NCBI GenBank assembly: GCA_964610505.1
Contig: CAZSXU010000024.1
Location: 91-64,090 of the forward strand
Direction: 5' to 3'
DNA length: 64,000 bases
Origin: an uncultured bacterium
Lineage (GTDB): Bacteria > Arandabacterota > Arandabacteria > JAGLYR01
In this document: piece by piece, positions 1-64,000 of the stretch
Layout of the letters: every line of letters begins with the position of its first letter
How positions within the stretch are numbered: position 1 is the stretch's first letter
Made by a program: the position numbers and the translations under genes
The notes under the pieces: model-generated
What the model was told of the DNA's origin: nothing
The model's database searches: none
The model's input: the letters and a program-made list of their open reading frames with translations, nothing else

Positions 1-163
1 TCATCAAGGCTTCGGCTCGAGCCATAGCATCATAGCTCTTGATCGTCATGTTGAACCCTTTGGAGACGTTCCTGAAACGCCAGCGGACGGTTGCGCCGCT
101 TGCGTTCGTACTGTTGATGATCATGTCGCACGTCCCGGTCGGAGTCCCAAGTTCCCTGGGCAT
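1..163 (-). CDS. Hypothetical protein, 5' portion only (gene runs off window start); begins MPRELGTPTGTCDMIINSTNASG...
   Basis: Minus-strand ATG at 163 preceded by a strong AGGAGG Shine-Dalgarno with ~8-nt spacer. The frame stays open to position 1 (54 codons). It lies directly downstream of the EEP gene on the same strand and is absent from the track because no stop falls in the window. Confidence 0.4.
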   Translation of the reverse strand, partial: MPRELGTPTGTCDMIINSTNASGATVRWRFRNVSKGFNMTIKSYDAMARAEALM

Positions 164-209
164 TTCACAATCCTCCTTTCAGTCGGAACTCGGCTCATTC
201 CCGGCCGGG

Positions 210-1415
210 CTAGTCGGCCCCCGGCACGGGCAATCGGAACCAGGCCGGCATGTGGTCGCTGACGTCGGCCTTGGATCGGGCGAAGAGATCTTTCTGCTTG
301 CTTTCCGACAGATCCTTGAAATCGCCGTCGTGTATCGCGCGAGCGAAGAGGTCGGTGAATCGGAACACGCCGTAATCGTAAGCGTCTTTGCCCCCGGTCC
401 CGGCCTTCTTGTTGTCGTCGGAAGTGGGAAGCCGCTTGTCGTGGGCGAAGATGGCAATCTGGTCGTACGTCTGGTCCTGCCGGGCGTTCGTCTTGAGCTC
501 CCCGTGTTTCGGATGAGGCGTCAGCAGCGGGAAGTTCACTTTTGCCGCCTTCTTGCTCTTCAGAACCTTCTTGTTGAGAGCCTTGAGATCGTCGTCGATT
601 TCCTTGCGCTTGGCTTCGGCCGATTTCAACTCAAGGTTACAGTCCCCCATCATCAGCAGGTTCTTGTGGTATAGATACTCTTTCTTCTTGGCCCGGATCA
701 TCAACCAGTGGATGAGCGCGTCGAACTCCTGCTTCCGCTCCTCCGCATCCTCTCCGTAGAGGAGATGGGCATTGACGCCGAGGAACTCCACGGATTCCGC
801 CTCGCCTCGGGGCTTGATCTGGAACGAAGCACAGTGAGGTTGCCGGATGAAGGTGAGGAACCGGGGAACGGTCAAAGCGGGCTCCGGCGGCACCTCGTCT
901 CCGAGCCAATCCGGCGCCTGGGCTTCTTCCCAGGCTTCCCGGGCGTCTTCGAACGCGTCCCACGAGACTACGAAGTCGTCCCGGTGGTCTACGAGCGTCT
1001 TCACCACCTTCGTGCGATCGTGCGTGACGTCGGAGGCCAGCTCGGTTCGCTGAATCCGGTCCCACCGGAAGAGGAACGCCAGCCGCTCCGCGTTGCCCCG
1101 ATCCCCGGGATACACGCCCGTCACGTCGCTGACGACCATTCCGTATTTCTTTCCCAGACGTTCCTTCAGATACCGGATGGCCTCCAGATTGTCGCCGACT
1201 TCCTGAACGGCCATGAGGTCAAAGCGCTTGCAGGTCATTTCCAGGAAATCCCACGCAGGGTCCGGGCGGCTCTTTCGCGTCCCGAACTCACAAATGTTGA
1301 AAGTGCCCAGCACGACCGAGTTTTTTCGGCGCACAGGCAGGCCAAGGGTATTGGCGCTCTTCTTGGCCAGTTTGTGGATCTTGTCCCAATCGCTTTGTTT
1401 GAATCGCTTCGCCAT
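210..1415 (-). CDS. Endonuclease/exonuclease/phosphatase (EEP) family protein
   Basis: LGTFNICEFG...MAVQEV N-terminal EEP motif, MMGDCNLE, and C-terminal SDHMPAWFRLPVP (the SDHxP catalytic His motif). Preferred start is ATG at 1415 (MAKRFKQ) with a GGAGG SD 6 nt upstream. The track ORF extends to 1646, but that N-terminal extension is low-complexity. Confidence 0.8.
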   Translation of the reverse strand: MAKRFKQSDWDKIHKLAKKSANTLGLPVRRKNSVVLGTFNICEFGTRKSRPDPAWDFLEMTCKRFDLMAVQEVGDNLEAIRYLKERLGKKYGMVVSDVTGVYPGDRGNAERLAFLFRWDRIQRTELASDVTHDRTKVVKTLVDHRDDFVVSWDAFEDAREAWEEAQAPDWLGDEVPPEPALTVPRFLTFIRQPHCASFQIKPRGEAESVEFLGVNAHLLYGEDAEERKQEFDALIHWLMIRAKKKEYLYHKNLLMMGDCNLELKSAEAKRKEIDDDLKALNKKVLKSKKAAKVNFPLLTPHPKHGELKTNARQDQTYDQIAIFAHDKRLPTSDDNKKAGTGGKDAYDYGVFRFTDLFARAIHDGDFKDLSESKQKDLFARSKADVSDHMPAWFRLPVPGAD

Positions 1416-1951
1416 GTTGGGCCTCCGGTCGAAAATGCCGGGAAACCTGCCTTCGGGTCCCCGGCGGCGCTCCTCCCAGGAAAGCAGTGCTTCGCTGTCG
1501 ACACCGCACGCGAGGTCCGGATTCAACTCGCAGGAATCCGACACAGGAAGATTCGGCACAGTGGTTCGAGAGGATCCCGTAGTATTAACCGGGTGAGGGG
1601 CCGGATTTCTGTCGAAGATTTTTCCGGGCGCGCGCTTTTTTTCCAAGGGTTTGCGGATTTTGGAGATAGGCCGATGGACGTCCAGGCTCGGTGGCGGTTT
1701 CTGGCGCCCTCAGCTCCACGCGCCTCGTCCGCCGCCGGAGTTCATTCCGGGAGAATACGGAACTTCAGATCCAATTGCGAGTTCATTCAATGATACGTTT
1801 CCGGCTCCCGAGTGCCTTTTCGGGCCTCGACATGTGCGATCGGCCACCCGGACCTCTTTAGGGTTGTCGAATGAAACCGGGATGAGTAGAATAGCGTCCC
1901 GGCGTTGAGGAAGGATTCCCTGATGACGACCCCTCCTGTGATGAGGTTTCC

Positions 1952-4486
1952 ATGCGGCCCAGTGCCACACGCGGCTTGTCGCATTGCAACTTGCCCCCGC
2001 CCTGTCTTAGAGCCCCTGCTGGCGGTCCTTCACGAAGACGCGCGACTGCTTTGCACAGCATTCTCAGACGGTTGGTCCCGGCGCTTTCTCTGATTCTCGG
2101 ATTCCCGTATCTGTCCAGCGTTCACGCCGAGGCCCAGTACGATCCCGGCGGAATCGCGGGAACCGTCGCGGCGCGAACGACCTCCGTACCTCTTGCCGGA
2201 GTCTACATTCAGATTCTCGACACCTCATCGCAGGCGGTTACGGATCAGGCCGGTTCGTACTCCATCGACGAGGTACCCCCGGGCATCTACAGCGTCGGAT
2301 TCGATCTTCCCGGCTATCGTACCCTGATTCGCACAAACGTATCCGTGGCCCCCGGACGAACCACCGAGCTCTCCGTCAGTCTGGACGCCGAGATGGCTAT
2401 TCAATCGGAGTTGAGAGTCTACGAGATCAACGAGCTGACGGTGGAGGGGGAGGTGTCCTACTTCGAAACGGATCCCGACATCGAGGTGTCGGGACGGAGC
2501 ATCTCGAGTGACGAGATCCTCTCAGCGTCAGGTGCAATGCGTGACATTCAACGGGTTGTCCAGATCCTCCCATCGGTAACCACCGGGTCGGATCAGATGA
2601 ACGAGATCATCGTGCGAGGGGGGAACTACGGTGAGAATCTCTTTCTGCTCGACGGACTCGAGATTCCCAATCCGAACCACTTCGCCTACCAGGGCGCGGG
2701 CGGAGGACCCATTTCGATTCTCTCCGCCGAGACGATTCGGGACGTCAACTTCATCGCCGGGGCTTTCCCGGCGCGCTACGGCGACAAGGCCTCTTCGGTC
2801 CTGGATATCACGCTCCGCAAGGGAGCACGGGACCGGCGGTTGGTCACCTTCGATACGAGCATGGGGGGCATCGGCGGCATTCTGGAGGGGCCGATCGGAA
2901 AAGGGGGGACGTATCTGGTATCGGGGAACAGGAGCTACCTCGAGCTCATTGCCTCCGGTTTCGGGCTGACCGCCGTTCCGAAATACGGCAGTTTGCAGAG
3001 CAAGGTGTCCTATGACGTCGGGCGGCACACGTTCCTGTGGAACACGCTGTACTCCACCGACCATATTGAGATCGAATCCGACGACGAGGACGAAGATTTC
3101 AACGTCGACTTCGACAGCGGACTTGTGATGAGCGGGGCGACGCTGAAGAGCCTCTTCGGCCGCTCTCTCCACACGGAACTCGCGCTGTCCCACGTCCGGA
3201 ATCTGTGGGACTACACGGCGGAGGAAGGCGCGCAGGGCCGAAGCCTCGACCGGATCAGCAACCGCTCCACGGAATCGGAAACCCAGATCAAGGGTCATGC
3301 GGCCTGGTCCCCCGGAAGCTATTCCCTATCGGGCGGGTTCTCCGTCAAGAACAGCCGGTTCGAACATGATATCGACACGGCGCCGGACACCACCTTCATC
3401 TTCGATACGGATTTCGCCTCGGCCGACGACGACACGATTATCGGAGTGCTGGACGACCATCCGGCCTGGCGGGTGCATCGGGACGTCAATGCCTACAAGA
3501 ATGCTGTCTACGGCCAGTTCCGCTTCAGCCCTCTGCGGCGGCTCACGCTGCGGCTGGGTGGGCGGTACGATTGGATGGATTTCACGGACGAATCACATCT
3601 GTCACCCCGAGTTGCGATCCGCCTGGCACTGTCCAATACTCTCTGGCTGAGCTCGGCCTATGGAATCCACTACCAGAGCCCTGCCTACCTGGCCCTGACC
3701 GCTCACGAGAACAACAGAGACAATCTCGACAGCTACTACACGGAGCAGTTGGTCGTCGGAACGGAGTGGCTTCCGCGGCCGGATACTCGCGTCACGCTGG
3801 AGGGCTACGCAAAGGAGTACCGGGATGTGCCGGTGGCCAAGGAGTGGCTGACGCCGGATCCCTGGGACGATTTCGACGGCACGGGAGAACTTGTTAATGC
3901 CGCCGAGGGCCGTTCCGAGGGAATCGAGCTCTACATCCAGCGCAAGAAGAGCACGTCCTATTCGTACATTCTCTCCCTGTCGCTCTACCGGGCCCGGTTC
4001 AAAGACCCGCGGACCGGAGAGGAGCGGCCGTGGGATTTCGACCACCGCCGCCTGTGCACCCTTTCGGTATCCAAGCACTGGCGCCTGTCGGGAGCCCCCT
4101 GGTACGAGAACATGAAGGACAAGCTCTGGTACCGGTTTTTCAGGGGATTTCTGCCGTTTGGCGACGAGGTTGAACTCTCGGCGCGCTGGCGGTTCGCGGG
4201 AGGGAGACCCTACACGCGACCCGAATATCTGCGCGAATACCACACGTGGATTACGCCGGCGGACGCGCCCCTCAACGCAGATCGCCATCCCGACTACCAC
4301 CGCCTCGACATCCGCCTCGATCGCCACTACTATCGCAAGAACATGAGCCTGACGGTCTATTTCGACCTGATGAACGTCTACGGGCGCAAGAACATCTGGG
4401 GCTATTCGTATGATGGGAACGGCGAAGTAGACCGGGTGAACCAGTTCTCCACGATTCCGTTCGTGGGACTCAGCATCAAATTCTGA
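1952..4486 (+). CDS. TonB-dependent receptor-like outer-membrane protein (CarboxypepD_reg domain + plug + beta-barrel)
   Basis: The signal-like region ILRRLVPALSLILGFPYLSSVHA is followed by a CarboxypepD_reg-like segment (GIAGTV...AGVYIQILD...TDQAGSYSIDEVPPGIYSVGFDLPGY), a plug-like IVRGGNYGENLFLLDGLEIPNPNHF, and a C-terminal ...GLSIKF ending in Phe. The true start may be an internal TTG/GTG just before the signal peptide. Confidence 0.85.
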   Translation: MRPSATRGLSHCNLPPPCLRAPAGGPSRRRATALHSILRRLVPALSLILGFPYLSSVHAEAQYDPGGIAGTVAARTTSVPLAGVYIQILDTSSQAVTDQAGSYSIDEVPPGIYSVGFDLPGYRTLIRTNVSVAPGRTTELSVSLDAEMAIQSELRVYEINELTVEGEVSYFETDPDIEVSGRSISSDEILSASGAMRDIQRVVQILPSVTTGSDQMNEIIVRGGNYGENLFLLDGLEIPNPNHFAYQGAGGGPISILSAETIRDVNFIAGAFPARYGDKASSVLDITLRKGARDRRLVTFDTSMGGIGGILEGPIGKGGTYLVSGNRSYLELIASGFGLTAVPKYGSLQSKVSYDVGRHTFLWNTLYSTDHIEIESDDEDEDFNVDFDSGLVMSGATLKSLFGRSLHTELALSHVRNLWDYTAEEGAQGRSLDRISNRSTESETQIKGHAAWSPGSYSLSGGFSVKNSRFEHDIDTAPDTTFIFDTDFASADDDTIIGVLDDHPAWRVHRDVNAYKNAVYGQFRFSPLRRLTLRLGGRYDWMDFTDESHLSPRVAIRLALSNTLWLSSAYGIHYQSPAYLALTAHENNRDNLDSYYTEQLVVGTEWLPRPDTRVTLEGYAKEYRDVPVAKEWLTPDPWDDFDGTGELVNAAEGRSEGIELYIQRKKSTSYSYILSLSLYRARFKDPRTGEERPWDFDHRRLCTLSVSKHWRLSGAPWYENMKDKLWYRFFRGFLPFGDEVELSARWRFAGGRPYTRPEYLREYHTWITPADAPLNADRHPDYHRLDIRLDRHYYRKNMSLTVYFDLMNVYGRKNIWGYSYDGNGEVDRVNQFSTIPFVGLSIKF

Positions 4487-4519
4487 GAGCCGAGAGCCGA
4501 AATCCGAGATCGGAGAACA
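4485..4519. repeat. Short CCGAGAGCC-type simple repeat tract (gagagccgagagccgaaatccgagatcggagaac), followed at ~4717-4760 by a (T)CAGAAC-periodic tract
   Basis: Read directly in the intergenic region between the convergent TonB-like and AhpD-like genes. The same repeat class recurs at 15853-15880 and 29589-29720. Confidence 0.55.
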
Positions 4520-4750
4520 GCGTTAATCCCCCCTTCCGCCGTGGCGTCGGCGACGCCGAGCCCTGCCCGCAGCGGAACGCCCGAATCCAGGACCACCAAG
4601 AAGGTAACGAAGCACACGAAGAAAACACGAAGGACACGAAGGGGGAAATCGGCGCCCTGCGGGAAAACCCATTTGCGAGTCCCGAGTCCCTTGTCCCGGG
4701 CCCTCGTCACTCGCTCTCAACTCAGAACGTAGAACTTAGAACTCAGAACT

Positions 4751-5089
4751 TCACTTGAACACATGATCCATCGCTTCCAGCGCGAAGCGCGCCGACACGG
4801 TCGCCCGTCCGCCTCCGATCTCCATGGCGACGCCGAGGGTCTCGACCATTTCCTCCATCGTCGCTCCCGCGCGGGCCGCCTTGCGAATGTGCCACTCCAT
4901 GCAGGATTCGCAGTCCGTGACGACCGAAATCCCGACGGCGATGAGCTCCTTGATCTTGACCGGCACATGTCCCGGTGAGAAGGCGGCCTCCTCCAGCTTG
5001 AGGAACGCCTTGTAGGCCTTGGAGTCCAGGTCCAGAAGCCTCTGGTGAGCCTGTCGCCTGGTCTCGACAATCTCTTGAATCTTGCTCAT
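4751..5089 (-). CDS. Carboxymuconolactone decarboxylase / AhpD-like family protein
   Basis: MSKIQEIVETRRQ... with the AhpD-core CxxC motif (VVTDCESCMEWHIRKA). Start is ATG at 5089 with a GGAGGA SD (revcomp of ggaggatttc). The track ORF extension to 5164 is not needed. Confidence 0.85.
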   Translation of the reverse strand: MSKIQEIVETRRQAHQRLLDLDSKAYKAFLKLEEAAFSPGHVPVKIKELIAVGISVVTDCESCMEWHIRKAARAGATMEEMVETLGVAMEIGGGRATVSARFALEAMDHVFK

Positions 5090-5254
5090 CGAAATCCTCC
5101 CTGACGTTGGAATGGTCTCACCGTCGTGCCCTCGGACTCTACGCGGCGCGTGTCCCGGGCGCAACGTCCAATGGAGTCTTCACTCATGGGACCAATGCGG
5201 GAGTTCAAGGGTGTTGCTTTCGAGGGCCGGTCAGGCAGGTGAGCGCGATCGTTC

Positions 5255-5488
5255 CTACTCCGGCAGTCTCCCAGTCAGTTTCCAGATCCAGCGGTGCATC
5301 CGGTGGAGAGATTTCACGGGCTCGGCGAACATCAGAATGCACTCCCCGGCGACAACGGAAATCCCATGTTCCTCGCAGAATCGAACGGCGGTGTCCGACG
5401 CGGCCCCGACCTGCACCCACACTCTCGAAATACCGAGGTCGGCCGCCTCGGCGACGATGTTCTCCGTCTCCGCCGGGCGGACGATCAT
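5255..5488 (-). pseudogene. N-terminally truncated CoA-binding domain protein (YccU/pfam13380-like) remnant
   Basis: 77 aa (MIVRPAETENIVAEAADLGISRVWVQVGAASDTAVRFCEEHGISVVAGECILMF) match only the C-terminal half of CoA-binding-domain proteins. The upstream space is taken by the FGE gene, which ends 22 nt away, so the Rossmann N-terminal half is absent. Confidence 0.4.
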
Positions 5489-5510
5489 GACAACACCGCC
5501 GCCGGCTCGA

Positions 5511-6299
5511 TCATTCGCCCACTTCCTTCACGCATCGGAATCCCACGTTGAAATCGATCCAGTGCGGGGGCAGCGCGTTTCGAAAGTACACGCGATTGCA
5601 GTAGGGCCCCGAATGCCAGCCGCCTCCTCGAATGACGCGGAACCTCCCCTTCTTGGGGCCCGCAGGATTCCGGTAGGGAGATTCAGCGTAATAGTCCTCG
5701 CCGTAGCGATCCGCCACCCATTCAACCACGTTCCCGGCCATGTCGTAGAGGCCGTACCCGTTGGGGGGATAGCTTCCAACAGGAACGGTTCCCTTCACGG
5801 ATTCTTTCTTGTAGTAGTTGGCCAGGGAGAGGTCAATGTCGTCGCCGTTCGGGTAGTTCTTGCCGGCCAGACCTCCTCGGGCGGCATACTCCCACTCCGC
5901 CTCCGTGGGAAGCCTCATCCCGCGCCATTCGGCGTACGCCTTGGCGTCTCCCGAGGTCACGCCGACCACCGGATGGTTCGGATAGTCGCTCCCGCAGTGA
6001 AACTCGTCGATTCCCCAGAGTTGAGGGAGGTCCCGCCCCGTCGCCCGGCAGAAGGCGAGGTAGTGGGCATTGGTCACTTCATGCGTGTCCATGGCGAAGG
6101 CATCGATGAAGACCTTGTGCGCCGGGTTGTGATCGCCCTCGGAATCGGAGCCCATCATGAACTCTCCGGCCGGGATCGGCACCGTTTCCGGCGCAACCAA
6201 ACCCCCGCCCGTCAGGTTCTCGCCCGGCCCTGGGGTTCGCGCACAGGAGACCGAACAGGCCGACAGTAGACATACAAAGAGAAGGGACGTTGAGTTCAT
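5511..6299 (-). CDS. Formylglycine-generating enzyme family protein (SUMF1/FGE-sulfatase domain), lipoprotein
   Basis: Lipobox signal MNSTSLLFVCLLSACS, then HKVFIDAFAMDTHEVTNAHYLAFC...RLPTEAEWEYAARGG...YDMAGNVVEWVADRY...RVIRGGGWHS, which are classic FGE motifs. Confidence 0.9.
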   Translation of the reverse strand: MNSTSLLFVCLLSACSVSCARTPGPGENLTGGGLVAPETVPIPAGEFMMGSDSEGDHNPAHKVFIDAFAMDTHEVTNAHYLAFCRATGRDLPQLWGIDEFHCGSDYPNHPVVGVTSGDAKAYAEWRGMRLPTEAEWEYAARGGLAGKNYPNGDDIDLSLANYYKKESVKGTVPVGSYPPNGYGLYDMAGNVVEWVADRYGEDYYAESPYRNPAGPKKGRFRVIRGGGWHSGPYCNRVYFRNALPPHWIDFNVGFRCVKEVGE

Positions 6300-6473
6300 T
6301 CGGTCAATCGTCCTTTGGATGGTTGCAGGTTCGGTTCCCGGTCACGAGGGGCACTCCGTAACCTTCATCGCGGCACCTCTCCCGGCGGCGGCTGCGTTGC
6401 CGTATGGTCGCGTGATTTCGGCGCGAAGGTCAACCCAGAAAACCCGGCAGGTTCGTCGGGAGTGAAGGGGACA

Positions 6474-7760
6474 TCAGGGTTGGGGGGTCTTGGAATCCGG
6501 CGTGGGGAGCAAGGGCCGTTCCCGGCGGTACGTTTGTTTGAGACGGCTCCAGGTGGCGGGTTCGACGGACATCTCTTCTCCGGCGGTGCAGGATTCCCCG
6601 AGTGCTCCGATCAATACGCTACACGAGTTGTTCTCGGGGAGACAGGGAGAGTCGGGCCCCACCCCGAAATTCCCCGCAGGCGGATCGCAGAACCGGGGAT
6701 CCATGGACAAATTTCCGTGGATCCCTTCGTGCTCGGCGATGCAGCCGGTCCAGTCGCCGCCTCCGTTTTCGAAGAGATTGCAGCACAGCAGATTCGGCTC
6801 GCTGCTGGCGCCGCAGGAGATGGTTTCTCCTCCGATGCTCATGGCGATGACCACTCGAATGAGTGTAGGGGAGGAGAGATCGCAGTGGATCGCGGCGCCC
6901 TCGATGCTTGCGCTGTTTCCCCAGAAGGTGCAGTAGGTGATCTCCGGCGAGGAGAGCTCCAGATATATGGCGCCGCCCACGTCGGCGACGTTGGAGACGA
7001 TGATACAGTGCTCAAGAGTCGGGCTGTAGGCGCCGCAGGTGAGCCCGCCCCCCTGGATCGCCGTGTTCTCTGAGATCGTGCAGTTCGTAATCAGCGGGAA
7101 GCTGTAGTAGAGGTACACTCCGCCGCCCGTGTAGGTGGCCGAATTTCCGGTGATGGTGCAGTTGTCGATGGTCGGGGAGGAGTCCTCGCGGCAATTGATG
7201 CCACCGCCGTAGCCCTGCACCCCCCCGGCGGTGTTGTCGGCGATTGTGCAATCGCTGATGGTGGGCGTTGAGGTTCCAATGCAGAGGATCCCGCCGCCCC
7301 GGGTCATCACGCCGCCGGTCTCGTTCTCGACCACGGCGCAATTGACGATCGAGGGAGAGGCGGATTCGCAGTAGATCCCGCCTCCCCCGGTGGCCGACGA
7401 GATATATCCGTGAGTGATCGTGACGCTGCGAAGGATCGATTCGGGACCTTCCGCCGTGTGGAAGTGAAAACCTCGATGAGGGTCGGATTCACTTCCTTCG
7501 CAATCGATGATGCACAGCTCGGGATCGTCGCTCTCGGATCGAACCGTGAGATCTTTTCCCAGAAAGTCGATGTCGCGGTTTCCCTCACCCGTAAAGGTGC
7601 CGTCGCCTAGGCTGACGGTATCCCCTTCCGCCGCGGCCGTGACCGCCTCCTGAATCGTGGCGTAGTCCCCCGTGCCGTCGGGCCGAACGAGATGCGTGGC
7701 CGCGAAGACGGGCGAAGCGATCGTAATCATCAAGGACAACGCGAGAAGCAAGCGGCGCAC
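6474..7760 (-). CDS. Secreted right-handed parallel beta-helix repeat protein
   Basis: Repeated NCTITGNSATYTGGGVY / NCTISENTAIQGGGL / CIIVSNVADVGGAIY beta-helix rungs. The likely start is GTG at 7760 (RRLLLALSLMITIASPVFAA signal) with a GGGAGA SD 5 nt upstream. The track start at 7994 probably over-extends. Confidence 0.75.
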   Translation of the reverse strand: MRRLLLALSLMITIASPVFAATHLVRPDGTGDYATIQEAVTAAAEGDTVSLGDGTFTGEGNRDIDFLGKDLTVRSESDDPELCIIDCEGSESDPHRGFHFHTAEGPESILRSVTITHGYISSATGGGGIYCESASPSIVNCAVVENETGGVMTRGGGILCIGTSTPTISDCTIADNTAGGVQGYGGGINCREDSSPTIDNCTITGNSATYTGGGVYLYYSFPLITNCTISENTAIQGGGLTCGAYSPTLEHCIIVSNVADVGGAIYLELSSPEITYCTFWGNSASIEGAAIHCDLSSPTLIRVVIAMSIGGETISCGASSEPNLLCCNLFENGGGDWTGCIAEHEGIHGNLSMDPRFCDPPAGNFGVGPDSPCLPENNSCSVLIGALGESCTAGEEMSVEPATWSRLKQTYRRERPLLPTPDSKTPQP

Positions 7761-8007
7761 AGCCGTCTCCCATGAGCGGGGATTCAATCCGACCCATTCC
7801 AGCCCAAGAGTGCGGTCTTTCGAGCATCTTGTCCATATGGAAAGTCGGCCGAAATCGGGTTTCGCTGAAGCGCAGGAACAGACTGGATGGTCGGAATTCG
7901 GACTGCGGGTCAGACTCCAAGATCCCCAACAGGCCGAAGAAACAGGGGCGGCCCGATGGCCGCCCCTGTAGGTCTCATTCCCGACCGCATGCATCCGGCC
8001 GGGATCG

Positions 8008-10269
8008 CTACTCCAGCACGAGCATCTTGGTCGTCACCGTCTCCCCGCTGGCCGACAGTCGCACAAAGTAGACGCCGCTCGCCAGACGCCTTCCATCGGC
8101 ATCCTTCCCGTCCCAGCGTATCGTGTAATCGCCGGCGGGCCTCGGACCGTCCATGAGGGTCGTAACCAGGCGTCCCCGGACGTCAAAAACGGTCAGTTTC
8201 ACACGGCTTTGCCTCTCAATGGCAAACCGGATCGATGAACCGGCCGGGAACGGGTTGGCGAAGTGAATGGCCAGCGGCCTCGTCCTCGGAAGCGGCGTAT
8301 CCGCGATATCCGTCAGACCCTGAGCCACCCGAAGACCCCAGGAGTCCAGCGTGAAAGCGGCAAGCGCCTGCCGATCCTTCGGTAGGAAGGTTCCGTTGAT
8401 CTCGATGTAGTCTCCCCATACGGCTCCGAGCGGCACCACATAGCTTCCCGGCTCATCGACGTAGAGCGTGATCTCCGGATTCTCCGACGCTGTTTGGACG
8501 GTGAGATCACCCGGGGACGTGACGTCCAGAATGTTGAACACGAGCTCCATATCGTCCCAGTAGGGATTGGGGTAATTCGTGTACGTCACAAAGAGATGTT
8601 CAACGGCAAAGGGACCGATCACCGCCGGGAGATCCTGCAGATTGAAGCCGTCCGCATCCACGTTGTAGACGTACAAATCCGGTTGCTCGATGTACATTGT
8701 GAATTCGTCGGAGCTGGAATCGTTTCCGCCCAGCGAGAACCCGGCGTACTCATGAGCGTTGGAGTACGATTCGGGAAGGGTTTGCTTCTGGGATGAGCTA
8801 ACGATCAATCGGTACTGGCTGTCGTCGTTGTGAATCAGGAACAAGCCGGTCGACGTGCTGTCGGCGTTGACCACGCGCCGTTCGTTTCCGGGTTGATGGC
8901 CGGCCGAGCCGGAAACGTTCCAGTTGAGCGTCACTTTTCGAATGGTGCCGTCCGCCCGAATTTCCCAGACCGTGCAGTTGCCGCAGCTGGACGACTCGCC
9001 GGAGAAGTCGAGAATCAGCTGACCGCCCGGGGGCACCTCGACCAGCTGCCACTCGCAGTATTCCTTCATTGGAAAGCTGCGCCAGTTGACGGAGTTGCCG
9101 CGGCGGCCCTCCAATCCCTGAGCCTTGAGCAAGCTGTCGTAAGCCGCAAGTCCATTGCGCACGGCCTCCTCGTAAGACTTGCCGGCCCTGAGGGCGTCGA
9201 TCTTCCTCTTGAGGTACGTGGCCCACCCGCCGTCGGCATGGTGTACGTCGCTTCTATGAGGATTCTGCCCGCCCGCGGCGGAGGATACCCGCATCGTGGT
9301 CTTGGCCTTATCATTCAGAGATCTCAAGGAATCCGCCGCCTGCCCGCCGTAGCACTGGACCATCTCCACGTACAGGGTGCCCAGGCACGAATCGATACAG
9401 GCCTGGATCATGCCGCGGTACTGCTGGGGGGTCATCGTTTCCGAACCGAGCATGTTGATGCGGCCGTCGCCCCTGCCGTGGTCCGTGATCAGGCTCTGCA
9501 GCGTGGCCTTCTTGTTGCGTCGATGGCACTCCGCGATCCTCTTCGCGACGGTCTCGTGTGCAGCCCGGACATTAGCCACCGTACAGGAGTCGACCGAACC
9601 ATGCGGAATGGCAGTGGAATCCTCACTGTCTCCCTTCCAATAGAGGACGAACACGTTGTGAGGACAGTAGCCCAGGCTGTCTACCTTCAGTTTGTAGAGC
9701 ATCTCGATGTTGTTCCAGTACCGAGCGTGGTTGTGATGGGCGCCCCCGCTCACGAGAATGGCGAACTTGCAGGAATCACAGGTCGCCCGGTACGGAATCC
9801 ACGCTCCAAGATCGGGCTCTTCCGGGATTTCACCCTCGGGTCCGACGGGCCCCTCTCCGGGCTTCAGAAGACCGTAGCTGATGTTCCGGAGGATGATTTG
9901 GACGTCGTCCTCCGGCCAGTAGGGGTCGTCCACGTGGAACGTGTCGACCGTACCTGTCACGCTCACCCACGCACCGTACCACATGGACACCGGCGGCGTC
10001 GCGCCGTCGAGGTAGACGATGGATTGGGGGGGCATCACTTCATCGTCCTGGAAGGCGTCGTAGTCCGCCACCAGATTGTGGTCCGCCGGGTTGGTGTAGA
10101 AGGCCTCTACGATCACATCCACTCCGACGATATCCGGGAGTTCACCGTAGAGATCCCCGATCGTGTACGTCTGGCACCTGGCGGCGCCAGGCTGAAAGAT
10201 CAGAACGGTCAGGATAGCGAGGAAACAAAGTGCACCGTATACGGCACGCCCGTTCATCCACGATTTCAT
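8008..10269 (-). CDS. Clan CD cysteine peptidase, legumain-like (C13 family), with Por_Secre_tail/FlgD-Ig-like C-terminal sorting domain
   Basis: Signal MKSWMNGRAVYGALCFLAILTVLIF. FAILVSGGAHHNHARYWNNIEMLYKLK resembles the legumain [22 protein letters not shown] block, with a putative His (ITDHGRGDG) and Cys (VEMVQCYGGQ) dyad. The C-terminal ~90 aa (NPFPAGSSIRF...VFDVRGRLV...GDYTIRWDGKD...SGVYFVRL...KMLVLE) form the sorting domain. Start is ATG at 10269 with a GGGAGG SD. Confidence 0.8.
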   Translation of the reverse strand: MKSWMNGRAVYGALCFLAILTVLIFQPGAARCQTYTIGDLYGELPDIVGVDVIVEAFYTNPADHNLVADYDAFQDDEVMPPQSIVYLDGATPPVSMWYGAWVSVTGTVDTFHVDDPYWPEDDVQIILRNISYGLLKPGEGPVGPEGEIPEEPDLGAWIPYRATCDSCKFAILVSGGAHHNHARYWNNIEMLYKLKVDSLGYCPHNVFVLYWKGDSEDSTAIPHGSVDSCTVANVRAAHETVAKRIAECHRRNKKATLQSLITDHGRGDGRINMLGSETMTPQQYRGMIQACIDSCLGTLYVEMVQCYGGQAADSLRSLNDKAKTTMRVSSAAGGQNPHRSDVHHADGGWATYLKRKIDALRAGKSYEEAVRNGLAAYDSLLKAQGLEGRRGNSVNWRSFPMKEYCEWQLVEVPPGGQLILDFSGESSSCGNCTVWEIRADGTIRKVTLNWNVSGSAGHQPGNERRVVNADSTSTGLFLIHNDDSQYRLIVSSSQKQTLPESYSNAHEYAGFSLGGNDSSSDEFTMYIEQPDLYVYNVDADGFNLQDLPAVIGPFAVEHLFVTYTNYPNPYWDDMELVFNILDVTSPGDLTVQTASENPEITLYVDEPGSYVVPLGAVWGDYIEINGTFLPKDRQALAAFTLDSWGLRVAQGLTDIADTPLPRTRPLAIHFANPFPAGSSIRFAIERQSRVKLTVFDVRGRLVTTLMDGPRPAGDYTIRWDGKDADGRRLASGVYFVRLSASGETVTTKMLVLE

Positions 10270-10397
10270 GGTAACCTCCCGATTTTCTCCCGGCTTTCTG
10301 TGGAAGAGCAACACGAGGACCTGTCCGGCATCCAACGGATCACGCGAAGGCCGGACGTCTCTCCATTTCGCCGATCAGCTCCTGGAAACTGCAATAC

Positions 10398-10426
10398 ATT
10401 CTACAATAGTAAATTGCTAGTTTCAA
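10398..10426 (-). promoter_or_regulatory. Candidate sigma70-type promoter (TTGAAA-17 nt-TAGAAT on minus strand) in an AT-rich island upstream of the C13 peptidase gene
   Basis: The only AT-rich stretch (10385-10440) in this 64%-GC window. On the minus strand it reads TTGAAActagcaatttactattgTAGAAT, ~115 nt upstream of the ATG at 10269. Confidence 0.35.
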
Positions 10427-10836
10427 GAACAAAGTCTTCAGAGACCCGGCTCGTAAGCCAATTCTCCTTGGAACCGGCGATGCCATTGCCAAGTCGGGTT
10501 TCTTATCCCGACCAATGATTACCTGGGTTGCGAGGGTCCATTGAAGGGTCTTGTCCGCGGACACACAGGCGCCCCGCCGCAGAAATCGGATGCTGTTGTG
10601 ATGCCAGCGGGGATCCCTGTGGTCACGGGTACCGGCGCTCTTTCAGCCGGGAAGAGAAGAGAGAGCCTGGAGGGCTACCGGGACCATCTCCGGCGCGATC
10701 TGGCCGGATTAGACGAGCGCAGGTGCGAAATCGAAGAGAAGTAGGGGGGAGCGTGCCGCATCAGGAGCGGGCGTTTCTGAGGGGCGGGGGAATTCCCTCG
10801 CCCCGGAATCAAATGGCGCGGGCGATCCGGCGGCGG

Positions 10837-12546
10837 TCAGGGTTTTCCCGGCAGTCGCGGCGACACGAACACCACCTCTTCGTTGGTCACGAGTGCGAGG
10901 CCCGGTTTTCCCTTGCGCGGCTTCCGCACGTATTTCTTCTCCGTGTAGGTCACGTCCACGGTTTTCGATCTTCGCCCCTTGCTGTAGTAGGCGGCGATTT
11001 GGGCGGCCTCCTGGATGGTCTTCCGGCTCGGCCGCTGGTTCCGATCGGGCCGCCGCAGAACGACGTGGGAGCCGGCCAGCCCCCGGGCGTGAAACCAGTA
11101 GTCGTGGGGCGCGGCGCGGGAGTGAGTGAGAAGATCGTTTTCTCGATCGTTACGGCCCACCCACACGGTCCATCCGGTAGTCGTCTGAAACGTCCGGAAG
11201 GGAGCAGGGACTTCCTTCTTCGAGACGCCCGCTGCCCGGCCCTCTCGGGGCAGCAGTCCCAGATTTCGCGCAACAGCCCGAAGCGCTTCTCGCTCCAGAG
11301 AGGGTAGATCGCGAATCTCCGCATCCAGCTCGTCTCGGCGTCTCGCCAGGCGCTCTCTCTCCCGGGCCAGTGCCTTCTTGGCGCGCTGGGCCTTCCTCGC
11401 CTTGGCGAAGTACATTTCGGCGTTGCCCCTGGGGGACTTCGCCGGATTCACGGGGATTCGTATGTGGGGGCGGTCGAGATTGTAGTGGTCGATGACGCTC
11501 ACCTCATCACGCCCCCGCGTCAGGGTTCCCAGGTTGGCCAGAATCAGTTCGCCGAATCGGCGGAACTCGGCCTCCCGGGCGGCCTGCTTCGTCCGGACCG
11601 CCACTCTTTCCAGGCTTCGCAGAACCCGCTTCGATTCCTCCCGGAGGCGCCGCTCGATCTTATCTCGAAGGGCAGCGTCCCGCTCGGCGGGCACCGTGGA
11701 GCGGTAGTAGGCGGATACGGCTTCGGACACCCGGCCGAAGCGCGTGCACGTCTTGCCCTCGAGATGACGGACGGGCACCGGCGAGACGGCCACGGGTGCC
11801 TTCGTCTCGGGATCCACATACACACAGGGCTCAAATCGGCCGGCCTTGATCAACGCTACCCAGGCGGCCAGATGGCTCCAGGTCAGATCCACCTGCCACG
11901 GTCTGAGCCTGCCCAGAGGTAGGGTGGGCTCCAGATCGGCCCGGAACAGAATCTCGTCGGCCCAGAAGGGTGAGATTCCCGTGAAGCGACGGACCAGCGC
12001 GTCGTGAAGACCCATGTCCGGGAAAGCTGCAAACATTTCCCTCACCGATTCGAGTGTCGTCGACAGAACTTCAAGGCGCGAAACAGCGGCGGTTCGTCCG
12101 CCCGGTTTACGGGACCGGGGAATCACGCCCGGTTTGAGGCTCACGAGCGATCCGTCCGACGATTCCAGATACAGATTGGCGCTCCTTCCGAAGAGGCGAA
12201 GCATGAGGGTCACTTGCTCGCTCGGACCGAAGGTCGGCCGTCTGGAGAAGCCGAAAGCAACCCTGCGATCGAAGCCGATTTGCCTGATTTCGGCAAGCAC
12301 GGCCCTCGACAGGTACACTTTCAACGTGTTGACGAAAGCCCCGGGCTCGATTCGGGGCTCCGGGACCGTGAGGGGCTCGACTCGGGGGAAGTCCGGATCG
12401 CAGGAGAGGGCCAGGTATCGAGTCTCGTCGTCCTTGCGAACGGCGATCTGGAGGGTCCGGGGGGCGGTTTGTTCAACGGCGCGGACGGAGCCGCCCGTCC
12501 ATCCCACCAGTTCGGGGAGCAGTGCATGGAGAAGGAACGCGTCCAT
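10837..12546 (-). CDS. rqcH: RqcH/FbpA (NFACT-family ribosome quality-control protein, fibronectin-binding protein A homologue)
   Basis: NFACT-N (…ILANLGTLTRG…DHYN) and a C-terminal NFACT-R/DUF814 block (GWTVWVGRNDRENDLLTHSRAAPHDYWFHARGLAGSHVVLR). Confidence 0.85.
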   Translation of the reverse strand: MDAFLLHALLPELVGWTGGSVRAVEQTAPRTLQIAVRKDDETRYLALSCDPDFPRVEPLTVPEPRIEPGAFVNTLKVYLSRAVLAEIRQIGFDRRVAFGFSRRPTFGPSEQVTLMLRLFGRSANLYLESSDGSLVSLKPGVIPRSRKPGGRTAAVSRLEVLSTTLESVREMFAAFPDMGLHDALVRRFTGISPFWADEILFRADLEPTLPLGRLRPWQVDLTWSHLAAWVALIKAGRFEPCVYVDPETKAPVAVSPVPVRHLEGKTCTRFGRVSEAVSAYYRSTVPAERDAALRDKIERRLREESKRVLRSLERVAVRTKQAAREAEFRRFGELILANLGTLTRGRDEVSVIDHYNLDRPHIRIPVNPAKSPRGNAEMYFAKARKAQRAKKALARERERLARRRDELDAEIRDLPSLEREALRAVARNLGLLPREGRAAGVSKKEVPAPFRTFQTTTGWTVWVGRNDRENDLLTHSRAAPHDYWFHARGLAGSHVVLRRPDRNQRPSRKTIQEAAQIAAYYSKGRRSKTVDVTYTEKKYVRKPRKGKPGLALVTNEEVVFVSPRLPGKP

Positions 12547-12552
12547 CGGCCC

Positions 12553-13614
12553 TCATTCGATCACACGAATTGTCCCGGCGGCTCCGTCCCGGATTTCGCC
12601 GATCCGGGCGACGGAATCGACCCCGGCGGAGGCCAGCCGTTCCGAGAGCACGGCGGCCTTCCCGGGAGGCGCTGAAATGAGCAACCCTCCGGAAGTTTGA
12701 GCGTCCGCCAGGAGGATGCGCGTGATCTCGTCCATCTTCGCCGGAAACTTGACGAAGGGCTCCAGAAACTCGAGGTTGTTCTTGCTTCCGCCCGGCACGG
12801 CGCCCTGGGACGCGTACTTGAGGGCCGAGGGGAGGATCGGAACGTCCGGGGCGGTAACGAGGGCCGACACTCCGGAGGCTGCGAGCATTTCGTGGAGGTG
12901 GCCGAGGAGGCCGAATCCCGTGACGTCCGTGCAGGCGTTGACGCCGACCTCGGACATCACCTCGGAGGCGGATCGGTTGAGCGCCGCCATGAGAGTCGTG
13001 ATCTCATCAATCTCGTCGGGGTTCGCCAGATCGCGCTTGATCGCCGTGGTGACGATTCCCGAACCCAGCGGTTTGGTCAGGAACAGGCGGTCGCCGGGGC
13101 GGGCGCCGGCGTTGGTGATAACGCGCTCGGGGTGAACCAGGCCCGTCACGGCCATCCCGTACTTGATCTCATCGTCCTTGACGGTGTGTCCACCGACGAT
13201 GCTCACGCGGGCCTCGACGGCCTTGTCCAACCCTCCCTGGAGAATCCGGACCAGGATTTCCAGGGGAAGTTTGTTCTCGGGGAAACCGATGACGTTGAGT
13301 GCGGTCACCGGCCGCCCGCCCATGGCGTAGACGTCGCTCAACGCGTTGGCCGCAGCCACATGGCCGAAAGCGTAGGGGTCGTCGACCATGGCCGTGAAGA
13401 AATCCACCGTCTGAACGAGGGCCAGATCGTCACGCAAGCGATACACGCCGGCGTCGTCCGCCGTGTTGGACCCGACCAGTACGTTGGGGTCCGGCGGAAT
13501 GTTCAACTGCTTCAGAGCCTGTTCCAAGCCCTCCGGGCTCAGCTTGCACGCTCAGCCCGCGCCGCTCGTGGTCTGGGTGAGCCGGAAGGGTTTGTCGTTC
13601 GAGGGCTTTCTCAT
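12553..13614 (-). CDS. selD: Selenide, water dikinase SelD (selenophosphate synthetase), selenoprotein with in-frame UGA (Sec) at 13552-13554
   Basis: The track ORF (12553..13527) starts at TTG inside the gene. Reading the same frame upstream through TGA (plus tca 13552-54) gives [58 protein letters not shown], which aligns with E. coli SelD [30 protein letters not shown]...DPNLLVGNETRDDAAVY with Sec at the Cys17 position. ATG is at 13614. The rest of the protein is typical SelD (AIR-synthase-like: [17 protein letters not shown]...[10 protein letters not shown]). Confidence 0.9.
13520..13551 (-). promoter_or_regulatory. Putative bacterial SECIS hairpin immediately 3' of the selD UGA
   Basis: The mRNA reads UGA GCG UGC AAG CUG AGC CCG GAG GGC UUG G. 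CAAGCUGAGCCC-GGA-GGGCUUGG folds into a ~8-bp stem (including G-U pairs) with a small G-rich apical loop starting ~6 nt after UGA. Confidence 0.5.
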
Positions 13615-13801
13615 GCGCTTGCTCCGTCGTCTCCGTGAGAACACCCAAGACTACTCAGGTCATGAGGAGAACGTCAAGACACAAAAGAGCCGAGAGTGGA
13701 TTTGCCCGAACATGGGCTTGTGTTCCGGGTCGATGTGTGATACGAGAACGGGGATCACTGTCACACGCCCGGTCTGTGTTTCTGATCTCATGGGGGTTCG
13801 G

Positions 13802-15757
13802 ATGAGGGCTTTACGATACCTGCTTATTGCCATCGCGCTCCTGGCGCCCATCCTGCTCGTGGTGCTGATCGGATCGGTGAGTACGTCGCCGCCGGACGAA
13901 GCCACACTGCTCCGCATTAAGGTGCTCGAAGACGATCGGTATCTCGAGAACTGGGAATTGGCGCGCTACACGAAAGACCCAAATCCGCAAGTCCGGTTGG
14001 CTGCGGTGTCGGCCCTGGGGCGGATCGGCCGCGAGGAAGGCGGGGTGAATCTGGTTCGCGCACTCGAAGATCCGGACGGGGACGTACGGGCGGCCGCGGC
14101 TTTCGGCATCGGTCTACTGGACGACAGCACACGGACCGGGGGGTTACTCCGGGCCTTGGAGGACCCCGTCCACGGCGTGCGCGCAAGCGTCGTCGAGGCG
14201 CTCGGGAAAGTGGGAAACTATAAGGTCACCCAACGCCTCCTGGACATGCTGGACAGCCCGTCCCCGGAACTGCGGGGAGAGATTGCACTGGCACTGGGCA
14301 GACTGGAAGACCCCACGGCAATCGAGCCCCTGATGCGCCTTCTGGAGAAGGATCCGGAATCGGGGGTCCGCTGGAAGGCCGCCTGGGCCCTCGAGAAATT
14401 CCACGAAGATCATGTCACGCAAGCTCTGGTTCGTGCCCTGGAAGACAAGGACCCCATGGTCGCCGTCCTGGCGTCCCGGGGATTGCAAAAGCGCGGCGAA
14501 GGCTTCGAGTGGGAGGCCGTCCTGCCTGCACTCAAACATCCGGACTGGCGCGTGCAGGTCAACGTGCTGATGGCTATCGGGAATTCGAGCGACTCCCTGG
14601 CGGTCCCGTCCGTGCTTGAATCCCTGGACTCCCCGAATCACCATGTGAGAACGGCCGCGTGTCTCATCCTCGGTGATCTCAAGGGTTGGCAAGCCGTCGA
14701 GGCGCTGAAAGAGCGGCTCGACGACCCAAGCCCCGATGTTCGAGGGGAGGCCGTCAACGCGCTTGCGCGAATCGGGGGCAGGCGCGTGTTTTCGGACGTT
14801 ACCTCCCGAACCGAGGATTCGGAGCGCTACGTTCGGGTTCGAGCCCACGAGGCACTGGGGCATCTTCAGCTGCCGAAGAGCGTCGCGTTTCTGGTCCCGC
14901 GACTGAAAGACCCGGATTCCCGAATCCGATCCGCCGCGGCCAAGGGGTTGTCCACCCTGAGGCAGAAAGGCTCCACGGAGGCGCTGGTGGGGGCGCTGGA
15001 AGATCCGGACTGGGTGGTCGTCGCCGTTGCCGCCGAGGGGTTGGGCACGTTACGGAGTCGCGGGTCAATACCCGCTCTCAAGAAGACCTTTCATTCATTT
15101 TCCGGAACAACGCTTCAGGACGCGGAGGTGCGACTGGCTGTGATCACGGCGTTCCGGAAGATGGCCGCCTTTGGAGTCGAGCCCATCTACAGGGCCGCTC
15201 TCGAGGACCCCGATATTCGCGTCCGCCGGTTGGCCGGGGATATTCTGCAGGAGAAGGGTGAAACCGCGGTCAAGATTGCTCCGGCGGTCTACGGCGACGG
15301 TTCGCGTGATGGAAGCGGTCTGGCGATGGGTCTCGGGGAGAGGAGAATCCGGATTGAAACCTCGCGCGGACACATTATATGTGTCCTTCACGGGGACGAC
15401 GCGCCGGAGACGGTGGCGAATTTCCTCCGGCTCGCGGGCGAGGGATTCTACGACGGACTGACCTTCCACCGGGTCGTTCCCAACTTCGTCATTCAGGGGG
15501 GATGCCCTCGCGGCGACGGCTGGGGAGATCCGGGATACACCATCCGCTGTGAGATCAACCGGCACCGCTACCTCACGGGAACGCTGGGGATGGCCCTTTC
15601 CGGCAAGGACACCGGGGGGAGCCAGTTCTTCATCACGCACTCGCCTCAGCCACACCTGGACGGCCTATACACGGTGTTCGGCCGGGTGCTCGAGGGGCAA
15701 GACGTGGTCGAGGCGATTGTGCAGGGAGATGAGATTCTGGCGATCGTCGAAATGTAG
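13802..15757 (+). CDS. HEAT/PBS-lyase repeat protein with N-terminal TM/signal anchor and C-terminal cyclophilin-type peptidyl-prolyl cis-trans isomerase domain
   Basis: [25 protein letters not shown] anchor. Many repeats of the form LEDPDxxVRxxAxxALG (HEAT-like). The C-terminus [29 protein letters not shown]...[13 protein letters not shown]...GYTIRCEI...[20 protein letters not shown] is a cyclophilin PPIase. Start chosen at ATG 13802 (alternative ATG at 13790). The track start at 13463 overlaps selD. Confidence 0.8.
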
Positions 15758-15885
15758 ACATCTGTCTCGGAGGAACGAACCCCCACCCGGCCACAGATTT
15801 CACGGATGCGGAGTGTACCCGCCCGGCCCGGCAAGGTGACGAAGATGGGACGAAGAACCGAGAACCGAGAGCCGAGAGCCGGAAT
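15757..15885. repeat. Partial REP/MITE-like element (CCACAGATTTCACGGATG motif) plus GAACCGAGA simple repeat
   Basis: ccacagatttcacggatgcgg lies at ~15791-15811 and gaaccgagaaccgagagccgagagccgg at ~15853-15880, between convergent genes. It shares the terminal motif of the elements at 19456-19560 and 39701-39836. Confidence 0.5.
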
Positions 15886-15957
15886 AGACCATCCCCGGGC
15901 CGCCCGCTCCGCAAGGCCCGCGCCGACAACACGACAAAGCGATAACTGCCGGATTGA

Positions 15958-18291
15958 CTATTCCCTGACGACCAGGAACAACAGGTTCGCGCTTTTCAGT
16001 CCCGCCATGAGGAAACACGTGTTCATCACGCCGAGGAGGGGAATCAGAAGGGATCCCACCAGAAGAGCTCCCAGGGCCGCGCCGAGATGATCGGCCGAAT
16101 CCACCAGACCGGCCGCCCTCGGGACGGTCGCGTTCACATCCAGATACAGCTGGCCCGCCAGTGGGAACTGGATTCCCGCCAGACATCCCGTAGCACCGGA
16201 CAACAGGAAGAACCACAGTTCGGTGGGAACGCCGATCGCCGTCCTTCCTGCATCCGACGGGAGAGCCAACAGCTCGGGTAGCGCCAGGCACAGAAGGATC
16301 ATGGCCGCGTCCACGCATCCCAGAACTCGCGCGGGCCGGATGGGTTTCGCCAAGCGCGCGCTTCCCAGCCGCCCGCCGAAGAAGAGCCCCAACATGAAGG
16401 TCGCCACGACGAGGCCCACTTTCTCATAGATGTATCCGAGCTGGTTCTGAAACGCGAACAGGATCGTAAGTTGAACGCCCATCGCCAGAAAACCGGTTGT
16501 GGCGATCGTCGAGAGGGCGTTGAAAGCGGGCCGGGAACGTTGAGACGAAGGATGCAGCGCGAGCCAGGCGAACCGGACCACCACACACAGAACGAGAGCG
16601 AGAAGCGGCATCCAGAGTCGAAGACCCGCGAGGCGCCTGAGAATGGGGCCGATCTGAGATTCCGAGAACCGGTCCCAGAGAAGCACCGTGTGAAAATAGG
16701 ATACGGGACGAGCGTCACGGTTGAGAATGCCTGCCGGGAAGGTCTCCAGCTCGGCCCGGAACCACGCGGTCCGCTCCGGCTGCACGAGATCGGAGTAGAG
16801 AAGAGGAGAGAAGTGCTCGGATGCAATGTTGCGGTCGGCGTATCGGGCGGCGAGCACGACCGGGTCTTTCGTGATCGAATCGGCGGATCGGGACGCGATG
16901 AACACATTCCGCTGCCCGGGAGTCACGAGGACGTGCGGGAACACCTTGAAGAGGGAATGGAAGAGAGTAGAGCGAAACGGCCCGACCTCCTCCCCCATGT
17001 AGTTGACGGCCCCGCCGACGCTGAAGGCAAAGGTGCCGCCCGGCCTCAGCCGGCCCGCCGCCTGCCGGAAGAACTCCACCGTGTAGAACCGGTTGAGCAT
17101 GGCCGTGGTGGGGTCCGGCAGGCGGGTGATCACGAGATCGTAGAGGTCCTCGGATATCCTCAGAAACGAGCGGCCGTCCATCATATGGATGTGAAGTCTG
17201 GGGTCATCAAACACCGACGCACTCTCTCCTCGGGAGAATCGGCGTGTGAGAGCAATCAGTTCGGGGTCGGTCTCGACGAAATCGAGACTTTCCACGGGGT
17301 GTTTGAGAATCTCCCGGAACATCTCGGGAGTTCCTCCGCCCAGGAGAAGAACCCGCCGCGGCTCGGGATGTTGAACGAGCAGCAGATGTGCCGCGATTGC
17401 CGCGTCGTACTCGTCGGGCAGCGAGAAGAGGGGAGCGCCGTTTCCGTAGAGCGTCGTCTGGCCGGCGAGTCCGCCGGCCGAGAGATGCTGATACTTGGAA
17501 TCCTTCCACTCGATCAGCTCGATGCCGGGGTGTCCGAATGTCCACCGGAGCAGGATGGTCTCCGTGTCAACCCATCGAGCGGCTCCGGCGAGCAGGAATC
17601 CCACGACGCCGACGGACAGAACGGTCACCGCCGTTCGCCCGAGGCGGGATCCGTTCCCTGATCCCGGCGCATGTAGAAGAACACACGCGGCCAGGAGCGG
17701 GAGGGCCGAGAGGGCCTCGACCGAGAGGTGATTCATGCGACCCGCAAACGCGTAGGTGAAGAGGGCGGCCCCGACCACGGACCCCGCGGTCTCGGCGACG
17801 TATATCGTCCCAATGCTCCGCGCCGGGCGAGAGGAGCGGCCCGCGTGGAGGGCGGAGGCCAGGGGAAACGTGAATCCGACGAAGAAGCTGAGGGGCATGA
17901 GGGCCAGGGCCGTCGCCAGGGTGATCTCTGCAAGCGGAATCAGCAGTCCCGGCGGGGTGCCCAGGATTCCGCGCAGGGCTCGAATGAGCACCGTCTGCAC
18001 CGGAAGGCAGATCAGCGCGATCAGGAGGGCACGAGACAGCCAGCGCCGGGGATCCTGAAGGCGGGGAATCGCGCGTGAAGCCACGGCCGCGCCCGCGGAT
18101 ACCCAGATGAGCCAGCACGCGAAAATGAGTCCCAAACTGAGCTCGCTCCCGTAGAAAATTACCAGGAGCTCTCGGACGAGAATGATCTGTCCGGTCATCG
18201 CGTAGAGGCCCATTCCGGCCAACGCCAGGAGGATCGACGCGCGCGAGACCTGTTCCCCCTCATGGTTGTCAAGCATCGCCATGTTCCACAC
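15958..18291 (-). CDS. Spermidine synthase (PABS)-like aminopropyltransferase fused between N- and C-terminal polytopic membrane domains
   Basis: An N-terminal multi-TM region is followed by a PABS/methyltransferase-fold core (VLLLGGGTPEMFREILKHP...VETDPELIALTRRF...HIHMMDGRSFL...YDLVITRLPDPTTAMLNRFYTVEFFRQAAGRLRPGGTFA), then another block of TM helices. Confidence 0.8.
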   Translation of the reverse strand: MWNMAMLDNHEGEQVSRASILLALAGMGLYAMTGQIILVRELLVIFYGSELSLGLIFACWLIWVSAGAAVASRAIPRLQDPRRWLSRALLIALICLPVQTVLIRALRGILGTPPGLLIPLAEITLATALALMPLSFFVGFTFPLASALHAGRSSRPARSIGTIYVAETAGSVVGAALFTYAFAGRMNHLSVEALSALPLLAACVLLHAPGSGNGSRLGRTAVTVLSVGVVGFLLAGAARWVDTETILLRWTFGHPGIELIEWKDSKYQHLSAGGLAGQTTLYGNGAPLFSLPDEYDAAIAAHLLLVQHPEPRRVLLLGGGTPEMFREILKHPVESLDFVETDPELIALTRRFSRGESASVFDDPRLHIHMMDGRSFLRISEDLYDLVITRLPDPTTAMLNRFYTVEFFRQAAGRLRPGGTFAFSVGGAVNYMGEEVGPFRSTLFHSLFKVFPHVLVTPGQRNVFIASRSADSITKDPVVLAARYADRNIASEHFSPLLYSDLVQPERTAWFRAELETFPAGILNRDARPVSYFHTVLLWDRFSESQIGPILRRLAGLRLWMPLLALVLCVVVRFAWLALHPSSQRSRPAFNALSTIATTGFLAMGVQLTILFAFQNQLGYIYEKVGLVVATFMLGLFFGGRLGSARLAKPIRPARVLGCVDAAMILLCLALPELLALPSDAGRTAIGVPTELWFFLLSGATGCLAGIQFPLAGQLYLDVNATVPRAAGLVDSADHLGAALGALLVGSLLIPLLGVMNTCFLMAGLKSANLLFLVVRE

Positions 18292-18524
18292 TCCGCCGAA
18301 AGCACCGGTTCCCTACAGTGTCCGAAAAGGCCGCTCACGTCAAGAACGACGGCGGCCGTTGACAGCGGCTTTGAGTGCATGCTAGCGTGCTGCATGTACA
18401 GACTCTCAGCGTGGGTATCACGGGGGGGATGGGGTGGAGCAGTAGATCATAATGCCTTTCTCCGAAATCTGTTGCTCTATTGGCCGATTGTTCCATGGCT
18501 CCGTCGAAACCGGAGATTCCGCGA

Positions 18525-19433
18525 ATGGACAGAATCTTTGACGTTGTCGGCGTCGGCTATACGGCGTATGACTACCTGGGCATTGTTCCGCACTTGCCGA
18601 AACCCGACACGAAGCTCGAGGTTCGTCAGCTGCTGGAGCAGGGAGGTGGACCGGTGTCCACGGCCCTGGTGACGGTGGCGAGACTCGGGAAAACGGCCGC
18701 CCTCATTGCGAAGATCGGCGGGGATACCCGCGGGCGCCTCATGCTGGACGACCTCAAGCGAGAGAACGTGGACACGAGCGGTGTTGTGGTTTCGCCCGAA
18801 CACCACTCCCAGTTCGCATTCATCATGGTGGAGCCCGGGAAGGGACACCGGACCATTCTGTGGGGACGCGCCGGACTACCCAACCTGGCCGAGGGAGAAA
18901 TCGACATCGATCTCGTCCGATCCGCGCGACTCCTCCACGTGGACAACCATGAGATTCCGGGCGCCATTCAAGCCGCCCGAGCGGCGAAGGCGGAGGGGAT
19001 TCCAATTCTGTTGGACGCCGGAACACCCGATGATCGAATCGAGGAATTGCTCTCCCTCGTGGATTTCGCCGTCGCTTCCCAGTCGTTTCCCGAGAAACTC
19101 ACCGGGCATGGGGATCGCCTCCGAGCCCTCCAGGCCATTCGGGACTACGGCCCGAAGGTGGCGGCCATGACACTGGGCCCGGACGGTGCCGTGGCCGTCA
19201 CGGAGGGCGGTGTCTTTCATTCACCCGGTTTCCCCGTGACGGTCGTGGATACCACCGGCGCGGGGGATGTCTTCCACGGCGCTTTCGCCTACGGGATCAT
19301 CGAGGGTTGGGCCATCCCGGAGATCCTGCGCTTCTCCAACGCCGTGGCGGCCATGAAGTGCGGTTCGTTGGGGGGAAGGACGGGGATTCCGAGCCGTTCG
19401 GAGGTCGAGGCATTTCTGAAGGGTGCAGGCTAA
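18525..19433 (+). CDS. PfkB-family carbohydrate/ribokinase-like kinase
   Basis: MDRIFDVVGVGYTAYDY...GGPVSTALV... with a C-terminal DTTGAGDVFHGAFAYGI (anion-hole/ATP motif). The track ORF starts at TTG 18480; ATG 18525 is preferred, with GGAG ~10 nt upstream. Confidence 0.85.
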   Translation: MDRIFDVVGVGYTAYDYLGIVPHLPKPDTKLEVRQLLEQGGGPVSTALVTVARLGKTAALIAKIGGDTRGRLMLDDLKRENVDTSGVVVSPEHHSQFAFIMVEPGKGHRTILWGRAGLPNLAEGEIDIDLVRSARLLHVDNHEIPGAIQAARAAKAEGIPILLDAGTPDDRIEELLSLVDFAVASQSFPEKLTGHGDRLRALQAIRDYGPKVAAMTLGPDGAVAVTEGGVFHSPGFPVTVVDTTGAGDVFHGAFAYGIIEGWAIPEILRFSNAVAAMKCGSLGGRTGIPSRSEVEAFLKGAG

Positions 19434-19455
19434 AGAGACTCGAAAGCCCAAACTC

Positions 19456-19560
19456 TAGCCACAGATTTCACGGATGGAATCGGGGCGATGGTTAAAGCCA
19501 TCGCCCCGAGAGTCTTCGCCGCAGTGAATCGTAGTCCATCTGTGAAATCTGTGGAAGGGG
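19456..19560. repeat. REP/MITE-like intergenic element: terminal inverted repeats CCACAGATTTCACGGATGG / CCATCTGTGAAATCTGTGG flanking GC hairpin CGGGGCGATGG-ttaaag-CCATCGCCCCG
   Basis: Read directly between the convergent PfkB (+) and YkgJ (-) genes. The same architecture, with the same CGGGGCGATG stem, recurs at 39701-39836. Degenerate copies are at 15791, 47989-48103 and 61136-61187. Confidence 0.6.
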
Positions 19561-19570
19561 TTACGCCTTG

Positions 19571-20131
19571 TCACCGTGTCGCGCTCTCGCGCTCGCGGAC
19601 CTTCACGCCGATGAACTTCAGGAAAGCCTCTTCGCTTCTGTTCTTTCTTCCCTTTCGGTTCCAACGCTTGACGATGTCGTCGAAGTCCCATTCCCGTCGC
19701 GAGAAAACGTCGTGGGATTTCTGGAGGTCCTTGAAAGCTTCGGGCGAGAGGGGCCCTTTGGTAATTCCTTTGCAGCCGTGGTGGCAATGAAGGTTGAACT
19801 CGGGTTCTTCCTCCGTCTCGTCCCGCGGGCAGTAAGGGTGCAGGGCGCACATGAGGGGGCGGTGGACGTAGATGGAACAGCGACCGTCACGGCGGAAGAC
19901 GCAGGTTTCGTTCCGGCGCTTCATTCCGATCATGCGGCGGCCGCCGTCCATCTCCAGCCACTGGTCGTCGGGCGCCGTACCTTCGTCGAAGTCATCCGGT
20001 TCGTAGAACTCGATGAAGTCCTCCGGGTCACACCCGACGTGCTTGATGATCACGTGTATGTCCCCGGCGACGATGAGCGGAATCTGCGAGCAACAGACTC
20101 CGCAGTTGCGGCATTCAAACTCCGGTGTCAA
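19571..20131 (-). CDS. YkgJ-family (UPF0153) cysteine-cluster protein
   Basis: An N-terminal CRNCGVCC cluster plus downstream C...C...CxxHxxC spacing is typical of YkgJ/Fe-S-cluster-oxidoreductase-like zinc/iron-binding proteins. Confidence 0.75.
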   Translation of the reverse strand: MTPEFECRNCGVCCSQIPLIVAGDIHVIIKHVGCDPEDFIEFYEPDDFDEGTAPDDQWLEMDGGRRMIGMKRRNETCVFRRDGRCSIYVHRPLMCALHPYCPRDETEEEPEFNLHCHHGCKGITKGPLSPEAFKDLQKSHDVFSRREWDFDDIVKRWNRKGRKNRSEEAFLKFIGVKVRERESATR

Positions 20132-20577
20132 AGAAACCCTCCCCCAAAAAGTAAATGCACGGGCCGGCGGCCTATGCGTCGGGCGTACGTCGATTCCAAA
20201 CTCTCGAAAGAATACGCCTATCCGCCGCGGCCGTCAAGCGCTTCCTCGAAGGAGGGATGTCGAATCGGGTGATTTTCCCCGCGGCGCGGGTTCCGCCCCA
20301 CCGACCTGCCGGCATCGTCCAACATACGCAAGCGGCCCCGTCGCTGCGGGATTCGTCGAATGCATTGTCAGGAAATGAAATTGACGGCTCCGGCGCAGGC
20401 TGCGTTCGGGGAACGGTTCTTGCATTGCTCCGGGAGGGGTGGAGATGAACAGGTCGATCCGGCCGGTGCCACCCAGGAGCGAACCCGATGACAATCCATC
20501 CCGGCACGTTCTTCGTAGATCAGCCGTTCGCACACCCCGGTCCGTATCGCCCCTGCGGATCGGGGTGTGTCGCTCGG

Positions 20578-22389
20578 ATGAGATGGGCCGTCGTTGTCGT
20601 CACCTGCATCGTGACGGCCGGATTCTCGAAGACCGCGACGGCCGGCGAAACGGTTCACGCCTCTCTCAAGTCGAAGATGCACGCGTCCGGTCCCGCCGAA
20701 CGAATTCCCGTAACCGTTGTGATTGACGCCGCCCCTGATGAATCGGGATTCAAGTGGAACCCGCCGCAATGTGAGACGGGGAGACGCCCGACTCTGGAGG
20801 AGAGACGTTGCGCGATCGCGGGACTCAAGGCGCGCTCCGAGGAGCGACGTGGTGATCTGCTCGAATGGCTGGCCGAGAACGGGAAAGGATCCGACACGGA
20901 CACGGCGCGGGCATTCTGGATTGTCGATGCCGTGACCGCTTCTCTGCCGCCGAGTGTCATCGCCGCGCTCGAGCACCATCCAACCGTTCGGTCGATCTAC
21001 CTGAGGGAACCCCGGGAGGTTCTCTGCACCACCGAGCGTACGGCGATTGCGACCGACGCCCCTCCTCCGGTGTGGTCCGTGACTCGAGTGGGCGCGGACA
21101 CCGTGTGGGCGCGGCACGGCATCGACGGCGCCGGGGTCCTGGTGGCCATGCTGGATACGGGCGTGGACTATACACATTCGGATCTCCAGAGTCGGATGTG
21201 GACGAATCCGCAAGAGATGCCGAACAACTTCATCGACGACGACGGCAACGGTTACGTGGACGATGTCTACGGCTACGATTTCGCACTCCGCGCCGGCGAT
21301 CCGATGGACGACGACGGCCACGGGACGCACACGGCCGGAAGCGTGGCAGGGGACGGCACGGGCGGTCTGGTGACCGGCGTCGCGCCGGGGGCCGGCATCA
21401 TGGCGCTCAAGGTCCTGGAGCATGGGATGGGAGAAGAAGAGGACGCATGGGAGGCCATCCAGTACGCGGTCGAGAATGGGTGCGACATCATCAACATGAG
21501 CATCGGCTGGATCCAGTGCGCGCATCATCCCGCCCGGGCGCTCTGGCGGCAGGCGTGTGAGAACGCCGTTGCGGCCGGGGTAGTGGTTCTGGCCGCGGCC
21601 GGAAACGAGCGGGACGATGAAGGGACCAGTCTATATTGCGATCCTCCCGAACAGATCCGGACCCCGGCGGACGTGCCGGCGGTGATTGCCGTCGGCGCGG
21701 TATCGGCCGGCGACTGGGTAAGCGATTTCAGTTCCGAGGGCCCTGTGACGTGGGCGTCGGTCGAAGGCTACGGAGATTACCCGTACCCGCCGGGACTCAT
21801 CAAGCCTGATTTCTGCGCGCCGGGGCAGAACATCAATTCGACTCTACTGGAGGGCGGCTACAGCGGCCCGACCCGGGCCGGCACGTCGATGGCCACGCCC
21901 CACGTGAGCGGCACCGTGGCGCTCATGCTCCAGGCCGATCCGTCTCTTGGGGTCGACGATATCGAGACCTTCCTTGAGGAAACCTGTCTGGATTTCTGGA
22001 TTCCCGGAAAGGACAACCTGTTCGGGTACGGGCGAATCCACGCGCTCTCGGCGGTCGAGGCCGTTCTCGCGGCCAGGACCACGGCCGTGGCGGCCGGCGA
22101 ACGGCCGTGGCGCGCGTCGTCCGATTTCGTCTGCCATCCGAATCCCTTCAATCCCGAGATCTTCCTTGAATTCAGCCTCGCCGCGCCGGGGACCGTGCGT
22201 CTCGCCGTCTATGACGTGGAAGGACGCATGGTCCGCTTGCTCGCCGAGGGAATGCTGCCGGCCGGGGGGCACCGGTTCCGCTGGGACGGAGTGGACGGAG
22301 GAGGTATCGGCGCCTCGAGCGGTGTGTACTTCTGCCGGTATGAATGTGATGGGATGGCCGACACTCGCAAAATCATTCTGGCGCGATAG
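20578..22389 (+). CDS. Subtilisin-like serine peptidase (S8) with Por_Secre_tail/FlgD-Ig-like C-terminal sorting domain
   Basis: Catalytic triad contexts VAMLDTGVDYTHSDL (Asp), HGTHTAGSVAG (His) and GTSMATPHVSGTVALM (Ser). The C-terminus CHPNPFNPEIFLEFSLAAPGTVRLAVYDVEGRMVRLL...GGHRFRWDG...SGVYFCRYE...RKIILAR is the sorting domain. Start is ATG 20578 (MRWAVVVVTCIVTAGFS signal). The track ORF begins at 20488. Confidence 0.9.
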   Translation: MRWAVVVVTCIVTAGFSKTATAGETVHASLKSKMHASGPAERIPVTVVIDAAPDESGFKWNPPQCETGRRPTLEERRCAIAGLKARSEERRGDLLEWLAENGKGSDTDTARAFWIVDAVTASLPPSVIAALEHHPTVRSIYLREPREVLCTTERTAIATDAPPPVWSVTRVGADTVWARHGIDGAGVLVAMLDTGVDYTHSDLQSRMWTNPQEMPNNFIDDDGNGYVDDVYGYDFALRAGDPMDDDGHGTHTAGSVAGDGTGGLVTGVAPGAGIMALKVLEHGMGEEEDAWEAIQYAVENGCDIINMSIGWIQCAHHPARALWRQACENAVAAGVVVLAAAGNERDDEGTSLYCDPPEQIRTPADVPAVIAVGAVSAGDWVSDFSSEGPVTWASVEGYGDYPYPPGLIKPDFCAPGQNINSTLLEGGYSGPTRAGTSMATPHVSGTVALMLQADPSLGVDDIETFLEETCLDFWIPGKDNLFGYGRIHALSAVEAVLAARTTAVAAGERPWRASSDFVCHPNPFNPEIFLEFSLAAPGTVRLAVYDVEGRMVRLLAEGMLPAGGHRFRWDGVDGGGIGASSGVYFCRYECDGMADTRKIILAR

Positions 22390-24133
22390 GATCAGACCGG
22401 TCCGATGCGGCCGACGACCGCAATAGCGCTTCGGCGCGCAACGTCGAGGCGGGAGCCAGCCCACTCGCCAGGGCTCTGGTGAGCTCCTCTCGGGCCCGCG
22501 CCGGATTTCCCGTCCGGGCATAGATCTGCCCCAGAAGGAAGTGGGGCTCTCCCTGCGTGGGATCCAGCGCGATCGATTGTTCAAGCGCGAGAACGGCCTC
22601 CTTGTCCCTCTTCGTCTGCGCGTAAAGAGCGCCCAGGCCCGTGAAGGCGTTGGCATAGGCAGGATCGATCTCGATCGCCTTCCGGAAATACCGTTCCGCT
22701 TGCTCCGTTTCACCCGCCGCCGCCGACATCCGCCCGAGATTGTTATGCGTTTTGGAGAAATCGGGATTGAGTTCAAGAGAGCGCTCGAATGCAAGGCGTG
22801 CGATCTCCCGGCGCCCGGCTTCGATGTAGGCGATTCCCAGGTTGTGGTGCGCCATGTAGTCGCCCGGTGAGCGAGTGGCGGTCGTTTCCCAGAGTGCCAC
22901 GCTGTTCTTCCAGATTCGGTTCTGTCCGATCGTGACCCCCGCGCAGAACACACACCATCCTGCGAGGACCATGGCAACGATCCTTCCCAGGGAACGGTTC
23001 TTCTCCCTCGAAATCTGAAAGAGAGCACCCAGCGCCAGACAGAATCCGACGGATGGAAGATACATGAACCGGTCGGCCCTGAGTGTCGAGAGAAGAACCA
23101 GATTGCCGGCCGGCAGGAGCGTCAGAGCAAACCACAGGGCGGCGAAACCGAAAGCTCTCCATCTTCGACCGATCCACACGGAGAAGAGGATCACCAGCAC
23201 AAGTCCGAGGATCGTTGCCACGGCTTCTGCGGAAGCGCCCGTTACGTACGCCGTGTCATAGCGAGGTGCGAGATGGAGAGGCAGCATCAGCGAGCCCAGG
23301 TAGGACAGGACGACCTTCGGCATGGTGAGAAGAGTGACGGCTCGACTCGCTGCATTCTCCGGATGAACGACGACGCCCGCGCGGCTGACGAAGAGCTCGA
23401 TCCACGCGAGTCCCAGACTCAGAAGGAGGTAGGGCAGATGTCTCGCGACGCACGCGCCCCGGCACACGGAGTCTCTCTCCCGGTTCCGGAGGAACCAGGC
23501 ATAGGTGGCGAAGAGCAGAAAAGGGAAGACCGCAGCCGTCACCTTCGAGAGAAGGGCAAGAGCCAGCAGGGCGAGAGACACTGCGTAGAGGCCCGGGTGG
23601 AATCGACCGGCGAGACGCGTTCGAAACGCGGCCAGGAGGTACGCGGCCAGGAAGAAGAGGGTCACGAGGACTTCGTTTCTGCCCGACGCCCACGCAACGG
23701 CCTCGACGTGAATCGGATGGACGGCGAACACAAGCGCCGCCGCAAACGCCGGTGCGGAGGCCAAACCCACGGCCAAAGCCAGAAGATAGACGAGGGTTGC
23801 GTTCAGCGAATGGAGGAGAAGGCTGTGCGCGTGAACCGCCGCCGGATTGAGCCCGCCCACCCGGTTGTCCAGAGCGTAGCTCAGCGTCCAGATCGGCCGG
23901 TAGATCCCTCGAATGCCGGACGTTCCCTCTTCCCCCGGCGTGAAGATCCGACGCACATGATCCGCATCCAATGTCCGGATGTGGGGGTTGTTGAGGATGA
24001 CCTCGGGATCGTCCCAGTTGGTGTAATCGTTGCCGATGGCGTTCACATAGACCAGCCACGCGGCCAGAAGGAGGATGGTGACGTGAAGCGCCGTGACTCT
24101 CGCGGAGGATCGCTTCGATGGCTGAGTGATCAT
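22373..24133 (-). CDS. Polytopic membrane protein with DUF2723/PMT_2-like N-terminal domain and C-terminal TPR repeats (TMTC/O-mannosyltransferase-like)
   Basis: ~11 predicted TM helices, then TPR units (YMAHHNLGIAYIEAGRREIARLAFERSLELNP..., NNLGRMSAAAGETEQAERYFRKAIEIDP..., FTGLGALYAQTKRDKEAVLALEQSIALDP...). Confidence 0.8.
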   Translation of the reverse strand: MITQPSKRSSARVTALHVTILLLAAWLVYVNAIGNDYTNWDDPEVILNNPHIRTLDADHVRRIFTPGEEGTSGIRGIYRPIWTLSYALDNRVGGLNPAAVHAHSLLLHSLNATLVYLLALAVGLASAPAFAAALVFAVHPIHVEAVAWASGRNEVLVTLFFLAAYLLAAFRTRLAGRFHPGLYAVSLALLALALLSKVTAAVFPFLLFATYAWFLRNRERDSVCRGACVARHLPYLLLSLGLAWIELFVSRAGVVVHPENAASRAVTLLTMPKVVLSYLGSLMLPLHLAPRYDTAYVTGASAEAVATILGLVLVILFSVWIGRRWRAFGFAALWFALTLLPAGNLVLLSTLRADRFMYLPSVGFCLALGALFQISREKNRSLGRIVAMVLAGWCVFCAGVTIGQNRIWKNSVALWETTATRSPGDYMAHHNLGIAYIEAGRREIARLAFERSLELNPDFSKTHNNLGRMSAAAGETEQAERYFRKAIEIDPAYANAFTGLGALYAQTKRDKEAVLALEQSIALDPTQGEPHFLLGQIYARTGNPARAREELTRALASGLAPASTLRAEALLRSSAASDRSDPIAPE

Positions 24134-24419
24134 TTGCTCGTCGCCCGGCTCGGGTAGTGAAGCTCAGTATCCGCCAGCGGGCACACGTGTGTCAATACTC
24201 CCTCGTGGGCGACGGGGCGCAGACCCAAACTCCAATCCCGGCCGACTTCGGTGTTCCAGCCTGCTTCATGCACAGACTTCCGGTCCTGGGGCCACGAATG
24301 GCCGCGGGCCGGAGCAATAGAGCAACTGGACAATAGGCCGCAATGGAGCCGGGTGTGCTTTTCTACGATGCCTCTTTCCGTAGTCTATTGCTCTATTGAT
24401 CGATTGCTCCATTGCTCTG

Positions 24420-24467
24420 CCCGGATGAAGCATGGCTCGGGGCACCGCGAGCCATGCTTCATCCGGG
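24420..24467 (-). terminator. Perfect 20-bp inverted repeat hairpin (CCCGGATGAAGCATGGCTCG-gggcaccg-CGAGCCATGCTTCATCCGGG) immediately 3' of the stop of the 24468..25157 gene
   Basis: Read directly. The stem abuts the stop codon (plus cta 24468-70). No U-tract follows, so intrinsic-terminator function is an inference. Confidence 0.5.
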
Positions 24468-25157
24468 CTAGTACCTGTACATCGACTTCATTTCACTCCA
24501 GGTTTGAAGCTCGTCTACGGGGCCGCCCTCGCACGGGTTGCCGATGGAGAAGCCATGGCCATAGATCACGGCGCCGTGGTGCTGGACGACGGGATCCTCC
24601 GCGAAATCGTCCGTGCAGTCGAGGGCGTAGTTGTGCGGGAAGGAGGCGTCGCTGTAGTTGCTCGGAGCGTAGTCGATGATGGTGGGTTCCATTCCGGAGA
24701 AATCAACCCGAAGGCGGCCGAAAACGACACCGCCGTCGGCTGACTGCGGTTCGAGACAGTGGGCGTTTCCCCAGGTGACGATGCGCCCGCCGCGCCATAC
24801 ATCTCCCAGGCTGGGAAACGCAGGGGCCGATCCGCACCATGTGATTTCCTCGAAAGACGCGCCGGAACCGGAAACAACCTCAAGAGCGAATTCGATCCCC
24901 GACAGTCCGCTCACGTTATACGCCACCAGGTAGATCGTCCCCTGATCGAAGGATGTGGCCAATTCCTCGGGCGTGAAGTCCCAGTCGATTTCCTCGCACG
25001 ATTGAGGGCAGTCGCTCGGGCAGCCGAGATAACGATCCGATGCCACGCAGTGCATGGCCAGCCGGACGCCGGTGTTCTCACCGGCGGCCGCGCGGCCGTC
25101 CCAGAGCGCTCCGGAAACCGTGATCACTGCAACCGACAGTAAGATTCGAATGTTCAT
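24468..25157 (-). CDS. Secreted hypothetical protein (Cys-rich N-terminal region)
   Basis: MNIRILLSVAVITVSGALW signal. No recognisable family. Start is ATG 25157 (the track starts at GTG 25181). Confidence 0.6.
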   Translation of the reverse strand: MNIRILLSVAVITVSGALWDGRAAAGENTGVRLAMHCVASDRYLGCPSDCPQSCEEIDWDFTPEELATSFDQGTIYLVAYNVSGLSGIEFALEVVSGSGASFEEITWCGSAPAFPSLGDVWRGGRIVTWGNAHCLEPQSADGGVVFGRLRVDFSGMEPTIIDYAPSNYSDASFPHNYALDCTDDFAEDPVVQHHGAVIYGHGFSIGNPCEGGPVDELQTWSEMKSMYRY

Positions 25158-25407
25158 ATCCACCCCCCTCACAAACTTCACCAGTGCATATCAACCGTAC
25201 TCACGAGACGCATGAGTGTCAAGAGACGCGATGAGATGAGGGAGAGACGGTGGGACAGACTCAAACCCGTGGGCCACGGATTTCGCAGAGGGCAACCCGT
25301 AGACTTTCAGCAGGGAGCCTTCACTACAGAGCACAGGGTCCACGAAGGGAGAAGGAAACGGGCGGTCTGCCGGCCGCCCGGGTCCAATCCTCCAATCGTC
25401 CGTTTTC

Positions 25408-27906
25408 CTATCGAATCAGTACCATCTTTCGCGTCAGGTTCTCGGCGCCGACGTCCAGGCGATAGAAGTACACGCCGGTCGAGACTTGGGCGCCCCGGTT
25501 GTCCTTGCCGTCCCATTCAACCACCCACTCCCCCGAGATGATCGAATTCTCGATGAGGGTCACGACCTGCCGTCCGGTGACGTCGAAGACGCGAAGCGTG
25601 GCCCTTGCACCGGATCCCGGTACGGAAAGCCGGATGGTCGTTTGCGGATTGAAAGGATTGGGTACGTTTTGCCCCAGCGCGATGCGGCCCGCCCTCGAGA
25701 CCTCCGTTTCGGCCGCGCCCGTCGTGGCCTCCTGGTACGTGACCAGGGAGAAGTCATCCACGCCGGCCTCTACAATCGAGCCGTCGCCCTCGTCCGCCGC
25801 GATGAATCGGAACTGCACCTGGTCGTTGAAGTCGACATAATCTTCGAGAGAAAACTCGACCCTGTCCCACTCGTGTGTACTTGCGGAAGTGGTTTGCAGG
25901 GTATCCCACGTCGCCCATCCGTCGTCGCTGACGTGGACCCTCCACACGTCGGTGCCCGCCGCGGAGCCGGTGTCGTTCGCGTACCAGTAGTGGTACCGGA
26001 CCGCCGCGTTGGTGTACATGGTGAGATCAAAAACGGGCGACACGAGCGTCGTCCGGCCGCCGTCCACGTCGTAGCTCCCCTGGCCGGAGCCCGCCGCGCA
26101 CTGGGTGATATAGGCGTCCACTCCCGGATCGGGCGTGTGATCGTCCTCGGGCTGGGCCTCGGTCCACTCGGGATCGCATCGCTCCCAGATCCCGGTCGTC
26201 GCGCCGTCGCCGGTCGCGCCCACGGTCCAACCCTTGTGCGTCTCGAAGTCGTCCTCGAAAAAGGCGGTGATGGTTCCGACGAAAAAGGTATACACGTCCG
26301 CAGGAGCGTTCTTCGGATTCATCGCCCGATTCCCGTCCGTGTCTTCCGCCACGATGTAGTACTCGACGAACGTCCCGCCCGGCTGTGGGGGGATGAAGGC
26401 TTCGTATTCATTCGGGGTTCCGGTTGCCGAGAGCTCCAACGTGTTCTCGCCCGCTCCGGTCGAATACCGGACCAGGAGAGAATCCGGATTCAAGGTGCCC
26501 GCGGCCACGATTTCGGTCACGACCCGGTACGGTTGGATGCTGTCCTCGGTGTTCTCCAGGGGGGTATCATGAAGGATCGAGAGCGAGAAAGGCTCGGCCG
26601 CCGTGGCTAGGAACGCGACCGCCGCCTTGACGGAGCGCTCGGCCAGAGTCGAGGAGTTGTAGCTCAGCCCCACCACGTCGCTCGTCGTATGAATGTACGG
26701 ACTGTAGCTGCCGCTGTCCTCGAAGAAGAGAACGGCGTCGTAGCCGTGGGCCCAGAAGGACGCGTGATCGCTGCTGGCGCCGCCGGGAAGATAACCGTCC
26801 ACGATAGGCAGATCCGACACGTAGAGGGCGGCCACATCTTCGAGCACGTCGCGCATCCACTGGGAGTTGGTGTTGCTGATGATGTCCAGATCCAGTGCGT
26901 CTCCGCCGGCCAGGTATCCGATCATGTCCACCGATATCATCCCGACGATGTCTTCGCCGCGTGCGGCCGCGTCCGCCGCGTACCCCTCACTTCCGTAGAG
27001 TCCCAGTTCCTCGCCGCCGAAGGCGATGAATACCAGCGTGTAGCTGAATTCGTAGTTGCTGAGAACCCGGGCGCATTCCAGTGCGCAGACCGTTCCGGAC
27101 GCGTTGTCGTCGGCACCGGGGCAGTTGTTCTGGTCGGACGTGATGGAGTCGTAGTGGCCGCCGATAACGAATACCTTGTCGGGGTCTCCCGAGCCCGGAA
27201 TGACGGCCACAACGTTGTCCTTGTAGATGGAGCTGAAATTGTGGAAATACACGCTGTCGATGCCGTACGATTCGAACTCGGCCTTGATCCATTCGGCCGC
27301 GGCCTGGCAGCTGTCGTGCGTGGCGTAGCGCGTGACGAAATCCTGCAAGCGCTGTACGCCGGCGTCTACTGCGGCGCTGGACACCTCATTGACCATTGCC
27401 TGAATGGCGGGGTCGGCCGCCTTGGCCGCCGTTCGAATCACCGGTCTCTCCACCGGCGCGGGTCGGATGGGCCGCATGAAGACCCGCGCGATCTCGAATC
27501 CCTCCGCCGCAAGGGAGTGAATCTCCCCCTCGGTTGCCTCCACGACGGCGTCGAACCCGACGTCATCGAATCCGACGGCATAGAGAATGCGGGCCCTGGT
27601 TTGGAGATCGGAGAGGCGAGCACGGTCCCTTACCCCGACGGTGTAGTACGTCTTTCCCTCGACGGACGCATCCAGGATCCGCCAGTCCACGTCCAACGCG
27701 TCCATTCGCTCGATGTCCCGAGGTCCTGCAACCACCAAGAGGTACCGTTCCATGTCCCGAACGACATTCACGTCTTCGGACAGAAGCCGGGTGGCCGTCC
27801 GAATCTCCGGACCGTTGACAACGATGAGAGCGTTTTCCACAGGCATCGCCGCGATGACCGGCGAAATCGGCATTGCGAAAAGCGCCAAAGCCAGAAGCGT
27901 ACGCAT
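25408..27906 (-). CDS. M28-family zinc aminopeptidase with shared ~175-aa jelly-roll-like domain and Por_Secre_tail/FlgD-Ig-like C-terminal sorting domain
   Basis: Signal MRTLLALALFAMPISPVIAA. M28 core VVAVIPGSGDPDKVFVIGGHYDS...GADDNASGTVCALECARVL...FIAFGGEELGLYGSEGY. A middle FFEDDFETHKGWTVGATGDGATTGIWERCDPEWTEAQPEDDHTPD... domain is shared with the giant C25 protein. The C-terminus LGQNVPNPFNPQTTIRLSVPGSGARATLRVFDVTGRQVVTL...WDGKDNRGAQVSTGVYFYRL...RKMVLIR is the sorting domain. Start is ATG 27906 with a GGAAGGA SD. The track ORF extends to 28227. Confidence 0.85.
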   Translation of the reverse strand: MRTLLALALFAMPISPVIAAMPVENALIVVNGPEIRTATRLLSEDVNVVRDMERYLLVVAGPRDIERMDALDVDWRILDASVEGKTYYTVGVRDRARLSDLQTRARILYAVGFDDVGFDAVVEATEGEIHSLAAEGFEIARVFMRPIRPAPVERPVIRTAAKAADPAIQAMVNEVSSAAVDAGVQRLQDFVTRYATHDSCQAAAEWIKAEFESYGIDSVYFHNFSSIYKDNVVAVIPGSGDPDKVFVIGGHYDSITSDQNNCPGADDNASGTVCALECARVLSNYEFSYTLVFIAFGGEELGLYGSEGYAADAAARGEDIVGMISVDMIGYLAGGDALDLDIISNTNSQWMRDVLEDVAALYVSDLPIVDGYLPGGASSDHASFWAHGYDAVLFFEDSGSYSPYIHTTSDVVGLSYNSSTLAERSVKAAVAFLATAAEPFSLSILHDTPLENTEDSIQPYRVVTEIVAAGTLNPDSLLVRYSTGAGENTLELSATGTPNEYEAFIPPQPGGTFVEYYIVAEDTDGNRAMNPKNAPADVYTFFVGTITAFFEDDFETHKGWTVGATGDGATTGIWERCDPEWTEAQPEDDHTPDPGVDAYITQCAAGSGQGSYDVDGGRTTLVSPVFDLTMYTNAAVRYHYWYANDTGSAAGTDVWRVHVSDDGWATWDTLQTTSASTHEWDRVEFSLEDYVDFNDQVQFRFIAADEGDGSIVEAGVDDFSLVTYQEATTGAAETEVSRAGRIALGQNVPNPFNPQTTIRLSVPGSGARATLRVFDVTGRQVVTLIENSIISGEWVVEWDGKDNRGAQVSTGVYFYRLDVGAENLTRKMVLIR

Positions 27907-28087
27907 GAGCGGTTCCTTCCTTGTGGGTTTGTCTGGACGTGACAAGACGCAAAATAACTTGCACTGTCTAATATAGCACATTTGGAGGTTTGCATCCAAC
28001 AAAACGCCGGGCCCGAACCCGAGCTTCGTCGCGCGAAACGGGCGCCTCACAAAGTCGAATCCCGTTTTGGAGTACGCCGCCGATCTC

Positions 28088-29575
28088 TCAGTCGCGGTTT
28101 CTTTCCCGCCACAACAGACCCGTGGTTCCGATCCACAGGATGGCAAGAACGCCGAAGCCGACCTGCCAGAATCGTCCGGCCGGAGTTGAGAGGGCGGTCG
28201 TCGCAAGGAAGAAGTTCTTGTGCTCAAATCCCCAGTACTGGAGAAGCGGTGACCACTGCCAGGCCCACCGCATGTCCGGATAATACGGGCTTCTGAGGAT
28301 GCCGTAGTGCGCCTTCATAACGGAGTAGTAGTCGTTGAAGCTCACGAGGATACCCGAGAAGGCGATCACGGCCGACAGGACGGCGACGACCAAAACGATC
28401 CAAGCCCCTGTCGGTCGATCCCGTCTCTCGTCAATCCAGTATCCGAGGGGCAGGACCAGAAGCGGAAGCACCGGCACGAAGAAGCGCGGGCCCCAGCACC
28501 ATCCGCCTTCCCACGACCACCATTTGGCGTGAAACAAAGCCGGGATCAGGAGCATGGAGAAGAGAAAGACCGAGAGTGCGCGGTCCCTCTTCCAACGGAG
28601 GATGAGAACGACCAGGGACAGGAGCGCGAGCGGGAAGTACAGAAACAGCCCGCGTCCGGGAGAGATCAGGAGTCCGATGACGCCGGACAGGAAAGGATGT
28701 GTGAAGTCGATCTTGGAGGAGTAGCCGGTTTCAAAGATCGTCCCGAATCGATACGCGTTGTAGTAGAGAATGATGGGGAAGAGGGAGATCAGTCCCAGTC
28801 CGAGAGTTGCCAGGTGCCGCAGACGGTCTTGCTTCGTCCACACGAGTACCGCGGCGAAAGGAAGAGCCGCGGCCAGGAATACGGCGTTCGCCGCCTTGAT
28901 CAGCAGGGCGGCGGAGAGAGCGACGCCGGCCCAGAAGAGCGAGCGCGAAGAGGCATCTTGCCGGTGCTTCAGCATCAGATACAGGAACAGCAGGAGCGCC
29001 AGGGCGGACATGGGCTCGCCGAAAAAGGTCTTCGAGTAGTGCCAGAGGGGAGAGGCGGCCCCGAGGATGAAGGCGAGAGCGAGGGACGTGCCTCGCCCGA
29101 GTCCCAGGGTGAGACTCACGGCATAGAGAAGCCAGACCACGCCGGCGGCGACGATCGCATTCGTCAGGGAAACACCCCAGATTCGAACGAACGTGTTGAA
29201 CTCGCGCGGGTGAAACAGCTTGAGTGGACGCTGGAATACGGGCTCGCTTGTCGCGGGGGCGATCTCCGCGACTCCCCGCCCCAGGAGGTAAAAGGGGACG
29301 GCCGCCAGCGAAGGCCCCAATCCGTAGATGGCGTATCGCCGCCCGTCCCGCCCGATCTCGGTGTGCCAGAAGGACCAGTCCCCCTCCTGTGTCGGGAGCG
29401 CCGGATCCCCGCGTTCGACCAGGCCCTCCGTCACCAGATACATCAACGTGCCGTCGGGTGTGAAGATGTGGCCGGACGTGGTGAGGAGATAGAAGAGGGC
29501 AAACCAGAGGAACAGAATCAGGCCGATTCTCCCCGGACCCCGGGGATCGCGCGTGTCGAAGCTCTCCTTTGGCAT
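28088..29575 (-). CDS. Polytopic membrane glycosyltransferase-like protein (GT39/GT83 ArnT/PMT-type fold, inference)
   Basis: 495 aa with ~12 TM helices, aromatic-rich loops, and an N-terminal periplasmic loop containing a VTEGLVERGD acidic motif. The family assignment is by overall topology only. Confidence 0.7.
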   Translation of the reverse strand: MPKESFDTRDPRGPGRIGLILFLWFALFYLLTTSGHIFTPDGTLMYLVTEGLVERGDPALPTQEGDWSFWHTEIGRDGRRYAIYGLGPSLAAVPFYLLGRGVAEIAPATSEPVFQRPLKLFHPREFNTFVRIWGVSLTNAIVAAGVVWLLYAVSLTLGLGRGTSLALAFILGAASPLWHYSKTFFGEPMSALALLLFLYLMLKHRQDASSRSLFWAGVALSAALLIKAANAVFLAAALPFAAVLVWTKQDRLRHLATLGLGLISLFPIILYYNAYRFGTIFETGYSSKIDFTHPFLSGVIGLLISPGRGLFLYFPLALLSLVVLILRWKRDRALSVFLFSMLLIPALFHAKWWSWEGGWCWGPRFFVPVLPLLVLPLGYWIDERRDRPTGAWIVLVVAVLSAVIAFSGILVSFNDYYSVMKAHYGILRSPYYPDMRWAWQWSPLLQYWGFEHKNFFLATTALSTPAGRFWQVGFGVLAILWIGTTGLLWRERNRD

Positions 29576-29588
29576 ATCTCTATCATAC

Positions 29589-29720
29589 GCGAATGGGCGA
29601 ATGGGCGAAAGGGCGAAAGGGTCCCGAGAGCCGAGAACCGAGAGCTGAAAGCCGAGAGCCGAGAACCGAGAACCGAGAGCCGAAGGCCGAGAGCCGAAAG
29701 CCGAAAGCCGAGAACCGGAG
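29589..29720. repeat. 9-bp-periodic simple sequence repeat (GCCGAGAAC / GCCGAGAGC / GCCGAAAGC, ~14 units) preceded by (GAATGGGC)2(GAAAGGGC)2
   Basis: Read directly in the divergent promoter region between the GT-like gene (minus, start 29575) and the response-regulator gene (plus, start 29911). A related CCACTTTCGACTCTCCACTTTCGACTTTCGG tract lies at 29771-29801. Confidence 0.65.
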
Positions 29721-29910
29721 TGCGGACCCTCTTCCCTTGTTCCTCGCCCATGTCACTTGCTCTCGGGTACGTCCACTTTCGACTCTCCACTTTCGACTTT
29801 CGGCATTGCATCGGGCCTTTCCCGCTGCGCAAGGCACGAGCCGAAACCGCGTCCCGGCCCCCTCGCGGCCTCTTGACAACCTCTCGGAGCGCGCATACGT
29901 TGGAGCCGTC

Positions 29911-30597
29911 ATGGATCCCACCATCCTCATCATCGAAGACGAGAAGAAGATCTCGGATCTCGTCGCCAAGAACCTTGCGGCGGCCGGGTTTCGTTGTCAC
30001 CAGGCCTTCGACGGAAAGAAAGGCCTCGACGAATTCAAGCGGTTGAATCCCGCCCTCATTGTGCTGGACCTTATGATTCCTCTCATCGATGGTCTCGAAG
30101 TGGCCCGGCGCGTCCGTCGCGAGAGCAACGTGCCCATCCTGATGCTGACCGCGCGGTCTACCGAGGGAGACAAGGTTCTGGGCTTCGAGATCGGGGCCGA
30201 CGACTACCTGACAAAGCCGTTCAGCACGAGAGAGCTGGTGGCGCGGGTTCGTGCGCTTCTTCGAAGATCGGCCGTGACTCCGGTGGACAAACCACTGGTC
30301 CGGGGGGACCTCGAGATCGACCCGTTCGCGTATGAGGTCCGGCTCGGCAAGAAGCCGATCGAGCTGACGACCCTCGAATTCAACCTGCTGTACTTTCTGG
30401 CGTCCCATCCGGGCCGCGTCTTCTCACGCGAAGCCCTCATGGAACGGGTCTGGGGAGACGATCGTATGGTGGATACTCGATCCATCGATAGCCTGATCAG
30501 CCGGCTGAGGCGGAAGATCGAAAAGGACTCGTCGAATCCCGAGTACATTCAGACCGTGTGGGGGGCCGGGTACCGATTTCCCCGGATCAGCTCATGA
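29911..30597 (+). CDS. OmpR/PhoB-family two-component response regulator
   Basis: Receiver domain (ILIIEDEKKISDLVAKNL...LIVLDLMIPLIDGLEV...) plus a winged-helix trans_reg_C domain (LEIDPFAYEVRLGKKPIELTTLEFNLLYFLASHPGRVFSREALMERVWG...TVWGAGYRF). The track ORF starts upstream at 29569 inside the SSR. ATG 29911 is the real start. Confidence 0.9.
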   Translation: MDPTILIIEDEKKISDLVAKNLAAAGFRCHQAFDGKKGLDEFKRLNPALIVLDLMIPLIDGLEVARRVRRESNVPILMLTARSTEGDKVLGFEIGADDYLTKPFSTRELVARVRALLRRSAVTPVDKPLVRGDLEIDPFAYEVRLGKKPIELTTLEFNLLYFLASHPGRVFSREALMERVWGDDRMVDTRSIDSLISRLRRKIEKDSSNPEYIQTVWGAGYRFPRISS

Positions 30598-32108
30598 CAA
30601 AATGGCCAGGGACCCGCAGTCTCTTCTGGACATTCGCCGGTGCCTTCCTCGCCGTCCTTGTTGTCGCCACAGTGCTGCAGCTGTTCGCCGTCGGCACCGT
30701 GATGCGGCCCATTGCAGAGAGGTGGGTCCGCACGCATGCCGAACTCCTCGCTCAGAGGGCTGCGAGTGACATCGGCAATCTGCCGCCCACGGCGGGAAAC
30801 GCCGACATCGAGAACATCCTGGTCTCCTACCGGAAGGAGATGGAGAGTGTTCGGCTGGTTTTTCGGAAACCCGGCGGCGAAGTCCTGACCGGACGACGGA
30901 TGCCTCCGGGCATGGTGCGGCTTCTGAGCGATCATCCCGTGGAGGAATGGGATCACCTGGATCCGGCCGACCGCGAGCCGCCTGATCCGGAATCACCCGA
31001 TCGCCCGCGGGGCCCGCGCCCCAGAGGTCGGGACCGGAGGGACCGACCTCGATCCCGGGTTCTCAGCCGGCAGCCGGTGGACACGTCGTCGCGTGTTCAG
31101 GGAGAAGTGATTGCCCTCGGGTTCCACGTTCCCCGCCGCTTTCATGTTCTCCCGCACGATATTCCCCGCCCGCTCCTCCTGTATCTGCCTTTGGCCCTTC
31201 TGCTCTCGGGAGCCGCAGGGCTGATCATGGTGCGGCTGCTGTTACGACGGCTTCGGGCGCTCGAGGATCTGGCCGGGCGTGTCAGCGAGGGAGATCTGGA
31301 TGCCCGGGTGCCGAATCCGGGCAGAGACGAAATCGGAAGATTGGGCGAGCGGCTCAATCGCATGACGGAGAAACTGAAGGAGGCCAGACGGCATCTCGAG
31401 GAGAGCGATAGGCAGCGGCGGCAGCTCTTCGCGGACATTTCCCACGAGCTGGCCACACCTCTCACCTCCATTCGGGGCTACACGGAAACGCTTCTGGAAC
31501 CGAAGGTGCCGGTATCGGACCAGGAGCGGGTCACATTCCTGGCGAACATCCTTGAGGAATCAGAGCGGATGGACCTTCTGATTGACGACCTTCTGGATCT
31601 CACGCGGCTCGAGGCAGGGGCAACGAATCTCGAGACGACGGTGTTGGACTGGACCGAGCTCTGCCGCAACACGATGGACCGGTTCCGGCCCCGGTTCGAG
31701 CAGGCCGGTCTGAAGATCCACTGGACGGGTCCCGCTGATCCGGTCCGGGTGGTGGCCGACGGACGCCGCCTCGAACAGGTTCTGGACAATCTGCTCGTGA
31801 ATGCGCTGCGGTATGTTCCTTCGGGGGGAACGGTGACACTCTCGCTGGACCCGGCCCCGGATCCACCGGACCGAGCCCGCCTCACCGTGAGCGATGACGG
31901 TCCCGGCTTCCCGGAAGAAGACCTTCCACATATCTTCGACCGCTTCTATCGGGCGTCCGCGGCCCGCGCGGCCACGGGTTCCGGACTCGGACTGGCGATC
32001 GTCAAGGAGATTGTCGACCAGCATGAGGGCGAAGTCCGCGCCGAGAACCGGAAGCCCTCGGGAGCGACCATCCTCATTGACCTGCCCGCGGAAAAGCAGG
32101 GCACCTAG
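30594..32108 (+). CDS. Sensor histidine kinase (TM sensor, HAMP-like linker, HisKA, HATPase_c)
   Basis: H-box FADISHELATPLTSIRGYTETL and an ATPase domain (LVNALRYVPSGGTVTLS...DDGPGFPEEDLPHIFDRFYR...GSGLGLAIVKEIVDQHEGEV). ATG at 30594 overlaps the RR stop (ATGA). The track ORF starts at 30558. Confidence 0.9.
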   Translation: MTKWPGTRSLFWTFAGAFLAVLVVATVLQLFAVGTVMRPIAERWVRTHAELLAQRAASDIGNLPPTAGNADIENILVSYRKEMESVRLVFRKPGGEVLTGRRMPPGMVRLLSDHPVEEWDHLDPADREPPDPESPDRPRGPRPRGRDRRDRPRSRVLSRQPVDTSSRVQGEVIALGFHVPRRFHVLPHDIPRPLLLYLPLALLLSGAAGLIMVRLLLRRLRALEDLAGRVSEGDLDARVPNPGRDEIGRLGERLNRMTEKLKEARRHLEESDRQRRQLFADISHELATPLTSIRGYTETLLEPKVPVSDQERVTFLANILEESERMDLLIDDLLDLTRLEAGATNLETTVLDWTELCRNTMDRFRPRFEQAGLKIHWTGPADPVRVVADGRRLEQVLDNLLVNALRYVPSGGTVTLSLDPAPDPPDRARLTVSDDGPGFPEEDLPHIFDRFYRASAARAATGSGLGLAIVKEIVDQHEGEVRAENRKPSGATILIDLPAEKQGT

Positions 32109-32338
32109 GTCAGGTTCCTATTTCCGATTTCCTATTCACCATTTCCCATGCACTGCTGTTCGCCGGTTGCCTATGGCATCGCCGGAACCTACAAGTCAAT
32201 CGGAAACCGCCAATCGGAAATCGAGCCCCGGAAACGGGCTTGTCGCCCTTTGTCCCACCTGTGCCATAATTGTGCAACATCTGACCCGTATCATAGGGGT
32301 GAAGATCGGAATGAATCGAACCCTTAACGTGGACGGGC

Positions 32339-33280
32339 ATGGGCATGAGAATCGAAATCATGAGAAGAATGCGGCGGGACAAAACGCTGATCTCAACGGT
32401 GATCGTTCTTCTCTCAGCGGTTCTTCTCCAGGGATGTGGTGGGATGAAGCTGGAGAGCCGTTGGCGGGATCGGGAGATCTCGATCGATGGAATGATCGGA
32501 AGTCCCGGCGAGGTCGACCGGGAGTGGGCGGGTGCCAGAACGGCCCTGGAAGACGAGAACGTTTCGGTCGGCCTGGTCAATGACGAAGAGTATCTGTATA
32601 TGAGCCTCGTTCTGGGAGACGCGTCATTCGGGCGTCAAGTGGTGGGAATGGGGTTTACCCTCTGGTTCGACCCCGATGGAGGGAACAACCGGGAGTTCGG
32701 AATTCGGTTCCCCCTCGGAGTGGGCCAGAGCGGGTTTCCCCTGGCGGGGTCCGGCATGCCTTCCTTCGCAAGACCCGATGTGGGAAGTGACCGGGAGGAT
32801 GGAGACTTCGAGGCGCATCTTCAGGAGACCCTGGAGGCAATGACGCAGCTGGAGATTCTCGGACCCGGGGAAAGGGACCGCCGGAAGCTCCATGTTCACG
32901 ATGCGGGCGGGATCGACGTGGAAATGGGAACATCCAATGGAGCGTTGGTCTACGAGCTGAGGGTTCCCCTTGCCGGGATGGTCGATCATCCCTACGCGAT
33001 CGGCGCAAAACCGGGAAGCGTTATCGGTGTGGGATTAGAAACGCCCAAGATCGACGTGAGTGCGATGAGAGATGAAATGAAAGGTAGGGGCCGTGGGGGC
33101 GGCGGGCGGCCGGGTGGTGGTATGCGGGGCGGTGGCAGGCCGGGGGGTGGAATGCGGGAAATGCGTCCCGAAATGCCGGAACCACTGAACGTCTGGGGCA
33201 AGATTCGCCTGGCTTCGGTCGAGGAGTCACCTTCGGCGATCAACGAGACAGGTGCGTCGGTCATTTCGGCGGAGATGTAG
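32339..33280 (+). CDS. Hypothetical lipoprotein (Gly/Arg-rich C-terminal tail)
   Basis: The lipobox is TLISTVIVLLSAVLLQGC. No family was recognised. The C-terminus is a GRGRGGGGRPGGGMRGGGRPGGGMREMRPE repeat. The start is ambiguous (ATGs at 32339, 32345, 32360, 32369). Confidence 0.6.
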   Translation: MGMRIEIMRRMRRDKTLISTVIVLLSAVLLQGCGGMKLESRWRDREISIDGMIGSPGEVDREWAGARTALEDENVSVGLVNDEEYLYMSLVLGDASFGRQVVGMGFTLWFDPDGGNNREFGIRFPLGVGQSGFPLAGSGMPSFARPDVGSDREDGDFEAHLQETLEAMTQLEILGPGERDRRKLHVHDAGGIDVEMGTSNGALVYELRVPLAGMVDHPYAIGAKPGSVIGVGLETPKIDVSAMRDEMKGRGRGGGGRPGGGMRGGGRPGGGMREMRPEMPEPLNVWGKIRLASVEESPSAINETGASVISAEM

Positions 33281-33338
33281 CGGGTTTGAATCGTCATCCG
33301 GGTTTCAGACTCGGGTGCGCAGAGAAAGGGAGGGTATC

Positions 33339-34475
33339 ATGAGACGCGTGAAGTTCCTGATCGCTGGTTTGGCTCTAGCGGGTTTGATTGCGGCAGCGGC
33401 GGGCTGCAGCGAGTCGGAGGGCGAGTCGGATCCGATGGCGCTTCTCTCATCGTCCAGCGCGGCGGTGGCCGCGGAGGCATCCGCATGGATCCCGGACATC
33501 TCTGAGATCACCACGGCGCTCGGTCTCACGGTGGCTGAAGCGGAGGCGCTCGAGACTGCCCTTGACGGTGTTCGAGAAAAGGCTGGTACGATGGGGCGGG
33601 GCATGCACGAAGGGCGCCGCGGCGGAAGGCGAGGTCACGGCTTCGGCCAGGGAGGAGTCGATTCACCGCCAGACGGCGAACCGCCTTTCTTCGGTTTCCT
33701 CGAGGCATGCTCGGAGATCCTCGAGCCGGCCAAGTTTGCCGAGCTGCTGAATCTCATGGCTGAACGGCATGAGGCGCACAGGGATGCGATGGCCGAACAT
33801 CGGGGAGAACGGCCGGGCCGAGGTAGGGATCGCGGATTCCAGGGAAGGGGACAGGGGCCGCGCGGGGCCGGCAGAGTTGATGATCTCGCCGAGGCGCTGG
33901 ACCTCACGGATGAGCAGAGGACGGCCGTCCAGGGTGTGTTCGAGGACATGCACGAGGCTTTGCAGGAACACCGGCAAGCGTGTCGCGACAGCGAGACGGC
34001 CCGGGGAGAGGGCCGGGAGCAGGCGCAGGCAATTCACGAGGAGTTCCGGGAGGAGCTGAAAGACATCCTCACGGCCGAGCAGCTGGAACAGATGGACGCG
34101 CTTCGCGAAGAGCATCGCACCGATCGGCAGGAAGACATGCAGGCCCGAGCCGGGGAGCACATGGATCGGGCGGTTGAATTCATGACCCGGATCCTGGATC
34201 TGGATGGTTCCCAGGCCACGGGTATTGAGGACATCATGGACACGGCGCACGAGCAGGTCCGGGCTCTCCACGAGGCCGTGCGAAATGATGAGATGGAGCG
34301 TGAGGCAGCCCATGAGCAGGGCGAGCAGATTCGGGATGAATCGGTCTCGGCGATTCGCGGCCTACTCAACGAGGACCAAGCGATCGTGTTTGAGGCTCTT
34401 TCGAACCTTCTCCCGCACCACGGCGCCGGGTTTGGACACGGCCCGGCCCGTGGGTTCCGAGGTTCCAAGCACTAG
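33339..34475 (+). CDS. Periplasmic LTXXQ-motif (Spy/CpxP-family-like) lipoprotein
   Basis: The lipobox is LIAAAAGCSE. Two LTXXQ motifs are present (DLTDEQRTAVQGVFEDMHEAL and ILTAEQLEQMDALREEH) in a long helical Glu/Arg/His-rich protein. A strong AAGGGAGGG SD lies before ATG 33339. The track ORF starts at 33252. Confidence 0.7.
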   Translation: MRRVKFLIAGLALAGLIAAAAGCSESEGESDPMALLSSSSAAVAAEASAWIPDISEITTALGLTVAEAEALETALDGVREKAGTMGRGMHEGRRGGRRGHGFGQGGVDSPPDGEPPFFGFLEACSEILEPAKFAELLNLMAERHEAHRDAMAEHRGERPGRGRDRGFQGRGQGPRGAGRVDDLAEALDLTDEQRTAVQGVFEDMHEALQEHRQACRDSETARGEGREQAQAIHEEFREELKDILTAEQLEQMDALREEHRTDRQEDMQARAGEHMDRAVEFMTRILDLDGSQATGIEDIMDTAHEQVRALHEAVRNDEMEREAAHEQGEQIRDESVSAIRGLLNEDQAIVFEALSNLLPHHGAGFGHGPARGFRGSKH

Positions 34476-34658
34476 GAACCGGGACGTTCACCGGTTCCGC
34501 TGCGGCCGATACGACGCCGGCCGCACGCGGGTGGGGGTGGGGCAGCCGGCGAAAACCCTGCCCCCTTCTTCTGCAACCACGGATTGTGCCAACGGACGAG
34601 GGGCGATGGTCGCGTCGCCCCTCACGGTTTCTCTCTCGGTCTCGATGTGACTTGCGGT

Positions 34659-34910
34659 TCAGTCCTTCAGATCCTTCTTCCTTCGTTTGACCTCCGCCTT
34701 GGCGAGCTTCTTCTCAATCTTGGCCTGTCGCTTCGAGGCGTCCTTAGCGGCCGGAGGAGAAGAGGGAAGAACTCCTGCCGGTGCGGCGGGCCGAGTGCGG
34801 CGGCGCCTTCGGCTCACGACCCAGGACGCGAGCAGCTTGCCGAAGCCGGCGATCACCCCGGTGACGAATACGATCAGAACCCATTTGCCGATATCCCAGA
34901 ACCCGTCCAC
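34659..34910 (-). CDS. Small membrane protein (single TM helix, highly basic C-terminal tail)
   Basis: MDGFWDIGKWVLIVFVTGVIAGFGKLLASWVV followed by RRRRRT...KKLAKAEVKRRKKDLKD. There is no homology; only ORF structure supports it. Confidence 0.4.
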   Translation of the reverse strand: MDGFWDIGKWVLIVFVTGVIAGFGKLLASWVVSRRRRRTRPAAPAGVLPSSPPAAKDASKRQAKIEKKLAKAEVKRRKKDLKD

Positions 34911-35227
34911 TCTTCTACCTCATGGGCCAGGGTACCACAAGAATGGGGATCCCTCAGCATGTTTCCACAGGTTTCGTCTTTCTGGATGCGCCGGCGAAGA
35001 CCCGCGTGGATGAACTGCGTGTCACCTGGAGGGATGGAACGACATCGGGTGGAGTTTCTTCAGAAATAACAACTTCCAAGCGATCGGGCGCGCAAAAACC
35101 CGAAACCTGTTGATTCTTAAGGTCCAATGTGCTACCCTTGAAGCAGTGATCGATTGGGTTTTGCTCTTTAAGAACCTTCGAGACCGTTTCCGTAATTATC
35201 TGGTCGCTGCCAGAGAGGGAGGGATCC

Positions 35228-38200
35228 ATGCGCTGTGCTACGATTCTGTCCATCGTACTCGTCGGTCTGCTGTGTCTTGGGGTGGTGCCCGCCGCCGCCT
35301 CGGAGATGACTCACACAGTGATCTTCGACCCCGATCGGATGTCGATCGAAAGCCGAGAAGGGTTTGATGTGGTCCGGGTCGGGGAATGCCGGTTTGAACT
35401 GGTAGCCGGCAAGCCCATGATTCCGGTGCGAACGATCCACTTTTCCATCCCCGCCGGGATGGTCGCGACGGCCCTGGAGATTCGCTCCCTCGAGCAAATC
35501 GAGCTGGACGCCGACCTCTACCTCCACCCGTCTCAACCCCCCGTTCGTCTGAGCGACAAGACCACTCGCCAATTCATCGGCCCGGACCCGGTCGTCTATG
35601 AATCCGCGGAGCCGTATCCGGGAAGTGTGGCGAAGCTGATGACCAATGGGCACATGGGCGGTTACGCGGTGGTGGGCGTTCAGGTTTATCCCGTGGAGTA
35701 CCGGCCCGCCCAGCGAAAGGTCTATCTGAACCGGCGGATCGAGCTGGCTCTGATTCTGGGGCCGGCCGAGGAGCCGGCGGGAATCATCACCGGTCGTACG
35801 GAGGCGGGCGAAAGGGCCGTCATGGACCGGGTGCGCGCGCTGGTGGTCAATCCCGAACAGGTAGCCGAGCACATCGGTCCGAGGCCCAAGGGCGACCGGC
35901 AGAGCATCGTCGAGTACGCCATCATCACCGGCTCGAGCTACGTCGACGAGTTTCAGCCTCTAGCCGACTGGAAGACCAAGAAGGGCGTTCCTACGGAGAT
36001 TTTCACCACGGATTGGATCTACGCCAACTACACGGGTACGGATAACCAGGAAGAAATCCGGAACTTCATCAAGGACTACGAAGCCACCGAGGGGCTGGTC
36101 TACGTTCTCCTGGGTGGGGACGACGACGTCGTTCCGGCGAGAATCGCCTGGGACGATCTCGGCTACGACGGCATCCGGGCCGATCTCTACTACTCCGACA
36201 CCGATGGGAGCTGGAACTGGGACGGCGATGGGTACTGGGGCGAACATCCGGCCGATGACGTCGATATGTACGGCGATGTCTACGTAGGCCGGGCGCCGGT
36301 CAACACCTCTTCCGAGGCGACGAACTTCGTGGACCAGATTCTGATGTACGAAGCCTCGAGCGCCGGCGCGACCCTGCCGACGGATTTTCAGGAAGACATG
36401 CTGTTCATGGCCGAGATCCTCTGGGACGATCCCGATCCCTATACGAACGGCGGCATCGCCAAGGATATGATTGACACCGGCTACGTACCTTCGCGTTTTG
36501 ACCCGATCACCAAGCTCTACGAAGCCGACGGCAACCTGAACTACACCTCGGCGATGAATGCCATGAACGACGGGCCCGGAATCACGAACCACTGCGGGCA
36601 CTGCAACTACAACGTGATGAGCATCGGGCCGAGCGCGCTCTACAACAGCGACATGGACGCCCTCACCAACGGTTCGCGCCAGGGCATTTACTACACGATC
36701 GGGTGCTGGGCGGCCGCCTTCGACTACGACAATATCGCCGAGCACTACGTCAACAACACGGGCGGTGGCGGAGTCGCCTTCGTCGGCAACAGTCGCTACG
36801 GCTGGGGGTGCCCGGGATATCCGGGTGAGTGCGTATCGGATCTCTACGATCAGGAGTTCTTCCGGGCCCTGTTCACGGACGATCTCTACAACCTCGGCAT
36901 CACGCACGCCGATGCGAGGGATTACTACGTGCCGGATTCCCAGTCCGATGCCTACATGCGGTACGGACTCTACGAGCTGAACGTGCTCGGGTGTCCCGAG
37001 ATGCCCATCTGGACTCGGACGCCGCAAACGCTGGCCGTGAGTCATCCGTCGACCCTGCCGATGGGATCGTCCTACTTCACCGTCCAGGTGAACACGGCGA
37101 AGGCCGCCATCGTGGGCGCGACCGTGTGTCTCATGAAGGACGATGAGGTCTACGAAGTCGATGTTACGGACGGAAGCGGGCAGGTCACATTCGAACCGAC
37201 ACCCGCCACCGGCGGCACCATGACGGTGACGGTTACCATGCATGACTACCTGCCGTACGAGGGCGAGGCGACGGTCGAGGTTGGAACGCCTCCCTCGGCA
37301 CCGACCGGCCTTGCGGCGGTCGGCGGCGACGGTCAGGTGACGCTCTCGTGGAATACAAACCCGGAGCCCGACATCGACTACTACATCATCTACCGTGCGA
37401 CCACACCGGCCCCGGCCGGATCACTCACCACGGTGATGTCCCCCGGGTATCTCGACACCGACGTGGTGAACGATACGACCTACCACTACCGTTTGAGGGC
37501 GGTTGATACCGAGGGGGATAAGAGCGGCTACTCCAACGAAGCGAACGCAACTCCGCAGAAACCGCCCGTGATCTTCATCACACACACACCGCTTACGGAC
37601 ACGGATGATTCCAACAACCCGTATCCGGTTGTGGCCACGATCACGGCGACCGAAACGTCCCTGGACCCGGACTCCCTCCTCGTGATGTACGAAACGCAGA
37701 CGCGAGTCTGGGAATCCGTCGTCATGACCGGCACGGGCACCCCCGACGAGTACCGGGGCGATATCCCGGCTCAGCCGTGCGGGACGCTGGTCGACTACTA
37801 CATCCTGGCGGTGGACATGAACAGCAACCGCGAGACCCATCCGGACCTGGCGCCGGCAAGCACGCATTCCTTTGCCGTCAACTTCACGGTGGTCTTCGAA
37901 GATGATTTCGAGACCGATAAGGGGTGGACGGTGGGAGATGCGGGCGACGACGCGACGACCGGAATCTGGGACCGCTGCGACCCTGAGTGGACCGAGGCCC
38001 AACCCGAGGACGATCACACGCCCGATTCCGGTGTGCGGGCCTACATCACGGATTGCGACGCGGGAACGAGCCAGGGGTCCTACGACGTGGACGGCGGCAA
38101 GACCACTGTGTTGTCGCCGGTGTTCGATCTCTTGGACTATGCCAGTGCGTCGGTCCGGTACTACCGGTGGTACTCCAATGACACGGGCTCGGAGCCCGGC

Positions 38201-39670
38201 ACCGACTACTGGGTGGTTCAGGTCTCGGATGACGGTTGGACCACGTGGGCCACGCTGGAGAACACCAACGTGACGAACCGCAGTTGGCTCATGATGCAGT
38301 TTGACGTCGGCGGCTACGTGGATCTGACGGGCACCGTTCAGTTCCGCTTCATCGCCAGCGATGAAGATCCGGGATCGCTTGTGGAAGCGGGCGTGGACGA
38401 CTTCCTGTTGATGGGGTGTCCAGATCTCACCGATGTGGAACCCCCGACGGTGACCGTCGTGGATCCCAACGGCGGGGAGGCGCTGACGGGCGGCCAACCG
38501 TACGATATCGAGTGGACGTCATCGGACAACGTCGGTGTCGTCTCGACGACCATCCTTCTCTCGACCGACGGCGGCGGGTCGTATCCGACGATGGTTGCCT
38601 CGGGATCCCTGACGTCCCCCTACAGCTGGGACGTTCCGAACGAGGACCAGGCGAGCTGCCGGATCAAGGTAACGTGCGTGGATGCGGCGACGAACGAGGG
38701 AAGCGATGAGTCGGATGCGAATTTCGCCATCGTCTGGCAGGATTACGAGGCCCCCACCGTGACCGTCGTGGATCCCAACGGCGGCGAGGCGATTCAGGGT
38801 GGAGATCCGTACGACATCGAATGGACATCCTCGGACAACGTCGGTGTCGTCACGACCACGATTCTTCTCTCCACAAACGGTGGATCCACGTATCCGACGA
38901 CCATCGCGAGCGGCTCGCTTGCATCACCATATACCTGGGACGTGCCGGATGTGGATGAGCCGTCCTGCCGAATCCGCGTGGTGTGCGAGGACGCCGCAGC
39001 GAATCCGGGCAGCGACGATTCGGACGCGGATTTCTCCATCCTTCCCATCGATCACGAGCCTCCGACGGTGACCGTCCTCGATCCCAACGGGGGCGAGGAG
39101 ATCTTCGGCGCTGGTCCCTATACGATTCGCTGGACGTCGGATGACAACGTCGGCGTCACGCTGACGGCCGTTTTGCTCTCGGTGGACGGCGGTCTCACGT
39201 TCCCCGACACGCTTACCGCCGGGGGGCTGGACTCCGCTTGGGTGTGGGACGTACCGGATGTGGACGAGACGAGCTGCAGGGTCAAAGTCCTCTGCTGGGA
39301 CGCGGAATCGAACGAGGGGAGCGATGCATCGGACGGCGGTTTCACGGTGATCAGTACGGTGACGGCGGTGGCCATGCTGGAAGCGGCTCCGGCGGAACTG
39401 GTGCTTCGCCAGAACCGGCCGAATCCGTTCAACCCGGTGACGGAGATCGAGTTCGGTCTTCCCGAGACCGGGTCGGCACTTCTCGAGGTCTACAACGTGA
39501 ACGGTCGATTGATTACGACACTGGCGGATGGTGTGTTCAACGCCGGCTACCACCGAGTGGTCTGGAGAGGCACGGATGCATTCGGCGCCGAGGTCTCGAG
39601 CGGGATGTATTTCTACCGGCTCGTGACGGAAGAGAAGGTGTTGACGAAGAAGATGTTGATGCTCAAGTAG
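35228..39670 (+). CDS. Giant secreted multidomain peptidase: C25 (gingipain-like) catalytic domain, FN3/Ig-like domains, shared jelly-roll domain, 3 x ~102-aa Ig-like repeats, Por_Secre_tail/FlgD-Ig-like sorting domain
   Basis: Signal MRCATILSIVLVGLLCLGVVPAAAS. C25 blocks are VYVLLGGDDDVVPARIAWDD...DLYYSDTDGSWN...GDVYVGRAPVNTSSEATNFVDQILMYE, ITNHCGHCNYNV (His) and YYTIGCWAAAFDYD (Cys). VVFEDDFETDKGWTVGDAGDDATTGIWDRCDPEWTEAQPEDDHTPD... is shared with the M28 protein. Three TVTV(V/L)DPNGGE...IEWTSSDNVGVV...C(R)I(K/R)V repeats follow. The C-terminus is RQNRPNPFNPVTEIEFGLPETGSALLEVYNVNGRLITTL...GMYFYRL...KKMLMLK. Confidence 0.9.
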   Translation: MRCATILSIVLVGLLCLGVVPAAASEMTHTVIFDPDRMSIESREGFDVVRVGECRFELVAGKPMIPVRTIHFSIPAGMVATALEIRSLEQIELDADLYLHPSQPPVRLSDKTTRQFIGPDPVVYESAEPYPGSVAKLMTNGHMGGYAVVGVQVYPVEYRPAQRKVYLNRRIELALILGPAEEPAGIITGRTEAGERAVMDRVRALVVNPEQVAEHIGPRPKGDRQSIVEYAIITGSSYVDEFQPLADWKTKKGVPTEIFTTDWIYANYTGTDNQEEIRNFIKDYEATEGLVYVLLGGDDDVVPARIAWDDLGYDGIRADLYYSDTDGSWNWDGDGYWGEHPADDVDMYGDVYVGRAPVNTSSEATNFVDQILMYEASSAGATLPTDFQEDMLFMAEILWDDPDPYTNGGIAKDMIDTGYVPSRFDPITKLYEADGNLNYTSAMNAMNDGPGITNHCGHCNYNVMSIGPSALYNSDMDALTNGSRQGIYYTIGCWAAAFDYDNIAEHYVNNTGGGGVAFVGNSRYGWGCPGYPGECVSDLYDQEFFRALFTDDLYNLGITHADARDYYVPDSQSDAYMRYGLYELNVLGCPEMPIWTRTPQTLAVSHPSTLPMGSSYFTVQVNTAKAAIVGATVCLMKDDEVYEVDVTDGSGQVTFEPTPATGGTMTVTVTMHDYLPYEGEATVEVGTPPSAPTGLAAVGGDGQVTLSWNTNPEPDIDYYIIYRATTPAPAGSLTTVMSPGYLDTDVVNDTTYHYRLRAVDTEGDKSGYSNEANATPQKPPVIFITHTPLTDTDDSNNPYPVVATITATETSLDPDSLLVMYETQTRVWESVVMTGTGTPDEYRGDIPAQPCGTLVDYYILAVDMNSNRETHPDLAPASTHSFAVNFTVVFEDDFETDKGWTVGDAGDDATTGIWDRCDPEWTEAQPEDDHTPDSGVRAYITDCDAGTSQGSYDVDGGKTTVLSPVFDLLDYASASVRYYRWYSNDTGSEPGTDYWVVQVSDDGWTTWATLENTNVTNRSWLMMQFDVGGYVDLTGTVQFRFIASDEDPGSLVEAGVDDFLLMGCPDLTDVEPPTVTVVDPNGGEALTGGQPYDIEWTSSDNVGVVSTTILLSTDGGGSYPTMVASGSLTSPYSWDVPNEDQASCRIKVTCVDAATNEGSDESDANFAIVWQDYEAPTVTVVDPNGGEAIQGGDPYDIEWTSSDNVGVVTTTILLSTNGGSTYPTTIASGSLASPYTWDVPDVDEPSCRIRVVCEDAAANPGSDDSDADFSILPIDHEPPTVTVLDPNGGEEIFGAGPYTIRWTSDDNVGVTLTAVLLSVDGGLTFPDTLTAGGLDSAWVWDVPDVDETSCRVKVLCWDAESNEGSDASDGGFTVISTVTAVAMLEAAPAELVLRQNRPNPFNPVTEIEFGLPETGSALLEVYNVNGRLITTLADGVFNAGYHRVVWRGTDAFGAEVSSGMYFYRLVTEEKVLTKKMLMLK
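38441..39362 (+). repeat. Intragenic tandem repeats, 3 x ~306 bp (~80% nt identity), encoding the three Ig-like modules of the giant C25 protein
   Basis: Repeat starts are at ~38444, ~38753 and ~39059. The opening of each unit (gaccgtcgtggatcccaacggcgg...) is nearly identical. Confidence 0.7.
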
Positions 39671-39700
39671 GCTGCGGAAGGGCGAGAAGTCTAAACCCTC

Positions 39701-39836
39701 GGCCACAGATTACACAGATAGGTTCGGGGCGATGCGATACGCATCGCCCCGAAAGTCTTTCCCCTTGTATTCTTGTGGTCCCCGTGGTGGAGGCTCTTGG
39801 TTTTTCAAATCTGCGAAGATCTGTGAAATCTGTGGC
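39701..39836. repeat. REP/MITE-like intergenic element, second full copy: GGCCACAGATTACACAGATAGG ... CGGGGCGATGCG-atac-GCATCGCCCCG hairpin ... ATCTGTGAAATCTGTGGC
   Basis: Read directly between convergent genes (giant peptidase + / hypothetical -). The hairpin stem is the same as in the 19456-19560 copy. Confidence 0.6.
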
Positions 39837-40891
39837 TAGCCCGGGTTATTCACCGACAATCCCAGGACACCCACGGCGGAGTTGCCCTCGAATACAATGG
39901 GAATCAGGAATAGGCCTTTTTGCGGCACGAGGATCGTCCGACAGACGAGAGTGCTCACGGGATGGGAAACAGCGAGGTTCTTGAGAAGGCCGATGCCGTC
40001 ATCTGCATTTCCCTCTTGGGCGGCCAACGCACTCTGAACCGGGGCCGGGTCGGGCGTGTCGCCACCCGATCGCAGGACCTCAACCGAGGCCCGGTACCGG
40101 GTCAGGAACTCCTCATACGGCTCCCTCCCACCGGAGAGGGAGATCGCCAACTCCCGAACGAAAGCCTTGCGGGTGGGGCTCCGGGTCAGCGAGCCTCGAA
40201 CGGATTCGGAAACCTCACGATCGGCCAGAAGATAGTCGATGCATATACCCACGGCTTCGTCGTCGCGCCCCGTAACAAGAGCCTTGTAGAACTTCTCTCT
40301 CCTCTCCAGATGCTTGAAGTGGAAATCGATGGCCTGCTTCTGAAAGAGAGGCTCGAGCGGATTCTTCAGCCGAAGGGCGAGGATGAACGTTCGTGCAGCG
40401 GAGTTCAGGGTGGAGGACAGGGTGGTTTCGGTCGCGTCCCCTGAGGAATCCGGCACGGTCGTCGATTTCAGCGTCCGAAGACCGGACGCGACCAGGTCTC
40501 CGACGCGCTGGTTCCGCGTACCCAGGTACTCCAGGGCGTCCGCAGCCGAAGCGTAGGAACCCTTCGATATCGCGCGCTCGGCCAATTCTTCCACGAGGTC
40601 CCGGGGAGGATCAAAAGGTGCGGACAGAATCCGGTCGCCGTACCGGTCGCGAATGTCCCGAGCCGTTTCCTCGTACGCCGTTCGCTCGGCTTCGTCCACG
40701 GCTTCGGGATCCAGGAGCGTCCGCGGCAGCTCGCGGTCGATCAGACTCTGGACTCCCCGGTCCATGGCCAGGCGCAGCTTGGATTTCGGATGGATCAAGT
40801 CTCTGACCGCCAGAAAATCGGCGGCGAAGACCGCCCCGGCGAGGATTTGAATCGCCATTTCCCCTGCTGCTTCGGCGCCTGTGGTTCGCAT
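39836..40891 (-). CDS. Hypothetical protein (no recognisable family)
   Basis: The ORF is long and has coding-like composition. The preferred start is ATG 40891 (MRTTGAEAAGEMAIQIL...), which puts it directly downstream of the small HMA-like ORF. The track ORF extends to 41002. Confidence 0.55.
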   Translation of the reverse strand: MRTTGAEAAGEMAIQILAGAVFAADFLAVRDLIHPKSKLRLAMDRGVQSLIDRELPRTLLDPEAVDEAERTAYEETARDIRDRYGDRILSAPFDPPRDLVEELAERAISKGSYASAADALEYLGTRNQRVGDLVASGLRTLKSTTVPDSSGDATETTLSSTLNSAARTFILALRLKNPLEPLFQKQAIDFHFKHLERREKFYKALVTGRDDEAVGICIDYLLADREVSESVRGSLTRSPTRKAFVRELAISLSGGREPYEEFLTRYRASVEVLRSGGDTPDPAPVQSALAAQEGNADDGIGLLKNLAVSHPVSTLVCRTILVPQKGLFLIPIVFEGNSAVGVLGLSVNNPG

Positions 40892-40971
40892 GCTCACGTC
40901 CGGTTCTCCGTCGATCTCGAAGGCTCCCGCATTCTCCTTGGAGAATGCGACGGAGCCGTTTGCGATCCACC

Positions 40972-41226
40972 TCAAGTGTCGACGACACGGGGTATGAAAC
41001 ATCCGTTCTGGCCCGTCGGCAGTTTGGAGATGACTTCCAGAAGATCTTGTCGAGAGATCTTCTCGGGGTCATGCTCGACCTCGATTCGGTTGTCGAGGTG
41101 CTGGGAGAAGCGCGTCACACCGTCCAGAGATTCCACCGTGTCCTTGATCTCCTGAACGCAAACTCCGCACTGAAAACCGCAGCCCGGAGGTATTTCACCG
41201 CAATCGAGATCTACGATCGTCCTCAT
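40972..41226 (-). CDS. Small heavy-metal-associated (HMA)-fold-like protein with atypical Cys-rich loop (DCGEIPPGCGFQCGVC)
   Basis: MRTIVDLDCGEIPPGCGFQCGVCVQEIKDTVESLDGVTRFSQHLDNRIEVEHDPEKISRQDLLEVISKL follows the HMA beta-alpha-beta-beta-alpha-beta pattern (compare ...CxxC...IEKALxxLPGVxxVxVNLxxxKAxVxYDPxKVSxxDLxxAI), but with an expanded cysteine loop. ATG is at 41226. The track ORF (to 41415) has an unsupported N-terminal extension. Confidence 0.5.
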   Translation of the reverse strand: MRTIVDLDCGEIPPGCGFQCGVCVQEIKDTVESLDGVTRFSQHLDNRIEVEHDPEKISRQDLLEVISKLPTGQNGCFIPRVVDT

Positions 41227-41499
41227 CACGCGCCGCCTTCCCCGGCCGGGTTCCCGACCGCCACCGCACCATGGTAGCGCAAACGCGAAGGAAAGCAAGG
41301 TGGAATCGGCAAGGCCCGATGAGCTCCCGAGGCGCGGATTGCACAGATCCTGAATCCAGATTCTTTTCCTCTGTATCCCCCGGAGCGAAATCTTTTTTTG
41401 GCTTGTTTTCCTCACGGGCTCCGCTACCTTCGTGGTTCAGACGCGGTTCCAGCCGAGTGCCGGATGCAGGAACAGGCCCTCGACTCTTGGAGAGTCTCG

Positions 41500-42246
41500 A
41501 TGCATTGGAAAACGAACTGGTGGAAGAGTTTTTTCTCAGACGCCTGGCTGGAGGTCCAGCGGGAAACCTGGACGCCCGAGGAGACGAAGCGGGAGGCGGA
41601 TTTCATTCAGCACGTTCTGGGTTTCTCGGCCCCCGCTGAGATTCTGGACGTTCCCTGCGGCGAGGGACGGCACGCCGCCGAGATGGCCTCGCGCGGGTAC
41701 CGAGTGACGGGAGCCGACATCACGCTTCCGCTCCTGGAGGATGCGCGGCGGCGGGGGGCGGAACGGGGTGTACCTCTGAACCTCGAGCTGGCGGACATGC
41801 GGGACCTTCCCTGGGAGAATCGTTTTGACGGCGCGTTCTCCTTTTGGGGCAGCCTGGGCTACTTCGACGAAGAGGGAAACACGGCCTTCCTCCACAGCCT
41901 CGCGCGAGCCCTCAAGCCCGGAGGGCGATGGGTGCTGGACACCCACATCGCGGAAACCATTCTGCCGCGGTTCGAGGATCGGGCGTGGCGATACGCGGGA
42001 AAGACCCTGGTCCTTGAGGAGCGATCGTACGACCATCAGACCAGCCGCATCGAGGTCGAGTGGACTTTCGTGAAGGAAGGACGGACGGAGACAGCCTCGA
42101 GTTCCATGCGGATCTACACGTATCAGGAACTCTGTCTGCTCCTGGAAGAGGTAGGACTGGAGAGCTTGGACGCCTACGGATCTCTGGATCGAGAGTCCTT
42201 TGCCGTCGGGGCCGAGAGGTTGCTGCTCCTGGCTACCCGGCGATGA
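41500..42246 (+). CDS. Class I SAM-dependent methyltransferase
   Basis: Motif I ILDVPCGEGRHAAEMASRGYRVTGADI, post-I LELADMRDLP, and motif II/III GAFSFWGSLGYF...LKPGGRWVLD. ATG 41500 has a GGAGAG SD. The track ORF starts at 41398. Confidence 0.8.
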   Translation: MHWKTNWWKSFFSDAWLEVQRETWTPEETKREADFIQHVLGFSAPAEILDVPCGEGRHAAEMASRGYRVTGADITLPLLEDARRRGAERGVPLNLELADMRDLPWENRFDGAFSFWGSLGYFDEEGNTAFLHSLARALKPGGRWVLDTHIAETILPRFEDRAWRYAGKTLVLEERSYDHQTSRIEVEWTFVKEGRTETASSSMRIYTYQELCLLLEEVGLESLDAYGSLDRESFAVGAERLLLLATRR

Positions 42247-42614
42247 GATCGAACTCGGAATCGGCCGAACGGTTCCGCCCCGCCTCTTCGGCGATCCTGT
42301 GCCGAAAGTTCCTCACGTCACTCCTCGACGGACACCCACCGATCTCTAGAATGTGAATCGGTTTTGAACGGGCAGCGCAGAATGGGCATCCCCGTTTCGT
42401 CGGACGCCGGTACAATCCGGTCCCACTCTGCCCGTTCCCGGCTTAAGATTGAAGTGGAAAAGCCGATACAACATAGGGAAGACAGTCTCGATCTCATCAA
42501 CGGTTTCCACCTCCCGACTCAGCCGGAATGTCCCGTGGTGACTCCGGTGGGGAGCATCCCGGCAATGGGAAGTTTCCGGCGGGCGTGAGGCGGATCGAGC
42601 TCCGAGGATCGCGT

Positions 42615-44198
42615 ATGGGAAGCGGAGGAGTACCCCAGGATGGCGACGGTGTCATTCGCGCTCTCTTGATTGAGAGTGACCGGTCACATGCCGAGATTCT
42701 CCGCCTGCGGATGAGTGAGCTCCCGGCGGGTCCCGCCCGGTCTCCGCTTCACATTGAGTGGGAGGGGAGTCTGTCCAAGGGACTCCGGCGGATTGCCGAG
42801 GGCGGTGTAGACGTGCTCCTGCTTGATTTGATGCTCGAAGATTCGCAGGGGCTGGCGACGTTTACCGCCGTGCGTAGTGAGGCCCCTGGCCTGCCGGTGG
42901 TGATCCTCTCGACGGTGGAGGCCGAGTCCATGGCCGTCCTGGCCGTGCAGCGAGGGGCACAGGACTATCTTGTCAAGGACGGTCTGGACTCTAACGTAGT
43001 GGCGCGGGCGCTCCGCTATGCTGTGGAACGCCGGACGCTCCAGACGGAATCGGAGCAGCAGCGACGCCGGATGGGACGGATGCTTCGCGAGAGCGAGGAC
43101 CGCGGCCGGGGTCTCTTCGAGGGGGTCCCGATTGGACTCTACCGGAGCACGCCCGAGGGATTGATCCTCGACGCGAATCCCGCCCTTGCGGACATGCTGG
43201 GGTATCCCTACCGGGAGGCGCTGCTATCCGTGGATTCGGCCGATCTATACGTGAACGTCGAGGATCGCCGCAGGTGGCGGGAACAGATCGAGAGAGATGG
43301 AGTTCTGCGCCATTTCGCGATGAGGCTTCGCCGGAAAGACGGGGAGATCATCTGGGTCGAAGACACCGCTCGTACGGTGCGAGGCCGCGACGGGGGCGTC
43401 CTCTACTACGAGGGGGGCCTGGAAGACGTCTCCGATCGAGTTCACGCCGAGGAAGCCCTCAAGGCCAGCAGGGCCAGCTTCCACAGCATCGTCGAGGCGT
43501 CGACCGACGGCGTGGTGGTCATCGGCCGAAACGGCCTCGTTCGCTTTGCCAATACGGCGGCCGGAGATCTCCTCGGGCGGCCGGTCGAAGATCTCGTGGG
43601 CAAAGTGTTTGAATTCGCCATGGCCATCGGGGAGGGGGCGGAGATCGATCTGCCCTCCGAATCAGACGAGGCCCGGGTGGCCGATGTGCGGGTGACCGAG
43701 ACCGAGTGGGAGGGCGAGCCCGCTTACCTCGCTTCTCTTCGCGATATCACCGGTCGCAAGGCGGCCGAGGAAGCCCTGGCGAGAAGCGAAGAGCGCTTCC
43801 GCACGCTGGTCGAGACCATCCCCTACGGGGTGGAGGAGATTGATGCCTCGGGAATGCGTCTCTTCGCCAACCGAACGCTCCACCGGATGTACGAGTCTGA
43901 GGAGGGCGATCTCGTCGGCAAATCCATTCTGGATTTGGCGCCGACCGATTCGGACCGAGAACGGCTCCGGAAGCATCTGGAGCGATTGGTGAGAGAGCAA
44001 CCCCCTCCCACCACCTATGTGGGCAAGAAGGTGACTCGAACCGGGCGCGTGATCGACGTCGAGATGGCTTGGGAATACCGACGCGACCCCGACGGCCGGG
44101 TGATGGGATTCACCACGGTGATTGCGGATGTCACGGGTCGCAAGGAAAAGAGACCGGTGCTCACCTCGCCCACAGCGGATGCTCACCTCGTCCGGTAG
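42615..44198 (+). CDS. Response-regulator receiver domain protein with three PAS domains and no recognisable output domain
   Basis: REC (IRALLIESDRSHAEILRLRM...VDVLLLDLMLEDSQGLATF...VVILSTVEAESMAVLAVQRGAQDYLVKD) is followed by PAS-like segments (LFEGVPIGLYRSTPEGLILDANPALADMLGY...; FHSIVEASTDGVVVIGRNGLVRFANTAAGDLLG...; FRTLVETIPYGVEEIDASGMRLFANRTLHRMY...). Confidence 0.8.
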   Translation: MGSGGVPQDGDGVIRALLIESDRSHAEILRLRMSELPAGPARSPLHIEWEGSLSKGLRRIAEGGVDVLLLDLMLEDSQGLATFTAVRSEAPGLPVVILSTVEAESMAVLAVQRGAQDYLVKDGLDSNVVARALRYAVERRTLQTESEQQRRRMGRMLRESEDRGRGLFEGVPIGLYRSTPEGLILDANPALADMLGYPYREALLSVDSADLYVNVEDRRRWREQIERDGVLRHFAMRLRRKDGEIIWVEDTARTVRGRDGGVLYYEGGLEDVSDRVHAEEALKASRASFHSIVEASTDGVVVIGRNGLVRFANTAAGDLLGRPVEDLVGKVFEFAMAIGEGAEIDLPSESDEARVADVRVTETEWEGEPAYLASLRDITGRKAAEEALARSEERFRTLVETIPYGVEEIDASGMRLFANRTLHRMYESEEGDLVGKSILDLAPTDSDRERLRKHLERLVREQPPPTTYVGKKVTRTGRVIDVEMAWEYRRDPDGRVMGFTTVIADVTGRKEKRPVLTSPTADAHLVR

Positions 44199-44815
44199 GC
44201 TCCGGGCACCCCTCGCGTGAAGAGGTCCTTGAGAACCACGCGGTACGCCGGCTTGTAGGCGCCCCGGTAGTCATCCGAATGGTGAAGCGGCGGGTAGTCT
44301 CGGTCCCTGGCGAAAGCGTCGACGGCCTCGAAGTCTTCCATCGGAATGTCGATCTCCTCACGCTTGACCAGCTCGCGAAACGCGTTCCACCGCCCGAGAA
44401 AGAGCGCTGTATCCGCCTGCACGGTCGCAGCCGTCTCCATCATCACGGTGAGGAGTGCGTCCCGTGAGAGGTTCTGGGCCACGAACGGTCTCAGATTGAC
44501 GCGCACCATGCGGCCGCGAGGATCCAGAGGTTCGATGAGGGGCTCGTGCGCCTTTGGAGGGCCCAGGGTGAAGATCTCCCTCTCGAGAGCCGTTCGCGCG
44601 GACGCCTCGCCCTTGATTAGGTGGCCGATGCCGAATACCGACTGGGAGATGAGTTTATAATAATCCTCGGCGCGGGATTTCGGAAAACGCTGTTCATGTT
44701 GCAGAAGGAGCCTCTGAAACGCTTCCCGCTCAACCGAATCCAAAGCATCTTCCCCCTGTTCCGCACACGCGCAGAACAGCAGCGCCCCCAAGCAGATGAG
44801 AATCCCAGCCCGCAT
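44183..44815 (-). CDS. Hypothetical lipoprotein
   Basis: MRAGILICLGALLFCACAEQ lipobox. No family was recognised. Start is ATG 44815; the track ORF extends to 44917. Confidence 0.55.
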   Translation of the reverse strand: MRAGILICLGALLFCACAEQGEDALDSVEREAFQRLLLQHEQRFPKSRAEDYYKLISQSVFGIGHLIKGEASARTALEREIFTLGPPKAHEPLIEPLDPRGRMVRVNLRPFVAQNLSRDALLTVMMETAATVQADTALFLGRWNAFRELVKREEIDIPMEDFEAVDAFARDRDYPPLHHSDDYRGAYKPAYRVVLKDLFTRGVPGAYRTR

Positions 44816-45064
44816 ACCGAATCCTCCCCCGGACGGTCCATGATCACGCGGTCTCAGTTTGGAGCGAGCGAGGGATCGATGCAAGGATTTTCGACGAGAG
44901 GACGCGCTCGGAATCAAAGGGAACGGAGAAGATCTCGCGCGGGAGGGAACGGAGCGAGGGGCGATCGGGACGGGACCGTTCGCGCGATCTCGATGGATCT
45001 GTGACGCCCGGATTCGCCGGATGGGGCTTGCTGCCCTCCGGTTATCGGGTGAGACCGCGTGGCA

Positions 45065-45850
45065 CTACTCCCGCCCTCTGCGGTCGAGGAACGTCTTCAC
45101 TCTGCCCCACGTCTCCTCGATCGTGGCCGAGGGGTAGCAGGGTGAATCCCAGGTGATATCGTGGGACGCTGCGTTCGTACAGGCGACGAATTCCGAACGG
45201 CACATCTTCGAGGCGTCGCCGGGAGCCGAATCCTTCCGCTCGCGGTCCAATGCGACCGTTGATACGGCATCGTGCCGGAAGGTGACTCCATAGAAGTCGA
45301 AGTGGATCGTGAGACCGCCGATCATCCGTAACGGGTGAACCTCGATCGGTATCTCCACGGTGTCCTTGCGAGCCACGCCGGTTCCTATGCGAACGAAGAC
45401 CACGCCTTCCGCCCCGTTGTAGAGTGCGGATTCGCCGTCGCCCGGTCGATTGCCCGCAGGGCCGAACGGCTCGCCGTTATTGTCGTAGAAATCTTCGCGT
45501 GTGACGACCCAATTCCCGACGTCGATGGAAGAGAAATCCCCGTCCTTGTAGGCCAACAGGAAAACCAGGTCGTCCAGCGGATGCTGGCCGTTGTTGTAGA
45601 TGGCAATCGGAAAATCATATCGATCGATGATCACATCGGATTCGCAGAACCACTCGTCTTCACAGTCGTACCAGTAGTCGGGGCCTTCGTCGAAGACCCC
45701 GTCCGTAGCGGCCTTCAACTTCACGGGGATGGCACCCGACCAGTCCATCGCGCGGACTTCCTCCAAGGTTAGAACCTGAGCGTCGGCCGTTGCGGCGAGC
45801 AGGGCAAGGAGTGCCACGGTCGATGTGACGTTTCTCGCTATGGATTTCAT
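45065..45850 (-). CDS. Secreted hypothetical protein, paralogue A of a tandem pair
   Basis: Signal MKSIARNVTSTVALLALLAATADA. It shares blocks with the 46069..46791 product (EEVRAMDWSG/DDVRALSWPV; ...PFGPAGNRPGDGESALYNGAEGVVFVRI / PFGPTGNRPGAGESALYNTADGIVFLRI). Confidence 0.65.
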   Translation of the reverse strand: MKSIARNVTSTVALLALLAATADAQVLTLEEVRAMDWSGAIPVKLKAATDGVFDEGPDYWYDCEDEWFCESDVIIDRYDFPIAIYNNGQHPLDDLVFLLAYKDGDFSSIDVGNWVVTREDFYDNNGEPFGPAGNRPGDGESALYNGAEGVVFVRIGTGVARKDTVEIPIEVHPLRMIGGLTIHFDFYGVTFRHDAVSTVALDRERKDSAPGDASKMCRSEFVACTNAASHDITWDSPCYPSATIEETWGRVKTFLDRRGRE

Positions 45851-45920
45851 GTGAGCAACCTCCGGGAATGGCCGCCGAGCCCTCGGTACTCGCTGGCGGG
45901 GTCCTATTCGGCCGGTCTAC

Positions 45921-46074
45921 GGCGATGTCGGTTCCATGATCAGCTTCTGCCAATCTAAGGCGATGTCGGTTTCCGGATCAGTTTCGGCCAATCTAAGGCG
46001 ATGTCGGTTTCCGGATCAGTTTCGGCCCGTCTAGGACCATGTCGGTCTCTGAATCAGCCTCAACCAGTCTATGG
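45921..46074. repeat. Tandem repeat, ~38 bp x 4 (GGCGATGTCGGTTTCCGGATCAGTTTCGGCCAATCTAA consensus, last unit degenerate) between the two paralogous genes
   Basis: Read directly. The units are contiguous with no spacers. The last unit overlaps the stop of the 46069..46791 gene. Confidence 0.7.
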
Positions 46075-46791
46075 TGAAAAGAGGCCCCTGGCCTCTCCGC
46101 GAACTTCCGTCGGTGTTGCCGTCGCGCTCGGAACCGGCCTGCACGTCACATCGCTCGTGGACGGGCAGGAACAGAACACCCTGGACCGCCGGAGGCCGTA
46201 GACGTCGAAGTGCATCACGAAATCGACGCCCTTCGGCAGGACCTCCACCGGAATCTCGGCGGTGCTCTGTGGAAGAACGGCCCGCGGGATCCGCAGAAAC
46301 ACAATGCCGTCCGCCGTGTTGTAGAGAGCCGACTCTCCGGCGCCGGGGCGATTCCCGGTCGGGCCGAAGGGAGTGCCCTTGAAGGGTTTGAAATCGTCCG
46401 GGCCCAAGGCATACCCGTCGACGGTCATGGCGGAGAAGGTTCCTCCCTTGTGCGCGATCAGAAAAAGAACACTGTCCACCAAGTAGATGTTGGTGTTCCG
46501 GATCGAAATCGTGAAGCCGCGGCTGTGCTCGACGACGTCCGACTCGTTCAACCATGGGTCGTCGTCGCCATAGACATAGTCCCGACCACCGTCGAACACT
46601 CGGTCCGACGCCGCCAGGAGAGTCATGGGAAGCGCCACCGGCCAGCTCAGCGCCCGGACATCGTCTTCGGACAGGATCTCGCCGTGGGCATCAGACTGCG
46701 CCGGCATGACGAGGAAAACCGTCACGAGCAACAGAAAGGTCTCGGCGTGCTTCAAGGAATCACCTCTTCGAATCACGACCGGCGTGATCAT
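46069..46791 (-). CDS. Secreted hypothetical protein, paralogue B of a tandem pair
   Basis: MITPVVIRRGDSLKHAETFLLLVTVFLVMPAQSDA signal. It is homologous to the 45065..45850 product. The start is uncertain (the track ORF extends to 46839). Confidence 0.6.
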   Translation of the reverse strand: MITPVVIRRGDSLKHAETFLLLVTVFLVMPAQSDAHGEILSEDDVRALSWPVALPMTLLAASDRVFDGGRDYVYGDDDPWLNESDVVEHSRGFTISIRNTNIYLVDSVLFLIAHKGGTFSAMTVDGYALGPDDFKPFKGTPFGPTGNRPGAGESALYNTADGIVFLRIPRAVLPQSTAEIPVEVLPKGVDFVMHFDVYGLRRSRVFCSCPSTSDVTCRPVPSATATPTEVRGEARGLFSP

Positions 46792-47129
46792 TCGGACTTC
46801 CGAGGTCGGGTTCCAAGGAGCGTCCTTCTTCTCATCCATCGACCTGCGGGAAAGACTGCTTTAGGATTGGCTTTCCCGGATATGGAGGTCCTGCCGGCGG
46901 ATGGATCCCGGGGAGGGGCGTGGGTGGTGAAGCGCGCGCAACTTTGGGCGGGTTTGGGCCGGATTGGCATCCGATCGGGGGAGCAGACGGGAAGGAATCT
47001 CGGTCTCGGGAGAATTGAGGCGGCGAGCCGGCGGTGTTAGCATTCGTCGCGCCGGGGGGCTGCGGGAGAACGGTCGATGCCGGGGTCAACGCATGGAGTG
47101 CGGGGCGAATGCGAACAATCGCCACGACA

Positions 47130-47474
47130 TCATTTCGCCGTCTTCGGCACCATACACAAGAACCGCAGCGGGCCGTCGCCCACGTTCCTGAACTGGTGTT
47201 CCTCGCCCGCCGGCATGAGAACCGCCGATCCCGAACGGAGGTTCTTCTCCCCACCCGTCCCGTAGACCGTGCCCCGGCCTTCCAGGACAAACACCTCGTG
47301 CTCGTAGTCGTGAGAGTGCCGGGGGCTGCACCCTCCCCTCTCGACCTCGAACAGTCGCATGTAGAAATTCGGGGGATCGTCCTCCTCGCCGACGAGCCAC
47401 TGGATCGTGACATTCTCGGCTCCCGGGATATCCATCTTCTCTTTGACGATCTCGGATTCGTGAACCACCTTCAT
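47130..47474 (-). CDS. Cupin-domain protein
   Basis: GGCSPRHSHDYEHEVFVLEGRGTV...AVLMPAGEEHQFRNVGDGPLRFLC matches cupin motifs 1 and 2 (G(X)5HXH(X)3-4E(X)6G ... G(X)5PXG(X)2H(X)3N). Confidence 0.8.
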   Translation of the reverse strand: MKVVHESEIVKEKMDIPGAENVTIQWLVGEEDDPPNFYMRLFEVERGGCSPRHSHDYEHEVFVLEGRGTVYGTGGEKNLRSGSAVLMPAGEEHQFRNVGDGPLRFLCMVPKTAK

Positions 47475-47569
47475 GCCGTCCTCCTTCTGTGATTGCCGTT
47501 ATGATAGGAGTCATCGGTCGAGGTGTCAACCGGGCCCGCGCCCGACCCGGCGATGGTGTGTTCCGGCTC

Positions 47570-47933
47570 TCGGTCGCGTGGGCCTTGCGCTTCGGGAAAG
47601 GTTCGGCGTCGTCCGGGCCAAGGCGGAAGGGGGGATTGCATTTGTGGAGGAGGGTGGCGACCCCCTGCGTTGAAACACACTCGCCGTGGCCCTTCCTCCG
47701 GCGAACCCTCCCCGTCGCCGGCCCGCGGTATGGGGGGGCGGCTTTCGCATTTCGGTCGCGTGGGCCTTATGCCGCGGAGAAGGCTCGGCGTCACTCCTCC
47801 ACCGCGTGAATGGGGGATTCGGATCGGCGGAGAGGGTGGCCACCCGCGGCGTTGAAAGACCCCACGCGCTGTCGTCGTTCCGCGAACCTTCCCCGCGCCC
47901 GGCCGCCGTACGGGGTCTCGCCTCTCAACTTTC
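47570..47933. repeat. Tandemly duplicated ~182-bp element (2 copies, ~70% identity; each starts TCGGTCGCGTGGGCCTT and contains GGGGGATT...GGAGGGTGGC.ACCC..GCGTTGAAA), then a cluster of AATCTGTGG-type motifs at 47989-48103
   Basis: Read directly in the 660-bp non-coding gap between the cupin and DUF401 genes. Unit A can fold into a long imperfect stem (GGAGGAGGGUGGCGA...UCGCCGUGGCCCUUCCUCC). Confidence 0.55.
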
Positions 47934-48133
47934 AACTCTCGACTCTCTGCCTTACGGTCCCATCTTCGTCACCTTGCAGGGAAGGTCGCTCTGTGGAATC
48001 TGTGCAATCTGTGGTTTCGGGGTTCGAGTTTCTGTATCTGCGCAATCTGCGTAATCTGCGGACAAAGGTTGTGGGTTTCGAATCCGTGAAATCTGTGGCT
48101 GGGATTACGGTTGACTCGCCGTCCTGCTCTCGA

Positions 48134-49354
48134 TCAGAGATACACGTGCACCGCCAAGAGAGCGAGGGCGCCCAGCTCCACCATGATCGCGGCCGGGATG
48201 AGGAGCCGGTAGACGGACGGGTAGTGGGCGGCGAAGTAGTTCTTGGTCAGGAGCAGGCAGAGATGCACGGGGGAGAGGAGGACGCCCACGAATCCGCTCA
48301 CATAGGCCAACATCACGAGTGAGAGGTTCGGATTCGAACCGCCCATGAGAGGAACCAGCATCGGGAAGGCCACTCCCACGTAAGCCTGATTGACACCGGT
48401 CAGAATCCCGACGGCAAAGGGGGCCAGCACCAGGAGCAGTGCGGGAGGGACGCCGAGGTTCTCGAAAGCACCGGGAATTCCCTCCACGGCCGCGGACGCT
48501 TCGAGAACCTCCTTGAAGATCATGACCGAAATCAGAACCAGCGCGGTCCGCCACGAGAGGCTTCTCCAGAGGAGCGTTCGGAACCGGACCCATTTCATCC
48601 GGCATATCAGCACGACGGCCAGAACGGTTGCCGCGAGGGCCGCAACCATGGGGATGTGAAGCGCGAGAACAAGGACGAGCACCAGCCCGATCGGCCACGT
48701 GCTGACCGCCAGGAATCGGAGCCCGGTGATCACGTCTCTCTCCACACGGGTTCCGGGCGGTTGCTTCGGCAGGCGGAGAATCCCGAACAGCACACCCGCC
48801 GCGATGGCGACAAGCGTGAGCGGATACTGCGCCGCCATCATACTCGTGATGGGTATTTCCAGAATCGTGGCCCCGATGATGAGCCCGGGATACAACGGCC
48901 AGAAATACTCCCAAAGGTGCCGGAACCAGTAGTTGATGAAGGTCTTCATCTCCGCTGTCAGATTCAGGGCCCGGCCGCCCTCCTCCACCATCGGCGCCGA
49001 AAGCATGGCCCCTCCGGGCATGGGCAGGAGGCCGATGAACGCGGGCGGAAGGACGAGGCTGATTCGCCGGTGGGGGATCAAATGCTCCAGGGACGTCGCT
49101 ATGTTTCGAAGGTTTCCCGTCTCTCCCAGAACGCTGCCCAGCAGGAGAATCAGCTCGATGATGGCGACCAGCTCGATGGTGGGAACCTGGAAAGTCCCGA
49201 GACCGAAGGAGCGCAGAACGTCGGGAAACGGCATTCCGAAGAGCACGCCCAGCAGGAGCGACGCGATGAGAATGCAGACACCGAGGTTCGCCCGTTTCAT
49301 CACGAGGAGGACGAACACGGCGATGACGATGAACAGCTTCAGCAGGATGATCAT
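48134..49354 (-). CDS. DUF401-family polytopic membrane protein (~12 TM)
   Basis: MIILLKLFIVIAVFVLLVMKRANLGVCILIASLLLGVLFG... hydrophobic throughout. ATG 49354 overlaps the MarR stop (ATGA), so the two are co-transcribed. The track ORF's 94-aa N-terminal extension overlaps marR and is rejected. Confidence 0.75.
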   Translation of the reverse strand: MIILLKLFIVIAVFVLLVMKRANLGVCILIASLLLGVLFGMPFPDVLRSFGLGTFQVPTIELVAIIELILLLGSVLGETGNLRNIATSLEHLIPHRRISLVLPPAFIGLLPMPGGAMLSAPMVEEGGRALNLTAEMKTFINYWFRHLWEYFWPLYPGLIIGATILEIPITSMMAAQYPLTLVAIAAGVLFGILRLPKQPPGTRVERDVITGLRFLAVSTWPIGLVLVLVLALHIPMVAALAATVLAVVLICRMKWVRFRTLLWRSLSWRTALVLISVMIFKEVLEASAAVEGIPGAFENLGVPPALLLVLAPFAVGILTGVNQAYVGVAFPMLVPLMGGSNPNLSLVMLAYVSGFVGVLLSPVHLCLLLTKNYFAAHYPSVYRLLIPAAIMVELGALALLAVHVYL

Positions 49355-49803
49355 TCCCGAGTCCCCTCCGGCTCGCGCATCAGGCCTTCCAGCAGAGCGG
49401 ACAACGCACTGGCAAGGGTCTTTCGCTGGTATGGTGTCAGCTCGGCGGCCGCGCGGGTCAGATCTCCCTCCGACCCCGATCGGATTTTCCGAACCAGAAC
49501 CCGCCCTCGCTCGGTGAGCCGGATCGGACACACCCGCCGGTCGTTGGGATAACGAGACCGGACCAGGAGGCCGGCCTTTTCGAGATGATCCAGGGATGAC
49601 GACACCGTGCTCTTCGGCATTCGGAGATCCATGCAAAGTTCCGAGAGCCGGGTCTCACCCCCGGACGCAATCGACGACAGCACCCTCGCCTGCGAGAGAC
49701 TCAGACCCGCCCTGGCGAGAGTCGTCTTTTCACAGGTCCGCATTCGAGTGAAGATCTCACCCAGCACTTGTGTGAGTCTGAGAACCGATGGGGGCGGCTG
49801 CAT
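49351..49803 (-). CDS. MarR-family transcriptional regulator
   Basis: A winged helix-turn-helix (LSLSQARVLSSIASGGETRLSELCMDLRMPKSTVSSSLDHLEKAGLLVRSRYPNDRRVCPIRLTERG) is typical of MarR. It is transcribed divergently from the OFOR-Hdr operon. Confidence 0.85.
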   Translation of the reverse strand: MQPPPSVLRLTQVLGEIFTRMRTCEKTTLARAGLSLSQARVLSSIASGGETRLSELCMDLRMPKSTVSSSLDHLEKAGLLVRSRYPNDRRVCPIRLTERGRVLVRKIRSGSEGDLTRAAAELTPYQRKTLASALSALLEGLMREPEGTRE

Positions 49804-50038
49804 GGGAATCCCCGTGAAAGTTCATGAACGGAACAGTTCGTTAACTGAACCATTCTGGCCCCAAGCGTCTAGGATGTCAAGCGTTAGTCTCGCACGGCAA
49901 TGGCGAATGTTCATTCTCACATCGATATTTTCCGTTGACAAACCGTTTCAAAGACGGCTAGAATTGGCGGCTAAGGTTGTGCGCCATGTCCACTGTGGCC
50001 CACGGTTCCTAAAGACACAACGCCAAAGGATTGGATGC

Positions 50039-50599
50039 ATGAGTTTTCGTTACGAGGTACGCTTGAGCGGCGCCGGAGGTCAGGGACTCTTGTTGATCGG
50101 AAAAGTCCTGGCCGAAGCCGCGGCCGTTTACGATGGGAAAAACGCGACGCAGTCACAGTCGTACGGCCCCGAAGCCCGTGGGGGCGCCAGCAAGAGCGAA
50201 GTCATCATCAGCGACGAAGAGATCGACTACCCCAAGGCGACGGAGATCGATTTCCTTCTGGCCCTGACTCAGGAATCCTGCGACAAGTACTCGGGTGACC
50301 TCAAGCCCGGCGGTATCTTGTTGGTGGACACAACGTTCGTCAGCCGGGTTCCGGAAGGCCAGTTCAAGATCTACCAAGCCCCCATCACTCAGAAAGCCAA
50401 GGACGTTCTCGGGAGCGCGACGGTGGCCAATGTGGTCGCTCTCGGAATGATTTCGGCATTGACCTCGGTCGTCACTTCGGAATCCATCGAATCCGCCATC
50501 CTGGCAAGGGTTCCAAAGGGGACCGAGGATCTGAACACGAAGGCGTTTCAGCTGGGAAGGACGCTCGTCGAGGAAGCCAGCGCGGGTCAAGCGTCATGA
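50039..50599 (+). CDS. 2-oxoacid:ferredoxin oxidoreductase gamma subunit (copy 1)
   Basis: MSFRYEVRLSGAGGQGLLLIGKVLAEAAAVYDGKNATQSQSYGPEARGGASKSEVIISDEEIDYP... is the canonical POR/KOR gamma fold. The track ORF 49607..50599 carries an unsupported N-terminal extension. Confidence 0.9.
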   Translation: MSFRYEVRLSGAGGQGLLLIGKVLAEAAAVYDGKNATQSQSYGPEARGGASKSEVIISDEEIDYPKATEIDFLLALTQESCDKYSGDLKPGGILLVDTTFVSRVPEGQFKIYQAPITQKAKDVLGSATVANVVALGMISALTSVVTSESIESAILARVPKGTEDLNTKAFQLGRTLVEEASAGQAS

Positions 50600-50654
50600 G
50601 GGTTTGCAGGCGGTAGCTTGGGCCGGCGCACGTGTCGAAGATGGAGGCTCAAGA

Positions 50655-50948
50655 ATGAAGTTCTGGAGAACCCCCCTAGATCAAGATCGCCTCAAGGTTC
50701 CCCACGGGGAAGTCCACATCATCAAGGACCGCTGCAAAGGATGTGGGTTCTGTGTAGAGTATTGCCCCCGGGGGGCTCTTGAAATGTCGGACGAGTTCAA
50801 CGTCAAAGGCTACCACCCCCCCCGAGTCACCGAAGAATCTCTCTGCGTGAATTGCAACCTCTGCGAAATGCTCTGTCCCGAATTCGCGATTTTCTGTGTG
50901 CTCAAGGATGAACCGGAATCCGGGGAGGTGAAGCAAGTTGAAGGCTGA
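50655..50948 (+). CDS. 2-oxoacid:ferredoxin oxidoreductase delta subunit (2x[4Fe-4S] ferredoxin)
   Basis: CKGCGFCVEYCP and CVNCNLCEMLCP motifs. ATG 50655 is preceded by GGAGG. Confidence 0.9.
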   Translation: MKFWRTPLDQDRLKVPHGEVHIIKDRCKGCGFCVEYCPRGALEMSDEFNVKGYHPPRVTEESLCVNCNLCEMLCPEFAIFCVLKDEPESGEVKQVEG

Positions 50949-52095
50949 TCCGAAGGGCGTCCTCACGGGCGCACACTACATCGACGGCAACTATGCGATT
51001 GCAGAAGGAGCGCTCGCGGCCGGGTGCCGTTTCTTTGGCGGATATCCCATTACCCCTTCCACCGAGATTGCGGAGCGGTTCGTTCAGCGAGCTCCTTTGG
51101 TGGGTGGCGTCTTCATACAGATGGAAGATGAGATGGCGTCCATGAATGCGGTTCTGGGCGCGTCGTGGGGCGGTGTGAAGTCCATGACCTGCACCTCGGG
51201 ACCGGGGTTCTCCCTCATGATGGAGAATTTCGGATTGGGTCTGATGCTGGAGACTCCCTGCGTTCTGGTGAACGTTCAGCGGGGCGGACCATCGACCGGT
51301 CTTCCCACCCTCCCCGGCCAGGGCGACATGATGCAGGCGCGGTGGGGGTCCCACGGAGACTATGAGGTCATCGCCCTGGCGCCCGATTCGCCGCAGGAAG
51401 GGTTCGAACTGGCCATCGACGCCTTCAATCTCTCCGAGACGTACCGGATGCCCGTTCTGATGATGACCGATGAGTGCGTGGGACACATGACGGAGAAGGT
51501 CGTGATCCCTCCCGCGGAGGAAATCGACGTCGAGCCGCGGCGGTACACCAAGAAGCCGCCCGCGGAGTTTCTGCCCTATGCCGTGGGCGACGATCTGGTG
51601 CCGGACGCTCCCCCGCCCGGGAAGGGTTACCGATTCCACGTGACGGGCCTCACGCACGACGAGCGCGGCTATCCGGTGATCAATGCCGAAGCTCAAGACA
51701 AGCTGGTCCGGCGACTGGTGGACAAGGTTAAGAAGAACGCTAAGGATATTATCCGTTTCGAGGAGATGGATACCGACGGAGCGGACGTCGTGGTGGTGTC
51801 CTACGGGATCACGTCCCGCGTGGTGCAACCGGCCATCGAAAAAGCGAAGAAGAAGGGAATCAAAGTCGGCCAGATCCGCCTGATCGTGGTCTGGCCCTTC
51901 CCGGAAGAGAAGATTCGGGAGCTGGCCGGCAGGGTCAAGACCCTCGTCGTTCCCGAGCTCAACCTGGGACAGGTTGTCCTCGAGGTGGAGCGGTTGAGCG
52001 CCGGCAAGTGTGGAGTGACCCCCGTGACCCACGCCGGCGGGGGCGTGCACGATCCGGAGGCCATCTTCCAGGCGATCAAGGAGGGCGTCAAATGA
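50938..52095 (+). CDS. 2-oxoacid:ferredoxin oxidoreductase alpha subunit
   Basis: The N-terminal alpha-subunit domain is …GNYAIAEGALAAGCRFFGGYPITPSTEIAERF...MEDEMASMNAVLGASWGGVKSMTCTSGPGFSLMMENFGL...NVQRGGPSTGLPT. The start is TTG with a GGGGAGGTG SD, overlapping the delta stop. Confidence 0.9.
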   Translation: MKADPKGVLTGAHYIDGNYAIAEGALAAGCRFFGGYPITPSTEIAERFVQRAPLVGGVFIQMEDEMASMNAVLGASWGGVKSMTCTSGPGFSLMMENFGLGLMLETPCVLVNVQRGGPSTGLPTLPGQGDMMQARWGSHGDYEVIALAPDSPQEGFELAIDAFNLSETYRMPVLMMTDECVGHMTEKVVIPPAEEIDVEPRRYTKKPPAEFLPYAVGDDLVPDAPPPGKGYRFHVTGLTHDERGYPVINAEAQDKLVRRLVDKVKKNAKDIIRFEEMDTDGADVVVVSYGITSRVVQPAIEKAKKKGIKVGQIRLIVVWPFPEEKIRELAGRVKTLVVPELNLGQVVLEVERLSAGKCGVTPVTHAGGGVHDPEAIFQAIKEGVK

Positions 52096-52961
52096 AAGTG
52101 GATGCGCCGGTGAGAGAACACCCGATGGAAGGCCTTCTCAGGATGGACCGGATTCCGCACATCTGGTGCCCGACCTGTGGAATCGGAACGGCGCTGACCG
52201 CGTTTGCGAGCGCTCTGGAGGAACAGGAGGTCTCCCCGGATTCGGTCTCCATCGTTTCGGGCATCGGTTGTACGGGGCGGGTGGCAGGCTACACCAAGCT
52301 CGATTCCTATCACACGACACACGGTCGGGGGATTCCGTTTGCCGTGGGACTCCATCTGGCCAACCCATCTCTGAAGGTCGTGGTTTTCAGCGGCGACGGA
52401 GACCTGGTAGGGATCGGCGGGAATCACTTCATTCACGCCGCCCGGCGGAACGTGGATATCACCGTGGTCTGCGTCAACAACTTCCTCTACGCCATGACGG
52501 GAGGGCAGGTGGCCGCGACGAGTCCCGTCACGGCAAATACATCCACCTCTCCCTACGGCAATTTCGAGCAGCCTTTCAGCCTGCCCCTCTTGGCGCAATC
52601 TTGCGGCGCCGTGTACGTGGCCCGGTGGACGGCTCTTCACATCCGGCGGATGACCAAGGCGTTTGGTGAGGCGCTCCAGAAGAAGGGGTTTTCCTTTGTG
52701 GAGGTCATCGCTCCCTGCTCGACGCTCTACGCCAGACGCAACAAGCTGGGCACGGGGCTCGACCTGATGAAATTCTATCACGACAACAGCGAAATCCGGC
52801 ACGGGGCCGATCCCAACGACCTGGACATCGGGTTTCAGCAGAAAATCGTCTGCGGCAAATTCGTGGATATTGAGAAGCCGACTTTCCTCGACGCGATGAA
52901 CGACGGATACCGCCGCGCATTCGGGGACAGGTACGAAGAATACGGAGGAGCCCATGCCTAA
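52092..52961 (+). CDS. 2-oxoacid:ferredoxin oxidoreductase beta subunit (TPP-binding)
   Basis: WCPTCGIGTALTAFA...GIGCTGRVAGY...VVFSGDGDLVGIGGNHFIHAARRNVDITVVCVNNFLYAMTGGQ is the TPP/GDG motif. ATG 52092 overlaps the alpha stop (ATGA) and has an AGGAGG SD. Confidence 0.9.
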   Translation: MKVDAPVREHPMEGLLRMDRIPHIWCPTCGIGTALTAFASALEEQEVSPDSVSIVSGIGCTGRVAGYTKLDSYHTTHGRGIPFAVGLHLANPSLKVVVFSGDGDLVGIGGNHFIHAARRNVDITVVCVNNFLYAMTGGQVAATSPVTANTSTSPYGNFEQPFSLPLLAQSCGAVYVARWTALHIRRMTKAFGEALQKKGFSFVEVIAPCSTLYARRNKLGTGLDLMKFYHDNSEIRHGADPNDLDIGFQQKIVCGKFVDIEKPTFLDAMNDGYRRAFGDRYEEYGGAHA

Positions 52962-53523
52962 GACAACCGAGATTCGGGTGAGCGGTTTCGGCGGGCAAGG
53001 CGTCATCATGCTGGGCCACATCATCGGGAAGGGAGCCTCGATTTTCGATGGGCGGTTTGCGACGATGACTCAGAGCTTCGGCCCGGAAGCACGCGGGTCG
53101 GCCTGCAGTTCCCAGGTCATCGTTTCGGACGATCGAATCCTGTACCCGTATTTGAGGACGGCGGACGTCTTGATCGCCATGTCGCAGGAGGCGTACGACA
53201 AGTTCCTGCCCGGGCTGGGCGCCAAAGGGACGCTTCTCGTCGATGAGGATCTGGTGAAGATGGGAAAGACCCCGGACGGGATCAAGGTGCACAGGGTCCC
53301 GGCCACCCGATTCGCCGAGGAACTCGGCCGGAGAATTGTCCTCAACATCGTGATGACGGGCTTCTTCACCGCTATTACCGGCGTGGTGAAGCCGGAGTCG
53401 ATGCGGGAAGCCGTGAAGACGTCGGTGCCCAAAGGCACCGAGAACCTGAACCTCCAGGCGTTCGACAAGGGGTTTGAGTACGGGCGCGAGCAGGTAGAGG
53501 GACATGCTGCAAGCAAGCGATGA
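52954..53523 (+). CDS. 2-oxoacid:ferredoxin oxidoreductase gamma subunit (copy 2, paralogue)
   Basis: [65 protein letters not shown]... is ~35% identical to copy 1. It overlaps the beta stop and the hdrA start. Confidence 0.85.
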
Positions 53524-56500
53524 CGGCGATCGCGAATACTCCGGTGGAGACGTCCCTGAGGCGGAAGGACCTCTCGTCGAGGAGACCCTCGGTGAGACCG
53601 CCGAAGAGCCCGCGTCCGAAGAACCCCGGGCGGCCCTGGTCGTCGGAGGCGGGATTGCGGGTATCCAGGCGGCCATCGATCTGGCCGACTCCAATCTCCA
53701 GGTGTACCTGGTGGAACGGTCTCCGAGCCTGGGTGGACGCATGGCCCAGCTCGACAAGACCTTCCCGACGATGGACTGCTCCATCTGAATTCTCGGTCCT
53801 CGAATGATGGATGCCGGTCGGCATCCCAACATCAAGGTTCTGACCTACTCGGAAGTCACGGGTCTCACGGGCGAGGCCGGAAACTTCACGGCCACGGTGC
53901 GGCGTCACCCCCGCTTCGTCAGAGAAGATCTTTGCACGGGGTGCGGCCAGTGTGTGGAGAAGTGTCCCGTGGTCGTCCCCAACGAGTTCGACGAGGGACT
54001 GGGCGCGCGAAAAGCCATCTACTCGCCCTTCGCCCAGGCCGTTCCCAACGTCTACGTCATCGATCGCGAACATTGCCTGAACAGCGACTTCCTGGTTTGT
54101 GAGAACTGCAGCAGATCCTGCGAGAGAGACGCGATCGACTACGACATGAAGCCCGAGGATCTCGACCTCCGGATCGGGGCCGTGGTGGTCGCTACGGGTT
54201 TTGATCTGTTTGATGCCCGCGCGATGAAGAACTACGGCTACGGTCTCTATCCCAACGTGCTGACCTCCCTTGAGCTCGAACGGATGCTGAACGCATCGGG
54301 CCCCACCCGGGGACACATCTTTCGGCCCACGGATCGGAAAGTCCCGCGATCGATCGTCTTTGTCCAGTGCGTGGGAGCCCGGGGAGAGGCGGGCCAGCAG
54401 TACTGCTCACAGTTCTGCTGCATGAACTCGGTCAAGGACTGCATGCTGGTCAAACAGCACGCGCCCGAGATCGAGCGGCTCGAGATTCTCTACACCGACG
54501 TGAGAGCCGCCGGAAAGGGGTTCGAGGAGCTCTACATCCGATCGCTCTCGCAGCCCGAAGTGTCCTATACGCGGGGCCGGCCCTCGAGGATCGAAGAAGA
54601 TCCCGACACGCAGGACCTCATCGTTCACGTGGAAGATACGAAAACGGGAAAGATCGAGAACGTTCGGGCCGAGATGGTTGTCCTCTCCTCGGCCGCCATT
54701 GCGGGGGCGAGGAATCGAAAGCTGGCCGAGGGCCTGGGAATCGATCTGGATCACCACGGGTACTTCCTGTCTCGGGAGGCGGAGGGAGAGTTGTTGGAGA
54801 CGACCCGTTCGGGCGTCTATCTGTGCGGGTGTGCCGGCGGCCCGAAGGACATCTCGGACTCGGTGGCCCAGGCCTCGGGAGCGGCCGCACGGGCGGAGGC
54901 TCACCTCGCGAATTGCCGGAGGCCTACGGAGAAGACGGAGGTCGAACCCCTGGATCTCTCGGGGCCTCCCCGGGTCGGCGTATTCCTTTGCCACTGCGGG
55001 ATCAACATCGCGGGGGTTCTGGATATTTCGACGTTGGGGGAGTCGGCCCGCGCCCTCCCGCACGTGGTCCATGTCGAGGAGAATCTGTTTCTCTGTTCGG
55101 ACACGGGACAGCGGGCGGTGCAGGAGGCCATTCGGGAGCACAAACTGAATCGTGTGGTGGCGGCGGCGTGCACGCCGCGAACGCACGAGCCGATCTTCCG
55201 CCAGAGCTGCCTGGAAATGGGCCTTAACCCTTATCTTTTCGAGATGGTCAATGTGCGGGACCAGTGTTCCTGGGTTCACACCCAGGAGCCGGCCCTGGCC
55301 ACCGAGAAGTCATTGGACCTTCTCCGGATGGCGGTGGCCCGGGCCGTCCGGCTGGAGCCTCTGGAGGCCCAGGAGATTTCGGTCGAACAATCCGCCATCG
55401 TGATCGGTGGGGGAATCGCCGGGATGCAGGCGGCCCTCGACCTGGACCGGCAGGGATTTCCGGTTACTCTCATTGAACAGGGAGACGCCCTGGGCGGGCG
55501 GCTGCTCGAAATCCACCGTCTCTATCCTGATTTCCGCGAGACACGCGTGCTCCTGGACGCCAAACGCCGAGACGTGGAGGCGAGCCATGTCGTGGTTCAG
55601 ACCGGAACCGAGGTGCGGTCGATCGGGGGCTTCGTAGGAAACTTCGAGGTGACGACGGATCACGGTACCCTCAAGACGGGCGCGATCATCCTGGCGATCG
55701 GTTCGGACCTCTACCGGCCCAAGGGGGAGTACGGCTTTGGCACGTACCCGAACGTGATTACGGGGCTGGATCTGGAGAGGCTGTTCTCCTCCTCGGGTGA
55801 GACCCTCATGCAAGACGGACGAGAGATCAAAACGGCGGCGTTCATCCAGTGCGTGGGATCTCGAGATCCCGAGGGACGCATCAGCTGCTCCCGTTACTGC
55901 TGCCCCACGACGGTGAAGCAGGCGATCGAGATGAGAGACCTCGGTGTGGAGGCGGTTGTTTTCTACCGCGACATGCGAACGGTGTCCCAGGGAACCGAGG
56001 AGCTGTACCGTCTGGCCCGGCAGAAAGGCGTACGTTTCATTCCCTACACGCCCGAGTATCGGCCGCGCGTTTCCGGGAACGAGGTCGCCCAGTCCGTAAA
56101 GGTGTTCCACGACATGCTCGGGGACGACGTCGAGGTCGACGTGGACCTCGTCGTGCTGGCCACGGCCATGGTGCCCCGCGAGAAAGAGACGGCCGATCTC
56201 CAGATGCTCCTGAAAGTGCCTCGCGGGACCGACGGCTTCTTCATGGAGCGGCACGCGAAGCTGGGACCCGTGGAGACGGTGGTGGAAGGGGTCTTTGTCT
56301 GCGGAACGGTCCAGGGGCCGAAGGACATCGCCGAATCCATCGCGCAGGCATCGGCGGCCGCGGCCAAGGCCGCCGCCCTGATCTGTCGCGAACGAATCGA
56401 GCTGGAACCCACGACGGCGGTCGTGGATACGGCCCTCTGCAGAGCCTGTGGCCGGTGCGTGGAGATTTGCGATTTCCATGCGCCGGAGATCCAAGATCTG

Positions 56501-56659
56501 CCGACCGGGCTTCGGGCCGCCGTGATCAACCAGGCCCTGTGCAAAGGATGCGGCACCTGTGCTTCGTTGTGCCCGACCGGAGCCATTGCGGCCCGGCACT
56601 TCACCGACGAGCAGATCTTCGCCATGATCGAATCGTTGCTCCTGGGAGAGGTGGTGTAG
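53504..56659 (+). CDS. hdrA: Heterodisulfide reductase subunit A-like flavoprotein, selenoprotein (in-frame UGA at 53786-53788), double-module ~1051 aa
   Basis: Track ORFs 53504..53788 and 53804..56659 are in the same frame, separated by TGA. Read-through gives ...[36 protein letters not shown], matching the conserved HdrA FAD-domain motif KTFPTxDC(S/A)xCIL(S/T)PKM(V)E(A)GRHPNI with Sec replacing the second Cys. Module 1 is GxGxxG FAD ([20 protein letters not shown]), Fd ([13 protein letters not shown]), and CVGAR...YCSQFCC. Module 2 is a Cys-rich N-domain ([14 protein letters not shown]...), a second FAD domain ([17 protein letters not shown]), CVGSRD...CSRYCC, and a C-terminal 2x[4Fe-4S] ([24 protein letters not shown]). 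Confidence 0.85.
53809..53826 (+). promoter_or_regulatory. SECIS-like hairpin GGAUGCC-GGUC-GGCAUCC downstream of the hdrA UGA
   Basis: A perfect 7-bp stem with a GGUC apical loop begins 21 nt after UGA. GGUC is also the apical loop of the E. coli fdhF SECIS (GGUUGCA-GGUC-UGCACC). Confidence 0.6.
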
Positions 56660-57160
56660 ATGGCCAGGAAGAAAACGCCCGGAGCGAAAACCCCCGCACG
56701 GGGCCGGAAGAAAGCGGTGGAATTCGTTCCCCGGATCATCGTTTTCGCGTGCAACTGGTGCAGCTATGCCGGGGCGGACAACGCCGGGGTCAACCGGATT
56801 CAATACTCCCCGCATTTCCGGGTCATCCGGACCATGTGTTCGGGACGCGTTCATCCCTCCTTCGTTCTGAGGGCCTTCGAACTGGGCGCGGACGGAGTTC
56901 TGGTCTCAGGATGCCACATCGGGGATTGTCACTACATCTTCGGAAATGAGAGGGCCATCGAGAACTTCGAGAAGACCAAGGCTTTGGTCAAGACCCTGGG
57001 TCTCGAAGAGGGCCGGATCCGGCTGGAGTGGGTTTCGGCCGCCGAGGGCCCTCGTTTCGGACAGGTCATCGATGAATTCGTCGATGCCGTTCGCAACCTG
57101 GGGCCCTCGCCGATCGGGAAGAATGGAGGGGCGGCCACGGGTGCTGAACCACGAAAGTGA
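56660..57160 (+). CDS. mvhD: MvhD-like (methyl-viologen-reducing hydrogenase delta subunit family / FlpD-like) [2Fe-2S] protein
   Basis: [18 protein letters not shown]...[39 protein letters not shown] is the hallmark MvhD motif. Confidence 0.85.
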   Translation: MARKKTPGAKTPARGRKKAVEFVPRIIVFACNWCSYAGADNAGVNRIQYSPHFRVIRTMCSGRVHPSFVLRAFELGADGVLVSGCHIGDCHYIFGNERAIENFEKTKALVKTLGLEEGRIRLEWVSAAEGPRFGQVIDEFVDAVRNLGPSPIGKNGGAATGAEPRK

Positions 57161-57198
57161 GCATCGTCGGGCCGGAATGTGAAACCCCTGAGCGCGGG

Positions 57199-58350
57199 AT
57201 GAGCAACGTGGAGATCTTCTGGAAGAGTATCAAGTCGAGCAGGGCCTACTCCTGTCTGGAGTGCGGCAAGTGTACGGCCTGCTGCCCGGTCTCCCGCTAC
57301 AACGGGGTGTTCTCGCCGCGCCGTGTGGTGGCCGAGACGATCGAGGGAGGTGGGGAGGGCCTGATCTCGAACGCCGCCCTTTGGGAATGTCTCACCTGTG
57401 GGATGTGTGAAGAACGCTGCCCGATGGACGTGCACTTCTCAGAGTTCATGAGGTCCCTCAGGACCGTCGCTCTGGATCGGGGATTCTCCTCGGTGCCGTC
57501 GCACGGAGGCGTGCTCCAGTCTCTGATGCGGATGATGGTGTCTCCCACGATGAAACAGGATCGGATGTGGTGGGTGACCGAGGATTTGGAGATCGAGTCG
57601 CGCGGGGAGATCCTCTACTTCGTCGGGTGTCTGCCCTATTTCGACGGTCTCTTCGCCCCGGATTTCAAGTTCAAACCTACGGACATCGCACAGGCGACGG
57701 TCCGGATTCTCAATGCGGCCGGAATCCAACCCGTGGTCGATCCCAACGAGCGGTGCTGCGGGCACGATCTCCTCTGGTCCGGAGACGAGAAGAACTTCAA
57801 GATGCTGGCAGAGCAGAACGTCGCAGCGATTCGGGAGACGGGGGCCTCGGTCGTGGTCACGGCCTGTGCGGAGTGCGCCTCGACGCTGAGAGACGTGTAT
57901 CCGGCATACGTCGGTGCCCCGGGCTTCGAAGTGAAACACCTGGCGGAACTGGTGACCGAGCGATCGGGGGACCTCTCCTTCAAGGAAGCCGCAGCAAGCG
58001 TGACCTTTCAGGATCCGTGTCGCTTGAGTCGGCATATGGGACTGAAGGACGCCCCCCGGCAGGCTTTGGACCTCGTGCCCGGTCTCACACGGGTGGAAAT
58101 GCTCCATTCCGGGTCGAACGCGATGTGCTGCGGTACCAGCGCCTGGATGAGCTGCGACCAGACATCCAAACGCATTCAGGGCGACCGGTTGGCGGAAGCC
58201 GAGGACACGGGGGCGGACACCCTGGTGACCGCGTGTCCCAAGTGTCAGATCCATTTCCGGTGTGCCCTTTCCGACGGACAGACGAGTGGACAACCCCAGA
58301 TGGATATCCAGGATCTGAGCGTTTTCCTGGCATCCTGCCTGCAGCGGTAG
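57199..58350 (+). CDS. hdrD: HdrD-like heterodisulfide reductase subunit (HdrC-type 2x[4Fe-4S] fused to HdrB-type tandem CCG domains)
   Basis: CLECGKCTACCPV and CLTCGMCEERCPM (HdrC part). The CCG domains are VGCLPYFDG...ERCCGHDLL and QDPCRL...MCCGTSAWMSC...ACPKCQIHFRC. ATG 57199 (MSNVEIFW) is preferred. The track start 57157 overlaps mvhD. Confidence 0.85.
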   Translation: MSNVEIFWKSIKSSRAYSCLECGKCTACCPVSRYNGVFSPRRVVAETIEGGGEGLISNAALWECLTCGMCEERCPMDVHFSEFMRSLRTVALDRGFSSVPSHGGVLQSLMRMMVSPTMKQDRMWWVTEDLEIESRGEILYFVGCLPYFDGLFAPDFKFKPTDIAQATVRILNAAGIQPVVDPNERCCGHDLLWSGDEKNFKMLAEQNVAAIRETGASVVVTACAECASTLRDVYPAYVGAPGFEVKHLAELVTERSGDLSFKEAAASVTFQDPCRLSRHMGLKDAPRQALDLVPGLTRVEMLHSGSNAMCCGTSAWMSCDQTSKRIQGDRLAEAEDTGADTLVTACPKCQIHFRCALSDGQTSGQPQMDIQDLSVFLASCLQR

Positions 58351-58371
58351 TTCAGCAGGAGGTGAATACGG

Positions 58372-60873
58372 ATGTTCGAGACGGCAAAGACAGACGGGAT
58401 CAGGGTCGGCGTGTTCGTCTGCGATTGCGGACTGAATATCGCAGGCACCGTGGATACGGAGGCGGTGGCGGAATACTCCCAGACCCTGGACGACGTGGTC
58501 GCCGTGATCCGCAACAAGTATACCTGCGCCGACCCCGGGCAGAATGAGATCAAGAAGGCGATCGTCGAACACAACCTGAACCGTGTGGTCGTCGCCTCCT
58601 GCACGCCGAAGATCCACGAGCCGACGTTTCGAAACTGCGTGGCCGAGGCGGGACTCAATCCGTATCTCTTCGAGATGGCCAACATCCGGGAGCACGTGAG
58701 CTGGGTCCATCAAACCGAGAAGGAAGCCGCCACCCAGAAGGCAAAGGACATCGTCAGGTCCGCCGTGGCTCGGGCCCGGCTGCTGGAAGCCCAGACCGAG
58801 GCAGAGGTGAAGGTCACACAGGCGGCCCTGGTCATCGGTGGGGGGGTGGCGGGAATCCAGGCGGCGCTGGATCTGGCCGACTCCGGCCATACGGTCTACC
58901 TGGTGGAGAAAGAGCCGACGATCGGCGGAATTATGGCCGCCCTCGACAAAACCTATCCGACCATGGACTGCTCCATATGAATTCTCGGTCCGAAAATGAT
59001 GGATGCCGGTCGGCATCCCAGGATCCGGCTTCTGGCCAACAGCGAAGTCACCGACGTCAAGGGATACATCGGGAATTTCACGGTGACGATCAGGCGCAAG
59101 GCCCGCTACGTGGACGAGACCGAATGTACCGCTTGCTCGGAATGCGCCAAGGTCTGTCCGGTTGCGGTGCCGGATGAGTACCAGCAGGGATTCTCCTCAC
59201 GGAAGGCAATCTATATTCCTTTCCCTCAGTCTGTTCCGTCCTCCTACATCATCGACATGGAGAGCTGCCTCGGGAATAACCCCATCGCCTGCGGGAAATG
59301 CCTGGAAGCGTGTGACAAGGACTGCATCGACTTCGACGCCAAGGACGAGTTCATGGAGGTCGAAGTCGGGACCGTCATCGCCGCCACCGGGATGGATGTA
59401 TTCGACCCGTCCGGCCTGGATGAATACGGGTACGGCAAGTATGAGAACGTGATCACGAGCATGGAGTTCGAGCGGTTGATCTGCGCGGGAGGGCCCACGG
59501 AGGGACACTTCATCCGGCCGAGCGACCGGAAGCTGCCGATGAGAATCGGATTCGTCCAGTGCGTCGGCTCCCGGTCCGAGAGAGGGGGCGTCCCGTACTG
59601 CGGCAACATCTGCTGCATGAACACCATCAAGGATACCCTTCTGCTGGCGGATCACTACCCGGACGTGGAATCCACGGTGTTCTACATGGACATTCGAGCT
59701 TTCGGGAAGGGATTCGAAGAGCTCTACCGGCGAAGCAAGGAGGAAGGGGTCCGCTACATTCGAGGCCTTCCGGGGGAGATCCTGGAGGATCCCAAGACCC
59801 GGAACCTCCGCGTGCGGGTGGAGAACACCACGGCCGGACGCCTGGAAGAGCACGAGCTGGACATGGTGGTCCTCTCGGTGGGAGTGATTCCCCGTCACGA
59901 TTCTCCCGCCATTCGCCAGCTGCTGACCCTCTCGAAGACGGCGGACGGTTTTCTCATGGAATCGCACCCGAAGCTGAAGCCCGTGGATGCCCCGACCCGG
60001 GGTGTATTCTTCGCCGGTTGCGCCGAGTATCCCAAGGACGTCAAGGATAGCGTGACGCAGGCGTCCGCTTCCGCTGCCCGCGCGGAGATTCTGCTCAACC
60101 AGGGGAAGGTGACCATCGAGGCCATCACGTCGAGGATCGACGCCGAGAAGTGCATCTTCTGCGGCCGGTGCGCGAAAGTCTGTCCGTATAACGCCATCAC
60201 CCAGCCCGATCGGAAGAAGAAACTGTTGCCCATGGTGGTGGAGGCTGCGTGTGCCGGGTGTGGAACCTGTGCGGCCGAGTGCCCGACGGATGCCATTGCG
60301 ATGCGGCATTTCACGGACGAGCAGATCCTGGCTCAGATCGATGCCTATCTGGCGGAGAAACCGGAAGAGCAGATTGTCATCTTCGCGTGCAACTGGTGTT
60401 CGTACCCGGGTTCGGACCTGGCCGGGACCTCGAGAATTCAGTATCCGACGCACGGCCGAGTGATCCGCACGATGTGTTCGGGGCGCGTGGACGAGAAATT
60501 CGTTCTCCGCGCCTTTGAGCTGGGGGCGCCGCTGGTGCTCGTGTCGGGGTGTCATTTCTCCGATTGCCACTACATCAGCGCCGTGCAGTGGACGCAGGCG
60601 CGAATCGAGAAGCTCTGGGACAAGCTCGAAAAGCTGGGCATCCGCCCCGAAAGGCTCCAGCTGGAGTGGATCAGCGCGGCGCAGGGCCAGAGATGGGCCG
60701 AAACGATGAAGGCCCTGGAGGATCTGCGTGGGAAGGTGACGAGGGAGGAGATTCAGGAAACCCGGAAGATCCTGACGGATCTCCGGGCGAAAAAGGGTGC
60801 GGGAAAGACGAAAGCCAAGGCCAAGGCCAAAACCAAGGCGAAGGCCAAGGCTAAAACCGGCACGTCGGAGTGA
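58372..60873 (+). CDS. hdrA: HdrA-like flavoprotein fused to C-terminal MvhD domain, selenoprotein (in-frame UGA at 58978-58980), ~833 aa
   Basis: Track ORFs 58372..58980 and 58996..60873 share a frame across TGA: ...[36 protein letters not shown]. Domain order is Cys-rich N-domain ([14 protein letters not shown]), FAD ([20 protein letters not shown]) with Sec, Fd ([13 protein letters not shown]), CVGSR...YCGNICC, and 2x[4Fe-4S] ([24 protein letters not shown]), then MvhD ([18 protein letters not shown]...[39 protein letters not shown]). An AGGAGGTGA SD sits before ATG 58372. Confidence 0.85.
59001..59018 (+). promoter_or_regulatory. SECIS-like hairpin GGAUGCC-GGUC-GGCAUCC downstream of the second hdrA UGA
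   Basis: The nucleotide context is nearly identical to the first hdrA: ccatggactgctccat(a/c)tgaattctcggtcc...aatgatggatgccggtcggcatccca. Confidence 0.6.
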
Positions 60874-60882
60874 GGGAGAACC

Positions 60883-61029
60883 GTGGCGGACGAAGCGGAT
60901 TTCAAGTGCCTCCGGTGTGGGGCGGATCTGAAGTTCCCCTACACGGAAGGAGAGGGGCCCAAAGAGCGGGCCTGCCCGAAATGTAAGAGCAACAGTGTGC
61001 GCCGGATCAAGAAAAAGAAAGACGAATAG
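60883..61029 (+). CDS. Small zinc-ribbon protein (48 aa; CxxC...CxxC), not in ORF track
   Basis: GTG start 4 nt after a GAGGGAG SD, immediately after the hdrA' stop. The product is VADEADFKCLRCGADLKFPYTEGEGPKERACPKCKSNSVRRIKKKKDE. It is too short for the track cutoff. Confidence 0.4.
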   Translation: MADEADFKCLRCGADLKFPYTEGEGPKERACPKCKSNSVRRIKKKKDE

Positions 61030-61099
61030 CGGCTCAGCTGCTGCTGCGGGTGGACCGATACGCATATCGGAGGGCGAACCTGAGGGATCGCCCTCCGCG

Positions 61100-61190
61100 C
61101 TGTCGGGGCGAACGGGCGGCAGCCCCCACCCCGAACCACAGATTAGCTGCCTCGCAAACGAGGCGGCGCACAGATTGCGCAGATTCAAAT
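61100..61190. repeat. Degenerate REP/MITE-like element (CCACAGATTAGCTGCCTCGCAAACGAGGCGGCGCACAGATTGCGCAGATTC; contains CGGGGCGA and GCCTCG-caaa-CGAGGC hairpin)
   Basis: Read directly downstream of the zinc-ribbon ORF. It shares the CCACAGATT / CACAGATTG motifs with the other copies. Confidence 0.45.
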
Positions 61191-61290
61191 GTGCATGGAG
61201 GCAAGAACCGGCCTCCATGCAGCAGCTATTCCCTTCGTGCTCTTCGTGATTCCGACTTTGGGTTCCGGCCGTAGCGGTTGAGGGTCGCCG

Positions 61291-64000
61291 ATGGACGCGC
61301 TCGCCATCCTGAAAGACCGGGCCTCGATTCTGGGCAATCACAACCAGAAATACATCCGGACCATCGAGACGTTCGAAGACCGCCTCACGCGGCGGCTTGA
61401 GCTTCGAGGGGTTCGCGATAAGGTCCATCTCTATCGCGACGCACCGAATCCGGGTCCCGAGATGGACGCGATCGTCTCGGTGTCCGACGACGGACAGGAC
61501 GTTCTCGATTTCCTCGGTTGCTATTACGCCTTCCGCTTCCTGGGGATGAATCTGGGGTTGTTGGACGCCCTTCACCTGGATCTCCTCTCGGAAGACGATC
61601 GCCCTTCGGTCTTGTTCCGACAATTCATGAAACAGTCCGGGACGGAATTCCGGATGCTGACCACGCATTACATGCAAAGGCTTCTGGACCTTTTCGTCGG
61701 CCGGGGAGAGGTGCCGGAATTCGTGCTTCTGGGTACGGGAACCCGGGCGGATCAGGACGATATCGACGTGGGGGTCGTGGTGAGTGGAGAGGGCGACCGG
61801 GACTGCCTGGATCGCGCCATCGGGCGGCTCCGGACGGAAATGCTGCGCCGGGCCAGCTGCCTTCATTTCCATCTCTCCGAACACGTCGGAACTCGGGTGT
61901 ACTCGGCCACGATCGAGGAGTACCAAACCCTGCTGGCCAAACGGATCCACGATTTCGTTATCATTAGCGAGATGCTGGGCGCGGCGCACATCCTGGGCAG
62001 CCGCCGGTTGTTCGAGGTGTTTCAGAGGGACGTGACGGACCGGTACTACTACCGGTTCGGGGAGAACATCTATCACGAGGGATTTCTCCGCGGCATCGTA
62101 GGTGAAATCCGTGCACTGGTCGCGCATCCGGTGCAGCTGGAGTCCATCCACCCGAAGAACGATGGGCTGAGGATGATCAAGGGGCTCATCGCCGCGATGA
62201 AGACCATCTTCGGCGTGCAGAAGGTCAATGCCTGGGACATTCTCGATGACCTCAGGGTCCGGGACGCCGACAACGCCCAGATCTACGAACAGCTGGATGA
62301 GGCGCTGACCTTCCTGGAGATCTTCCGGCACATCTATCAGCTCCTGGTGGTGCAGGAAGAGGACATTCCCCTCAGAGATGAGAACATCCGGCAGAATCTC
62401 CAGGTTGTCGCTACCCGCATGGGATACCACGACGTGGGGATCGTAAAGGCCTGGAATCACCTGGTCATCCACTACAACGAACATGTGAAACTCGCCCGGG
62501 AGGCGGTGACCGCCCTCATGCCTGACTTGACCGCGCACCTGGGGGAGTTCTCGATCTTCAGCTCGATGGCCCAGACGGCCAACCTCTCGGACGTGGCTGA
62601 GAACGTGAAGCAGAACCTGGCGGTGGGCTTCATCTCCGAAGCGGCGTTCTTCGGCGGAACGCGTTATTGGGACGACGTTCTGACCCGCCTGGAGGAAGAG
62701 AGCGGCCGGGTCCTGGGCCGATTCGTGGCGGACATAGCGGTTCTTGACAAACGCGTGCGAACCCAGCTTCTTCGGCGCTACGCCACCTGCGCAGGGTTCG
62801 CGCCCTATTCCATCCTGCGACTCCTCGTCGTCGTCAAGAGATACCGGGGGCACCCGGAGTCGGGCGCGATCTTTGAGGAGCTCACCCGCTTCGTTCTCGA
62901 GGAACTGAAACCGAGAGCCAACACGCCCACCCGGTTCTGCATGCTGTTCTACCTCTACCCGGAAGTCATGAACGGTTTCCTGGATCTCTGCTCCGACGAG
63001 GACCGCCTCCGGGTGAGGGAGCTGGTCCAGGGCCCCATCCACAGCGAGGAGTTCGTCGGTGTCCGGGAGGCCCTTCTCTACCTCTGCGATCTTCATATTC
63101 AATCGAGCCGCGCCTTCAAGCGGCAGATCATGAGCGTGGTCAAACGCCATCCGACAGTGCTCCATCATCTCCACGATTTCGACCGGCTGTGGGGCATGGC
63201 CCGGGGGTACTTCGCGGAGAGCCAGAGGATGCCCCAATTCAGGCGGCGAAAGGAGCTGTTGGGCGATTATTACGATCTCTCCTACCTGACCGTGGCGCTG
63301 GAAACCCTGGAGGGGAAGCCGATCGAGGACATCAATGCCCGGTTCACGGAGTTCTCGGACAACTACGTTCAGGTCCTCTTTGACATCTGCAGGCAGGAGG
63401 TCGAGGAGGAGTCCGGAGAACCCGTGGCGACGCGTGATTTGCTGGCCGTCTACGCAGCGGGGGGGAACGCGAGGGAACAGGCCTTCGACGACGATTACGA
63501 CATGTTCTTCGTGCTCAATTCCACGGACGAGGATGTCCGGATGCACTGCAACCGAATCGCTGGCAAGATGAACAGCGAGATCGGCAAGAGAGGCATCCTG
63601 CCCCACTATCGTCTGGCGGACCACTTCGGTCACTACGTGACGCTGGCGTCCGAGATTGAAGAACTTCTGACCTCGGAGAGCGAGGACGTGTTTGTGGATC
63701 AGTCACAGATCCTCGGATCGAGAATGGTGGTGGGCAGCCGAAAATTCGCGGAAAACTTCGAAGAGCACGTGATCGGCCCCCTCATCTTCCGGGACTCTGA
63801 GCGGTACGCGAAGCACATGATCAAGGAAATCCGATCGCGGCACGGGGAAGAGTCCCCCGGCGCACCCTGCCTGGACGTCAAGGAGTGCGCGGGCGGGCTC
63901 CGAGACATCGAGATGATGCTCCTGGTTCTCAAGGCTCGGTACGGCGTCCGGATGCATCTGGGGGAGAAGTTCGTCGATCTCATGGTGGACATCGCCAAGG
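61291..64000 (+). CDS. GlnE-like bifunctional adenylyltransferase/adenylyl-removing enzyme homologue (two nucleotidyltransferase domains + GlnD/GlnE-type helical domains), 3' end outside window
   Basis: The frame is open from ATG 61291 (GAGGG SD 6 nt upstream) to the window end (~903 codons). It is absent from the track because there is no stop in the window. NTase motifs are FVLLGTGTRADQDDIDVGVVV and VYAAGGNAREQAFDDDYDMFFVL. A GlnE/GlnD-type CAGGLRDIEMMLLVLKARYG motif is also present. The 1478-aa antisense track ORF 59197..63633 is its shadow. Confidence 0.6.
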   Translation, partial: MDALAILKDRASILGNHNQKYIRTIETFEDRLTRRLELRGVRDKVHLYRDAPNPGPEMDAIVSVSDDGQDVLDFLGCYYAFRFLGMNLGLLDALHLDLLSEDDRPSVLFRQFMKQSGTEFRMLTTHYMQRLLDLFVGRGEVPEFVLLGTGTRADQDDIDVGVVVSGEGDRDCLDRAIGRLRTEMLRRASCLHFHLSEHVGTRVYSATIEEYQTLLAKRIHDFVIISEMLGAAHILGSRRLFEVFQRDVTDRYYYRFGENIYHEGFLRGIVGEIRALVAHPVQLESIHPKNDGLRMIKGLIAAMKTIFGVQKVNAWDILDDLRVRDADNAQIYEQLDEALTFLEIFRHIYQLLVVQEEDIPLRDENIRQNLQVVATRMGYHDVGIVKAWNHLVIHYNEHVKLAREAVTALMPDLTAHLGEFSIFSSMAQTANLSDVAENVKQNLAVGFISEAAFFGGTRYWDDVLTRLEEESGRVLGRFVADIAVLDKRVRTQLLRRYATCAGFAPYSILRLLVVVKRYRGHPESGAIFEELTRFVLEELKPRANTPTRFCMLFYLYPEVMNGFLDLCSDEDRLRVRELVQGPIHSEEFVGVREALLYLCDLHIQSSRAFKRQIMSVVKRHPTVLHHLHDFDRLWGMARGYFAESQRMPQFRRRKELLGDYYDLSYLTVALETLEGKPIEDINARFTEFSDNYVQVLFDICRQEVEEESGEPVATRDLLAVYAAGGNAREQAFDDDYDMFFVLNSTDEDVRMHCNRIAGKMNSEIGKRGILPHYRLADHFGHYVTLASEIEELLTSESEDVFVDQSQILGSRMVVGSRKFAENFEEHVIGPLIFRDSERYAKHMIKEIRSRHGEESPGAPCLDVKECAGGLRDIEMMLLVLKARYGVRMHLGEKFVDLMVDIAK

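Follow-up and report, generated by a model that had tools for sequence, protein, structure and literature searches.

Selenophosphate synthetases that themselves contain selenocysteine (Sec) have been known since the 1990s, and the positive-feedback dependency on selenium that the initial annotation of this locus attributed to Sec-type SelD is an old hypothesis, put forward for Sec-type SelD/SPS2 in the literature of that decade. The selenocysteine insertion element (SECIS) of fdhF carries a GGUC apical loop and a bulged U. In described Sec-type bacterial SelD proteins, such as those of Desulfomonile tiedjei and Moorella, the UGA codon lies in the glycine-rich loop at the Cys17 position, an arrangement shared by the gene analysed here. 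SelD ranks among the top two bacterial selenoprotein families by breadth of distribution (PMC1794560; PMC13188914), with Sec-type SelD counted second, and its catalytic residue is carried by a G-x-G-[C/U]-x-x-K loop (PMC13188914).

The 64-kb stretch of DNA that we analysed, referred to below as the window, contains a selD gene whose frame is interrupted by a single UGA near its 5' end. The relevant features, all read from the minus strand, are as follows.

12553..13614, minus strand: full selD coding sequence, 353 codons plus a TGA stop, predicted to encode selenide, water dikinase with Sec as residue 21.
13612..13614, minus strand: ATG start of selD, with Met at the equivalent place in close relatives, about 20 codons ahead of the TGA.
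13622..13625, minus strand: Shine-Dalgarno-like GGAG, 7 nt 5' of the selD ATG, a consensus match of putative function.
13552..13554, minus strand: in-frame UGA, the predicted Sec codon, residue 21 of selD, aligned with E. coli SelD Cys17.
13524..13542, minus strand: predicted bacterial SECIS (bSECIS) hairpin, with 5' arm 13542-13535, loop GGA 13534-13532 and 3' arm 13531-13524.
13525..13527, minus strand: false TTG start; in the mRNA this is UUG, the codon for Leu-30, within the 3' arm of the SECIS stem and with GGAGG just 5' of it.

No stop codon intervenes between the ATG (13614-13612) and the TGA (13554-13552), and past the TGA the frame stays open down to the stop at 12555-12553; further in-frame stops appear upstream of the ATG (reverse-complement translation, 13704 down to 12553). 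A promoter scan 5' of selD found nothing. Protein searches with the 353 aa product, in which Cys was put in place of the TGA, returned matches to TIGR00476 (395 bits, cut-off 125), beginning at residue 11, and to NF002098 (355.6 bits, cut-off 299), spanning residues 7-349. Neither an in-frame stop nor a poor alignment was found between the ATG and the TGA. The AIRS (PF00586) and AIRS_C (PF02769) domains are both present among the precomputed Pfam matches of the public gene call P0001. The best solved-structure match was E. coli SelD (3u0o, E = 1.9e-80), residues 3-340 of which align with residues 7-347 of the product. This alignment places the TGA on Cys17, in agreement with the position initially proposed for Sec, and sets GAG-U-ACK opposite the GAG-C-GCK of E. 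coli SelD, so that the G-x-G-[C/U]-x-x-K loop is represented in full, including its Lys. These similarities assign the product to the selenide water dikinase family, with ATP-dependent selenophosphate synthesis as its predicted activity.

The interrupting codon is conserved in relatives, whose DNA we took from 80 species-representative genomes, 51 metagenome contigs and 8 contigs that carry the nearest homologs. Among the 128 scorable loci, 107 have TGA at the aligned position and 21 have TGC or TGT, a proportion that describes loci picked by similarity to a Sec-type query and is not a population estimate. The Sec-type loci span Chloroflexota, Desulfobacterota, Bacillota, Acidobacteriota, Methylomirabilota, Latescibacterota and other phyla. 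All nine distinct closest relatives (approximately 70-93% identity) have TGA at this codon, in the context RLT..(T/S)SGAG-U-ACK(L/M)S. Codon usage indicates that the region upstream of the TGA is translated: across a nine-member clade set comprising the window and eight relatives, each of the invariant residues 5' of the TGA (R, L, T, S, G, A and G) is encoded by two to four synonymous codons, as expected of a sequence under protein-level selection.

In the selD mRNA, the UGA is followed by GCGUGCAAG-CUGAGCCC-GGA-GGGCUUGG, in which CUGAGCCC and GGGCUUGG pair over 8 bp (nt 13-20 with 24-31 when the U of UGA is numbered 1, giving an element that spans nt 13-31). The initial annotation had correctly noted a stem-loop downstream of the UGA but placed it directly after the codon; the hairpin begins 9 nt past it. 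We compared the hairpin with the four requirements of a published bSECIS consensus model (PMC13188914), and the predicted SECIS at 13542-13524 conforms to each. The model calls for an apical loop of 3-9 nt on an upper stem of 4-16 bp (PMC13188914), and the selD hairpin has a 3-nt loop on an 8-bp stem or, alternatively, a 5-nt loop on a 7-bp stem. At least one G is required in loop positions 1-2, most often G and then G or U (PMC13188914), and the selD loop opens with GG. The spacing from UGA to apical loop should be 16-37 nt and the free energy at most -7.5 kcal/mol (PMC13188914); the spacing here is 17 nt (nt 4-20), and the energy is -9.8 kcal/mol for the 19-nt core and -20 kcal/mol for a 65-nt stretch. 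Single-sequence folding returned the hairpin as the minimum-energy structure. Its energy, however, was no better than that of shuffled sequences (z = 0.16 for 65 nt, z = -1.20 for 221 nt); because the sequence is G+C-rich (62%), stability by itself is not evidence, and the case for the hairpin rests on comparison with relatives. Searching the entire window against Rfam at gathering thresholds gave no match, a result that speaks neither for nor against a SECIS.

We therefore examined pairing and covariation in 100 distinct Sec-type selD sequences aligned without gaps. At the register of the hairpin, 75.9% of cells form standard pairs, and the value falls to 19-53% when the 3' partners are displaced by 1-3 columns. 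The covariation score was 0.169, compared with 0.125 +/- 0.007 in shuffled alignments, and none of 500 shuffles reached the observed value. Shuffled alignments nevertheless retained 73.0% pairing, so most of the pairing is due to conserved columns, which at the same time specify the conserved G-P-x-D-L peptide. Double changes were found at pair 16-28 (G-C in 61 sequences, A-U in 12) and pair 18-26 (U-A in 62, C-G in 8); the A-U and C-G versions are carried by the window's clade, and since they come mainly from that clade they represent few independent events. Genes with Cys at the aligned codon provide a second comparison. About 76% of cells are paired at the hairpin register in Sec-type genes versus 52% in 21 Cys-type genes, and at least 7 of the 8 pairs form in 43 of the 100 Sec-type sequences but in none of the 21 Cys-type genes. 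Mean fold z-scores differ in the same direction (-1.34 for Sec-type, -0.20 for Cys-type; Mann-Whitney p = 5e-4). The loop positions read GGC, GGG, AGG, GGA or UGA in 76 of the 100 Sec-type relatives.

Codon choice within the nine-member clade offers a further measure of constraint on the RNA. Among codons for invariant residues, all three in the stem are frozen to a single codon (Ser AGC, Gly GGC and Leu UUG), compared with 1 of 38 outside it (hypergeometric p of about 4e-4). The Leu codon UUG accounts for 8.3% of the window's Leu codons, yet it is required for pairing with A16. RNAalifold found no consensus pairs in the 100 Sec-type sequences, which is likely to reflect a shift of the hairpin by about 5 nt in some clades (for example, the Desulfobulbaceae type) and the approximately one-quarter of cells that are unpaired. 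Considered together, the consensus model and the comparison with relatives identify the selD hairpin as a predicted bacterial SECIS with support beyond the needs of the protein code, qualified by the RNAalifold and z-score nulls.

The initial proposal that this selD is of the Sec type was upheld: the frame is open on both sides of the UGA, homology runs across it, the codon is conserved in relatives and a hairpin with comparative support follows. Decoding by the standard bacterial Sec pathway, with Sec at UGA codon 21, is very probably the correct reading of the locus. By analogy with the established E. coli mechanism, translation would begin at the ATG at 13614, SelB carrying Sec-tRNA(Sec) would bind the hairpin at 13542-13524, and SelB would deliver Sec to UGA codon 21, as in bacterial Sec decoding generally. 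The protein predicted on this basis would be a selenophosphate synthetase of 353 residues whose N-terminal glycine-rich loop, GAG-U-ACK, contains the Sec; its enzyme activity is assigned by homology.

Two other genes in the window have an in-frame UGA of the same kind.

53786..53788, plus strand: UGA in the first HdrA-type gene, with hairpin GGAUGCC-GGUC-GGCAUCC at 53809-53826; the gene has Pfam HdrA-type domains.
58978..58980, plus strand: UGA in the second gene, an HdrA/MvhD fusion by its Pfam domains, with hairpin GGAUGCC-GGUC-GGCAUCC at 59001-59018.

HdrA has been listed among the selenoprotein families of bacteria (PMC1794560). Both UGAs sit in the identical motif TMDCSI-U-ILGP(R/K)MMDAGRHP, a known Sec motif, and at both sites the spacing from UGA to the hairpin loop is 27 nt. 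The two Sec-HdrA genes reported in the initial annotation are thus present, each with its TGA in TMDCSI-U-ILGP and a GGUC-loop hairpin. No further convincing TGA-interrupted genes were found in the window beyond selD and these two. Among the candidates that we rejected, the hdrA/mvhD junction at 56657-56659 consists of a TAG followed by an ATG and is an ordinary gene boundary; other pairs of open reading frames joined by TGA (at 514, 5180, 33186 and elsewhere) have non-coding upstream parts; and the CMD/AhpD-like gene at 4751-5179 starts past the TGA and carries a Cys-type CESC motif. ARAGORN detected no tRNA-Sec, nor any other tRNA, in the 64-kb window, and a Pfam scan of its 40 predicted proteins found neither SelA nor SelB. 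With selA, selB and tRNA-Sec absent from the window, the Sec machinery of this organism is inferred.

A SECIS-dependent reading of the selD UGA could in principle lead to Cys, inserted always or when selenium is short, if the codon were read by a selC*-type tRNA(Cys)UCA, and the resulting Cys-SelD could start the pathway before any selenoprotein exists. Such tRNA(Sec)-like tRNA(Cys) molecules with a UCA anticodon are known from some Desulfobacterota, Clostridia and Nitrospirae. The opal codon of D. tiedjei selD can be read by a selC* tRNA(Cys)UCA, and the protein is functional with Sec or Cys at this position (PMC5389517). The window itself does not identify the tRNA that decodes UGA. It contains, however, no selC*, selB* or cysS* gene, and genomes with selC* also had a full Sec system (PMC5389517), which makes selC* an addition to Sec insertion rather than a replacement for it. 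Moreover, the three separate UGA sites all occupy classical Sec positions and fit ordinary Sec decoding. We consider Cys insertion at this codon very improbable, and ordinary Sec decoding remains the preferred reading.

Automatic gene callers treat the TGA as a stop. As the initial annotation had recognized, the mechanical list of open reading frames truncates selD at an internal TTG, beginning the gene at TTG 13527 with a product of 324 aa, and the public gene call P0001, made on an identical sequence in a 68.9-kb JGI contig, is likewise 324 aa and cut at the same TTG. In relatives, database gene calls start either at the equivalent UUG or at an AUG four codons past the UGA; the latter occurs where Met replaces Leu four codons after the UGA, and the called protein then begins MSPEGL.... 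One such entry, deposited from a Candidatus Eisenbacteria bin as MCK4547499.1, has 329 residues starting from MSPEGL and is without the catalytic loop. The nearest database homologs (69-100% identity) fall without exception within 321-329 aa and cover approximately 91-93% of the query, whereas those farther away (54-59% identity) have the full length, the pattern expected if gene callers truncate the whole clade at one place.

The source of the error is apparent from the hairpin. The GGAGG ahead of TTG 13527 is supplied by the SECIS loop and 3' arm, so that the SECIS stem itself offers a start-like UUG or AUG together with a Shine-Dalgarno-like sequence. Gene finders halt on reaching the UGA and resume from the UUG in the stem, yielding an annotated product that lacks the catalytic loop, and this makes the truncation systematic for the clade. 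Taken at face value, the gene calls and the GGAGG just ahead of TTG 13527 would mean that the TGA is a true stop and that the locus is either a pseudogene or the source of only a 324-residue product. The gap between GGAGG and TTG is just 2 nt, too near for a normal ribosome-binding site, and the short product would be without the G-x-G-[C/U]-x-x-K catalytic loop (PMC13188914). The recurrence of TGA at the same codon in most relatives, across phyla, is unlike a random nonsense mutation, and purifying selection acts at the protein level on the 20 codons before the TGA. Termination at this codon is thus very improbable, and more so than Cys insertion. A speculative further idea is that the GGAGG and UUG of the stem might serve as an internal start under selenium scarcity.

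Reassignment of TGA to a sense codon (Trp or Gly), with no Sec involved, would account for in-frame TGAs in three genes of the window but is effectively refuted by stop-codon usage: TGA ends 19 of the 37 predicted genes, selD among them. The three in-frame TGAs, moreover, occur only at positions that are Cys or Sec in homologs, each has a hairpin after it, and the window yielded no further convincing gene interrupted by TGA. The same stop usage, together with the two further genes that have Sec-type UGAs, provides good, if indirect, support for Sec decoding by this organism as predicted from its sequence. The claim in the initial annotation that selenium is used in core energy metabolism is a suggestion from gene content, and such a role may be envisaged on that basis.

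The window probably derives from a lineage related to Candidatus Eisenbacteria, given 72% identity to the best named relative and a gene order in common. The order shared with DAOVNO010000006.1 comprises genes for a TPR protein, an S8 protease, a CxxCxxCC protein, PfkB, a spermidine synthase-like protein, a HEAT/cyclophilin protein, SelD and NFACT. In the window's clade, this last gene, which encodes an NFACT/RqcH-type ribosome quality control factor, is co-oriented with selD and lies 6 nt 3' of it. Wherever the related loci reach far enough downstream (seven loci, from six distinct relatives), the selD-NFACT pair is kept, and it is absent from all of the approximately 120 more distant selD loci. 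The adjacency is thus restricted to the close clade, and we rejected it as a trait of selD loci in general. Co-expression of NFACT/RqcH with selD as a means of handling ribosomes that stall or abort at slowly recoded Sec codons is conceivable but very doubtful.

The corrected gene model applies to the window and to the public entries of its relatives, such as MCK4547499.1, and the start-like codon within the SECIS stem explains why the mis-annotation of selD recurs across the clade. Together with the two Sec-HdrA genes, selD flags a little-studied lineage as a user of selenocysteine, which matters for metabolic reconstruction from metagenomes. We found no mention of selenocysteine in Candidatus Eisenbacteria in the literature searched, and its occurrence in a lineage of this kind is on that account a modest taxonomic extension. 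The gene itself is a further case of a very well known selenoprotein class; it leaves the understanding of that class unchanged, and the gain is mainly a corrected annotation.

Comparison with described systems places the locus within this class while marking several differences. The product has the fold family and length of E. coli SelD (3u0o) and aligns with it end to end, with rltq..gagCxck conserved; in E. coli, however, the Cys17 codon is UGC and no recoding element is required, whereas the selD of the window has UGA and a predicted SECIS. Relatives with a Sec-type selD likewise have a SECIS within the coding sequence just 3' of the UGA, and most share the register of the window's hairpin. 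The window's clade differs from them at two pairs, with A-U (16-28) and C-G (18-26) where most others have G-C and U-A, and in the encoded peptide, S-P-E-G-L instead of G-P-G-D-L. Like the E. coli fdhF-type SECIS, the selD element is a hairpin within the coding sequence, shortly past the UGA, with G residues opening a small apical loop. Its loop, however, is GGA (CGGAG if the closing C-G pair opens) and not GGUC, and there is no evident bulged U. The two hdrA hairpins of the window, by contrast, have the GGUC loop of the fdhF type.

Two HdrA-type genes in the window interrupt their reading frames with TGA inside an identical motif, TMDCSI-U-ILGP(R/K)MMDAGRHP, and the hairpin GGAUGCC-GGUC-GGCAUCC occurs downstream of both TGAs, with a UGA-to-loop distance of 27 nt at each site. 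These genes lie in an hdr cluster that adjoins genes for 2-oxoacid:ferredoxin oxidoreductase:

49589-53523, plus strand: 2-oxoacid:ferredoxin oxidoreductase subunits (POR, POR_N, PFOR_II), directly upstream of the hdr cluster
53.5-60.9 kb: hdr cluster of HdrA/MvhD/HdrB-like (CCG domain) genes
53786-53788, plus strand: in-frame TGA of the first HdrA-type gene
53809-53826, plus strand: hairpin after that TGA
58978-58980, plus strand: in-frame TGA of the second HdrA-type gene
59001-59018, plus strand: hairpin after that TGA

The gene content of the POR and hdr genes suggests a ferredoxin-linked electron-transfer module. An MvhD/FlpD domain is fused onto the second HdrA-type gene. The first HdrA gene ends in TAG, immediately followed by the ATG of the next MvhD/FlpD gene (56657-56662, plus strand), an ordinary gene boundary rather than a site of recoding. 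Selenoprotein status was also rejected for a CMD/AhpD-like gene (4751-5182, minus strand); a TGA 16 codons upstream of its ORF resembled a candidate Sec site, but the protein begins MSKIQE past this TGA and its CESC motif is Cys-type.

In selD, the loop and 3′ arm of the SECIS (13524-13534, minus strand) read GGAGGGCUUG and contain a Shine-Dalgarno-like GGAGG with UUG 2 nt further on, which is why gene callers restart inside the SECIS. The 3′ end of selD lies close to a second gene:

10837-12555, minus strand: end of selD and an adjoining, co-oriented NFACT/RqcH-type gene

This ribosome quality control gene begins 6 nt beyond the selD stop, TGA. The tight pair is retained at the selD loci of the close clade (L081, L133, L134, L135, L137 and L139), within which NFACT identity is 59–93%; NFACT adjoined selD at none of approximately 120 more distant selD loci.

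The SECIS register of the window is shared with most other clades, unlike that of Desulfobulbaceae and related Sec-type selD (L008, L012, L013, L014, L030 and L042), in which the best post-UGA hairpin, of the type UCCGGG-GGA-CCUGGA, lies around 5 nt further downstream. This shift probably contributes to the lack of an RNAalifold consensus. At the protein level, many full-length SelD homologs (516–613 aa; database matches P0010, P0014, P0018, P0019, P0023, P0041, P0051 and P0064) are fused to an aminotransferase class V/cysteine desulfurase domain (PF00266). These fusions, at 54–59% identity, are probably Cys-type; for some of them the JGI annotation reads 'selenium donor protein'.

The segments 8008-10374, 20449-22389, 25408-28314 and 35150-39670 code for several predicted secreted proteins and proteases (S8, M28, C25) of very large size. 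Two of these proteins end in FlgD_ig-type domains, which are frequently associated with type IX secretion. Together, these proteins and domains fit an FCB-group or Eisenbacteria-like organism.

Follow-up and report, generated by a model that had tools for sequence, protein, structure and literature searches.

Non-coding, hairpin-forming repeats near the gene ends of an uncultured bacterium, with arms made of a tandem nine-nucleotide word

The element that lies between the convergent genes for PfkB and a CxxCxxCC-domain protein, in the stretch of 64,000 nucleotides analysed here (the window), is a member of a non-coding, hairpin-forming repeat family located at gene ends. Its units are copied between sites, are built of separable modules, lie close to the ends of genes and fold into long hairpins. 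The conserved part is an arm composed of a tandem 9-nt word, and comparison of genomes indicates that this word is not lineage-specific, being common to about 17 phyla; this identity across phyla is the main reason why the finding exceeds the routine. We read the locus, with a probability of about 0.5, as a mosaic repeat of the REP/BIME, REPIN or Correia kind, in which the arms would be recognition modules and the transcribed form would be a long 3'-end or intercistronic hairpin.

Protein homology assigns the window to Candidatus Eisenbacteria (Eiseniibacteriota), and positions 13311-24413 are identical to a contig of run SRR14699967. Genes were called with a self-trained codon model, which agreed closely with the database calls on a related contig, L120 (coordinates compared by eye), and genes outside the window were called heuristically. 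The 17-mer CCACAGATTTCACGGAT, with up to three mismatches allowed, has 7 matches in the window against 0.17 expected, a number reached in none of 100 shuffles; AATCTGTGG has 9 matches against 0.33 expected. The match at 3200 is a solitary 9-mer within a gene and probably a chance one. In total, the window holds 10 arrays in 6 intergenic regions, and every copy is intergenic by the gene calls, as an earlier note on this DNA had claimed; most are located after stop codons, at 0-36 nt. The same note had placed the copies mostly between convergent genes. Convergent junctions hold the copies at 15790, 19458 and 39702, those at 47990-48098 and 61136 sit between same-strand genes and the array at 41333 between divergent genes; because these other sites are tandem or divergent, the description is true of the two full units only.

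An arm consists of two to three tandem 9-mers, (D)CCACAGATTnCACAGATT, with the word CACAGATTn, the variants CACGGAT and CGCAGAT, and an array that starts with CCAC. A full unit, 95-135 nt long, is made of an outward-facing arm, (G)CCACAGATTnCACRGAT, a GC-rich hairpin with a linker, and an inverted arm. The two full units of the window have the same polarity (arm, 2-4 nt, hairpin, 27-55-nt linker, inverted arm). The first, at 19458-19554, corresponds to the unit that the earlier note had described at what it called the PfkB/YkgJ junction, and we recovered both arms and the hairpin. Its left arm GCCACAGATTTCACGGATGG (19458-19477, plus strand), which reads G-CCACAGATT-T-CACGGATGG and contains two 9-nt units, begins 25 nt past the PfkB stop codon (19431-19433). 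The central GC hairpin (19481-19508, 28 nt) has an 11-bp stem formed by CGGGGCGATGG and CCATCGCCCCG around the loop ttaaag, and no U-tract follows it on either strand. The linker (19509-19535, starting AGAGTCTTCGCC) contains a small predicted hairpin and is partly conserved with the second unit (AGTCTT). The right arm CCATCTGTGAAATCTGTGG (19536-19554, minus strand, reverse complement CCACAGATTTCACAGATGG) leaves 16 nt before it meets the stop codon of the CxxCxxCC-domain gene, which converges on it from the minus strand (19571-20131).

The second full unit, claimed at 39701-39836, was found at 39702-39836 between the convergent genes 35228-39670 and 39836-41002. Its left arm GCCACAGATTACACAGATAGG (39702-39722, plus strand) begins 32 nt beyond the stop codon that closes gene 35228-39670 (1480 aa), the central hairpin (39725-39751) reads CGGGGCGATGCG/ata/CGCATCGCCCCG, and the three-unit right arm AAATCTGCGAAGATCTGTGAAATCTGTGGC (39807-39836, minus strand) adjoins the stop codon of the minus-strand gene 39836-41002. 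The two units have a 10-nt stem, CGGGGCGATG, in common; arms, stem and AGTCTT are kept between them, loops and linker have diverged, and a 38-nt indel separates them.

The degenerate copies that had been proposed at 15791, 47989-48103 and 61136-61187 are real, and four more can be added to that list (34577-34640, 41333-41348, 4593-4645 and 61231-61253). Across them the arms occur singly, in same-orientation series or paired with another 9-mer flavour, so that what had been taken for one ordinary pair of terminal inverted repeats consists of 9-nt word arrays behaving as separate modules. The lone arm GCCACAGATTTCACGGATG (15790-15808, plus strand) has no inverted partner; it lies 33 nt beyond the point where the HEAT/cyclophilin gene stops and is followed by other repeat modules, GGTGACGAAGATGGGAC and then CCGAGAG/CCGAGAA 7-mers. 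The resulting 122-nt mosaic (15786-15907: arm, GCAAGGTGACGAAGATGGGAC, CCGAGAG 7-mers) reappears inverted at 47538-48103, with extra sequence between the modules that includes two tandem repeats of about 182 nt; this arrangement is a BIME-type mosaic organisation. Within that region, three co-oriented arms on the minus strand come after the DUF401 gene, whose stop codon is at 48134, and occupy 47990-48098 (47990-48015; 48036-48061, a CGCAGATT variant; 48080-48098). The unit at 61136-61253 (plus strand) has a CCACAGATT unit separated from CACAGATTGCGCAGATT by a small inserted hairpin, then a hairpin TGCATGGAGGC/GCCTCCATGCA and a right arm CCCTTCGTGCTCTTCGTGATTCC; since its left arm is of the CACAGATT type and its right arm (61231-61253) of the CACGAAG type, the two cannot pair. 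CACGAAG, the second array flavour of the window, also forms a five-unit array CCACCAAGAAGGTAACGAAGCACACGAAGAAAACACGAAGGACACGAAGGGGG (4593-4645, plus strand) at the convergent junction after a TonB-dependent receptor gene. A degenerate unit at 34577-34640 (plus strand; it starts CCACGGATT and contains a hairpin GAGGGGCGA/TCGCCCCTC) begins about 100 nt past the stop codon of gene 33252-34475, and the divergent intergenic region holds a short degenerate two-unit array CGCGGATTGCACAGAT (41333-41348, plus strand). A strict period-9 tandem-repeat detector was too insensitive for cataloguing the flavours.

Both full units are predicted to be very stable on both strands, which bears out the hairpin-forming character claimed for them: -70.9 and -56.2 kcal/mol for the first (z -10.0 and -7.6), -65.4 and -60.0 kcal/mol for the second (z -6.2 and -5.4). 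In the predicted fold of either strand, an outer stem of about 20 bp surrounds the inner hairpin. Over 12 units from 8 genomes, 91% of the arm cells pair and 10 of 19 pairs are changed on both sides, a count reached in none of 500 shuffles, while slid registers are less than 50% paired. This complementarity fits base pairing, and it fits equally well two ends recognised by one protein. The base between the 9-nt units is mismatched in 6 of the 11 units with letters on both sides, and in the partner arm it follows the background distribution, A being commonest; the possibility of a deliberately mismatched base was rejected on the latter ground. Considering these mismatches and the background-like base together with the existence of mixed-flavour units (61136 and one in the relative L127), in which no outer stem is possible, we conclude that each arm is kept for its own sequence and not for mutual pairing.

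The same junctions in Eisenbacteria relatives carry the same architecture with CACGAAG or CACAGAG flavours, or nothing. At the PfkB|CxxCxxCC junction, where the window has its CACAGATT unit, the genes of L120 (77% amino-acid identity) overlap and there is no element. L123 (76%) shows the same architecture with CCACGAAG arms of the CACGAAG type and a different GC hairpin, and two further such units nearby. L127 (82%) still has the CGGGGCGATG stem, one inner pair being compensated and the loop being new; its right arm AATCTGTGGC is kept, its left arm is of the CACGAAG type, and an insertion of other repeats adds about 250 nt. In L120 the orthologue of the HEAT/cyclophilin gene has CGCGGATTGCACGGATT 14 nt beyond its stop codon, and in L142 (63% amino-acid identity) the orthologue of gene 39836-41002 is followed by CCACAGAGTTCACAGAGAA and then CGCGAAGGACGCGAAGAA. 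The L142 contig terminates 73 nt past that stop codon, just beyond the arrays, and the contigs L143-145, from three assemblies, all end 117 nt after the orthologue of the same gene; these ends are repeat-type assembly breaks. The window arms at 48036-48061 and 48080-48098, with their spacer, form a composite ATCTGCGTAATCTGCGG-N17-19-AATCYGTGAAATCTGTGGC (48043-48098) that is also present at the PfkB junction of L127. As these two sites are not orthologous, the composite has spread by copying and not by local convergence. Together with the orthologous junctions, it suggests that elements tend to keep their positions while what they contain is replaced, and that defined sequences are copied from one site to another.

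We compiled 215 arrays, of which 205 (95%) are intergenic, against about 19% of intergenic sequence. Their outer (CCAC) end points toward a gene end 114 times and toward a gene start 70 times, and the median distance from stop codons is 36 nt. The junctions are convergent in 39 cases, tandem in 105 and divergent in 16, which represents a convergent excess. Inverted pairs, 45 in number and 47-315 nt long, account for 88 arrays; the palindrome reaches 1-4 nt beyond CCAC, and the base at -1 is mirrored in 76% of the units compared with 34% in shuffles. Two features of the window proved not to be general. An arm tied in sense to the upstream gene is seen in 9 of 10 window arrays, but unpaired arrays between co-directional genes elsewhere are 31 sense and 26 antisense, with no strand preference. 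A GC hairpin adjoins only 15 of 244 arrays outside the window, and GTAG is not enriched; neither the GC hairpin nor a GTAG REP is thus an integral part of the family, and the CGGGGCGATG hairpin, which the earlier note had made the centre of the element, is local cargo.

The extent of the family was assessed by an exact-match scan for CCACAGATTTCACRGAT in one genome per GTDB species (596 Gb), which gave at least 119 loci. Because the estimated chance yield of this pattern is about 140 matches, the raw count carries little weight and the contexts are decisive. Among the matches listed, 84 of 129 (78 of 119 loci) are accompanied by a third tandem unit, by an inverted array of 2 or more units no farther than 300 nt away, or by both; neither is forced by the search pattern, and by chance each would occur with a probability well below 1%. 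Copies thus exist in many other genomes, and the worry expressed in the earlier note, that the motif might be confined to the window, is answered by them. The loci come from about 17 phyla (record titles, counted by hand). The matches listed include 34 from Bacteroidota, 18 from Planctomycetota, 14 from Verrucomicrobiota/Lentisphaerota, 17 from Chloroflexota, 8 from Acidobacteriota and 6 from Pseudomonadota, of which two are Asticcacaulis; about ten other phyla contribute smaller numbers. The GC content of the carrier loci is between 0.27 and 0.73, and among the matches listed Actinomycetota are absent and Bacillota nearly so, though both are large in the collection. The triple unit is also present in 12 stretches of viral contigs, one of which (29.7 kb) has 13 arrays flanking its genes. 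Two viral matches (L130 and L134) are plain 9-mer minisatellites, a different phenomenon, and were set aside.

Other searches did not recover the family. Neither the first unit, compared by BLAST with plasmids and phages, nor a synthetic arm, compared with plasmids, gave a match, a result that sensitivity and low complexity may partly limit. When metagenomes were scanned for the arm-hairpin junction, the two matches obtained lay inside genes and were due to chance. At the gathering score, Rfam 15 gave no match in the window and, among 18 carrier loci, nothing but a tRNA; a permissive search returned at best meaningless miRNA models (E about 0.07 or higher). Full-text literature searches with literal 12-16-mers of the arms returned only unrelated primer matches.

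The earlier note had likened the family to REP/BIME elements or MITEs. Dispersal, non-coding nature, hairpin formation and inverted arms agree with this; a target-site duplication, a GTAG/CGTC tag and a transposase are missing in the sets given here and below. Like the REP/BIME elements and REPINs of enterobacteria and Pseudomonas, which have RAYT transposases, the family consists of short non-coding palindromic units at gene ends. The units are present in many copies, which may stand alone, form inverted doublets or be grouped into mosaic clusters whose linkers vary; they have no target-site duplication and are enriched at convergent junctions. The multicopy, extragenic, mosaic arrangement of REP/BIME is indeed present, with singlets, pairs and clusters all seen. 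The inner hairpin (28 nt, 11-bp stem) also fits the 20-40-nt imperfect palindrome of REP, whereas the conserved and widespread arms do not: unlike REP, they are tandem 9-mers and not palindromes themselves, and their word is common to many phyla, while REP sequences are species- or genus-specific. REP superfamilies are defined by a GTAG or CGTC tetranucleotide at one end of the stem-loop (PMC3733652). The bases before the stems of three window units (first, second and 34577) are GAAT, GGTT and CGGA, and arrays have a GTAG no more than 16 nt away in 5 cases, where about 12 are expected.

A RAYT/IS200-like transposase, which had been suggested as the cognate enzyme, is not among the 30 window genes scanned, nor is any other transposase or recombinase, and tblastn with E. 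coli RayT found none linked to arrays in the 64-kb window or in 140-odd loci. The only match, a weak RAYT-like gene in L120 (1530-2168; tblastn E 0.011; Pfam Y1_Tnp 20 bits, with the cut-off at 23), has classical GTAG REPs on its flanks, not 9-mer arrays. Each of these REPs is preceded by one CCACGAAGA unit about 20 nt away, and the REP stem starts GGGGCGA, resembling the window hairpin; the GTAG REP itself is absent from the window.

Correia elements of Neisseria and ERIC/IRU elements are about 100-150 bp long with inverted ends of about 20-26 bp, are intergenic and co-transcribed with their neighbours, and fold into long hairpins that RNase III cuts or that stabilise mRNA; they have no known transposase. 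The window units resemble them in size, inverted ends, intergenic site and long hairpin. They differ in that Correia elements have a TA target duplication, are restricted to one genus and have single-sequence ends, none of which applies to the window units, with their arrays of a 9-nt word.

On the reading that we prefer, these properties would be explained as follows. The modules recombine, which produces arms that stand alone or in series, arms of mixed flavour and nested inserts. The arms would be recognition modules for a putative trans-acting protein, either a copying enzyme or a host DNA/RNA-binding factor, because it is their own sequence that is conserved and not their ability to pair with each other. 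In transcripts of the converging genes, the unit would form a hairpin at the 3' end, which may block exonucleases, serve as an RNase III-type substrate and/or impede read-through. REP, ERIC and Correia elements act as 3'-end hairpins of that kind, and we infer the same function for the present units. The GC hairpin would be a lineage-specific cargo, possibly related to REP. Several observations speak against this explanation. No mobilising or binding protein is encoded among the 30 window genes, and the genes between arrays in other phyla are housekeeping genes. A target-site duplication is missing, and the two full copies have diverged and give no sign of recent transposition. A 3'-end hairpin role is weakened by the missing U-tract after the hairpin and by flanks in other phyla that are T-rich before and A-rich after the array, the reverse of a terminator, and a role at gene ends by the arrays (about 38%) that face a gene start.

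A broader proposal, which we make tentatively, is that the CACAGATTn arrays and the CACGAAGnn and CACAGAGnn flavours may form the recognition code of an anciently conserved, putative DNA/RNA-binding protein. Candidates would be a domesticated transposase or a nucleoid- or RNA-binding factor, and such a protein would be common to FCB, PVC, Chloroflexota, Acidobacteriota and other mostly environmental phyla. The base before CCAC tracks the lineage: it is G in 23 of 37 Bacteroidota cases, A in 11 of 18 Planctomycetota cases and mostly G in the FCB-related window. We know of no REP or MITE family as conserved as this identical 17-mer with its lineage-linked flank. The combination points to a host-level constraint and not to a selfish element, and it is not explained by the selfish-element reading.

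A related explanation, doubtful in our view, is that the arrays are double-stranded DNA sites of a conserved host protein (nucleoid-associated, roadblock or partition-like), bound cooperatively and selected, with the hairpin incidental. It would account for the same 8-nt core in about 17 phyla with a lineage-linked base before CCAC, for arms better kept than linkers, for the near-equal sense and antisense counts of unpaired arrays, for the dispensable pairing between arms and for arrays at orthologous gene ends in relatives of only 63-82% amino-acid identity. Arrays read by ribbon-helix-helix proteins (omega heptads, ParG boxes, MetJ met-boxes) offer a parallel. The arms would work like these, as contiguous words of 7-9 bp in direct and inverted orientation, read cooperatively by a small protein; those arrays, however, occupy few promoters or centromeres per replicon, and the present ones are spread over many intergenic regions. 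The flank and terminus are, moreover, often DnaA-box-like (TTAT/TTGT-CCACA). With respect to the DnaA box (TTWTNCACA), the flank consensus before CCACA is T-T-A-D, an exact TTATCCACA or TTGTCCACA occurs in only about 7% of copies, and internal units (GATTnCACA, spaced 9 bp) miss positions 1-2, so that the likeness is mostly the shared CCACA and a mere lead. Likenesses to a parS half-site, a CsrA GGA site, an RNase E site, an RNA polymerase pause consensus, PUF sites and boxA each fit only some variants. Against host-protein sites, no candidate protein was found, several 9-mer flavours occur in one genome and even in one unit, and a 9-bp period puts successive sites off one face of B-DNA. Units are missing at some orthologous junctions (L120), which means that no individual site is essential, and the composite at non-orthologous sites argues for copying.

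That the units are classical MITEs, derived by deletion from an insertion sequence and mobilised in trans by a DDE transposase that binds the terminal inverted repeats, seems unlikely. Like bacterial MITEs they are small, non-coding, multicopy and intergenic, with nested and composite insertions and inverted termini (45 inverted pairs, with 91% of arm positions complementary in the 12 units compared above); contigs break at arrays, and arrays are present in viral contigs. A target-site duplication of 2-9 nt, proposed as a check in the earlier note, did not exceed shuffled controls in the 45 units, whose flanks instead extend the palindrome by 1-4 nt. No related insertion sequence with the same ends was seen in the window or the carrier loci examined, and no full-length element either: between distant inverted arrays there are peptidases, DapB, a glycosylase and a methylase fragment. 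Unlike the ends of MITEs, the arms are separable and interchangeable, occurring singly, in series and with mismatched flavours, and are conserved beyond one lineage; this cross-phylum identity with lineage-linked flanks is at odds with recent spread.

Quite unlikely, too, is that the units are ordinary bidirectional intrinsic terminators evolving in place, in which the GC hairpin would end transcription of both converging genes and the purine- and pyrimidine-rich arms would replace the A- and U-tracts. The window copies do lie 0-36 nt past stop codons, positions are kept at orthologous junctions, some relatives have a hairpin directly followed by a U/C-rich arm (L123c, GGUUUCUCUUCGUG), and the degenerate 34577 unit is a hairpin with a pyrimidine-rich tail GGTTTCTCTCTC. 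The stem required of an intrinsic terminator is present, but a terminator scan finds no T-run behind it and calls neither full unit; the tails read AGAGTCTTCG and ATTCCATCCG. Elsewhere, a GC hairpin accompanies just 15 of 244 arrays, the T-rich and A-rich flanks are in the wrong order, 70 of the 184 arrays with a called outer gene face a gene start, and terminators have no need for a specific 17-mer common to phyla. Finally, the operator of one transcription factor, a possibility raised in the earlier note and suggested by short direct and inverted repeated words, or a chance or low-complexity artefact, is very improbable, since the neighbouring genes are functionally unrelated (sugar kinase, CxxCxxCC protein, HEAT/cyclophilin protein, spermine-synthase-like protein, DUF401 permease, large surface protein), most window copies follow stop codons and the shuffles exclude chance.

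Interspersed palindromic repeats are well known in proteobacteria, where their sequences are lineage-specific and their enzymes known (RAYT) or missing (Correia). The present family differs in that its conserved part is a tandem 9-nt word, which recurs in the same inverted architecture between genes of Bacteroidota, Planctomycetota, Verrucomicrobiota, Chloroflexota, Acidobacteriota, some Alphaproteobacteria and phage-like contigs. To our knowledge, known repeat families of this kind do not share a word across phyla, and such conservation implies a trans-acting factor with conserved specificity. As there are cultured carriers (Flavobacterium spp., Chryseobacterium aahli, Capnocytophaga granulosa ATCC 51502 and Asticcacaulis sp. 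W401b), the putative factor could be found by phyletic correlation or by pull-down, for instance with CCACAGATTTCACAGATTACACAGATT in Flavobacterium or Asticcacaulis extracts. The arrays break metagenome assemblies at gene ends, and in uncultured phyla they could mislead programs that predict terminators, sRNAs and MITEs. If the arrays are indeed a recognition code, the palindromic units would be a widespread class of intergenic "punctuation", one that would have escaped description because its carriers are rarely studied experimentally.

The window genome carries a further family of intergenic short-period repeats, namely tandem 7-mers of the CCGAGAG type (CCGAGAG, CCGAGAA and CCGAAAG). We found the longest array, with ~17 units, at 29610-29731, in the divergent region between the minus-strand gene 28088-29575 and a response-regulator gene at 29806, while shorter runs at 4486-4520 and 15851-15882 adjoin the 9-mer arms (tandem CACAGATTn words), both at convergent junctions.

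Other repeats were also detected. A ~182-nt sequence is present in two tandem copies at 47561-47792, upstream of the minus-strand gene 46832-47413, and has a 58-nt inverted partner at 4525-4582 (81% complementary), after a TonB-dependent receptor gene. This repeat belongs to the mosaic of mixed modules that also contains 9-mer arms, and no Rfam family matches it. At 45890-46079, a 38-nt unit (TCGGTTTCCGGATCAGTTTCGGCCAATCTAAGGCGATG) is repeated five times in tandem, in a stretch that separates or overlaps two minus-strand genes, 45065-45850 and 46069-46839. At 24419-24468, directly after the stop codon that ends gene 24468-25181, lies an almost perfect palindrome of 24 nt, GCCCGGATGAAGCATGGCTCGGGG / CCGCGAGCCATGCTTCATCCGGGC (96% complementary, 2-nt gap); the adjoining 50 nt (24368-24417) recur with 82% identity at 18452-18501, close to the start of the kinase gene PfkB.

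Repeats were observed within genes as well. The gene for a 1480-aa protein contains three 309-nt tandem repeats (38442-39349), and it probably has domain modules in common with the M28 peptidase gene (FlgD_ig/T9SS-type proteins), because the two show an inverted similarity of 395 nt at 74% (37871-38265 versus 25889-26283). Two paralogous gene blocks, ~5.2 kb apart, occupy 53600-60350 and have segments in common at 72-80% identity; their cysteine-rich TGC/TGT motifs look like the sites for FAD binding and 4Fe-4S clusters that heterodisulfide-reductase-like oxidoreductases typically have.

The arms and their words also occur in viral contigs. In IMG/VR contig 3300037264_001851 (12317-12691), two inverted triple-unit arms enclose a 110-aa DNA methyltransferase fragment (SPPY motif, phrog_67), one abutting its stop codon and the other 14 nt ahead of its start codon; inverted arms can therefore bracket a gene-sized segment. 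Long unbroken runs of GAATCTGTR or GCAATCTGT, in ~26 and 5-6 copies, are found at 6090-6320 of a GVMAG contig (L130) and at 630-675 of another viral contig (L134), and are minisatellites of the same word as the arms, without the inverted architecture.

In a relative, the Eisenbacteria MAG GCA_030630205.1, the region 1181-2383 of locus L120 comprises a 212-aa gene that weakly resembles E. coli RayT and Pfam Y1_Tnp, together with flanking REPs. Upstream of the gene are two REPs with a GTAG tag (CCGTAGGGGCGACCCGGTGGGTCGCCC), each with a CCACGAAGA unit ~20 nt away, and downstream an inverted REP doublet. This is a canonical REP/RAYT-like layout in a candidate phylum. Locus L120 also has more short-period arrays in inverted arrangement, at 153-500 and 9732-10000, composed of the 8-9-mers ATTTCCTGT/GGAAATCGG and also of AGTCCCTAG and TTCGTG repeats. 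Intergenic DNA made of short tandem words therefore seems to be general in the Eisenbacteria lineage.

What the first reader, a model, noticed from the sequence alone, without database searches (positions are those of the whole stretch)
35228..39670. 1480-aa C25 gingipain-like giant with three ~306-bp intragenic tandem DNA repeats
The catalytic C25 domain is followed by a jelly-roll domain, then three Ig-like modules encoded by tandem DNA repeats of ~80% nucleotide identity (38441-39362), then the sorting tail. Intragenic repeats of this length and identity promote slipped recombination, so module number probably varies between strains and could tune stalk length or antigenic variation.
Basis: seen in the sequence. 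Interest (0 to 1): 0.55.

Follow-up and report, generated by a model that had tools for sequence, protein, structure and literature searches.

The report
Secreted C25 protease with three-module stalk
This is an ordinary, intact gene for a large secreted gingipain-family cysteine protease of an uncultured (probably Eisenbacteria-like) bacterium, and its three tandem Ig-like modules are old, diverged duplicates, so the module count differs between related species but is unlikely to slip between strains.

Summary
The ORF 35228-39670 (+), 1480 aa, is real. It reads: signal peptide, C25 propeptide, C25 catalytic domain (His458/Cys493 aligned to the gingipain R dyad), C25 Ig-like domain, FN3, an Ig-like domain, a probable MAM/CBM-type jelly roll, three 103-aa Ig-like modules and a T9SS type A sorting domain.

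The repeat is real (z = 12-16 over in-frame background). Its period is 309 nt, not 306. Unit identity is 72/63/62 % nt (73/56/58 % aa), not about 80 %; only the best 150-nt stretch reaches 81 %. Synonymous sites are saturated (dS >= 1, dN/dS 0.01-0.4) and the longest shared exact run is 26 nt. These are ancient duplicates kept by purifying selection, which makes them poor substrates for slippage or homologous recombination.

The only near-identical variant found (1 aa different) also has three modules. Orthologues at 66-82 % identity carry 1, 2, 3 or 7 modules. In them the module next to the sorting domain is conserved and the internal modules expand. Length therefore varies on a species scale, not a strain scale.

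The module family is very common (about 30,000 cluster representatives, up to 56 copies per protein). I found no evidence for antigenic variation. Verdict: a new member of a known kind, of low interest.

The parts
35228..39670 (+). Complete gene for a 1480-aa secreted C25 (gingipain-family) cysteine peptidase
   Evidence: ORF. GC3 0.80. Identical to database protein P0121. The start is conserved in orthologues, which begin MR.AT....
35228..35299 (+). Sec-type signal peptide (aa 1-24, MRCATILSIVLVGLLCLGVVPAAAS|E)
   Evidence: Read from the sequence. Inferred from the usual n-h-c pattern; no signal-peptide predictor was run.
35354..35758 (+). Propeptide_C25 (aa 43-177), the N-terminal prodomain
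   Evidence: PF08126, 28.9 bits against a cut-off of 22.
35915..36997 (+). Peptidase_C25 catalytic domain (aa 230-590)
   Evidence: PF01364, E 1.2e-56, 193 bits. phmmer hit to gingipain R 4ief_B and 1cvr_A.
36599..36601 (+). Codon of the putative catalytic His458 (motif NHCGH)
   Evidence: Aligned with the GH of gingipain R. His in 120 of 121 homologues.
36704..36706 (+). Codon of the putative catalytic Cys493 (motif TIGCW)
   Evidence: Aligned with the catalytic Cys in the VAC motif of gingipain R. Cys in 121 of 121 homologues.
37022..37258 (+). Peptidase_C25_C Ig-like domain (aa 599-677)
   Evidence: PF03785, 34.1 bits against 25.
37265..37570 (+). Fibronectin type III domain (aa 680-781)
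   Evidence: PDB 3mpc Fn3-like, E 4e-4. Pfam fn3, 23.9 bits against 25, just below threshold. Absent from orthologues P0004 and P0007.
37571..37882 (+). Unassigned all-beta, probably Ig-like, domain (aa 782-885)
   Evidence: No Pfam hit. Strands in the low-confidence AF2 model. Conserved in orthologues and in the M28 paralogue cassette.
37883..38431 (+). Probable MAM/CBM-like beta jelly-roll domain (aa 886-1068)
   Evidence: InhA-like_MAM below threshold. Foldseek hits of a low-confidence model to MAM, CBM4, gingipain K1/K3 adhesin and InhA2. A profile search against PDB found nothing.
38432..38740 (+). Module 1 (aa 1069-1171), Big_7-like Ig-fold module of the internal type with an Asp-box-like motif (LSTDGGGSY)
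   Evidence: Big_7 24.7 bits against 24.1. AF2 pLDDT 97. Closest to module 1 of P0002, 79 % aa.
38741..39049 (+). Module 2 (aa 1172-1274), internal type
   Evidence: 72 % nt and 73 % aa identity to module 1. Kre9_KNH 25.4 bits against 24.6. Among the seven P0002 modules it ties at 76 % with modules 2 and 6, and it branches at the base of the internal-type clade.
39050..39358 (+). Module 3 (aa 1275-1377), the module next to the sorting domain (terminal type)
   Evidence: 63 and 62 % nt identity to modules 1 and 2. Clusters with the last module of P0002 and P0004 and with the single modules of P0005, P0006 and P0008.
39359..39667 (+). Linker plus T9SS type A C-terminal sorting domain (aa 1378-1480; FlgD_ig/Por_Secre_tail)
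   Evidence: TIGR04183 31.2 against 23. Scanned alone: FlgD_ig 30.6 against 27 and Por_Secre_tail 28.4 against 27.
25741..26607 (-). Paralogous Ig-like + MAM-like cassette inside the neighbouring M28 peptidase gene (25408-28227, -), followed directly by the same kind of sorting domain, with no stalk modules
   Evidence: 59 % identity over 291 aa to aa 774-1062 of the C25 protein; sorting domains 43 % identical.

Best explanation
The gene encodes a Sec-exported cysteine peptidase of family C25 that carries a T9SS-type sorting signal. The likely course is as follows. The signal peptide takes the pro-enzyme to the periplasm. The C-terminal type A sorting domain directs it across the outer membrane. 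By analogy with gingipains, that domain is then cut off and the new C-terminus is fixed to the cell surface, or the protein is released. The N-terminal prodomain keeps the His458/Cys493 catalytic domain latent until it is processed. The FN3, Ig-like and MAM-like jelly-roll domains probably bind substrate or ligand; the same Ig + MAM cassette is also fused to an M28 peptidase 7 kb upstream. The three 103-aa Ig-fold modules lie directly before the sorting domain, that is, nearest the cell surface, and most likely act as a spacer that holds the enzyme away from the membrane. The 3 x 309-nt DNA repeat is simply the footprint of these three modules. The modules are ancient duplicates under purifying selection and are not a currently unstable repeat. 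Module number changed during divergence of the clade (1-7 copies) by gain or loss of internal modules, while the module next to the sorting domain stayed fixed. What is shown: the domain content, the conserved catalytic dyad, the repeat geometry and divergence, the copy numbers in relatives, and the Ig fold. What is inferred: secretion route, surface anchoring, spacer function and prodomain latency.
For: Domains and thresholds. Catalytic dyad aligned to gingipain R and conserved in 120-121 of 121 homologues. Repeat geometry. Divergence: 72/63/62 % nt, third-position identity 0.46-0.53, dS 1.0-1.6 (NG86) or >2 (ML), dN/dS 0.01-0.41, longest exact runs 26/15/11 nt. The module tree has two types: window m1 pairs with P0002 m1 (79 %), window m3 pairs with P0002 m7 (67 %), and P0002 m2-m5 form a lineage-specific block of 80-89 % aa identity. 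The same pattern appears in an independent syntenic pair, P0016 (6 modules) and P0039 (4), 81 % identical, whose terminal modules pair with each other. Copy numbers of 1, 2, 3 and 7 occur among orthologues 66-82 % identical in the N-terminal part, and P0003 is a positional orthologue. The near-identical variant P0001 (1 aa different) also has 3 modules. The module folds as a nine-strand beta-sandwich (pLDDT 97), with best PDB matches to a bacterial Ig domain, CbhA FN3-like modules and the HPI S-layer. The module family is common and usually tandem: 29,773 cluster representatives at E <= 1e-3, up to 56 matched stretches in one protein. Four proteins in the window end in the same kind of sorting domain, three of them peptidases. 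T9SS sorting-domain cleavage and surface attachment are described in PMC4804311, PMC5562754 and PMC10202324 (abstracts listed).
Against: No T9SS machinery gene (PorU, PorV, SprA, GldKLMN) was recognised in the 64 kb, and the review abstracts listed describe T9SS as a Bacteroidota system, so secretion and anchoring in this lineage are extrapolated. Protease activity, specificity and prodomain function are untested. The spacer role rests on position and fold only; the modules could also bind ligands. Stability within the population is supported by only two near-identical sequences. The other contigs carrying the gene are 100 % identical over 16-24 kb and are probably re-assemblies of the same population. 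No read-level data could be examined.
Confidence: 0.8

Rival explanations
1. One reading: the three DNA repeats are an active recombination or slippage substrate, so module number differs between strains of this organism and tunes stalk length or provides antigenic variation. This is the behaviour described for Periscope Proteins.
For: Module number does vary among orthologues (1, 2, 3, 7). P0002 has internal modules 86-89 % identical in protein, and P0016 has a pair at 82 % nt with a 32-nt exact run, so expansions have happened repeatedly in the wider clade. Units 1 and 2 reach 81 % locally, with a 26-nt exact run.
Against: Overall unit identity is 62-72 % nt, with saturated dS. The unit 1/unit 2 duplication predates the split from the P0002 lineage. 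The Periscope screen requires at least 80 % repeat identity, and rapid variation was tied to the highest identities (PMC8201768). Recombination drops 200-400-fold at about 8 % divergence (PMC4824099). The one near-identical variant has the same count. No data here address immune pressure or antigenic variation, and the habitats of the samples were not determined.
Confidence: 0.07
2. The modules are mainly ligand-binding units (carbohydrate, protein or Ca2+-dependent adhesion) whose number sets avidity, rather than a passive spacer.
For: Strong purifying selection acts on every unit (dN/dS 0.01-0.41). There are 17 invariant positions, many of them acidic or Asn (D1, E16, D32, D84, N88, D92), plus an Asp-box-like S-x-D-x-G-x-T-[YFW] motif. 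Structural neighbours include accessory modules of glycoside hydrolases (CbhA X1, the CelAly B1 domain).
Against: No binding site was identified. The closest folds are generic linker or Ig modules. The paralogous M28 protein has no modules but keeps the MAM-like cassette, which suggests that binding resides in the cassette. The family occurs in arrays of up to 56 copies, typical of stalks.
Confidence: 0.2
3. The protein is the T9SS sortase (PorU-like) of this organism rather than a secreted cargo protease.
For: NCBIfam T9SS_sortase PorU gives a partial hit (E 1e-24) over the C25 domain.
Against: The score is 86 bits against a curated cut-off of 420, and only about 310 of 1095 model positions are covered. 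The protein also carries a full cargo-type sorting domain and a gingipain-type prodomain.
Confidence: 0.02
4. The three-module array is an assembly artefact, with a longer array collapsed or a chimeric join.
For: The source is metagenomic, and repeats are a classic cause of collapse.
Against: The units differ at 28-38 % of positions, so short reads place them unambiguously. The same 4443-nt gene was recovered, with no nucleotide differences, on an ENA and a Logan contig, and the same protein (or a 1-aa variant, P0001) is on record from JGI and NCBI. The frame is intact, and each unit has its own orthologue in P0002.
Confidence: 0.03

Closest known systems
Gingipains RgpB/RgpA/Kgp of Porphyromonas gingivalis (MEROPS family C25; T9SS cargo)
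   Same: N-terminal prodomain, caspase-like C25 catalytic domain with a His/Cys dyad, an Ig-like domain after it, and a C-terminal T9SS sorting domain. Like RgpA and Kgp, it has beta-jelly-roll accessory domains between the catalytic part and the sorting domain. The K1 and K3 adhesin domains are among the fold matches.
   Different: Sequence similarity is very remote (phmmer E 1.6e-4 to RgpB). The accessory part is FN3 + Ig + MAM-like + 3 Big_7-like modules, not haemagglutinin/adhesin repeats. The host is an uncultured non-Bacteroidota lineage (nearest named relatives are Cand. Eisenbacteria). Specificity is unknown.
Uncharacterised 'C25 family cysteine peptidase / T9SS type A sorting domain-containing protein' of Candidatus Eisenbacteria, Latescibacterota and Zixibacteria genomes
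   Same: This is direct family membership. There are 644 homologues at E <= 1e-5, typically 1130-1160 aa, with Propeptide_C25 + Peptidase_C25 + FlgD_ig. The nearest are 66-82 % identical with the same accessory domains.
   Different: This copy has three stalk modules, where its nearest relatives have 1, 2 or 7.
Periscope Proteins (SasG, Aap, Rib, Sgo_0707, CdrA; PMC8201768)
   Same: A functional domain at the N-terminal side, an anchoring signal at the C-terminus, and a tandem array of about 100-aa Ig-type domains in between. The array length differs among homologues.
   Different: Repeat identity here is 56-73 % aa and 62-72 % nt, below the 80 % used to define the class. No variation was seen between near-identical sequences. 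The array is short (3 units). Variation appears only between orthologues 66-82 % identical.
Pfam Big_7 (PF17957) / Kre9_KNH (PF10342) bacterial Ig-like domains, as in giant repeat adhesins and S-layer proteins
   Same: Each module scores near the gathering threshold for Big_7 or Kre9_KNH and folds as an Ig-like beta-sandwich. Relatives occur in long tandem arrays.
   Different: Scores are borderline (22.9-25.4 bits). The module has its own conserved signature, DPNGGE...W...DN.GV...LS.DGG.T[YF]...W.VP...R[IV]KV...D...N.G.D.SD..F.

Membership tests
Peptidase family C25 (gingipain family) | Match to the family profile above the curated threshold | tested here: met
   PF01364, 193 bits against 23, covering 370 of 374 model positions.
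Peptidase family C25 (gingipain family) | Catalytic His and Cys in the conserved G-H and x-C motifs | tested here: met
   His458 and Cys493 align with the GH and the catalytic Cys of gingipain R 4ief_B. They are conserved in 120/121 and 121/121 homologues.
Peptidase family C25 (gingipain family) | N-terminal prodomain and an Ig-like domain after the catalytic domain | tested here: met
   PF08126, 28.9 against 22; PF03785, 34.1 against 25.
Peptidase family C25 (gingipain family) | Cysteine endopeptidase activity | not testable with these tools
   Needs an enzyme assay.
T9SS type A cargo | C-terminal sorting domain that matches the curated model | tested here: met
   TIGR04183, 31.2 against 23. 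PF18962, 28.4 against 27, and PF13860, 30.6 against 27, when aa 1378-1480 are scanned alone.
T9SS type A cargo | N-terminal Sec signal peptide | tested here: inconclusive
   A typical n-h-c pattern ending AAAS|E is visible in the sequence. No predictor was available.
T9SS type A cargo | T9SS machinery present in the same genome | tested here: inconclusive
   None was recognised among the roughly 30 ORFs of the window scanned with Pfam. The rest of the genome is not available.
PorU T9SS sortase | Full-length match to NF033707 above the cut-off | tested here: not met
   86.2 bits against 420; only model positions 364-673 of 1095 are covered.
Periscope Proteins | [quoted passage not shown] | tested here: met
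   Three units of 103 aa. The criterion is from PMC8201768.
Periscope Proteins | Repeat identity of at least 80 % (high DNA identity that enables intragenic recombination) | tested here: not met
   73/56/58 % aa and 72/63/62 % nt; dS saturated.
Periscope Proteins | Repeat-number variation among closely related strains (proteins at least 90 % identical) | tested here: inconclusive
   Only two sequences fall in the 90 % cluster, and both have 3 modules. Variation is seen only among orthologues 66-82 % identical.
Big_7 bacterial Ig domain (PF17957) | Profile match above the gathering score and an Ig-like fold | tested here: met
   Modules 1 and 3 score 24.7 against 24.1. Module 2 scores 22.9 for Big_7 but passes Kre9_KNH at 25.4 against 24.6. 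The fold is a beta-sandwich at pLDDT 97. The sequence match is borderline.
MAM / InhA-like MAM jelly-roll domain | Profile match above threshold, or a confident structural match | tested here: inconclusive
   PF20773, 15.6 against 26.9; 4 of 9 orthologues hit it, best E 4e-4. The fold hits to MAM and CBM4 come from a model of pLDDT 59. The profile search against PDB was empty.

The most novel reading that the evidence does not exclude
In this uncultured Eisenbacteria-like clade, surface proteases that carry a T9SS sorting domain have an evolvable stalk. The module next to the sorting domain is fixed, and internal modules are gained and lost (1-7 copies in one orthologue group, 4 against 6 in another). 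Some lineages, such as P0002 with internal modules 86-89 % identical, may currently be in the rapidly varying 'Periscope' regime. That would extend length-variable surface display to T9SS cargo enzymes of an uncultured Gram-negative phylum.
Probability: 0.2. Interest if true: 0.35.

Novelty: new member of a known kind. Interest (0 to 1): 0.15.

Why it matters
It matters little beyond annotation. The gene adds a well-defined domain map, with a conserved catalytic dyad, to the large and uncharacterised group of C25 peptidases in uncultured FCB-group bacteria. It shows that this genome reuses one Ig + MAM-like cassette and one type of sorting domain on different peptidase classes (C25 and M28, with the sorting domain also on an S8 subtilase), which points to a protein-degrading lifestyle. 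The comparison of orthologues gives a clean example of stalk length evolving by turnover of internal modules while the anchor-proximal module stays fixed. It also gives a caution for sequence-only screening: tandem repeats at 60-70 % DNA identity in a high-GC3 gene reflect conserved protein domains and do not indicate instability.

Tried and rejected
1. The DNA of the 7-module orthologue P0002 and of P0039 could not be fetched because the sample file was too large. The nucleotide identity of their internal modules, and so how recent the expansion is, remains unknown.

It found none of the close relatives.

3. The genome-collection scan returned only relatives at 34 % identity or less (Eisenbacteria, Cloacimonadota and Zixibacteria genomes), so it was no help for copy-number comparison.

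4. I first took the seven further contigs carrying the same protein as independent evidence for a stable count. The two I could fetch are 100 % identical to the window over 16-24 kb, so they are the same population or the same data and were discounted.

5. The AF2 model of aa 782-1068 from a 9-sequence alignment was poor (pLDDT 59). The profile search against PDB sequences found nothing. The jelly-roll assignment therefore stays tentative.

6. The promoter and terminator scan of 34400-40000 found none. Rfam and tRNA scans of the window found nothing.

7. A literature search for Eisenbacteria together with type IX secretion returned no paper.

8. The PorU-sortase reading and the assembly-collapse reading were considered and rejected.

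9. The 1478-aa ORF at 59197-63633 (-) was checked as a possible paralogue. It is an antisense shadow ORF.
Full report
**Observation**

Its codon-position GC (GC3 0.80) matches the other real genes of the window. Its translation is identical to database protein P0121. P0001 differs from it at one residue, G449A.

Tandem Repeats Finder reports a 309-nt period from 38441. The repeat finder reports three copies spaced 309 nt apart. In frame, the units are 38432-38740, 38741-39049 and 39050-39358, which is aa 1069-1171, 1172-1274 and 1275-1377.

Ungapped pairwise identity is 71.5, 63.4 and 61.5 % at the DNA level and 73, 56 and 58 % at the protein level. In-frame 309-nt windows from the rest of the gene are 29.9 +/- 2.7 % identical, so the repeat is 12-16 SD above background. 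Offsets of 309 and 618 nt are the only self-similarity in the gene. 81 % is reached only in the best 150-nt stretch between units 1 and 2.

**Anatomy**

Pfam and NCBIfam give the following:
- Propeptide_C25, aa 43-177.
- Peptidase_C25, aa 230-590 (E 1e-56).
- Peptidase_C25_C Ig-like domain, aa 599-677.
- Three Big_7/Kre9_KNH-like modules.
- A C-terminal FlgD_ig / Por_Secre_tail / TIGR04183 type A sorting domain, aa 1398-1476.

An FN3 domain occupies aa 680-781 (PDB 3mpc E 4e-4; Pfam fn3 just below threshold). An unassigned all-beta domain occupies aa 782-885.

Sequence evidence is below threshold (InhA-like_MAM 15.6 bits against 26.9; 4 of 9 orthologues hit it). A profile search against PDB sequences found nothing. 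The AF2 model is weak (pLDDT 59). Even so, its Foldseek matches are consistently MAM domains (RPTPmu, meprin, neuropilin), CBM4, InhA2 and the K1/K3 adhesin domains of Lys-gingipain. I accept 'MAM/CBM-like jelly roll' as probable, not proven.

The catalytic dyad is present. His458 (NHCGH) and Cys493 (TIGCW) align with the GH and the catalytic Cys of gingipain R. They are conserved in 120/121 and 121/121 homologues. The PorU sortase model scores 86 bits against a cut-off of 420, so this protein is cargo and not the sortase.

**The module**

A 22-sequence alignment of modules gave an AF2 model with pLDDT 97.2. It is a nine-strand beta-sandwich. The best PDB neighbours are a 'bacterial immunoglobulin domain B1' (9kvu), the FN3-like X1 modules of CbhA and the Deinococcus HPI S-layer protein. 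'Ig-like' is therefore supported.

The module has a characteristic signature that includes an Asp-box-like S-x-D-x-G-x-T-[YFW] motif and many invariant acidic or Asn positions.

A profile search of 1.84 billion cluster representatives found 29,773 proteins at E <= 1e-3 and 12,070 at E <= 1e-10. Single proteins have up to 56 matched stretches. This is a very common tandem-array module, and three copies is a modest number.

**Age of the repeats**

Third-codon-position identity between units is only 0.46-0.53. dS is 1.0-1.6 (NG86) or above 2 (ML), which is saturated. dN/dS is 0.01-0.41. The longest exact runs shared between units are 26, 15 and 11 nt.

The DNA similarity is therefore what is left when three old copies of a protein domain are held by purifying selection in a codon-biased, GC-rich gene. 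Homologous recombination declines log-linearly with divergence, 200-400-fold at about 8 % (PMC4824099). The Periscope Protein study links strain-level length variation to repeats of at least 80 % identity, with the most extreme variation at the highest identity (PMC8201768). At 28-38 % divergence this array is outside that regime.

**Relatives**

The nearest named homologues come from Candidatus Eisenbacteria and Latescibacterota metagenome-assembled genomes. Within the orthologue group (66-82 % identity over the N-terminal 1068 aa), an HMM built from the three units counts:
- 7 modules in P0002.
- 3 in the window.
- 2 in P0004.
- 1 in each of P0003, P0005, P0006, P0007 and P0008.

P0003 is a positional orthologue. 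The unannotated 388-aa gene downstream of the window gene is 56 % identical to the gene in the same place and orientation in two Eisenbacteria genome loci.

A neighbour-joining tree of 28 modules separates two types. The terminal type comprises window m3, P0002 m7, P0004 m2 and the single modules of P0005, P0006 and P0008. The internal type comprises the rest. Window m1 pairs with P0002 m1 (79 %). Window m2 branches at the base of the internal-type clade and matches P0002 m2 and m6 equally (76 %). P0002 m2-m5 form a lineage-specific block of 80-89 % identity. So the m1/m2 duplication predates the split of these lineages, and later change occurred by gain or loss of internal modules.

A second, independent pair shows the same pattern. 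P0016 (6 modules) and P0039 (4 modules) are syntenic and 81 % identical, and their last modules pair with each other. In P0016 the module DNA identities are 59-82 %, with exact runs of up to 34 nt.

**Strain-level evidence**

This evidence is thin. The 90 % cluster contains only P0001 and P0121, both 1480 aa with three modules. P0121 is recorded on seven contigs. The two I could fetch are 100 % identical to the window over 16 and 24 kb, so they are the same population or data and not an independent test. No read data were accessible.

**Context**

Four proteins in the window end in the same kind of sorting domain:
- An unassigned 775-aa protein (8008-10335, -).
- An S8 subtilase (20488-22389, +).
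- An M28 peptidase (25408-28227, -).
- The C25 protein itself.

The M28 protein carries a 291-aa Ig + MAM-like cassette that is 59 % identical to aa 774-1062 of the C25 protein. In M28 the sorting domain follows this cassette directly, with no stalk modules. This suggests that the cassette is a reusable binding unit and that the modules are an optional spacer.

No T9SS machinery gene was recognised in the window. The genes immediately upstream encode a two-component system and an LTXXQ protein. Nothing links them functionally to the protease.

**Mechanism**

What follows is inferred by analogy with gingipains and other T9SS cargo (PMC4804311, PMC5562754, PMC10202324; abstracts listed). The protein is exported by Sec. 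The sorting domain takes it across the outer membrane. The sorting domain is then removed and the protein is attached to the surface or released. The prodomain is removed to activate the His/Cys protease. Because the modules directly precede the sorting domain, they would lie nearest the membrane and set how far the enzyme and its binding cassette project. A ligand-binding or Ca2+-dependent role for the modules cannot be excluded.

**Verdict**

It is wrong about mechanism and time scale for this gene, and nothing supports antigenic variation. The protein is a new member of a known kind, an uncharacterised C25 / T9SS-type cargo peptidase with Ig-like stalk modules, and it is of low interest.

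Noticed in passing
window 25408-28227 (-), cassette at 25741-26607: The M28 peptidase gene 7 kb upstream shares a 291-aa Ig-like + MAM-like cassette (59 % identity) and the sorting domain (43 %) with the C25 protein, but it has no stalk modules. One accessory cassette is thus fused to two unrelated peptidase classes in the same genome.
   Followed up: partly
window 8008-10335 (-), 20488-22389 (+), 25408-28227 (-), 35228-39670 (+): Four proteins within 32 kb end in the same FlgD_ig / T9SS-type C-terminal domain, and three of them are peptidases (S8, M28, C25). No T9SS machinery gene was recognised in the window.
   Followed up: partly
window 39836-41002 (-): A 388-aa protein with no Pfam match lies directly downstream of the C25 gene. 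It is conserved (56 % identity over 345 aa) in the same position and orientation next to the orthologous C25 gene in two Eisenbacteria genome loci (L002, L004). It may be a functional partner of unknown role.
   Followed up: partly
window 59197-63633 (-): This 1478-aa ORF, almost the same length as the C25 gene, is an antisense shadow ORF (GC1 0.80, GC3 0.62). It lies opposite the real + strand genes 58996-60873 and 61282 to the window end (GC3 0.80-0.81). It is not a paralogue.
   Followed up: yes
window 50938-60873 (+): A cluster encodes pyruvate:ferredoxin oxidoreductase-like, HdrA-like (Pyr_redox_2 + Fer4), CCG-domain (HdrB/D-like) and FlpD (MvhD-like) proteins. This suggests an anaerobic, ferredoxin-based metabolism.
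   Followed up: no
L018 3980-8293 (P0016) and the P0039 contig: A second C25 orthologue pair has a different N-terminal half and a TatD - methyltransferase - C25 - DUF5362 neighbourhood. It carries 6 and 4 modules at 81 % overall identity, again with a distinct conserved terminal module. In P0016, modules 1 and 3 are 82 % nt identical, modules 4 and 5 are 75 %, and modules 2 and 4 are 70 %. The 1/3 and 2/4 similarities may reflect duplication of a two-module block.
   Followed up: partly
window 32339-33280 (+) and 33252-34475 (+): Upstream of the C25 gene lie a 313-aa protein with no Pfam match and a Gly/Arg-rich tail, and an LTXXQ (CpxP/Spy-like) periplasmic protein. Both sit downstream of an OmpR-type response regulator and a HAMP histidine kinase, and may form an envelope-stress module. 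No link to the protease was tested.
   Followed up: no

Follow-up and report, generated by a model that had tools for sequence, protein, structure and literature searches.

In proteins of the choice-of-anchor type, the domain is trailed by a C-terminal sorting signal of a recognised kind, such as PEP-CTERM. Choice-of-anchor N (NF038141) proteins have a signal peptide and, behind it, a single domain of about 180 aa. Among the repeats found between bacterial genes, MIRUs are intercistronic, head-to-tail units of about 40 nt that overlap the stop codon of the upstream gene, and MIRU-VNTR loci and bacterial intergenic minisatellites have the same layout in the intercistronic spacer, with the first unit lying on the upstream stop (PMC3184786; PMC12548453). 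Here we describe a locus that resembles both types of system: two genes for putative secreted proteins, A and B, with a tandem array of 38-nt units between them, in a stretch of 64,000 nucleotides (the whole of the DNA analysed, hereafter the window; Table 1). On balance, we favour the joint reading that A and B are anchor-less surface proteins related to choice-of-anchor N and that the array is a lineage-specific, probably neutral minisatellite.

Table 1. Positions of the A/B genes, the units of the intervening array and other features discussed, in order along the window.
Feature	Position	Strand	Description	Source
Tail-bearing right-handed beta-helix protein	6474-7994			
Tail-bearing protein without assigned family	24468-25181		237 aa	
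Gene C	44183-44815	minus	210 aa, putative lipoprotein without assigned family	
Gene A	45065-45850	minus	261 aa, putatively secreted, downstream paralogue	ORF list
C-terminal tail of A	45068-45130	minus	PSATIEETWGRVKTFLDRRGRE	alignment and six-frame motif scan
Signal peptide of A	45779-45850	minus	MKSIARNVTSTVALLALLAATADA then Q	translation, by inspection
Retained ancestral spacer with Shine-Dalgarno of A	45851-45881	minus	CCCGGAGGTTGCTCAC then ATG	
Tandem array of 38-nt units	45882-46071	minus		TRF, repeat search, identity matrix and null
U5	45882-45919	minus	decayed	
U4	45920-45957	minus		
U3	45958-45995	minus		
U2	45996-46033	minus		
U1	46034-46071	minus	TAG is the stop codon of B	
Gene B	46069-46791	minus	240 aa, putatively secreted, upstream paralogue	ORF list

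The A/B pair, located in a Candidatus Eisenbacteria genome, stems from an old tandem duplication. A preliminary description of the locus had taken the two minus-strand genes for tandem paralogues with signal peptides, and both points are borne out: BLASTP aligns A and B at 44% identity over 179 aa (E 2e-49), and inspection of the translations, by which the signal peptides were called, reveals Sec-like N-termini in both proteins, with a cleavage region, by eye, at ...LLALLAATADA then QV in A and at ...FLLLVTVFLVMPAQSDA then HG in B. The two sequence blocks that had been quoted as common to the proteins are found in A and B as stated, and A contains the conserved loop PFGPAGNRPGDGESALYN and the motif SHDITWD. 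Gene callers extend B to an ORF of 256 aa (46069-46839), while the start at 46791 used in the preliminary description is favoured by agreement with the close homologue P0009, whose N-terminus is MIAPVAIRRG. Both proteins would be exported through the Sec pathway; once mature, each would measure about 220 aa and have a beta-sandwich core. Orthologues of A show 52-70% identity, and B is 62% identical over its full length to the B orthologue of lineage L001.

Neither A nor B had a family match when scanned directly against Pfam and NCBIfam, the sole result being a sub-threshold SAF match on B (E 0.1), so that the earlier statement that no family was recognised stands for scans of this kind; it does not stand for profile searches, which lead to PEP-CTERM proteins and to NF038141. 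The A/B family is very small: 7 clusters represent it among 5.8 billion proteins, and a profile search of 1.84 billion proteins yields 14 cluster representatives. The one genome that it matches, a Candidatus Eisenbacteria MAG, shares the DUF401-cupin-B synteny of the window. The family profile retrieves the PEP-CTERM proteins P0011-P0015 (E 1e-17 to 3e-12), which have the blocks DPW..(E/D)S, LL(I/V)AY(K/R), GGNRPGDGE.ALY, HFD.YG and NP.S.DLT in common with the family, and the Eisenbacteria profile A1 also reaches P0017, P0018 and P0020 in the 1.84 billion-protein library (E 2e-4 to 5e-4). Against the curated NF038141 HMM, which has a cut-off of 40 bits, P0013 scores 31 bits, and P0017, P0018, P0022, P0023 and P0026 score 47-108 bits. 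When the A1 profile was compared by hhalign with a set (A5) of these five members over the cut-off plus two proteins at 39 bits, the two aligned over 147 columns with a probability of 99.2% (E 1.8e-19). Because neither window protein reaches the HMM at E <= 1 (nor do the L005 B-type protein and P0008), the link from A and B to NF038141 is transitive and profile-based. P0016 (2374 aa, 19 matched stretches), a cadherin-like repeat protein, was not accepted into the family, since its matches come solely from a recurring ASHDVT string.

By homology and architecture, A and B are a divergent, very small branch of the choice-of-anchor N domain superfamily. As in that family, a signal peptide precedes one domain of similar length, and the blocks DPW(L/F).(E/D)S, F.(F/L).I.N, (L/V)(L/I)(I/V)A, HFD.YG and NP.S.D(L/V)T occur in both groups. 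NF038141 is, like A and B, uncharacterised in function, so although it has a name it hardly counts as a well-known family, and a search of the literature on choice-of-anchor N and Eisenbacteria found no functional work on the family. The window proteins differ from choice-of-anchor N in having an additional, strongly conserved loop, PFGP.GNRPG.GE.ALYN, otherwise seen only in the intermediate PEP-CTERM group P0011-P0015, and in ending not with a recognised C-terminal sorting domain but with a TWGR(V/I)K tail. Their nearest relatives outside Eisenbacteria (P0011-P0015, P0018, P0020, P0022-P0024 and P0026) are PEP-CTERM proteins (TIGR02595, PF07589) with the same domain.

Where these relatives have their PEP-CTERM anchor, the window proteins have the tail TWGR(V/I)K..LF. 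The tail of A, which contains TWGRVK at 45095-45112, sits at the alignment position of PEP-CTERM in distant relatives and opens with P-S-A-T where those have P-E-A-S-T. The branch consensus, P-S-A-T-x-E-E-T-W-G-R-(V/I)-K-x-L-F, is short and non-hydrophobic. Unlike PEP-CTERM proteins, A and B are without the PEP motif proper, a hydrophobic transmembrane stretch and a terminal Arg cluster; their C-termini are charged or amphipathic. Neither PEP-CTERM nor any other sorting domain was found on A or B in Pfam and NCBIfam, and the type A C-terminal domain of T9SS (TIGR04183, Por_Secre_tail, about 70-80 aa) had no match on either protein. A motif scan of the six-frame translations found the same tail on two unrelated secreted proteins of the window (Table 1), and its general pattern is T-W-[GS]-x-[VILM]-K-x-x-[FY], usually with an aromatic end a few positions on.

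We suggest that the A/B branch would have lost its PEP-CTERM/exosortase anchor, with the short tail in its place, and that A and B would be envelope or surface proteins retained or sorted through this tail, a localisation that we infer. A tentative extension, which we regard as rather doubtful, is that the tail is a previously undescribed Eisenbacteria sorting or attachment tag that replaces PEP-CTERM, involves no transmembrane helix and is common to unrelated secreted proteins. Its presence on the two unrelated proteins speaks for such a tag, while the tail motif of B, compared with its orthologues, is degenerate (TEVRGEARGLFSP then stop), so that the tail may not be essential. The TIGR04183 domain itself is carried by two other proteins of the window (35228-39670 and 25408-28227), and the TWG motif is missing from those domains.

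Structure prediction with AlphaFold2 gives A an all-beta core, a beta-sandwich at about residues 70-190 (pLDDT 75-90 in the core, mean 65), and a second prediction from a deeper alignment was no more confident (64.8 vs 65.2). Foldseek comparison with the PDB returned weak, generic beta-sandwich matches such as CBM3 modules and TTHA1873 (best E 2.9e-3, TM about 0.24-0.38), and the family profile had no match among the sequences of solved structures. Given the mediocre mean pLDDT and the weak fold matches, it is a guess that A and B possibly bind ligands or carbohydrates.

Downstream of A, gene C is present at every Eisenbacteria locus that shows that side. It has 111 homologues, all without annotation, and the two more distant ones that were checked are not beside A/B-like genes. 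A role of gene C as a functional partner was considered and rejected, because its wider family shows no linkage to A/B-like genes; gene C is probably only a neighbour by synteny.

Between the two genes, the preliminary description had reported four contiguous 38-bp units, the last overlapping the stop of the upstream gene. Four good units are present, with an additional, decayed fifth, and the TAG of U1 is indeed the stop codon of B. TRF detects a period of 38 with 4.0 copies, 84% matches and a score of 185 (45907-46058). U1-U4 agree pairwise at 26-36 of 38 positions and U5 at 17-22, against 10.0 +/- 2.8 for random 38-mers of the window (99.9th percentile 19). Similarity is highest in the centre, where U2 and U3 are identical at 36 of 38 positions, and the edge units U1 and U5 are decayed. 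All five units differ, no exact repeat is longer than 41 nt (the length common to U2/U3 and U3/U4), and the exact unit given in the preliminary description occurs once in the window, at 45960-45997. Each unit contains two GAAAC-type direct half-sites 12 nt apart (CCGAAAC...CGGAAAC), and a GGA triplet occurs in three of the four good ones. On the coding strand every unit opens with TAG, and since a period of 38 is not divisible by 3, these triplets close all three frames. Each pair of units already closes all of them, and the ATG of A does not coincide with the end of any ORF. Any significance of the GATC sites in the units was dismissed, since GATC is over-represented across the window (540 observed vs 223 expected). 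With contiguous units whose starts lie 38, 38 and 38 nt apart, the array is not a CRISPR array. No further copies of the unit or its halves were found in the 64-kb window, even with 2-3 mismatches, and the unit is absent from plasmid records.

The array is missing from all seven other lineages with an A-type gene, in six by sequence (L001, L002, L006, L011, L016 and L017) and in the JGI 3300042731 contig by spacer length, its B-A spacer of 125 nt being too short for a 190-nt array. B is intact in two of these lineages (L001 and the JGI contig), is reduced to a remnant in L002, and is not present in the stretch before A that is visible in L006, L011, L016 and L017 (roughly 300-530 nt). The orthologous B-A pair of L001 has a spacer of 37 nt, compared with 218 nt in the window, and by eye this spacer (...ACTGGAGGTTCTTGTC then ATG) aligns with the segment at 45851-45881. 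Exact-pattern searches of JGI metagenome contigs with the unit junction and the A start region gave no matches. Descent of the unit from the translation-initiation region of A or from the ancestral spacer was considered and rejected, local alignments to five A-type start regions being no better than shuffles (p 0.05-0.9).

We consider it most likely that the array is an intercistronic minisatellite without sequence-specific function. It would have arisen in the window lineage only, right after the B stop codon, probably by replication slippage or unequal recombination, and the central units U2 and U3 would have been kept similar while the edge units decayed; in MIRU-VNTR loci and minisatellites, too, the central units are most alike. 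By lengthening the B-A spacer from about 37 to 218 nt, the array would have abolished any translational coupling and left A reliant on its own Shine-Dalgarno sequence. The array is probably neutral, by an argument from absence; against neutrality stands the persistence of four to five units over a time in which they diverged by up to 30%.

A regulatory array, whether as repeated binding sites (operator- or iteron-like) or as a copy-number-variable spacer that tunes or phase-varies A, is unlikely. The array does lie directly upstream of the A ribosome-binding site, the paired half-sites of each unit could form a protein-binding site, and the A genes of L006 and L017 have a promoter-like upstream region of their own, which indicates that A can be transcribed independently. 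However, conserved regulation does not depend on an array that seven of seven lineages are without, the unit is found nowhere else in 64 kb, and the 38-nt period amounts to 3.6 turns, which sets successive sites out of helical phase. A scan for sigma-70-like promoters found none in or near the array, although the promoters of this phylum may not fit such a scan, and no DNA-binding regulator was seen beside the pair among the flanking genes that were scanned or carried domain annotation, namely the cupin gene and the response regulator (Response_reg and PAS domains only). The idea of a repeated operator, raised in the preliminary description, is left without support by the missing promoter-like site, the missing second copy and the seven lineages without the array; the companion idea, that the repeat drives copy-number variation of the protein family, fares no better, because family copy number varies without the array in other lineages. 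A copy-number switch for A is much less likely than a sorting tag in the C-terminal tail.

We attach very little probability to a (semi-)mobile, MIRU-like element that couples translation via small internal ORFs. The array is intercistronic, head to tail, of about 40 nt per unit and overlaps the upstream stop codon, as MIRUs do. Yet a period that is not a multiple of 3, together with the TAG of every unit, leaves no ORF through the array; the only internal ORFs, of 15 and 6 aa, are without a Shine-Dalgarno sequence and do not abut the A start. In contrast to MIRU-VNTR loci, the array is confined to a single locus within 64 kb, has no second copy in the window and shows neither coupling to the A start nor any sign of mobility, terminal inverted repeats and a stable hairpin having been sought in it and not found.

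An action at the RNA level, as a platform for RNA-binding proteins or a stability element within the B-A mRNA, is just as improbable. The array is probably transcribed, as it lies between co-oriented genes and no terminator was found inside it or between B and A, and the GGA triplet in three of the four good units counts in favour. Against this, Rfam 15 gave no match in the window at the gathering score and none in 45700-46300 even at E <= 10, the minimum free energy of the folded array is no better than that of shuffled sequences on either strand (z +0.59 and +0.91), and no relative conserves it.

Tandem repeats can be mis-counted in short-read metagenome assemblies, and Logan contigs break inside this one, but the chance that faulty assembly produced the array or its copy number is negligible. 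The five units all differ, with a longest exact repeat of 41 nt, and a contig assembled at k=141, a k that bridges the ambiguous stretch (L003, k141_458568, ENA assembly ERZ27256770), agrees with the window at every one of the 6,786 bases compared. The Logan contigs of other sequencing runs also match base for base and supply both edges: one, found in 4 samples (L010), ends at 45998 and another, found in 2 samples (L004), begins at 45978, where a graph with k=31, as we assume for Logan, must break on the 41-nt exact repeat. With independent assemblies agreeing on both edges, the artefact that the preliminary description had allowed for did not materialise.

If A and B are anchor-less relatives of choice-of-anchor N and the array is a neutral minisatellite, little would change: an Eisenbacteria-restricted, divergent branch would be added to an uncharacterised family of surface proteins, and one further minisatellite to those known between bacterial genes. 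The array could serve as a VNTR strain marker for the source population. A seeming orphan family would be tied to PEP-CTERM and choice-of-anchor proteins, which gives a testable hypothesis of localisation for an uncultured phylum. That a short TWGxxK tail stands in for PEP-CTERM, and that unrelated secreted proteins within the same 64 kb also carry it, hints at a possible lineage-specific sorting signal, and if the tail is such a tag, the A/B pair would be cargo of a new envelope-sorting route.

Two minus-strand genes, which we term A and B (B lying upstream of A), encode tandem paralogues with 44% identity over 179 residues (BLASTP, E 2e-49), bearing out the preliminary description, and both motif blocks that it quoted are found in the two proteins exactly as given. 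The predicted signal peptides were likewise recovered by eye: at both N-termini a basic n-region precedes a hydrophobic core, which leads to a cleavage site resembling A-x-A. No third paralogue was found within the 64-kb window (tblastn).

Positions of the features discussed, in the window unless a contig of a relative or other assembly (L number) is named
Feature	Location	Strand	Details
Gene A	45065-45850	minus	ORF list
Gene B	46069-46839	minus	ORF list; the preliminary description starts it at an internal ATG, 46791
Gene C	44183-44815	minus	210-aa putative lipoprotein (LLFCAC)
Array, units U1-U5	45882-46071		numbered from the B stop codon
Array, Tandem Repeats Finder	45907-46058		period 38, 4.0 copies, 84% matches, score 185
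U1		coding	TAGACTGGTTGAGGCTGATTCAGAGACCGACATGGTCC
U2		coding	TAGACGGGCCGAAACTGATCCGGAAACCGACATCGCCT
U3		coding	TAGATTGGCCGAAACTGATCCGGAAACCGACATCGCCT
U4		coding	TAGATTGGCAGAAGCTGATCATGGAACCGACATCGCCG
U5, decayed		coding	TAGACCGGCCGAATAGGACCCCGCCAGCGAGTACCGAG
Tail motif, A	45095-45112	minus
Degenerate tail motif, B	46072-46110	minus	TEVRGEARGLFSP, then stop; L001 orthologue ETWGRMKVLFAP, then stop
Tail motif, 237-aa signal-peptide protein without family	24468-25181	minus	ends ELQTWSEMKSMYRY, then stop
Tail motif, 506-aa right-handed beta-helix signal-peptide protein	6474-7994	minus	PATWSRLKQTYRR plus 17 more residues
Tail motif, orthologues	L001 763-780, 1568-1585; L002 2754-2771; L005 4655-4672; L006 1086-1103; L011 3164-3181
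T9SS type A C-terminal domain protein, large, exported, 1480 aa	35228-39670	plus	internal domain repeat, 309 nt x2.1, 38441-39102
T9SS type A C-terminal domain protein, large, exported M28/LapA-like aminopeptidase	25408-28227	minus
Cupin gene	47130-47474; L005 3371-3874		inverted relative to each other
B-type remnant	L002 1880-1960		DPWLRESDVIEHRCDFVIS
Clusters of 7-9-nt repeats	4485-4751, 29589-29802, 47922-48060; L001 1740-2050; L002 3250-3420

Direct scans of A and B against Pfam and NCBIfam gave no match, in keeping with the earlier statement that no family was recognised. The family is small, comprising 7 clusters among 5.8 billion proteins, and an exhaustive search of 1.84 billion proteins with a profile of 8 sequences yielded 14 representatives. 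Of these, P0005, P0008 and two fragments, P0009 and P0010, are A-type or B-type proteins of Eisenbacteria; P0011-P0015 (E 1e-17 to 3e-12) are about 280 aa long; and P0017-P0020 match more weakly (E 2e-4 to 5e-4). P0016 was rejected as a false positive, a cadherin-like repeat protein with 19 matches via the string ASHDVT. P0011-P0015, P0018 and P0020 end in a PEP-CTERM anchor (Pfam PF07589), and five homologues exceed the 40-bit cut-off of NF038141, the NCBIfam 'choice-of-anchor N protein' model (P0017, 47 bits; P0018, 68; P0022, 48; P0023, 49; P0026, 108), with P0013 at 31 bits. Guarding against circularity, we built the choice-of-anchor N alignment only from proteins reaching or nearly reaching this cut-off; an Eisenbacteria-only alignment matched it over 147 columns (hhalign, probability 99.2%, E 1.8e-19). 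The joint alignment has the common blocks DPW(L/F).(E/D)S, F.(F/L).I.N, (L/V)(L/I)(I/V)A(Y/H)K, HFD.YG and NP.S.D(L/V)T, and the loop GGNRPGDGE.ALY is common only to the A/B family and P0011-P0015. Because of the profile match and these blocks, A and B belong, by sequence comparison, to the choice-of-anchor N superfamily, in which they form a divergent branch, so that the earlier view of a family-less pair does not hold at the profile level, although neither is a member by the curated NF038141 threshold. Our literature search found no functional study of this family.

In the structure search proposed in the preliminary description, AlphaFold2 predicted an all-beta core (residues about 70-190, pLDDT 75-90) in a model with mean pLDDT 65 and pTM 0.65, confidence being low for the conserved GNRPGDGE loop, an A-specific insertion (194-217) and the tail. 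The matches that Foldseek returned from the PDB were all weak and were to beta-sandwiches (TTHA1873, CBM3 modules and mu-homology domains; E >= 2.9e-3, TM 0.2-0.4). Because these matches are weak and a search of PDB sequences with the family profile was empty, we infer a surface role in carbohydrate or ligand binding only from family context.

Between the genes, the four contiguous 38-bp units first described were confirmed, together with a decayed fifth, U5. The copies are in register at spacings of 38, 38 and 38 nt, with similarity reaching further on both sides; U1-U4 are identical to one another at 26-36 of 38 positions and U5 matches them at 17-22, compared with 10.0 +/- 2.8 for random 38-mers of the window. 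The reported overlap with the upstream gene is also correct, the TAG of U1 being the stop codon of B. Since 38 mod 3 is 2, the TAGs of the five units fall in frames 0, 2, 1, 0 and 2, closing all three reading frames. The 31 nt from U5 to the A ATG contain the Shine-Dalgarno sequence of A, GGAGG.

The array is not an assembly artefact. Over the 6,786 bases compared, the window and contig k141_458568 of ENA ERZ27256770 (k=141) agree at every base, and two Logan contigs from other sequencing runs are identical to the window: one, recovered in 4 samples, extends from the cupin gene across B, U1 and U2 and stops at 45998, and the other (2 samples) begins at 45978 and covers U3-U5, A and beyond. Of these two end points, one falls 30 nt inside a 41-nt exact repeat common to U2/U3 and U3/U4 and the other 30 nt short of its end, and because of this repeat these are the break points that a de Bruijn graph must give with k=31, which we take to be the Logan setting. 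Each unit can be told from the others, and a k of 141 exceeds the length of the ambiguous stretch, so the copy number judged from assembled contigs is credible.

We compared the locus across eight lineages with an A-type gene, the window included. The window, L001 (37-nt spacer) and a JGI 3300042731 contig (125-nt spacer) have the B-A tandem; L002, a related lineage, keeps a short remnant of a decayed B paralogue (D-P-W-L-R-E-S-D-V-I-E-H) about 100 nt before A; and L006, L011, L016 and L017 have A alone, preceded by roughly 300-530 nt of non-coding DNA, with sigma-70-like hexamers in L006 and L017. Because tandem, remnant or lone A recur across these lineages, the duplication predates them, with B repeatedly lost. 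None of the other seven carries the array (the JGI contig being judged by its spacer), and such losses without any array lend no support to the earlier proposal that the repeat could drive copy-number variation. L006, L007 and L008, Logan contigs from different sequencing runs, share exactly the same first base, 347 nt ahead of the A-type gene, which suggests a repeated element or strain-variable junction just past the contig end.

The sole match in the genome collection, Candidatus Eisenbacteria MAG JAGLYR010000143, shares the window's DUF401 permease-cupin-B arrangement; its cupin gene is inverted. Gene C follows A in every Eisenbacteria locus showing that side and has a family of its own, with at least 111 proteins, all unannotated, and no Pfam or NCBIfam model. 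Neither of two more distant gene C homologues checked adjoins A/B-like genes, and we treat the A-C adjacency as local synteny.

Because the 31 nt before A align by eye with the entire L001 spacer, the 190-nt array looks like an insertion or expansion right behind the B stop codon. Local alignments gave no sign that the unit derives from the A start region or the ancestral spacer, scoring no higher than shuffled sequences (p 0.05-0.9), and no further copy of the unit or either half was found in the 64 kb or in plasmid records. Contiguous units rule out a CRISPR array. A repeated operator, as first suggested, is a less likely reading: every unit carries a pair of GAAAC-type direct half-sites at a distance of 12 nt, but positive support for it did not emerge. 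Even with the threshold at E 10, Rfam matched nothing in the region, its folding energy was not better than shuffled on either strand (z +0.59, +0.91), and no sigma-70-type promoter or terminator was found in the B-A spacer. GATC, present in three units, was set aside as a signal, being over-represented across the whole window. The central units are most alike and the edge units decayed, the usual signature of an array kept by slippage or unequal exchange. The array is thus probably a neutral, lineage-specific intercistronic minisatellite, whose passive effect is to set B and A apart by 218 nt rather than about 37 nt. The closest known type is the mycobacterial MIRU-VNTR class, in which units of about 40-100 nt occupy intercistronic spacers, their ends overlap flanking genes and internal ORFs couple translation (PMC3184786; PMC12548453); the array resembles it in position, unit size and stop-codon overlap but differs in having no ORF coupling and no dispersal within the window. 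Elsewhere, differing 7-9-nt tandem repeats (for example CCGAGAG x13 and GCGAAAGG x4) lie side by side in intergenic clusters of the window and relatives, reminiscent of the STRR heptamers that filamentous cyanobacteria have. Tandem repeats seem to arise readily in the spacers of this genome.

The tail of A (PSATIEETWGRVKTFLDRRGRE) aligns where PEP-CTERM relatives have their PEAST-hydrophobic helix-RR anchor. It carries TW(G/S)x(V/I/L/M)K, with F or Y a few residues further on and then the stop codon; a transmembrane helix is absent. All orthologues examined, of the A type and the B type, keep the motif (TWSRVKRLFAF, TWSKVKALFAF and TWGRMKVLFAP, each before a stop), and many tails end in F or Y, as in the outer-membrane beta-signal. 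In the window B it is degenerate, with the length of the L001 orthologue and no frameshift, and directly adjoins the array. The pattern TW[GS]x[VILM]Kxx[FY] occurs 5-20 residues before the stop in three unrelated signal-peptide protein families of the window. Two other large exported window proteins have T9SS type A C-terminal domains, which lack it; because of these two, a type IX-like secretion route is probably present. The 1480-aa protein matches the PorU sortase model partially (86 bits, far below the 420-bit cut-off). Because the motif ends unrelated window proteins and is absent from the T9SS domains, the tail may be a modular, lineage-specific C-terminal tag, a candidate for sorting.

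The preliminary observation therefore stands and its interpretation in part: judged by sequence, A and B are a new and divergent version of a surface-protein family that has a name but is uncharacterised, and the repeat is a real minisatellite, probably functionless, of the window lineage alone. The tail motif is the point that deserves follow-up.
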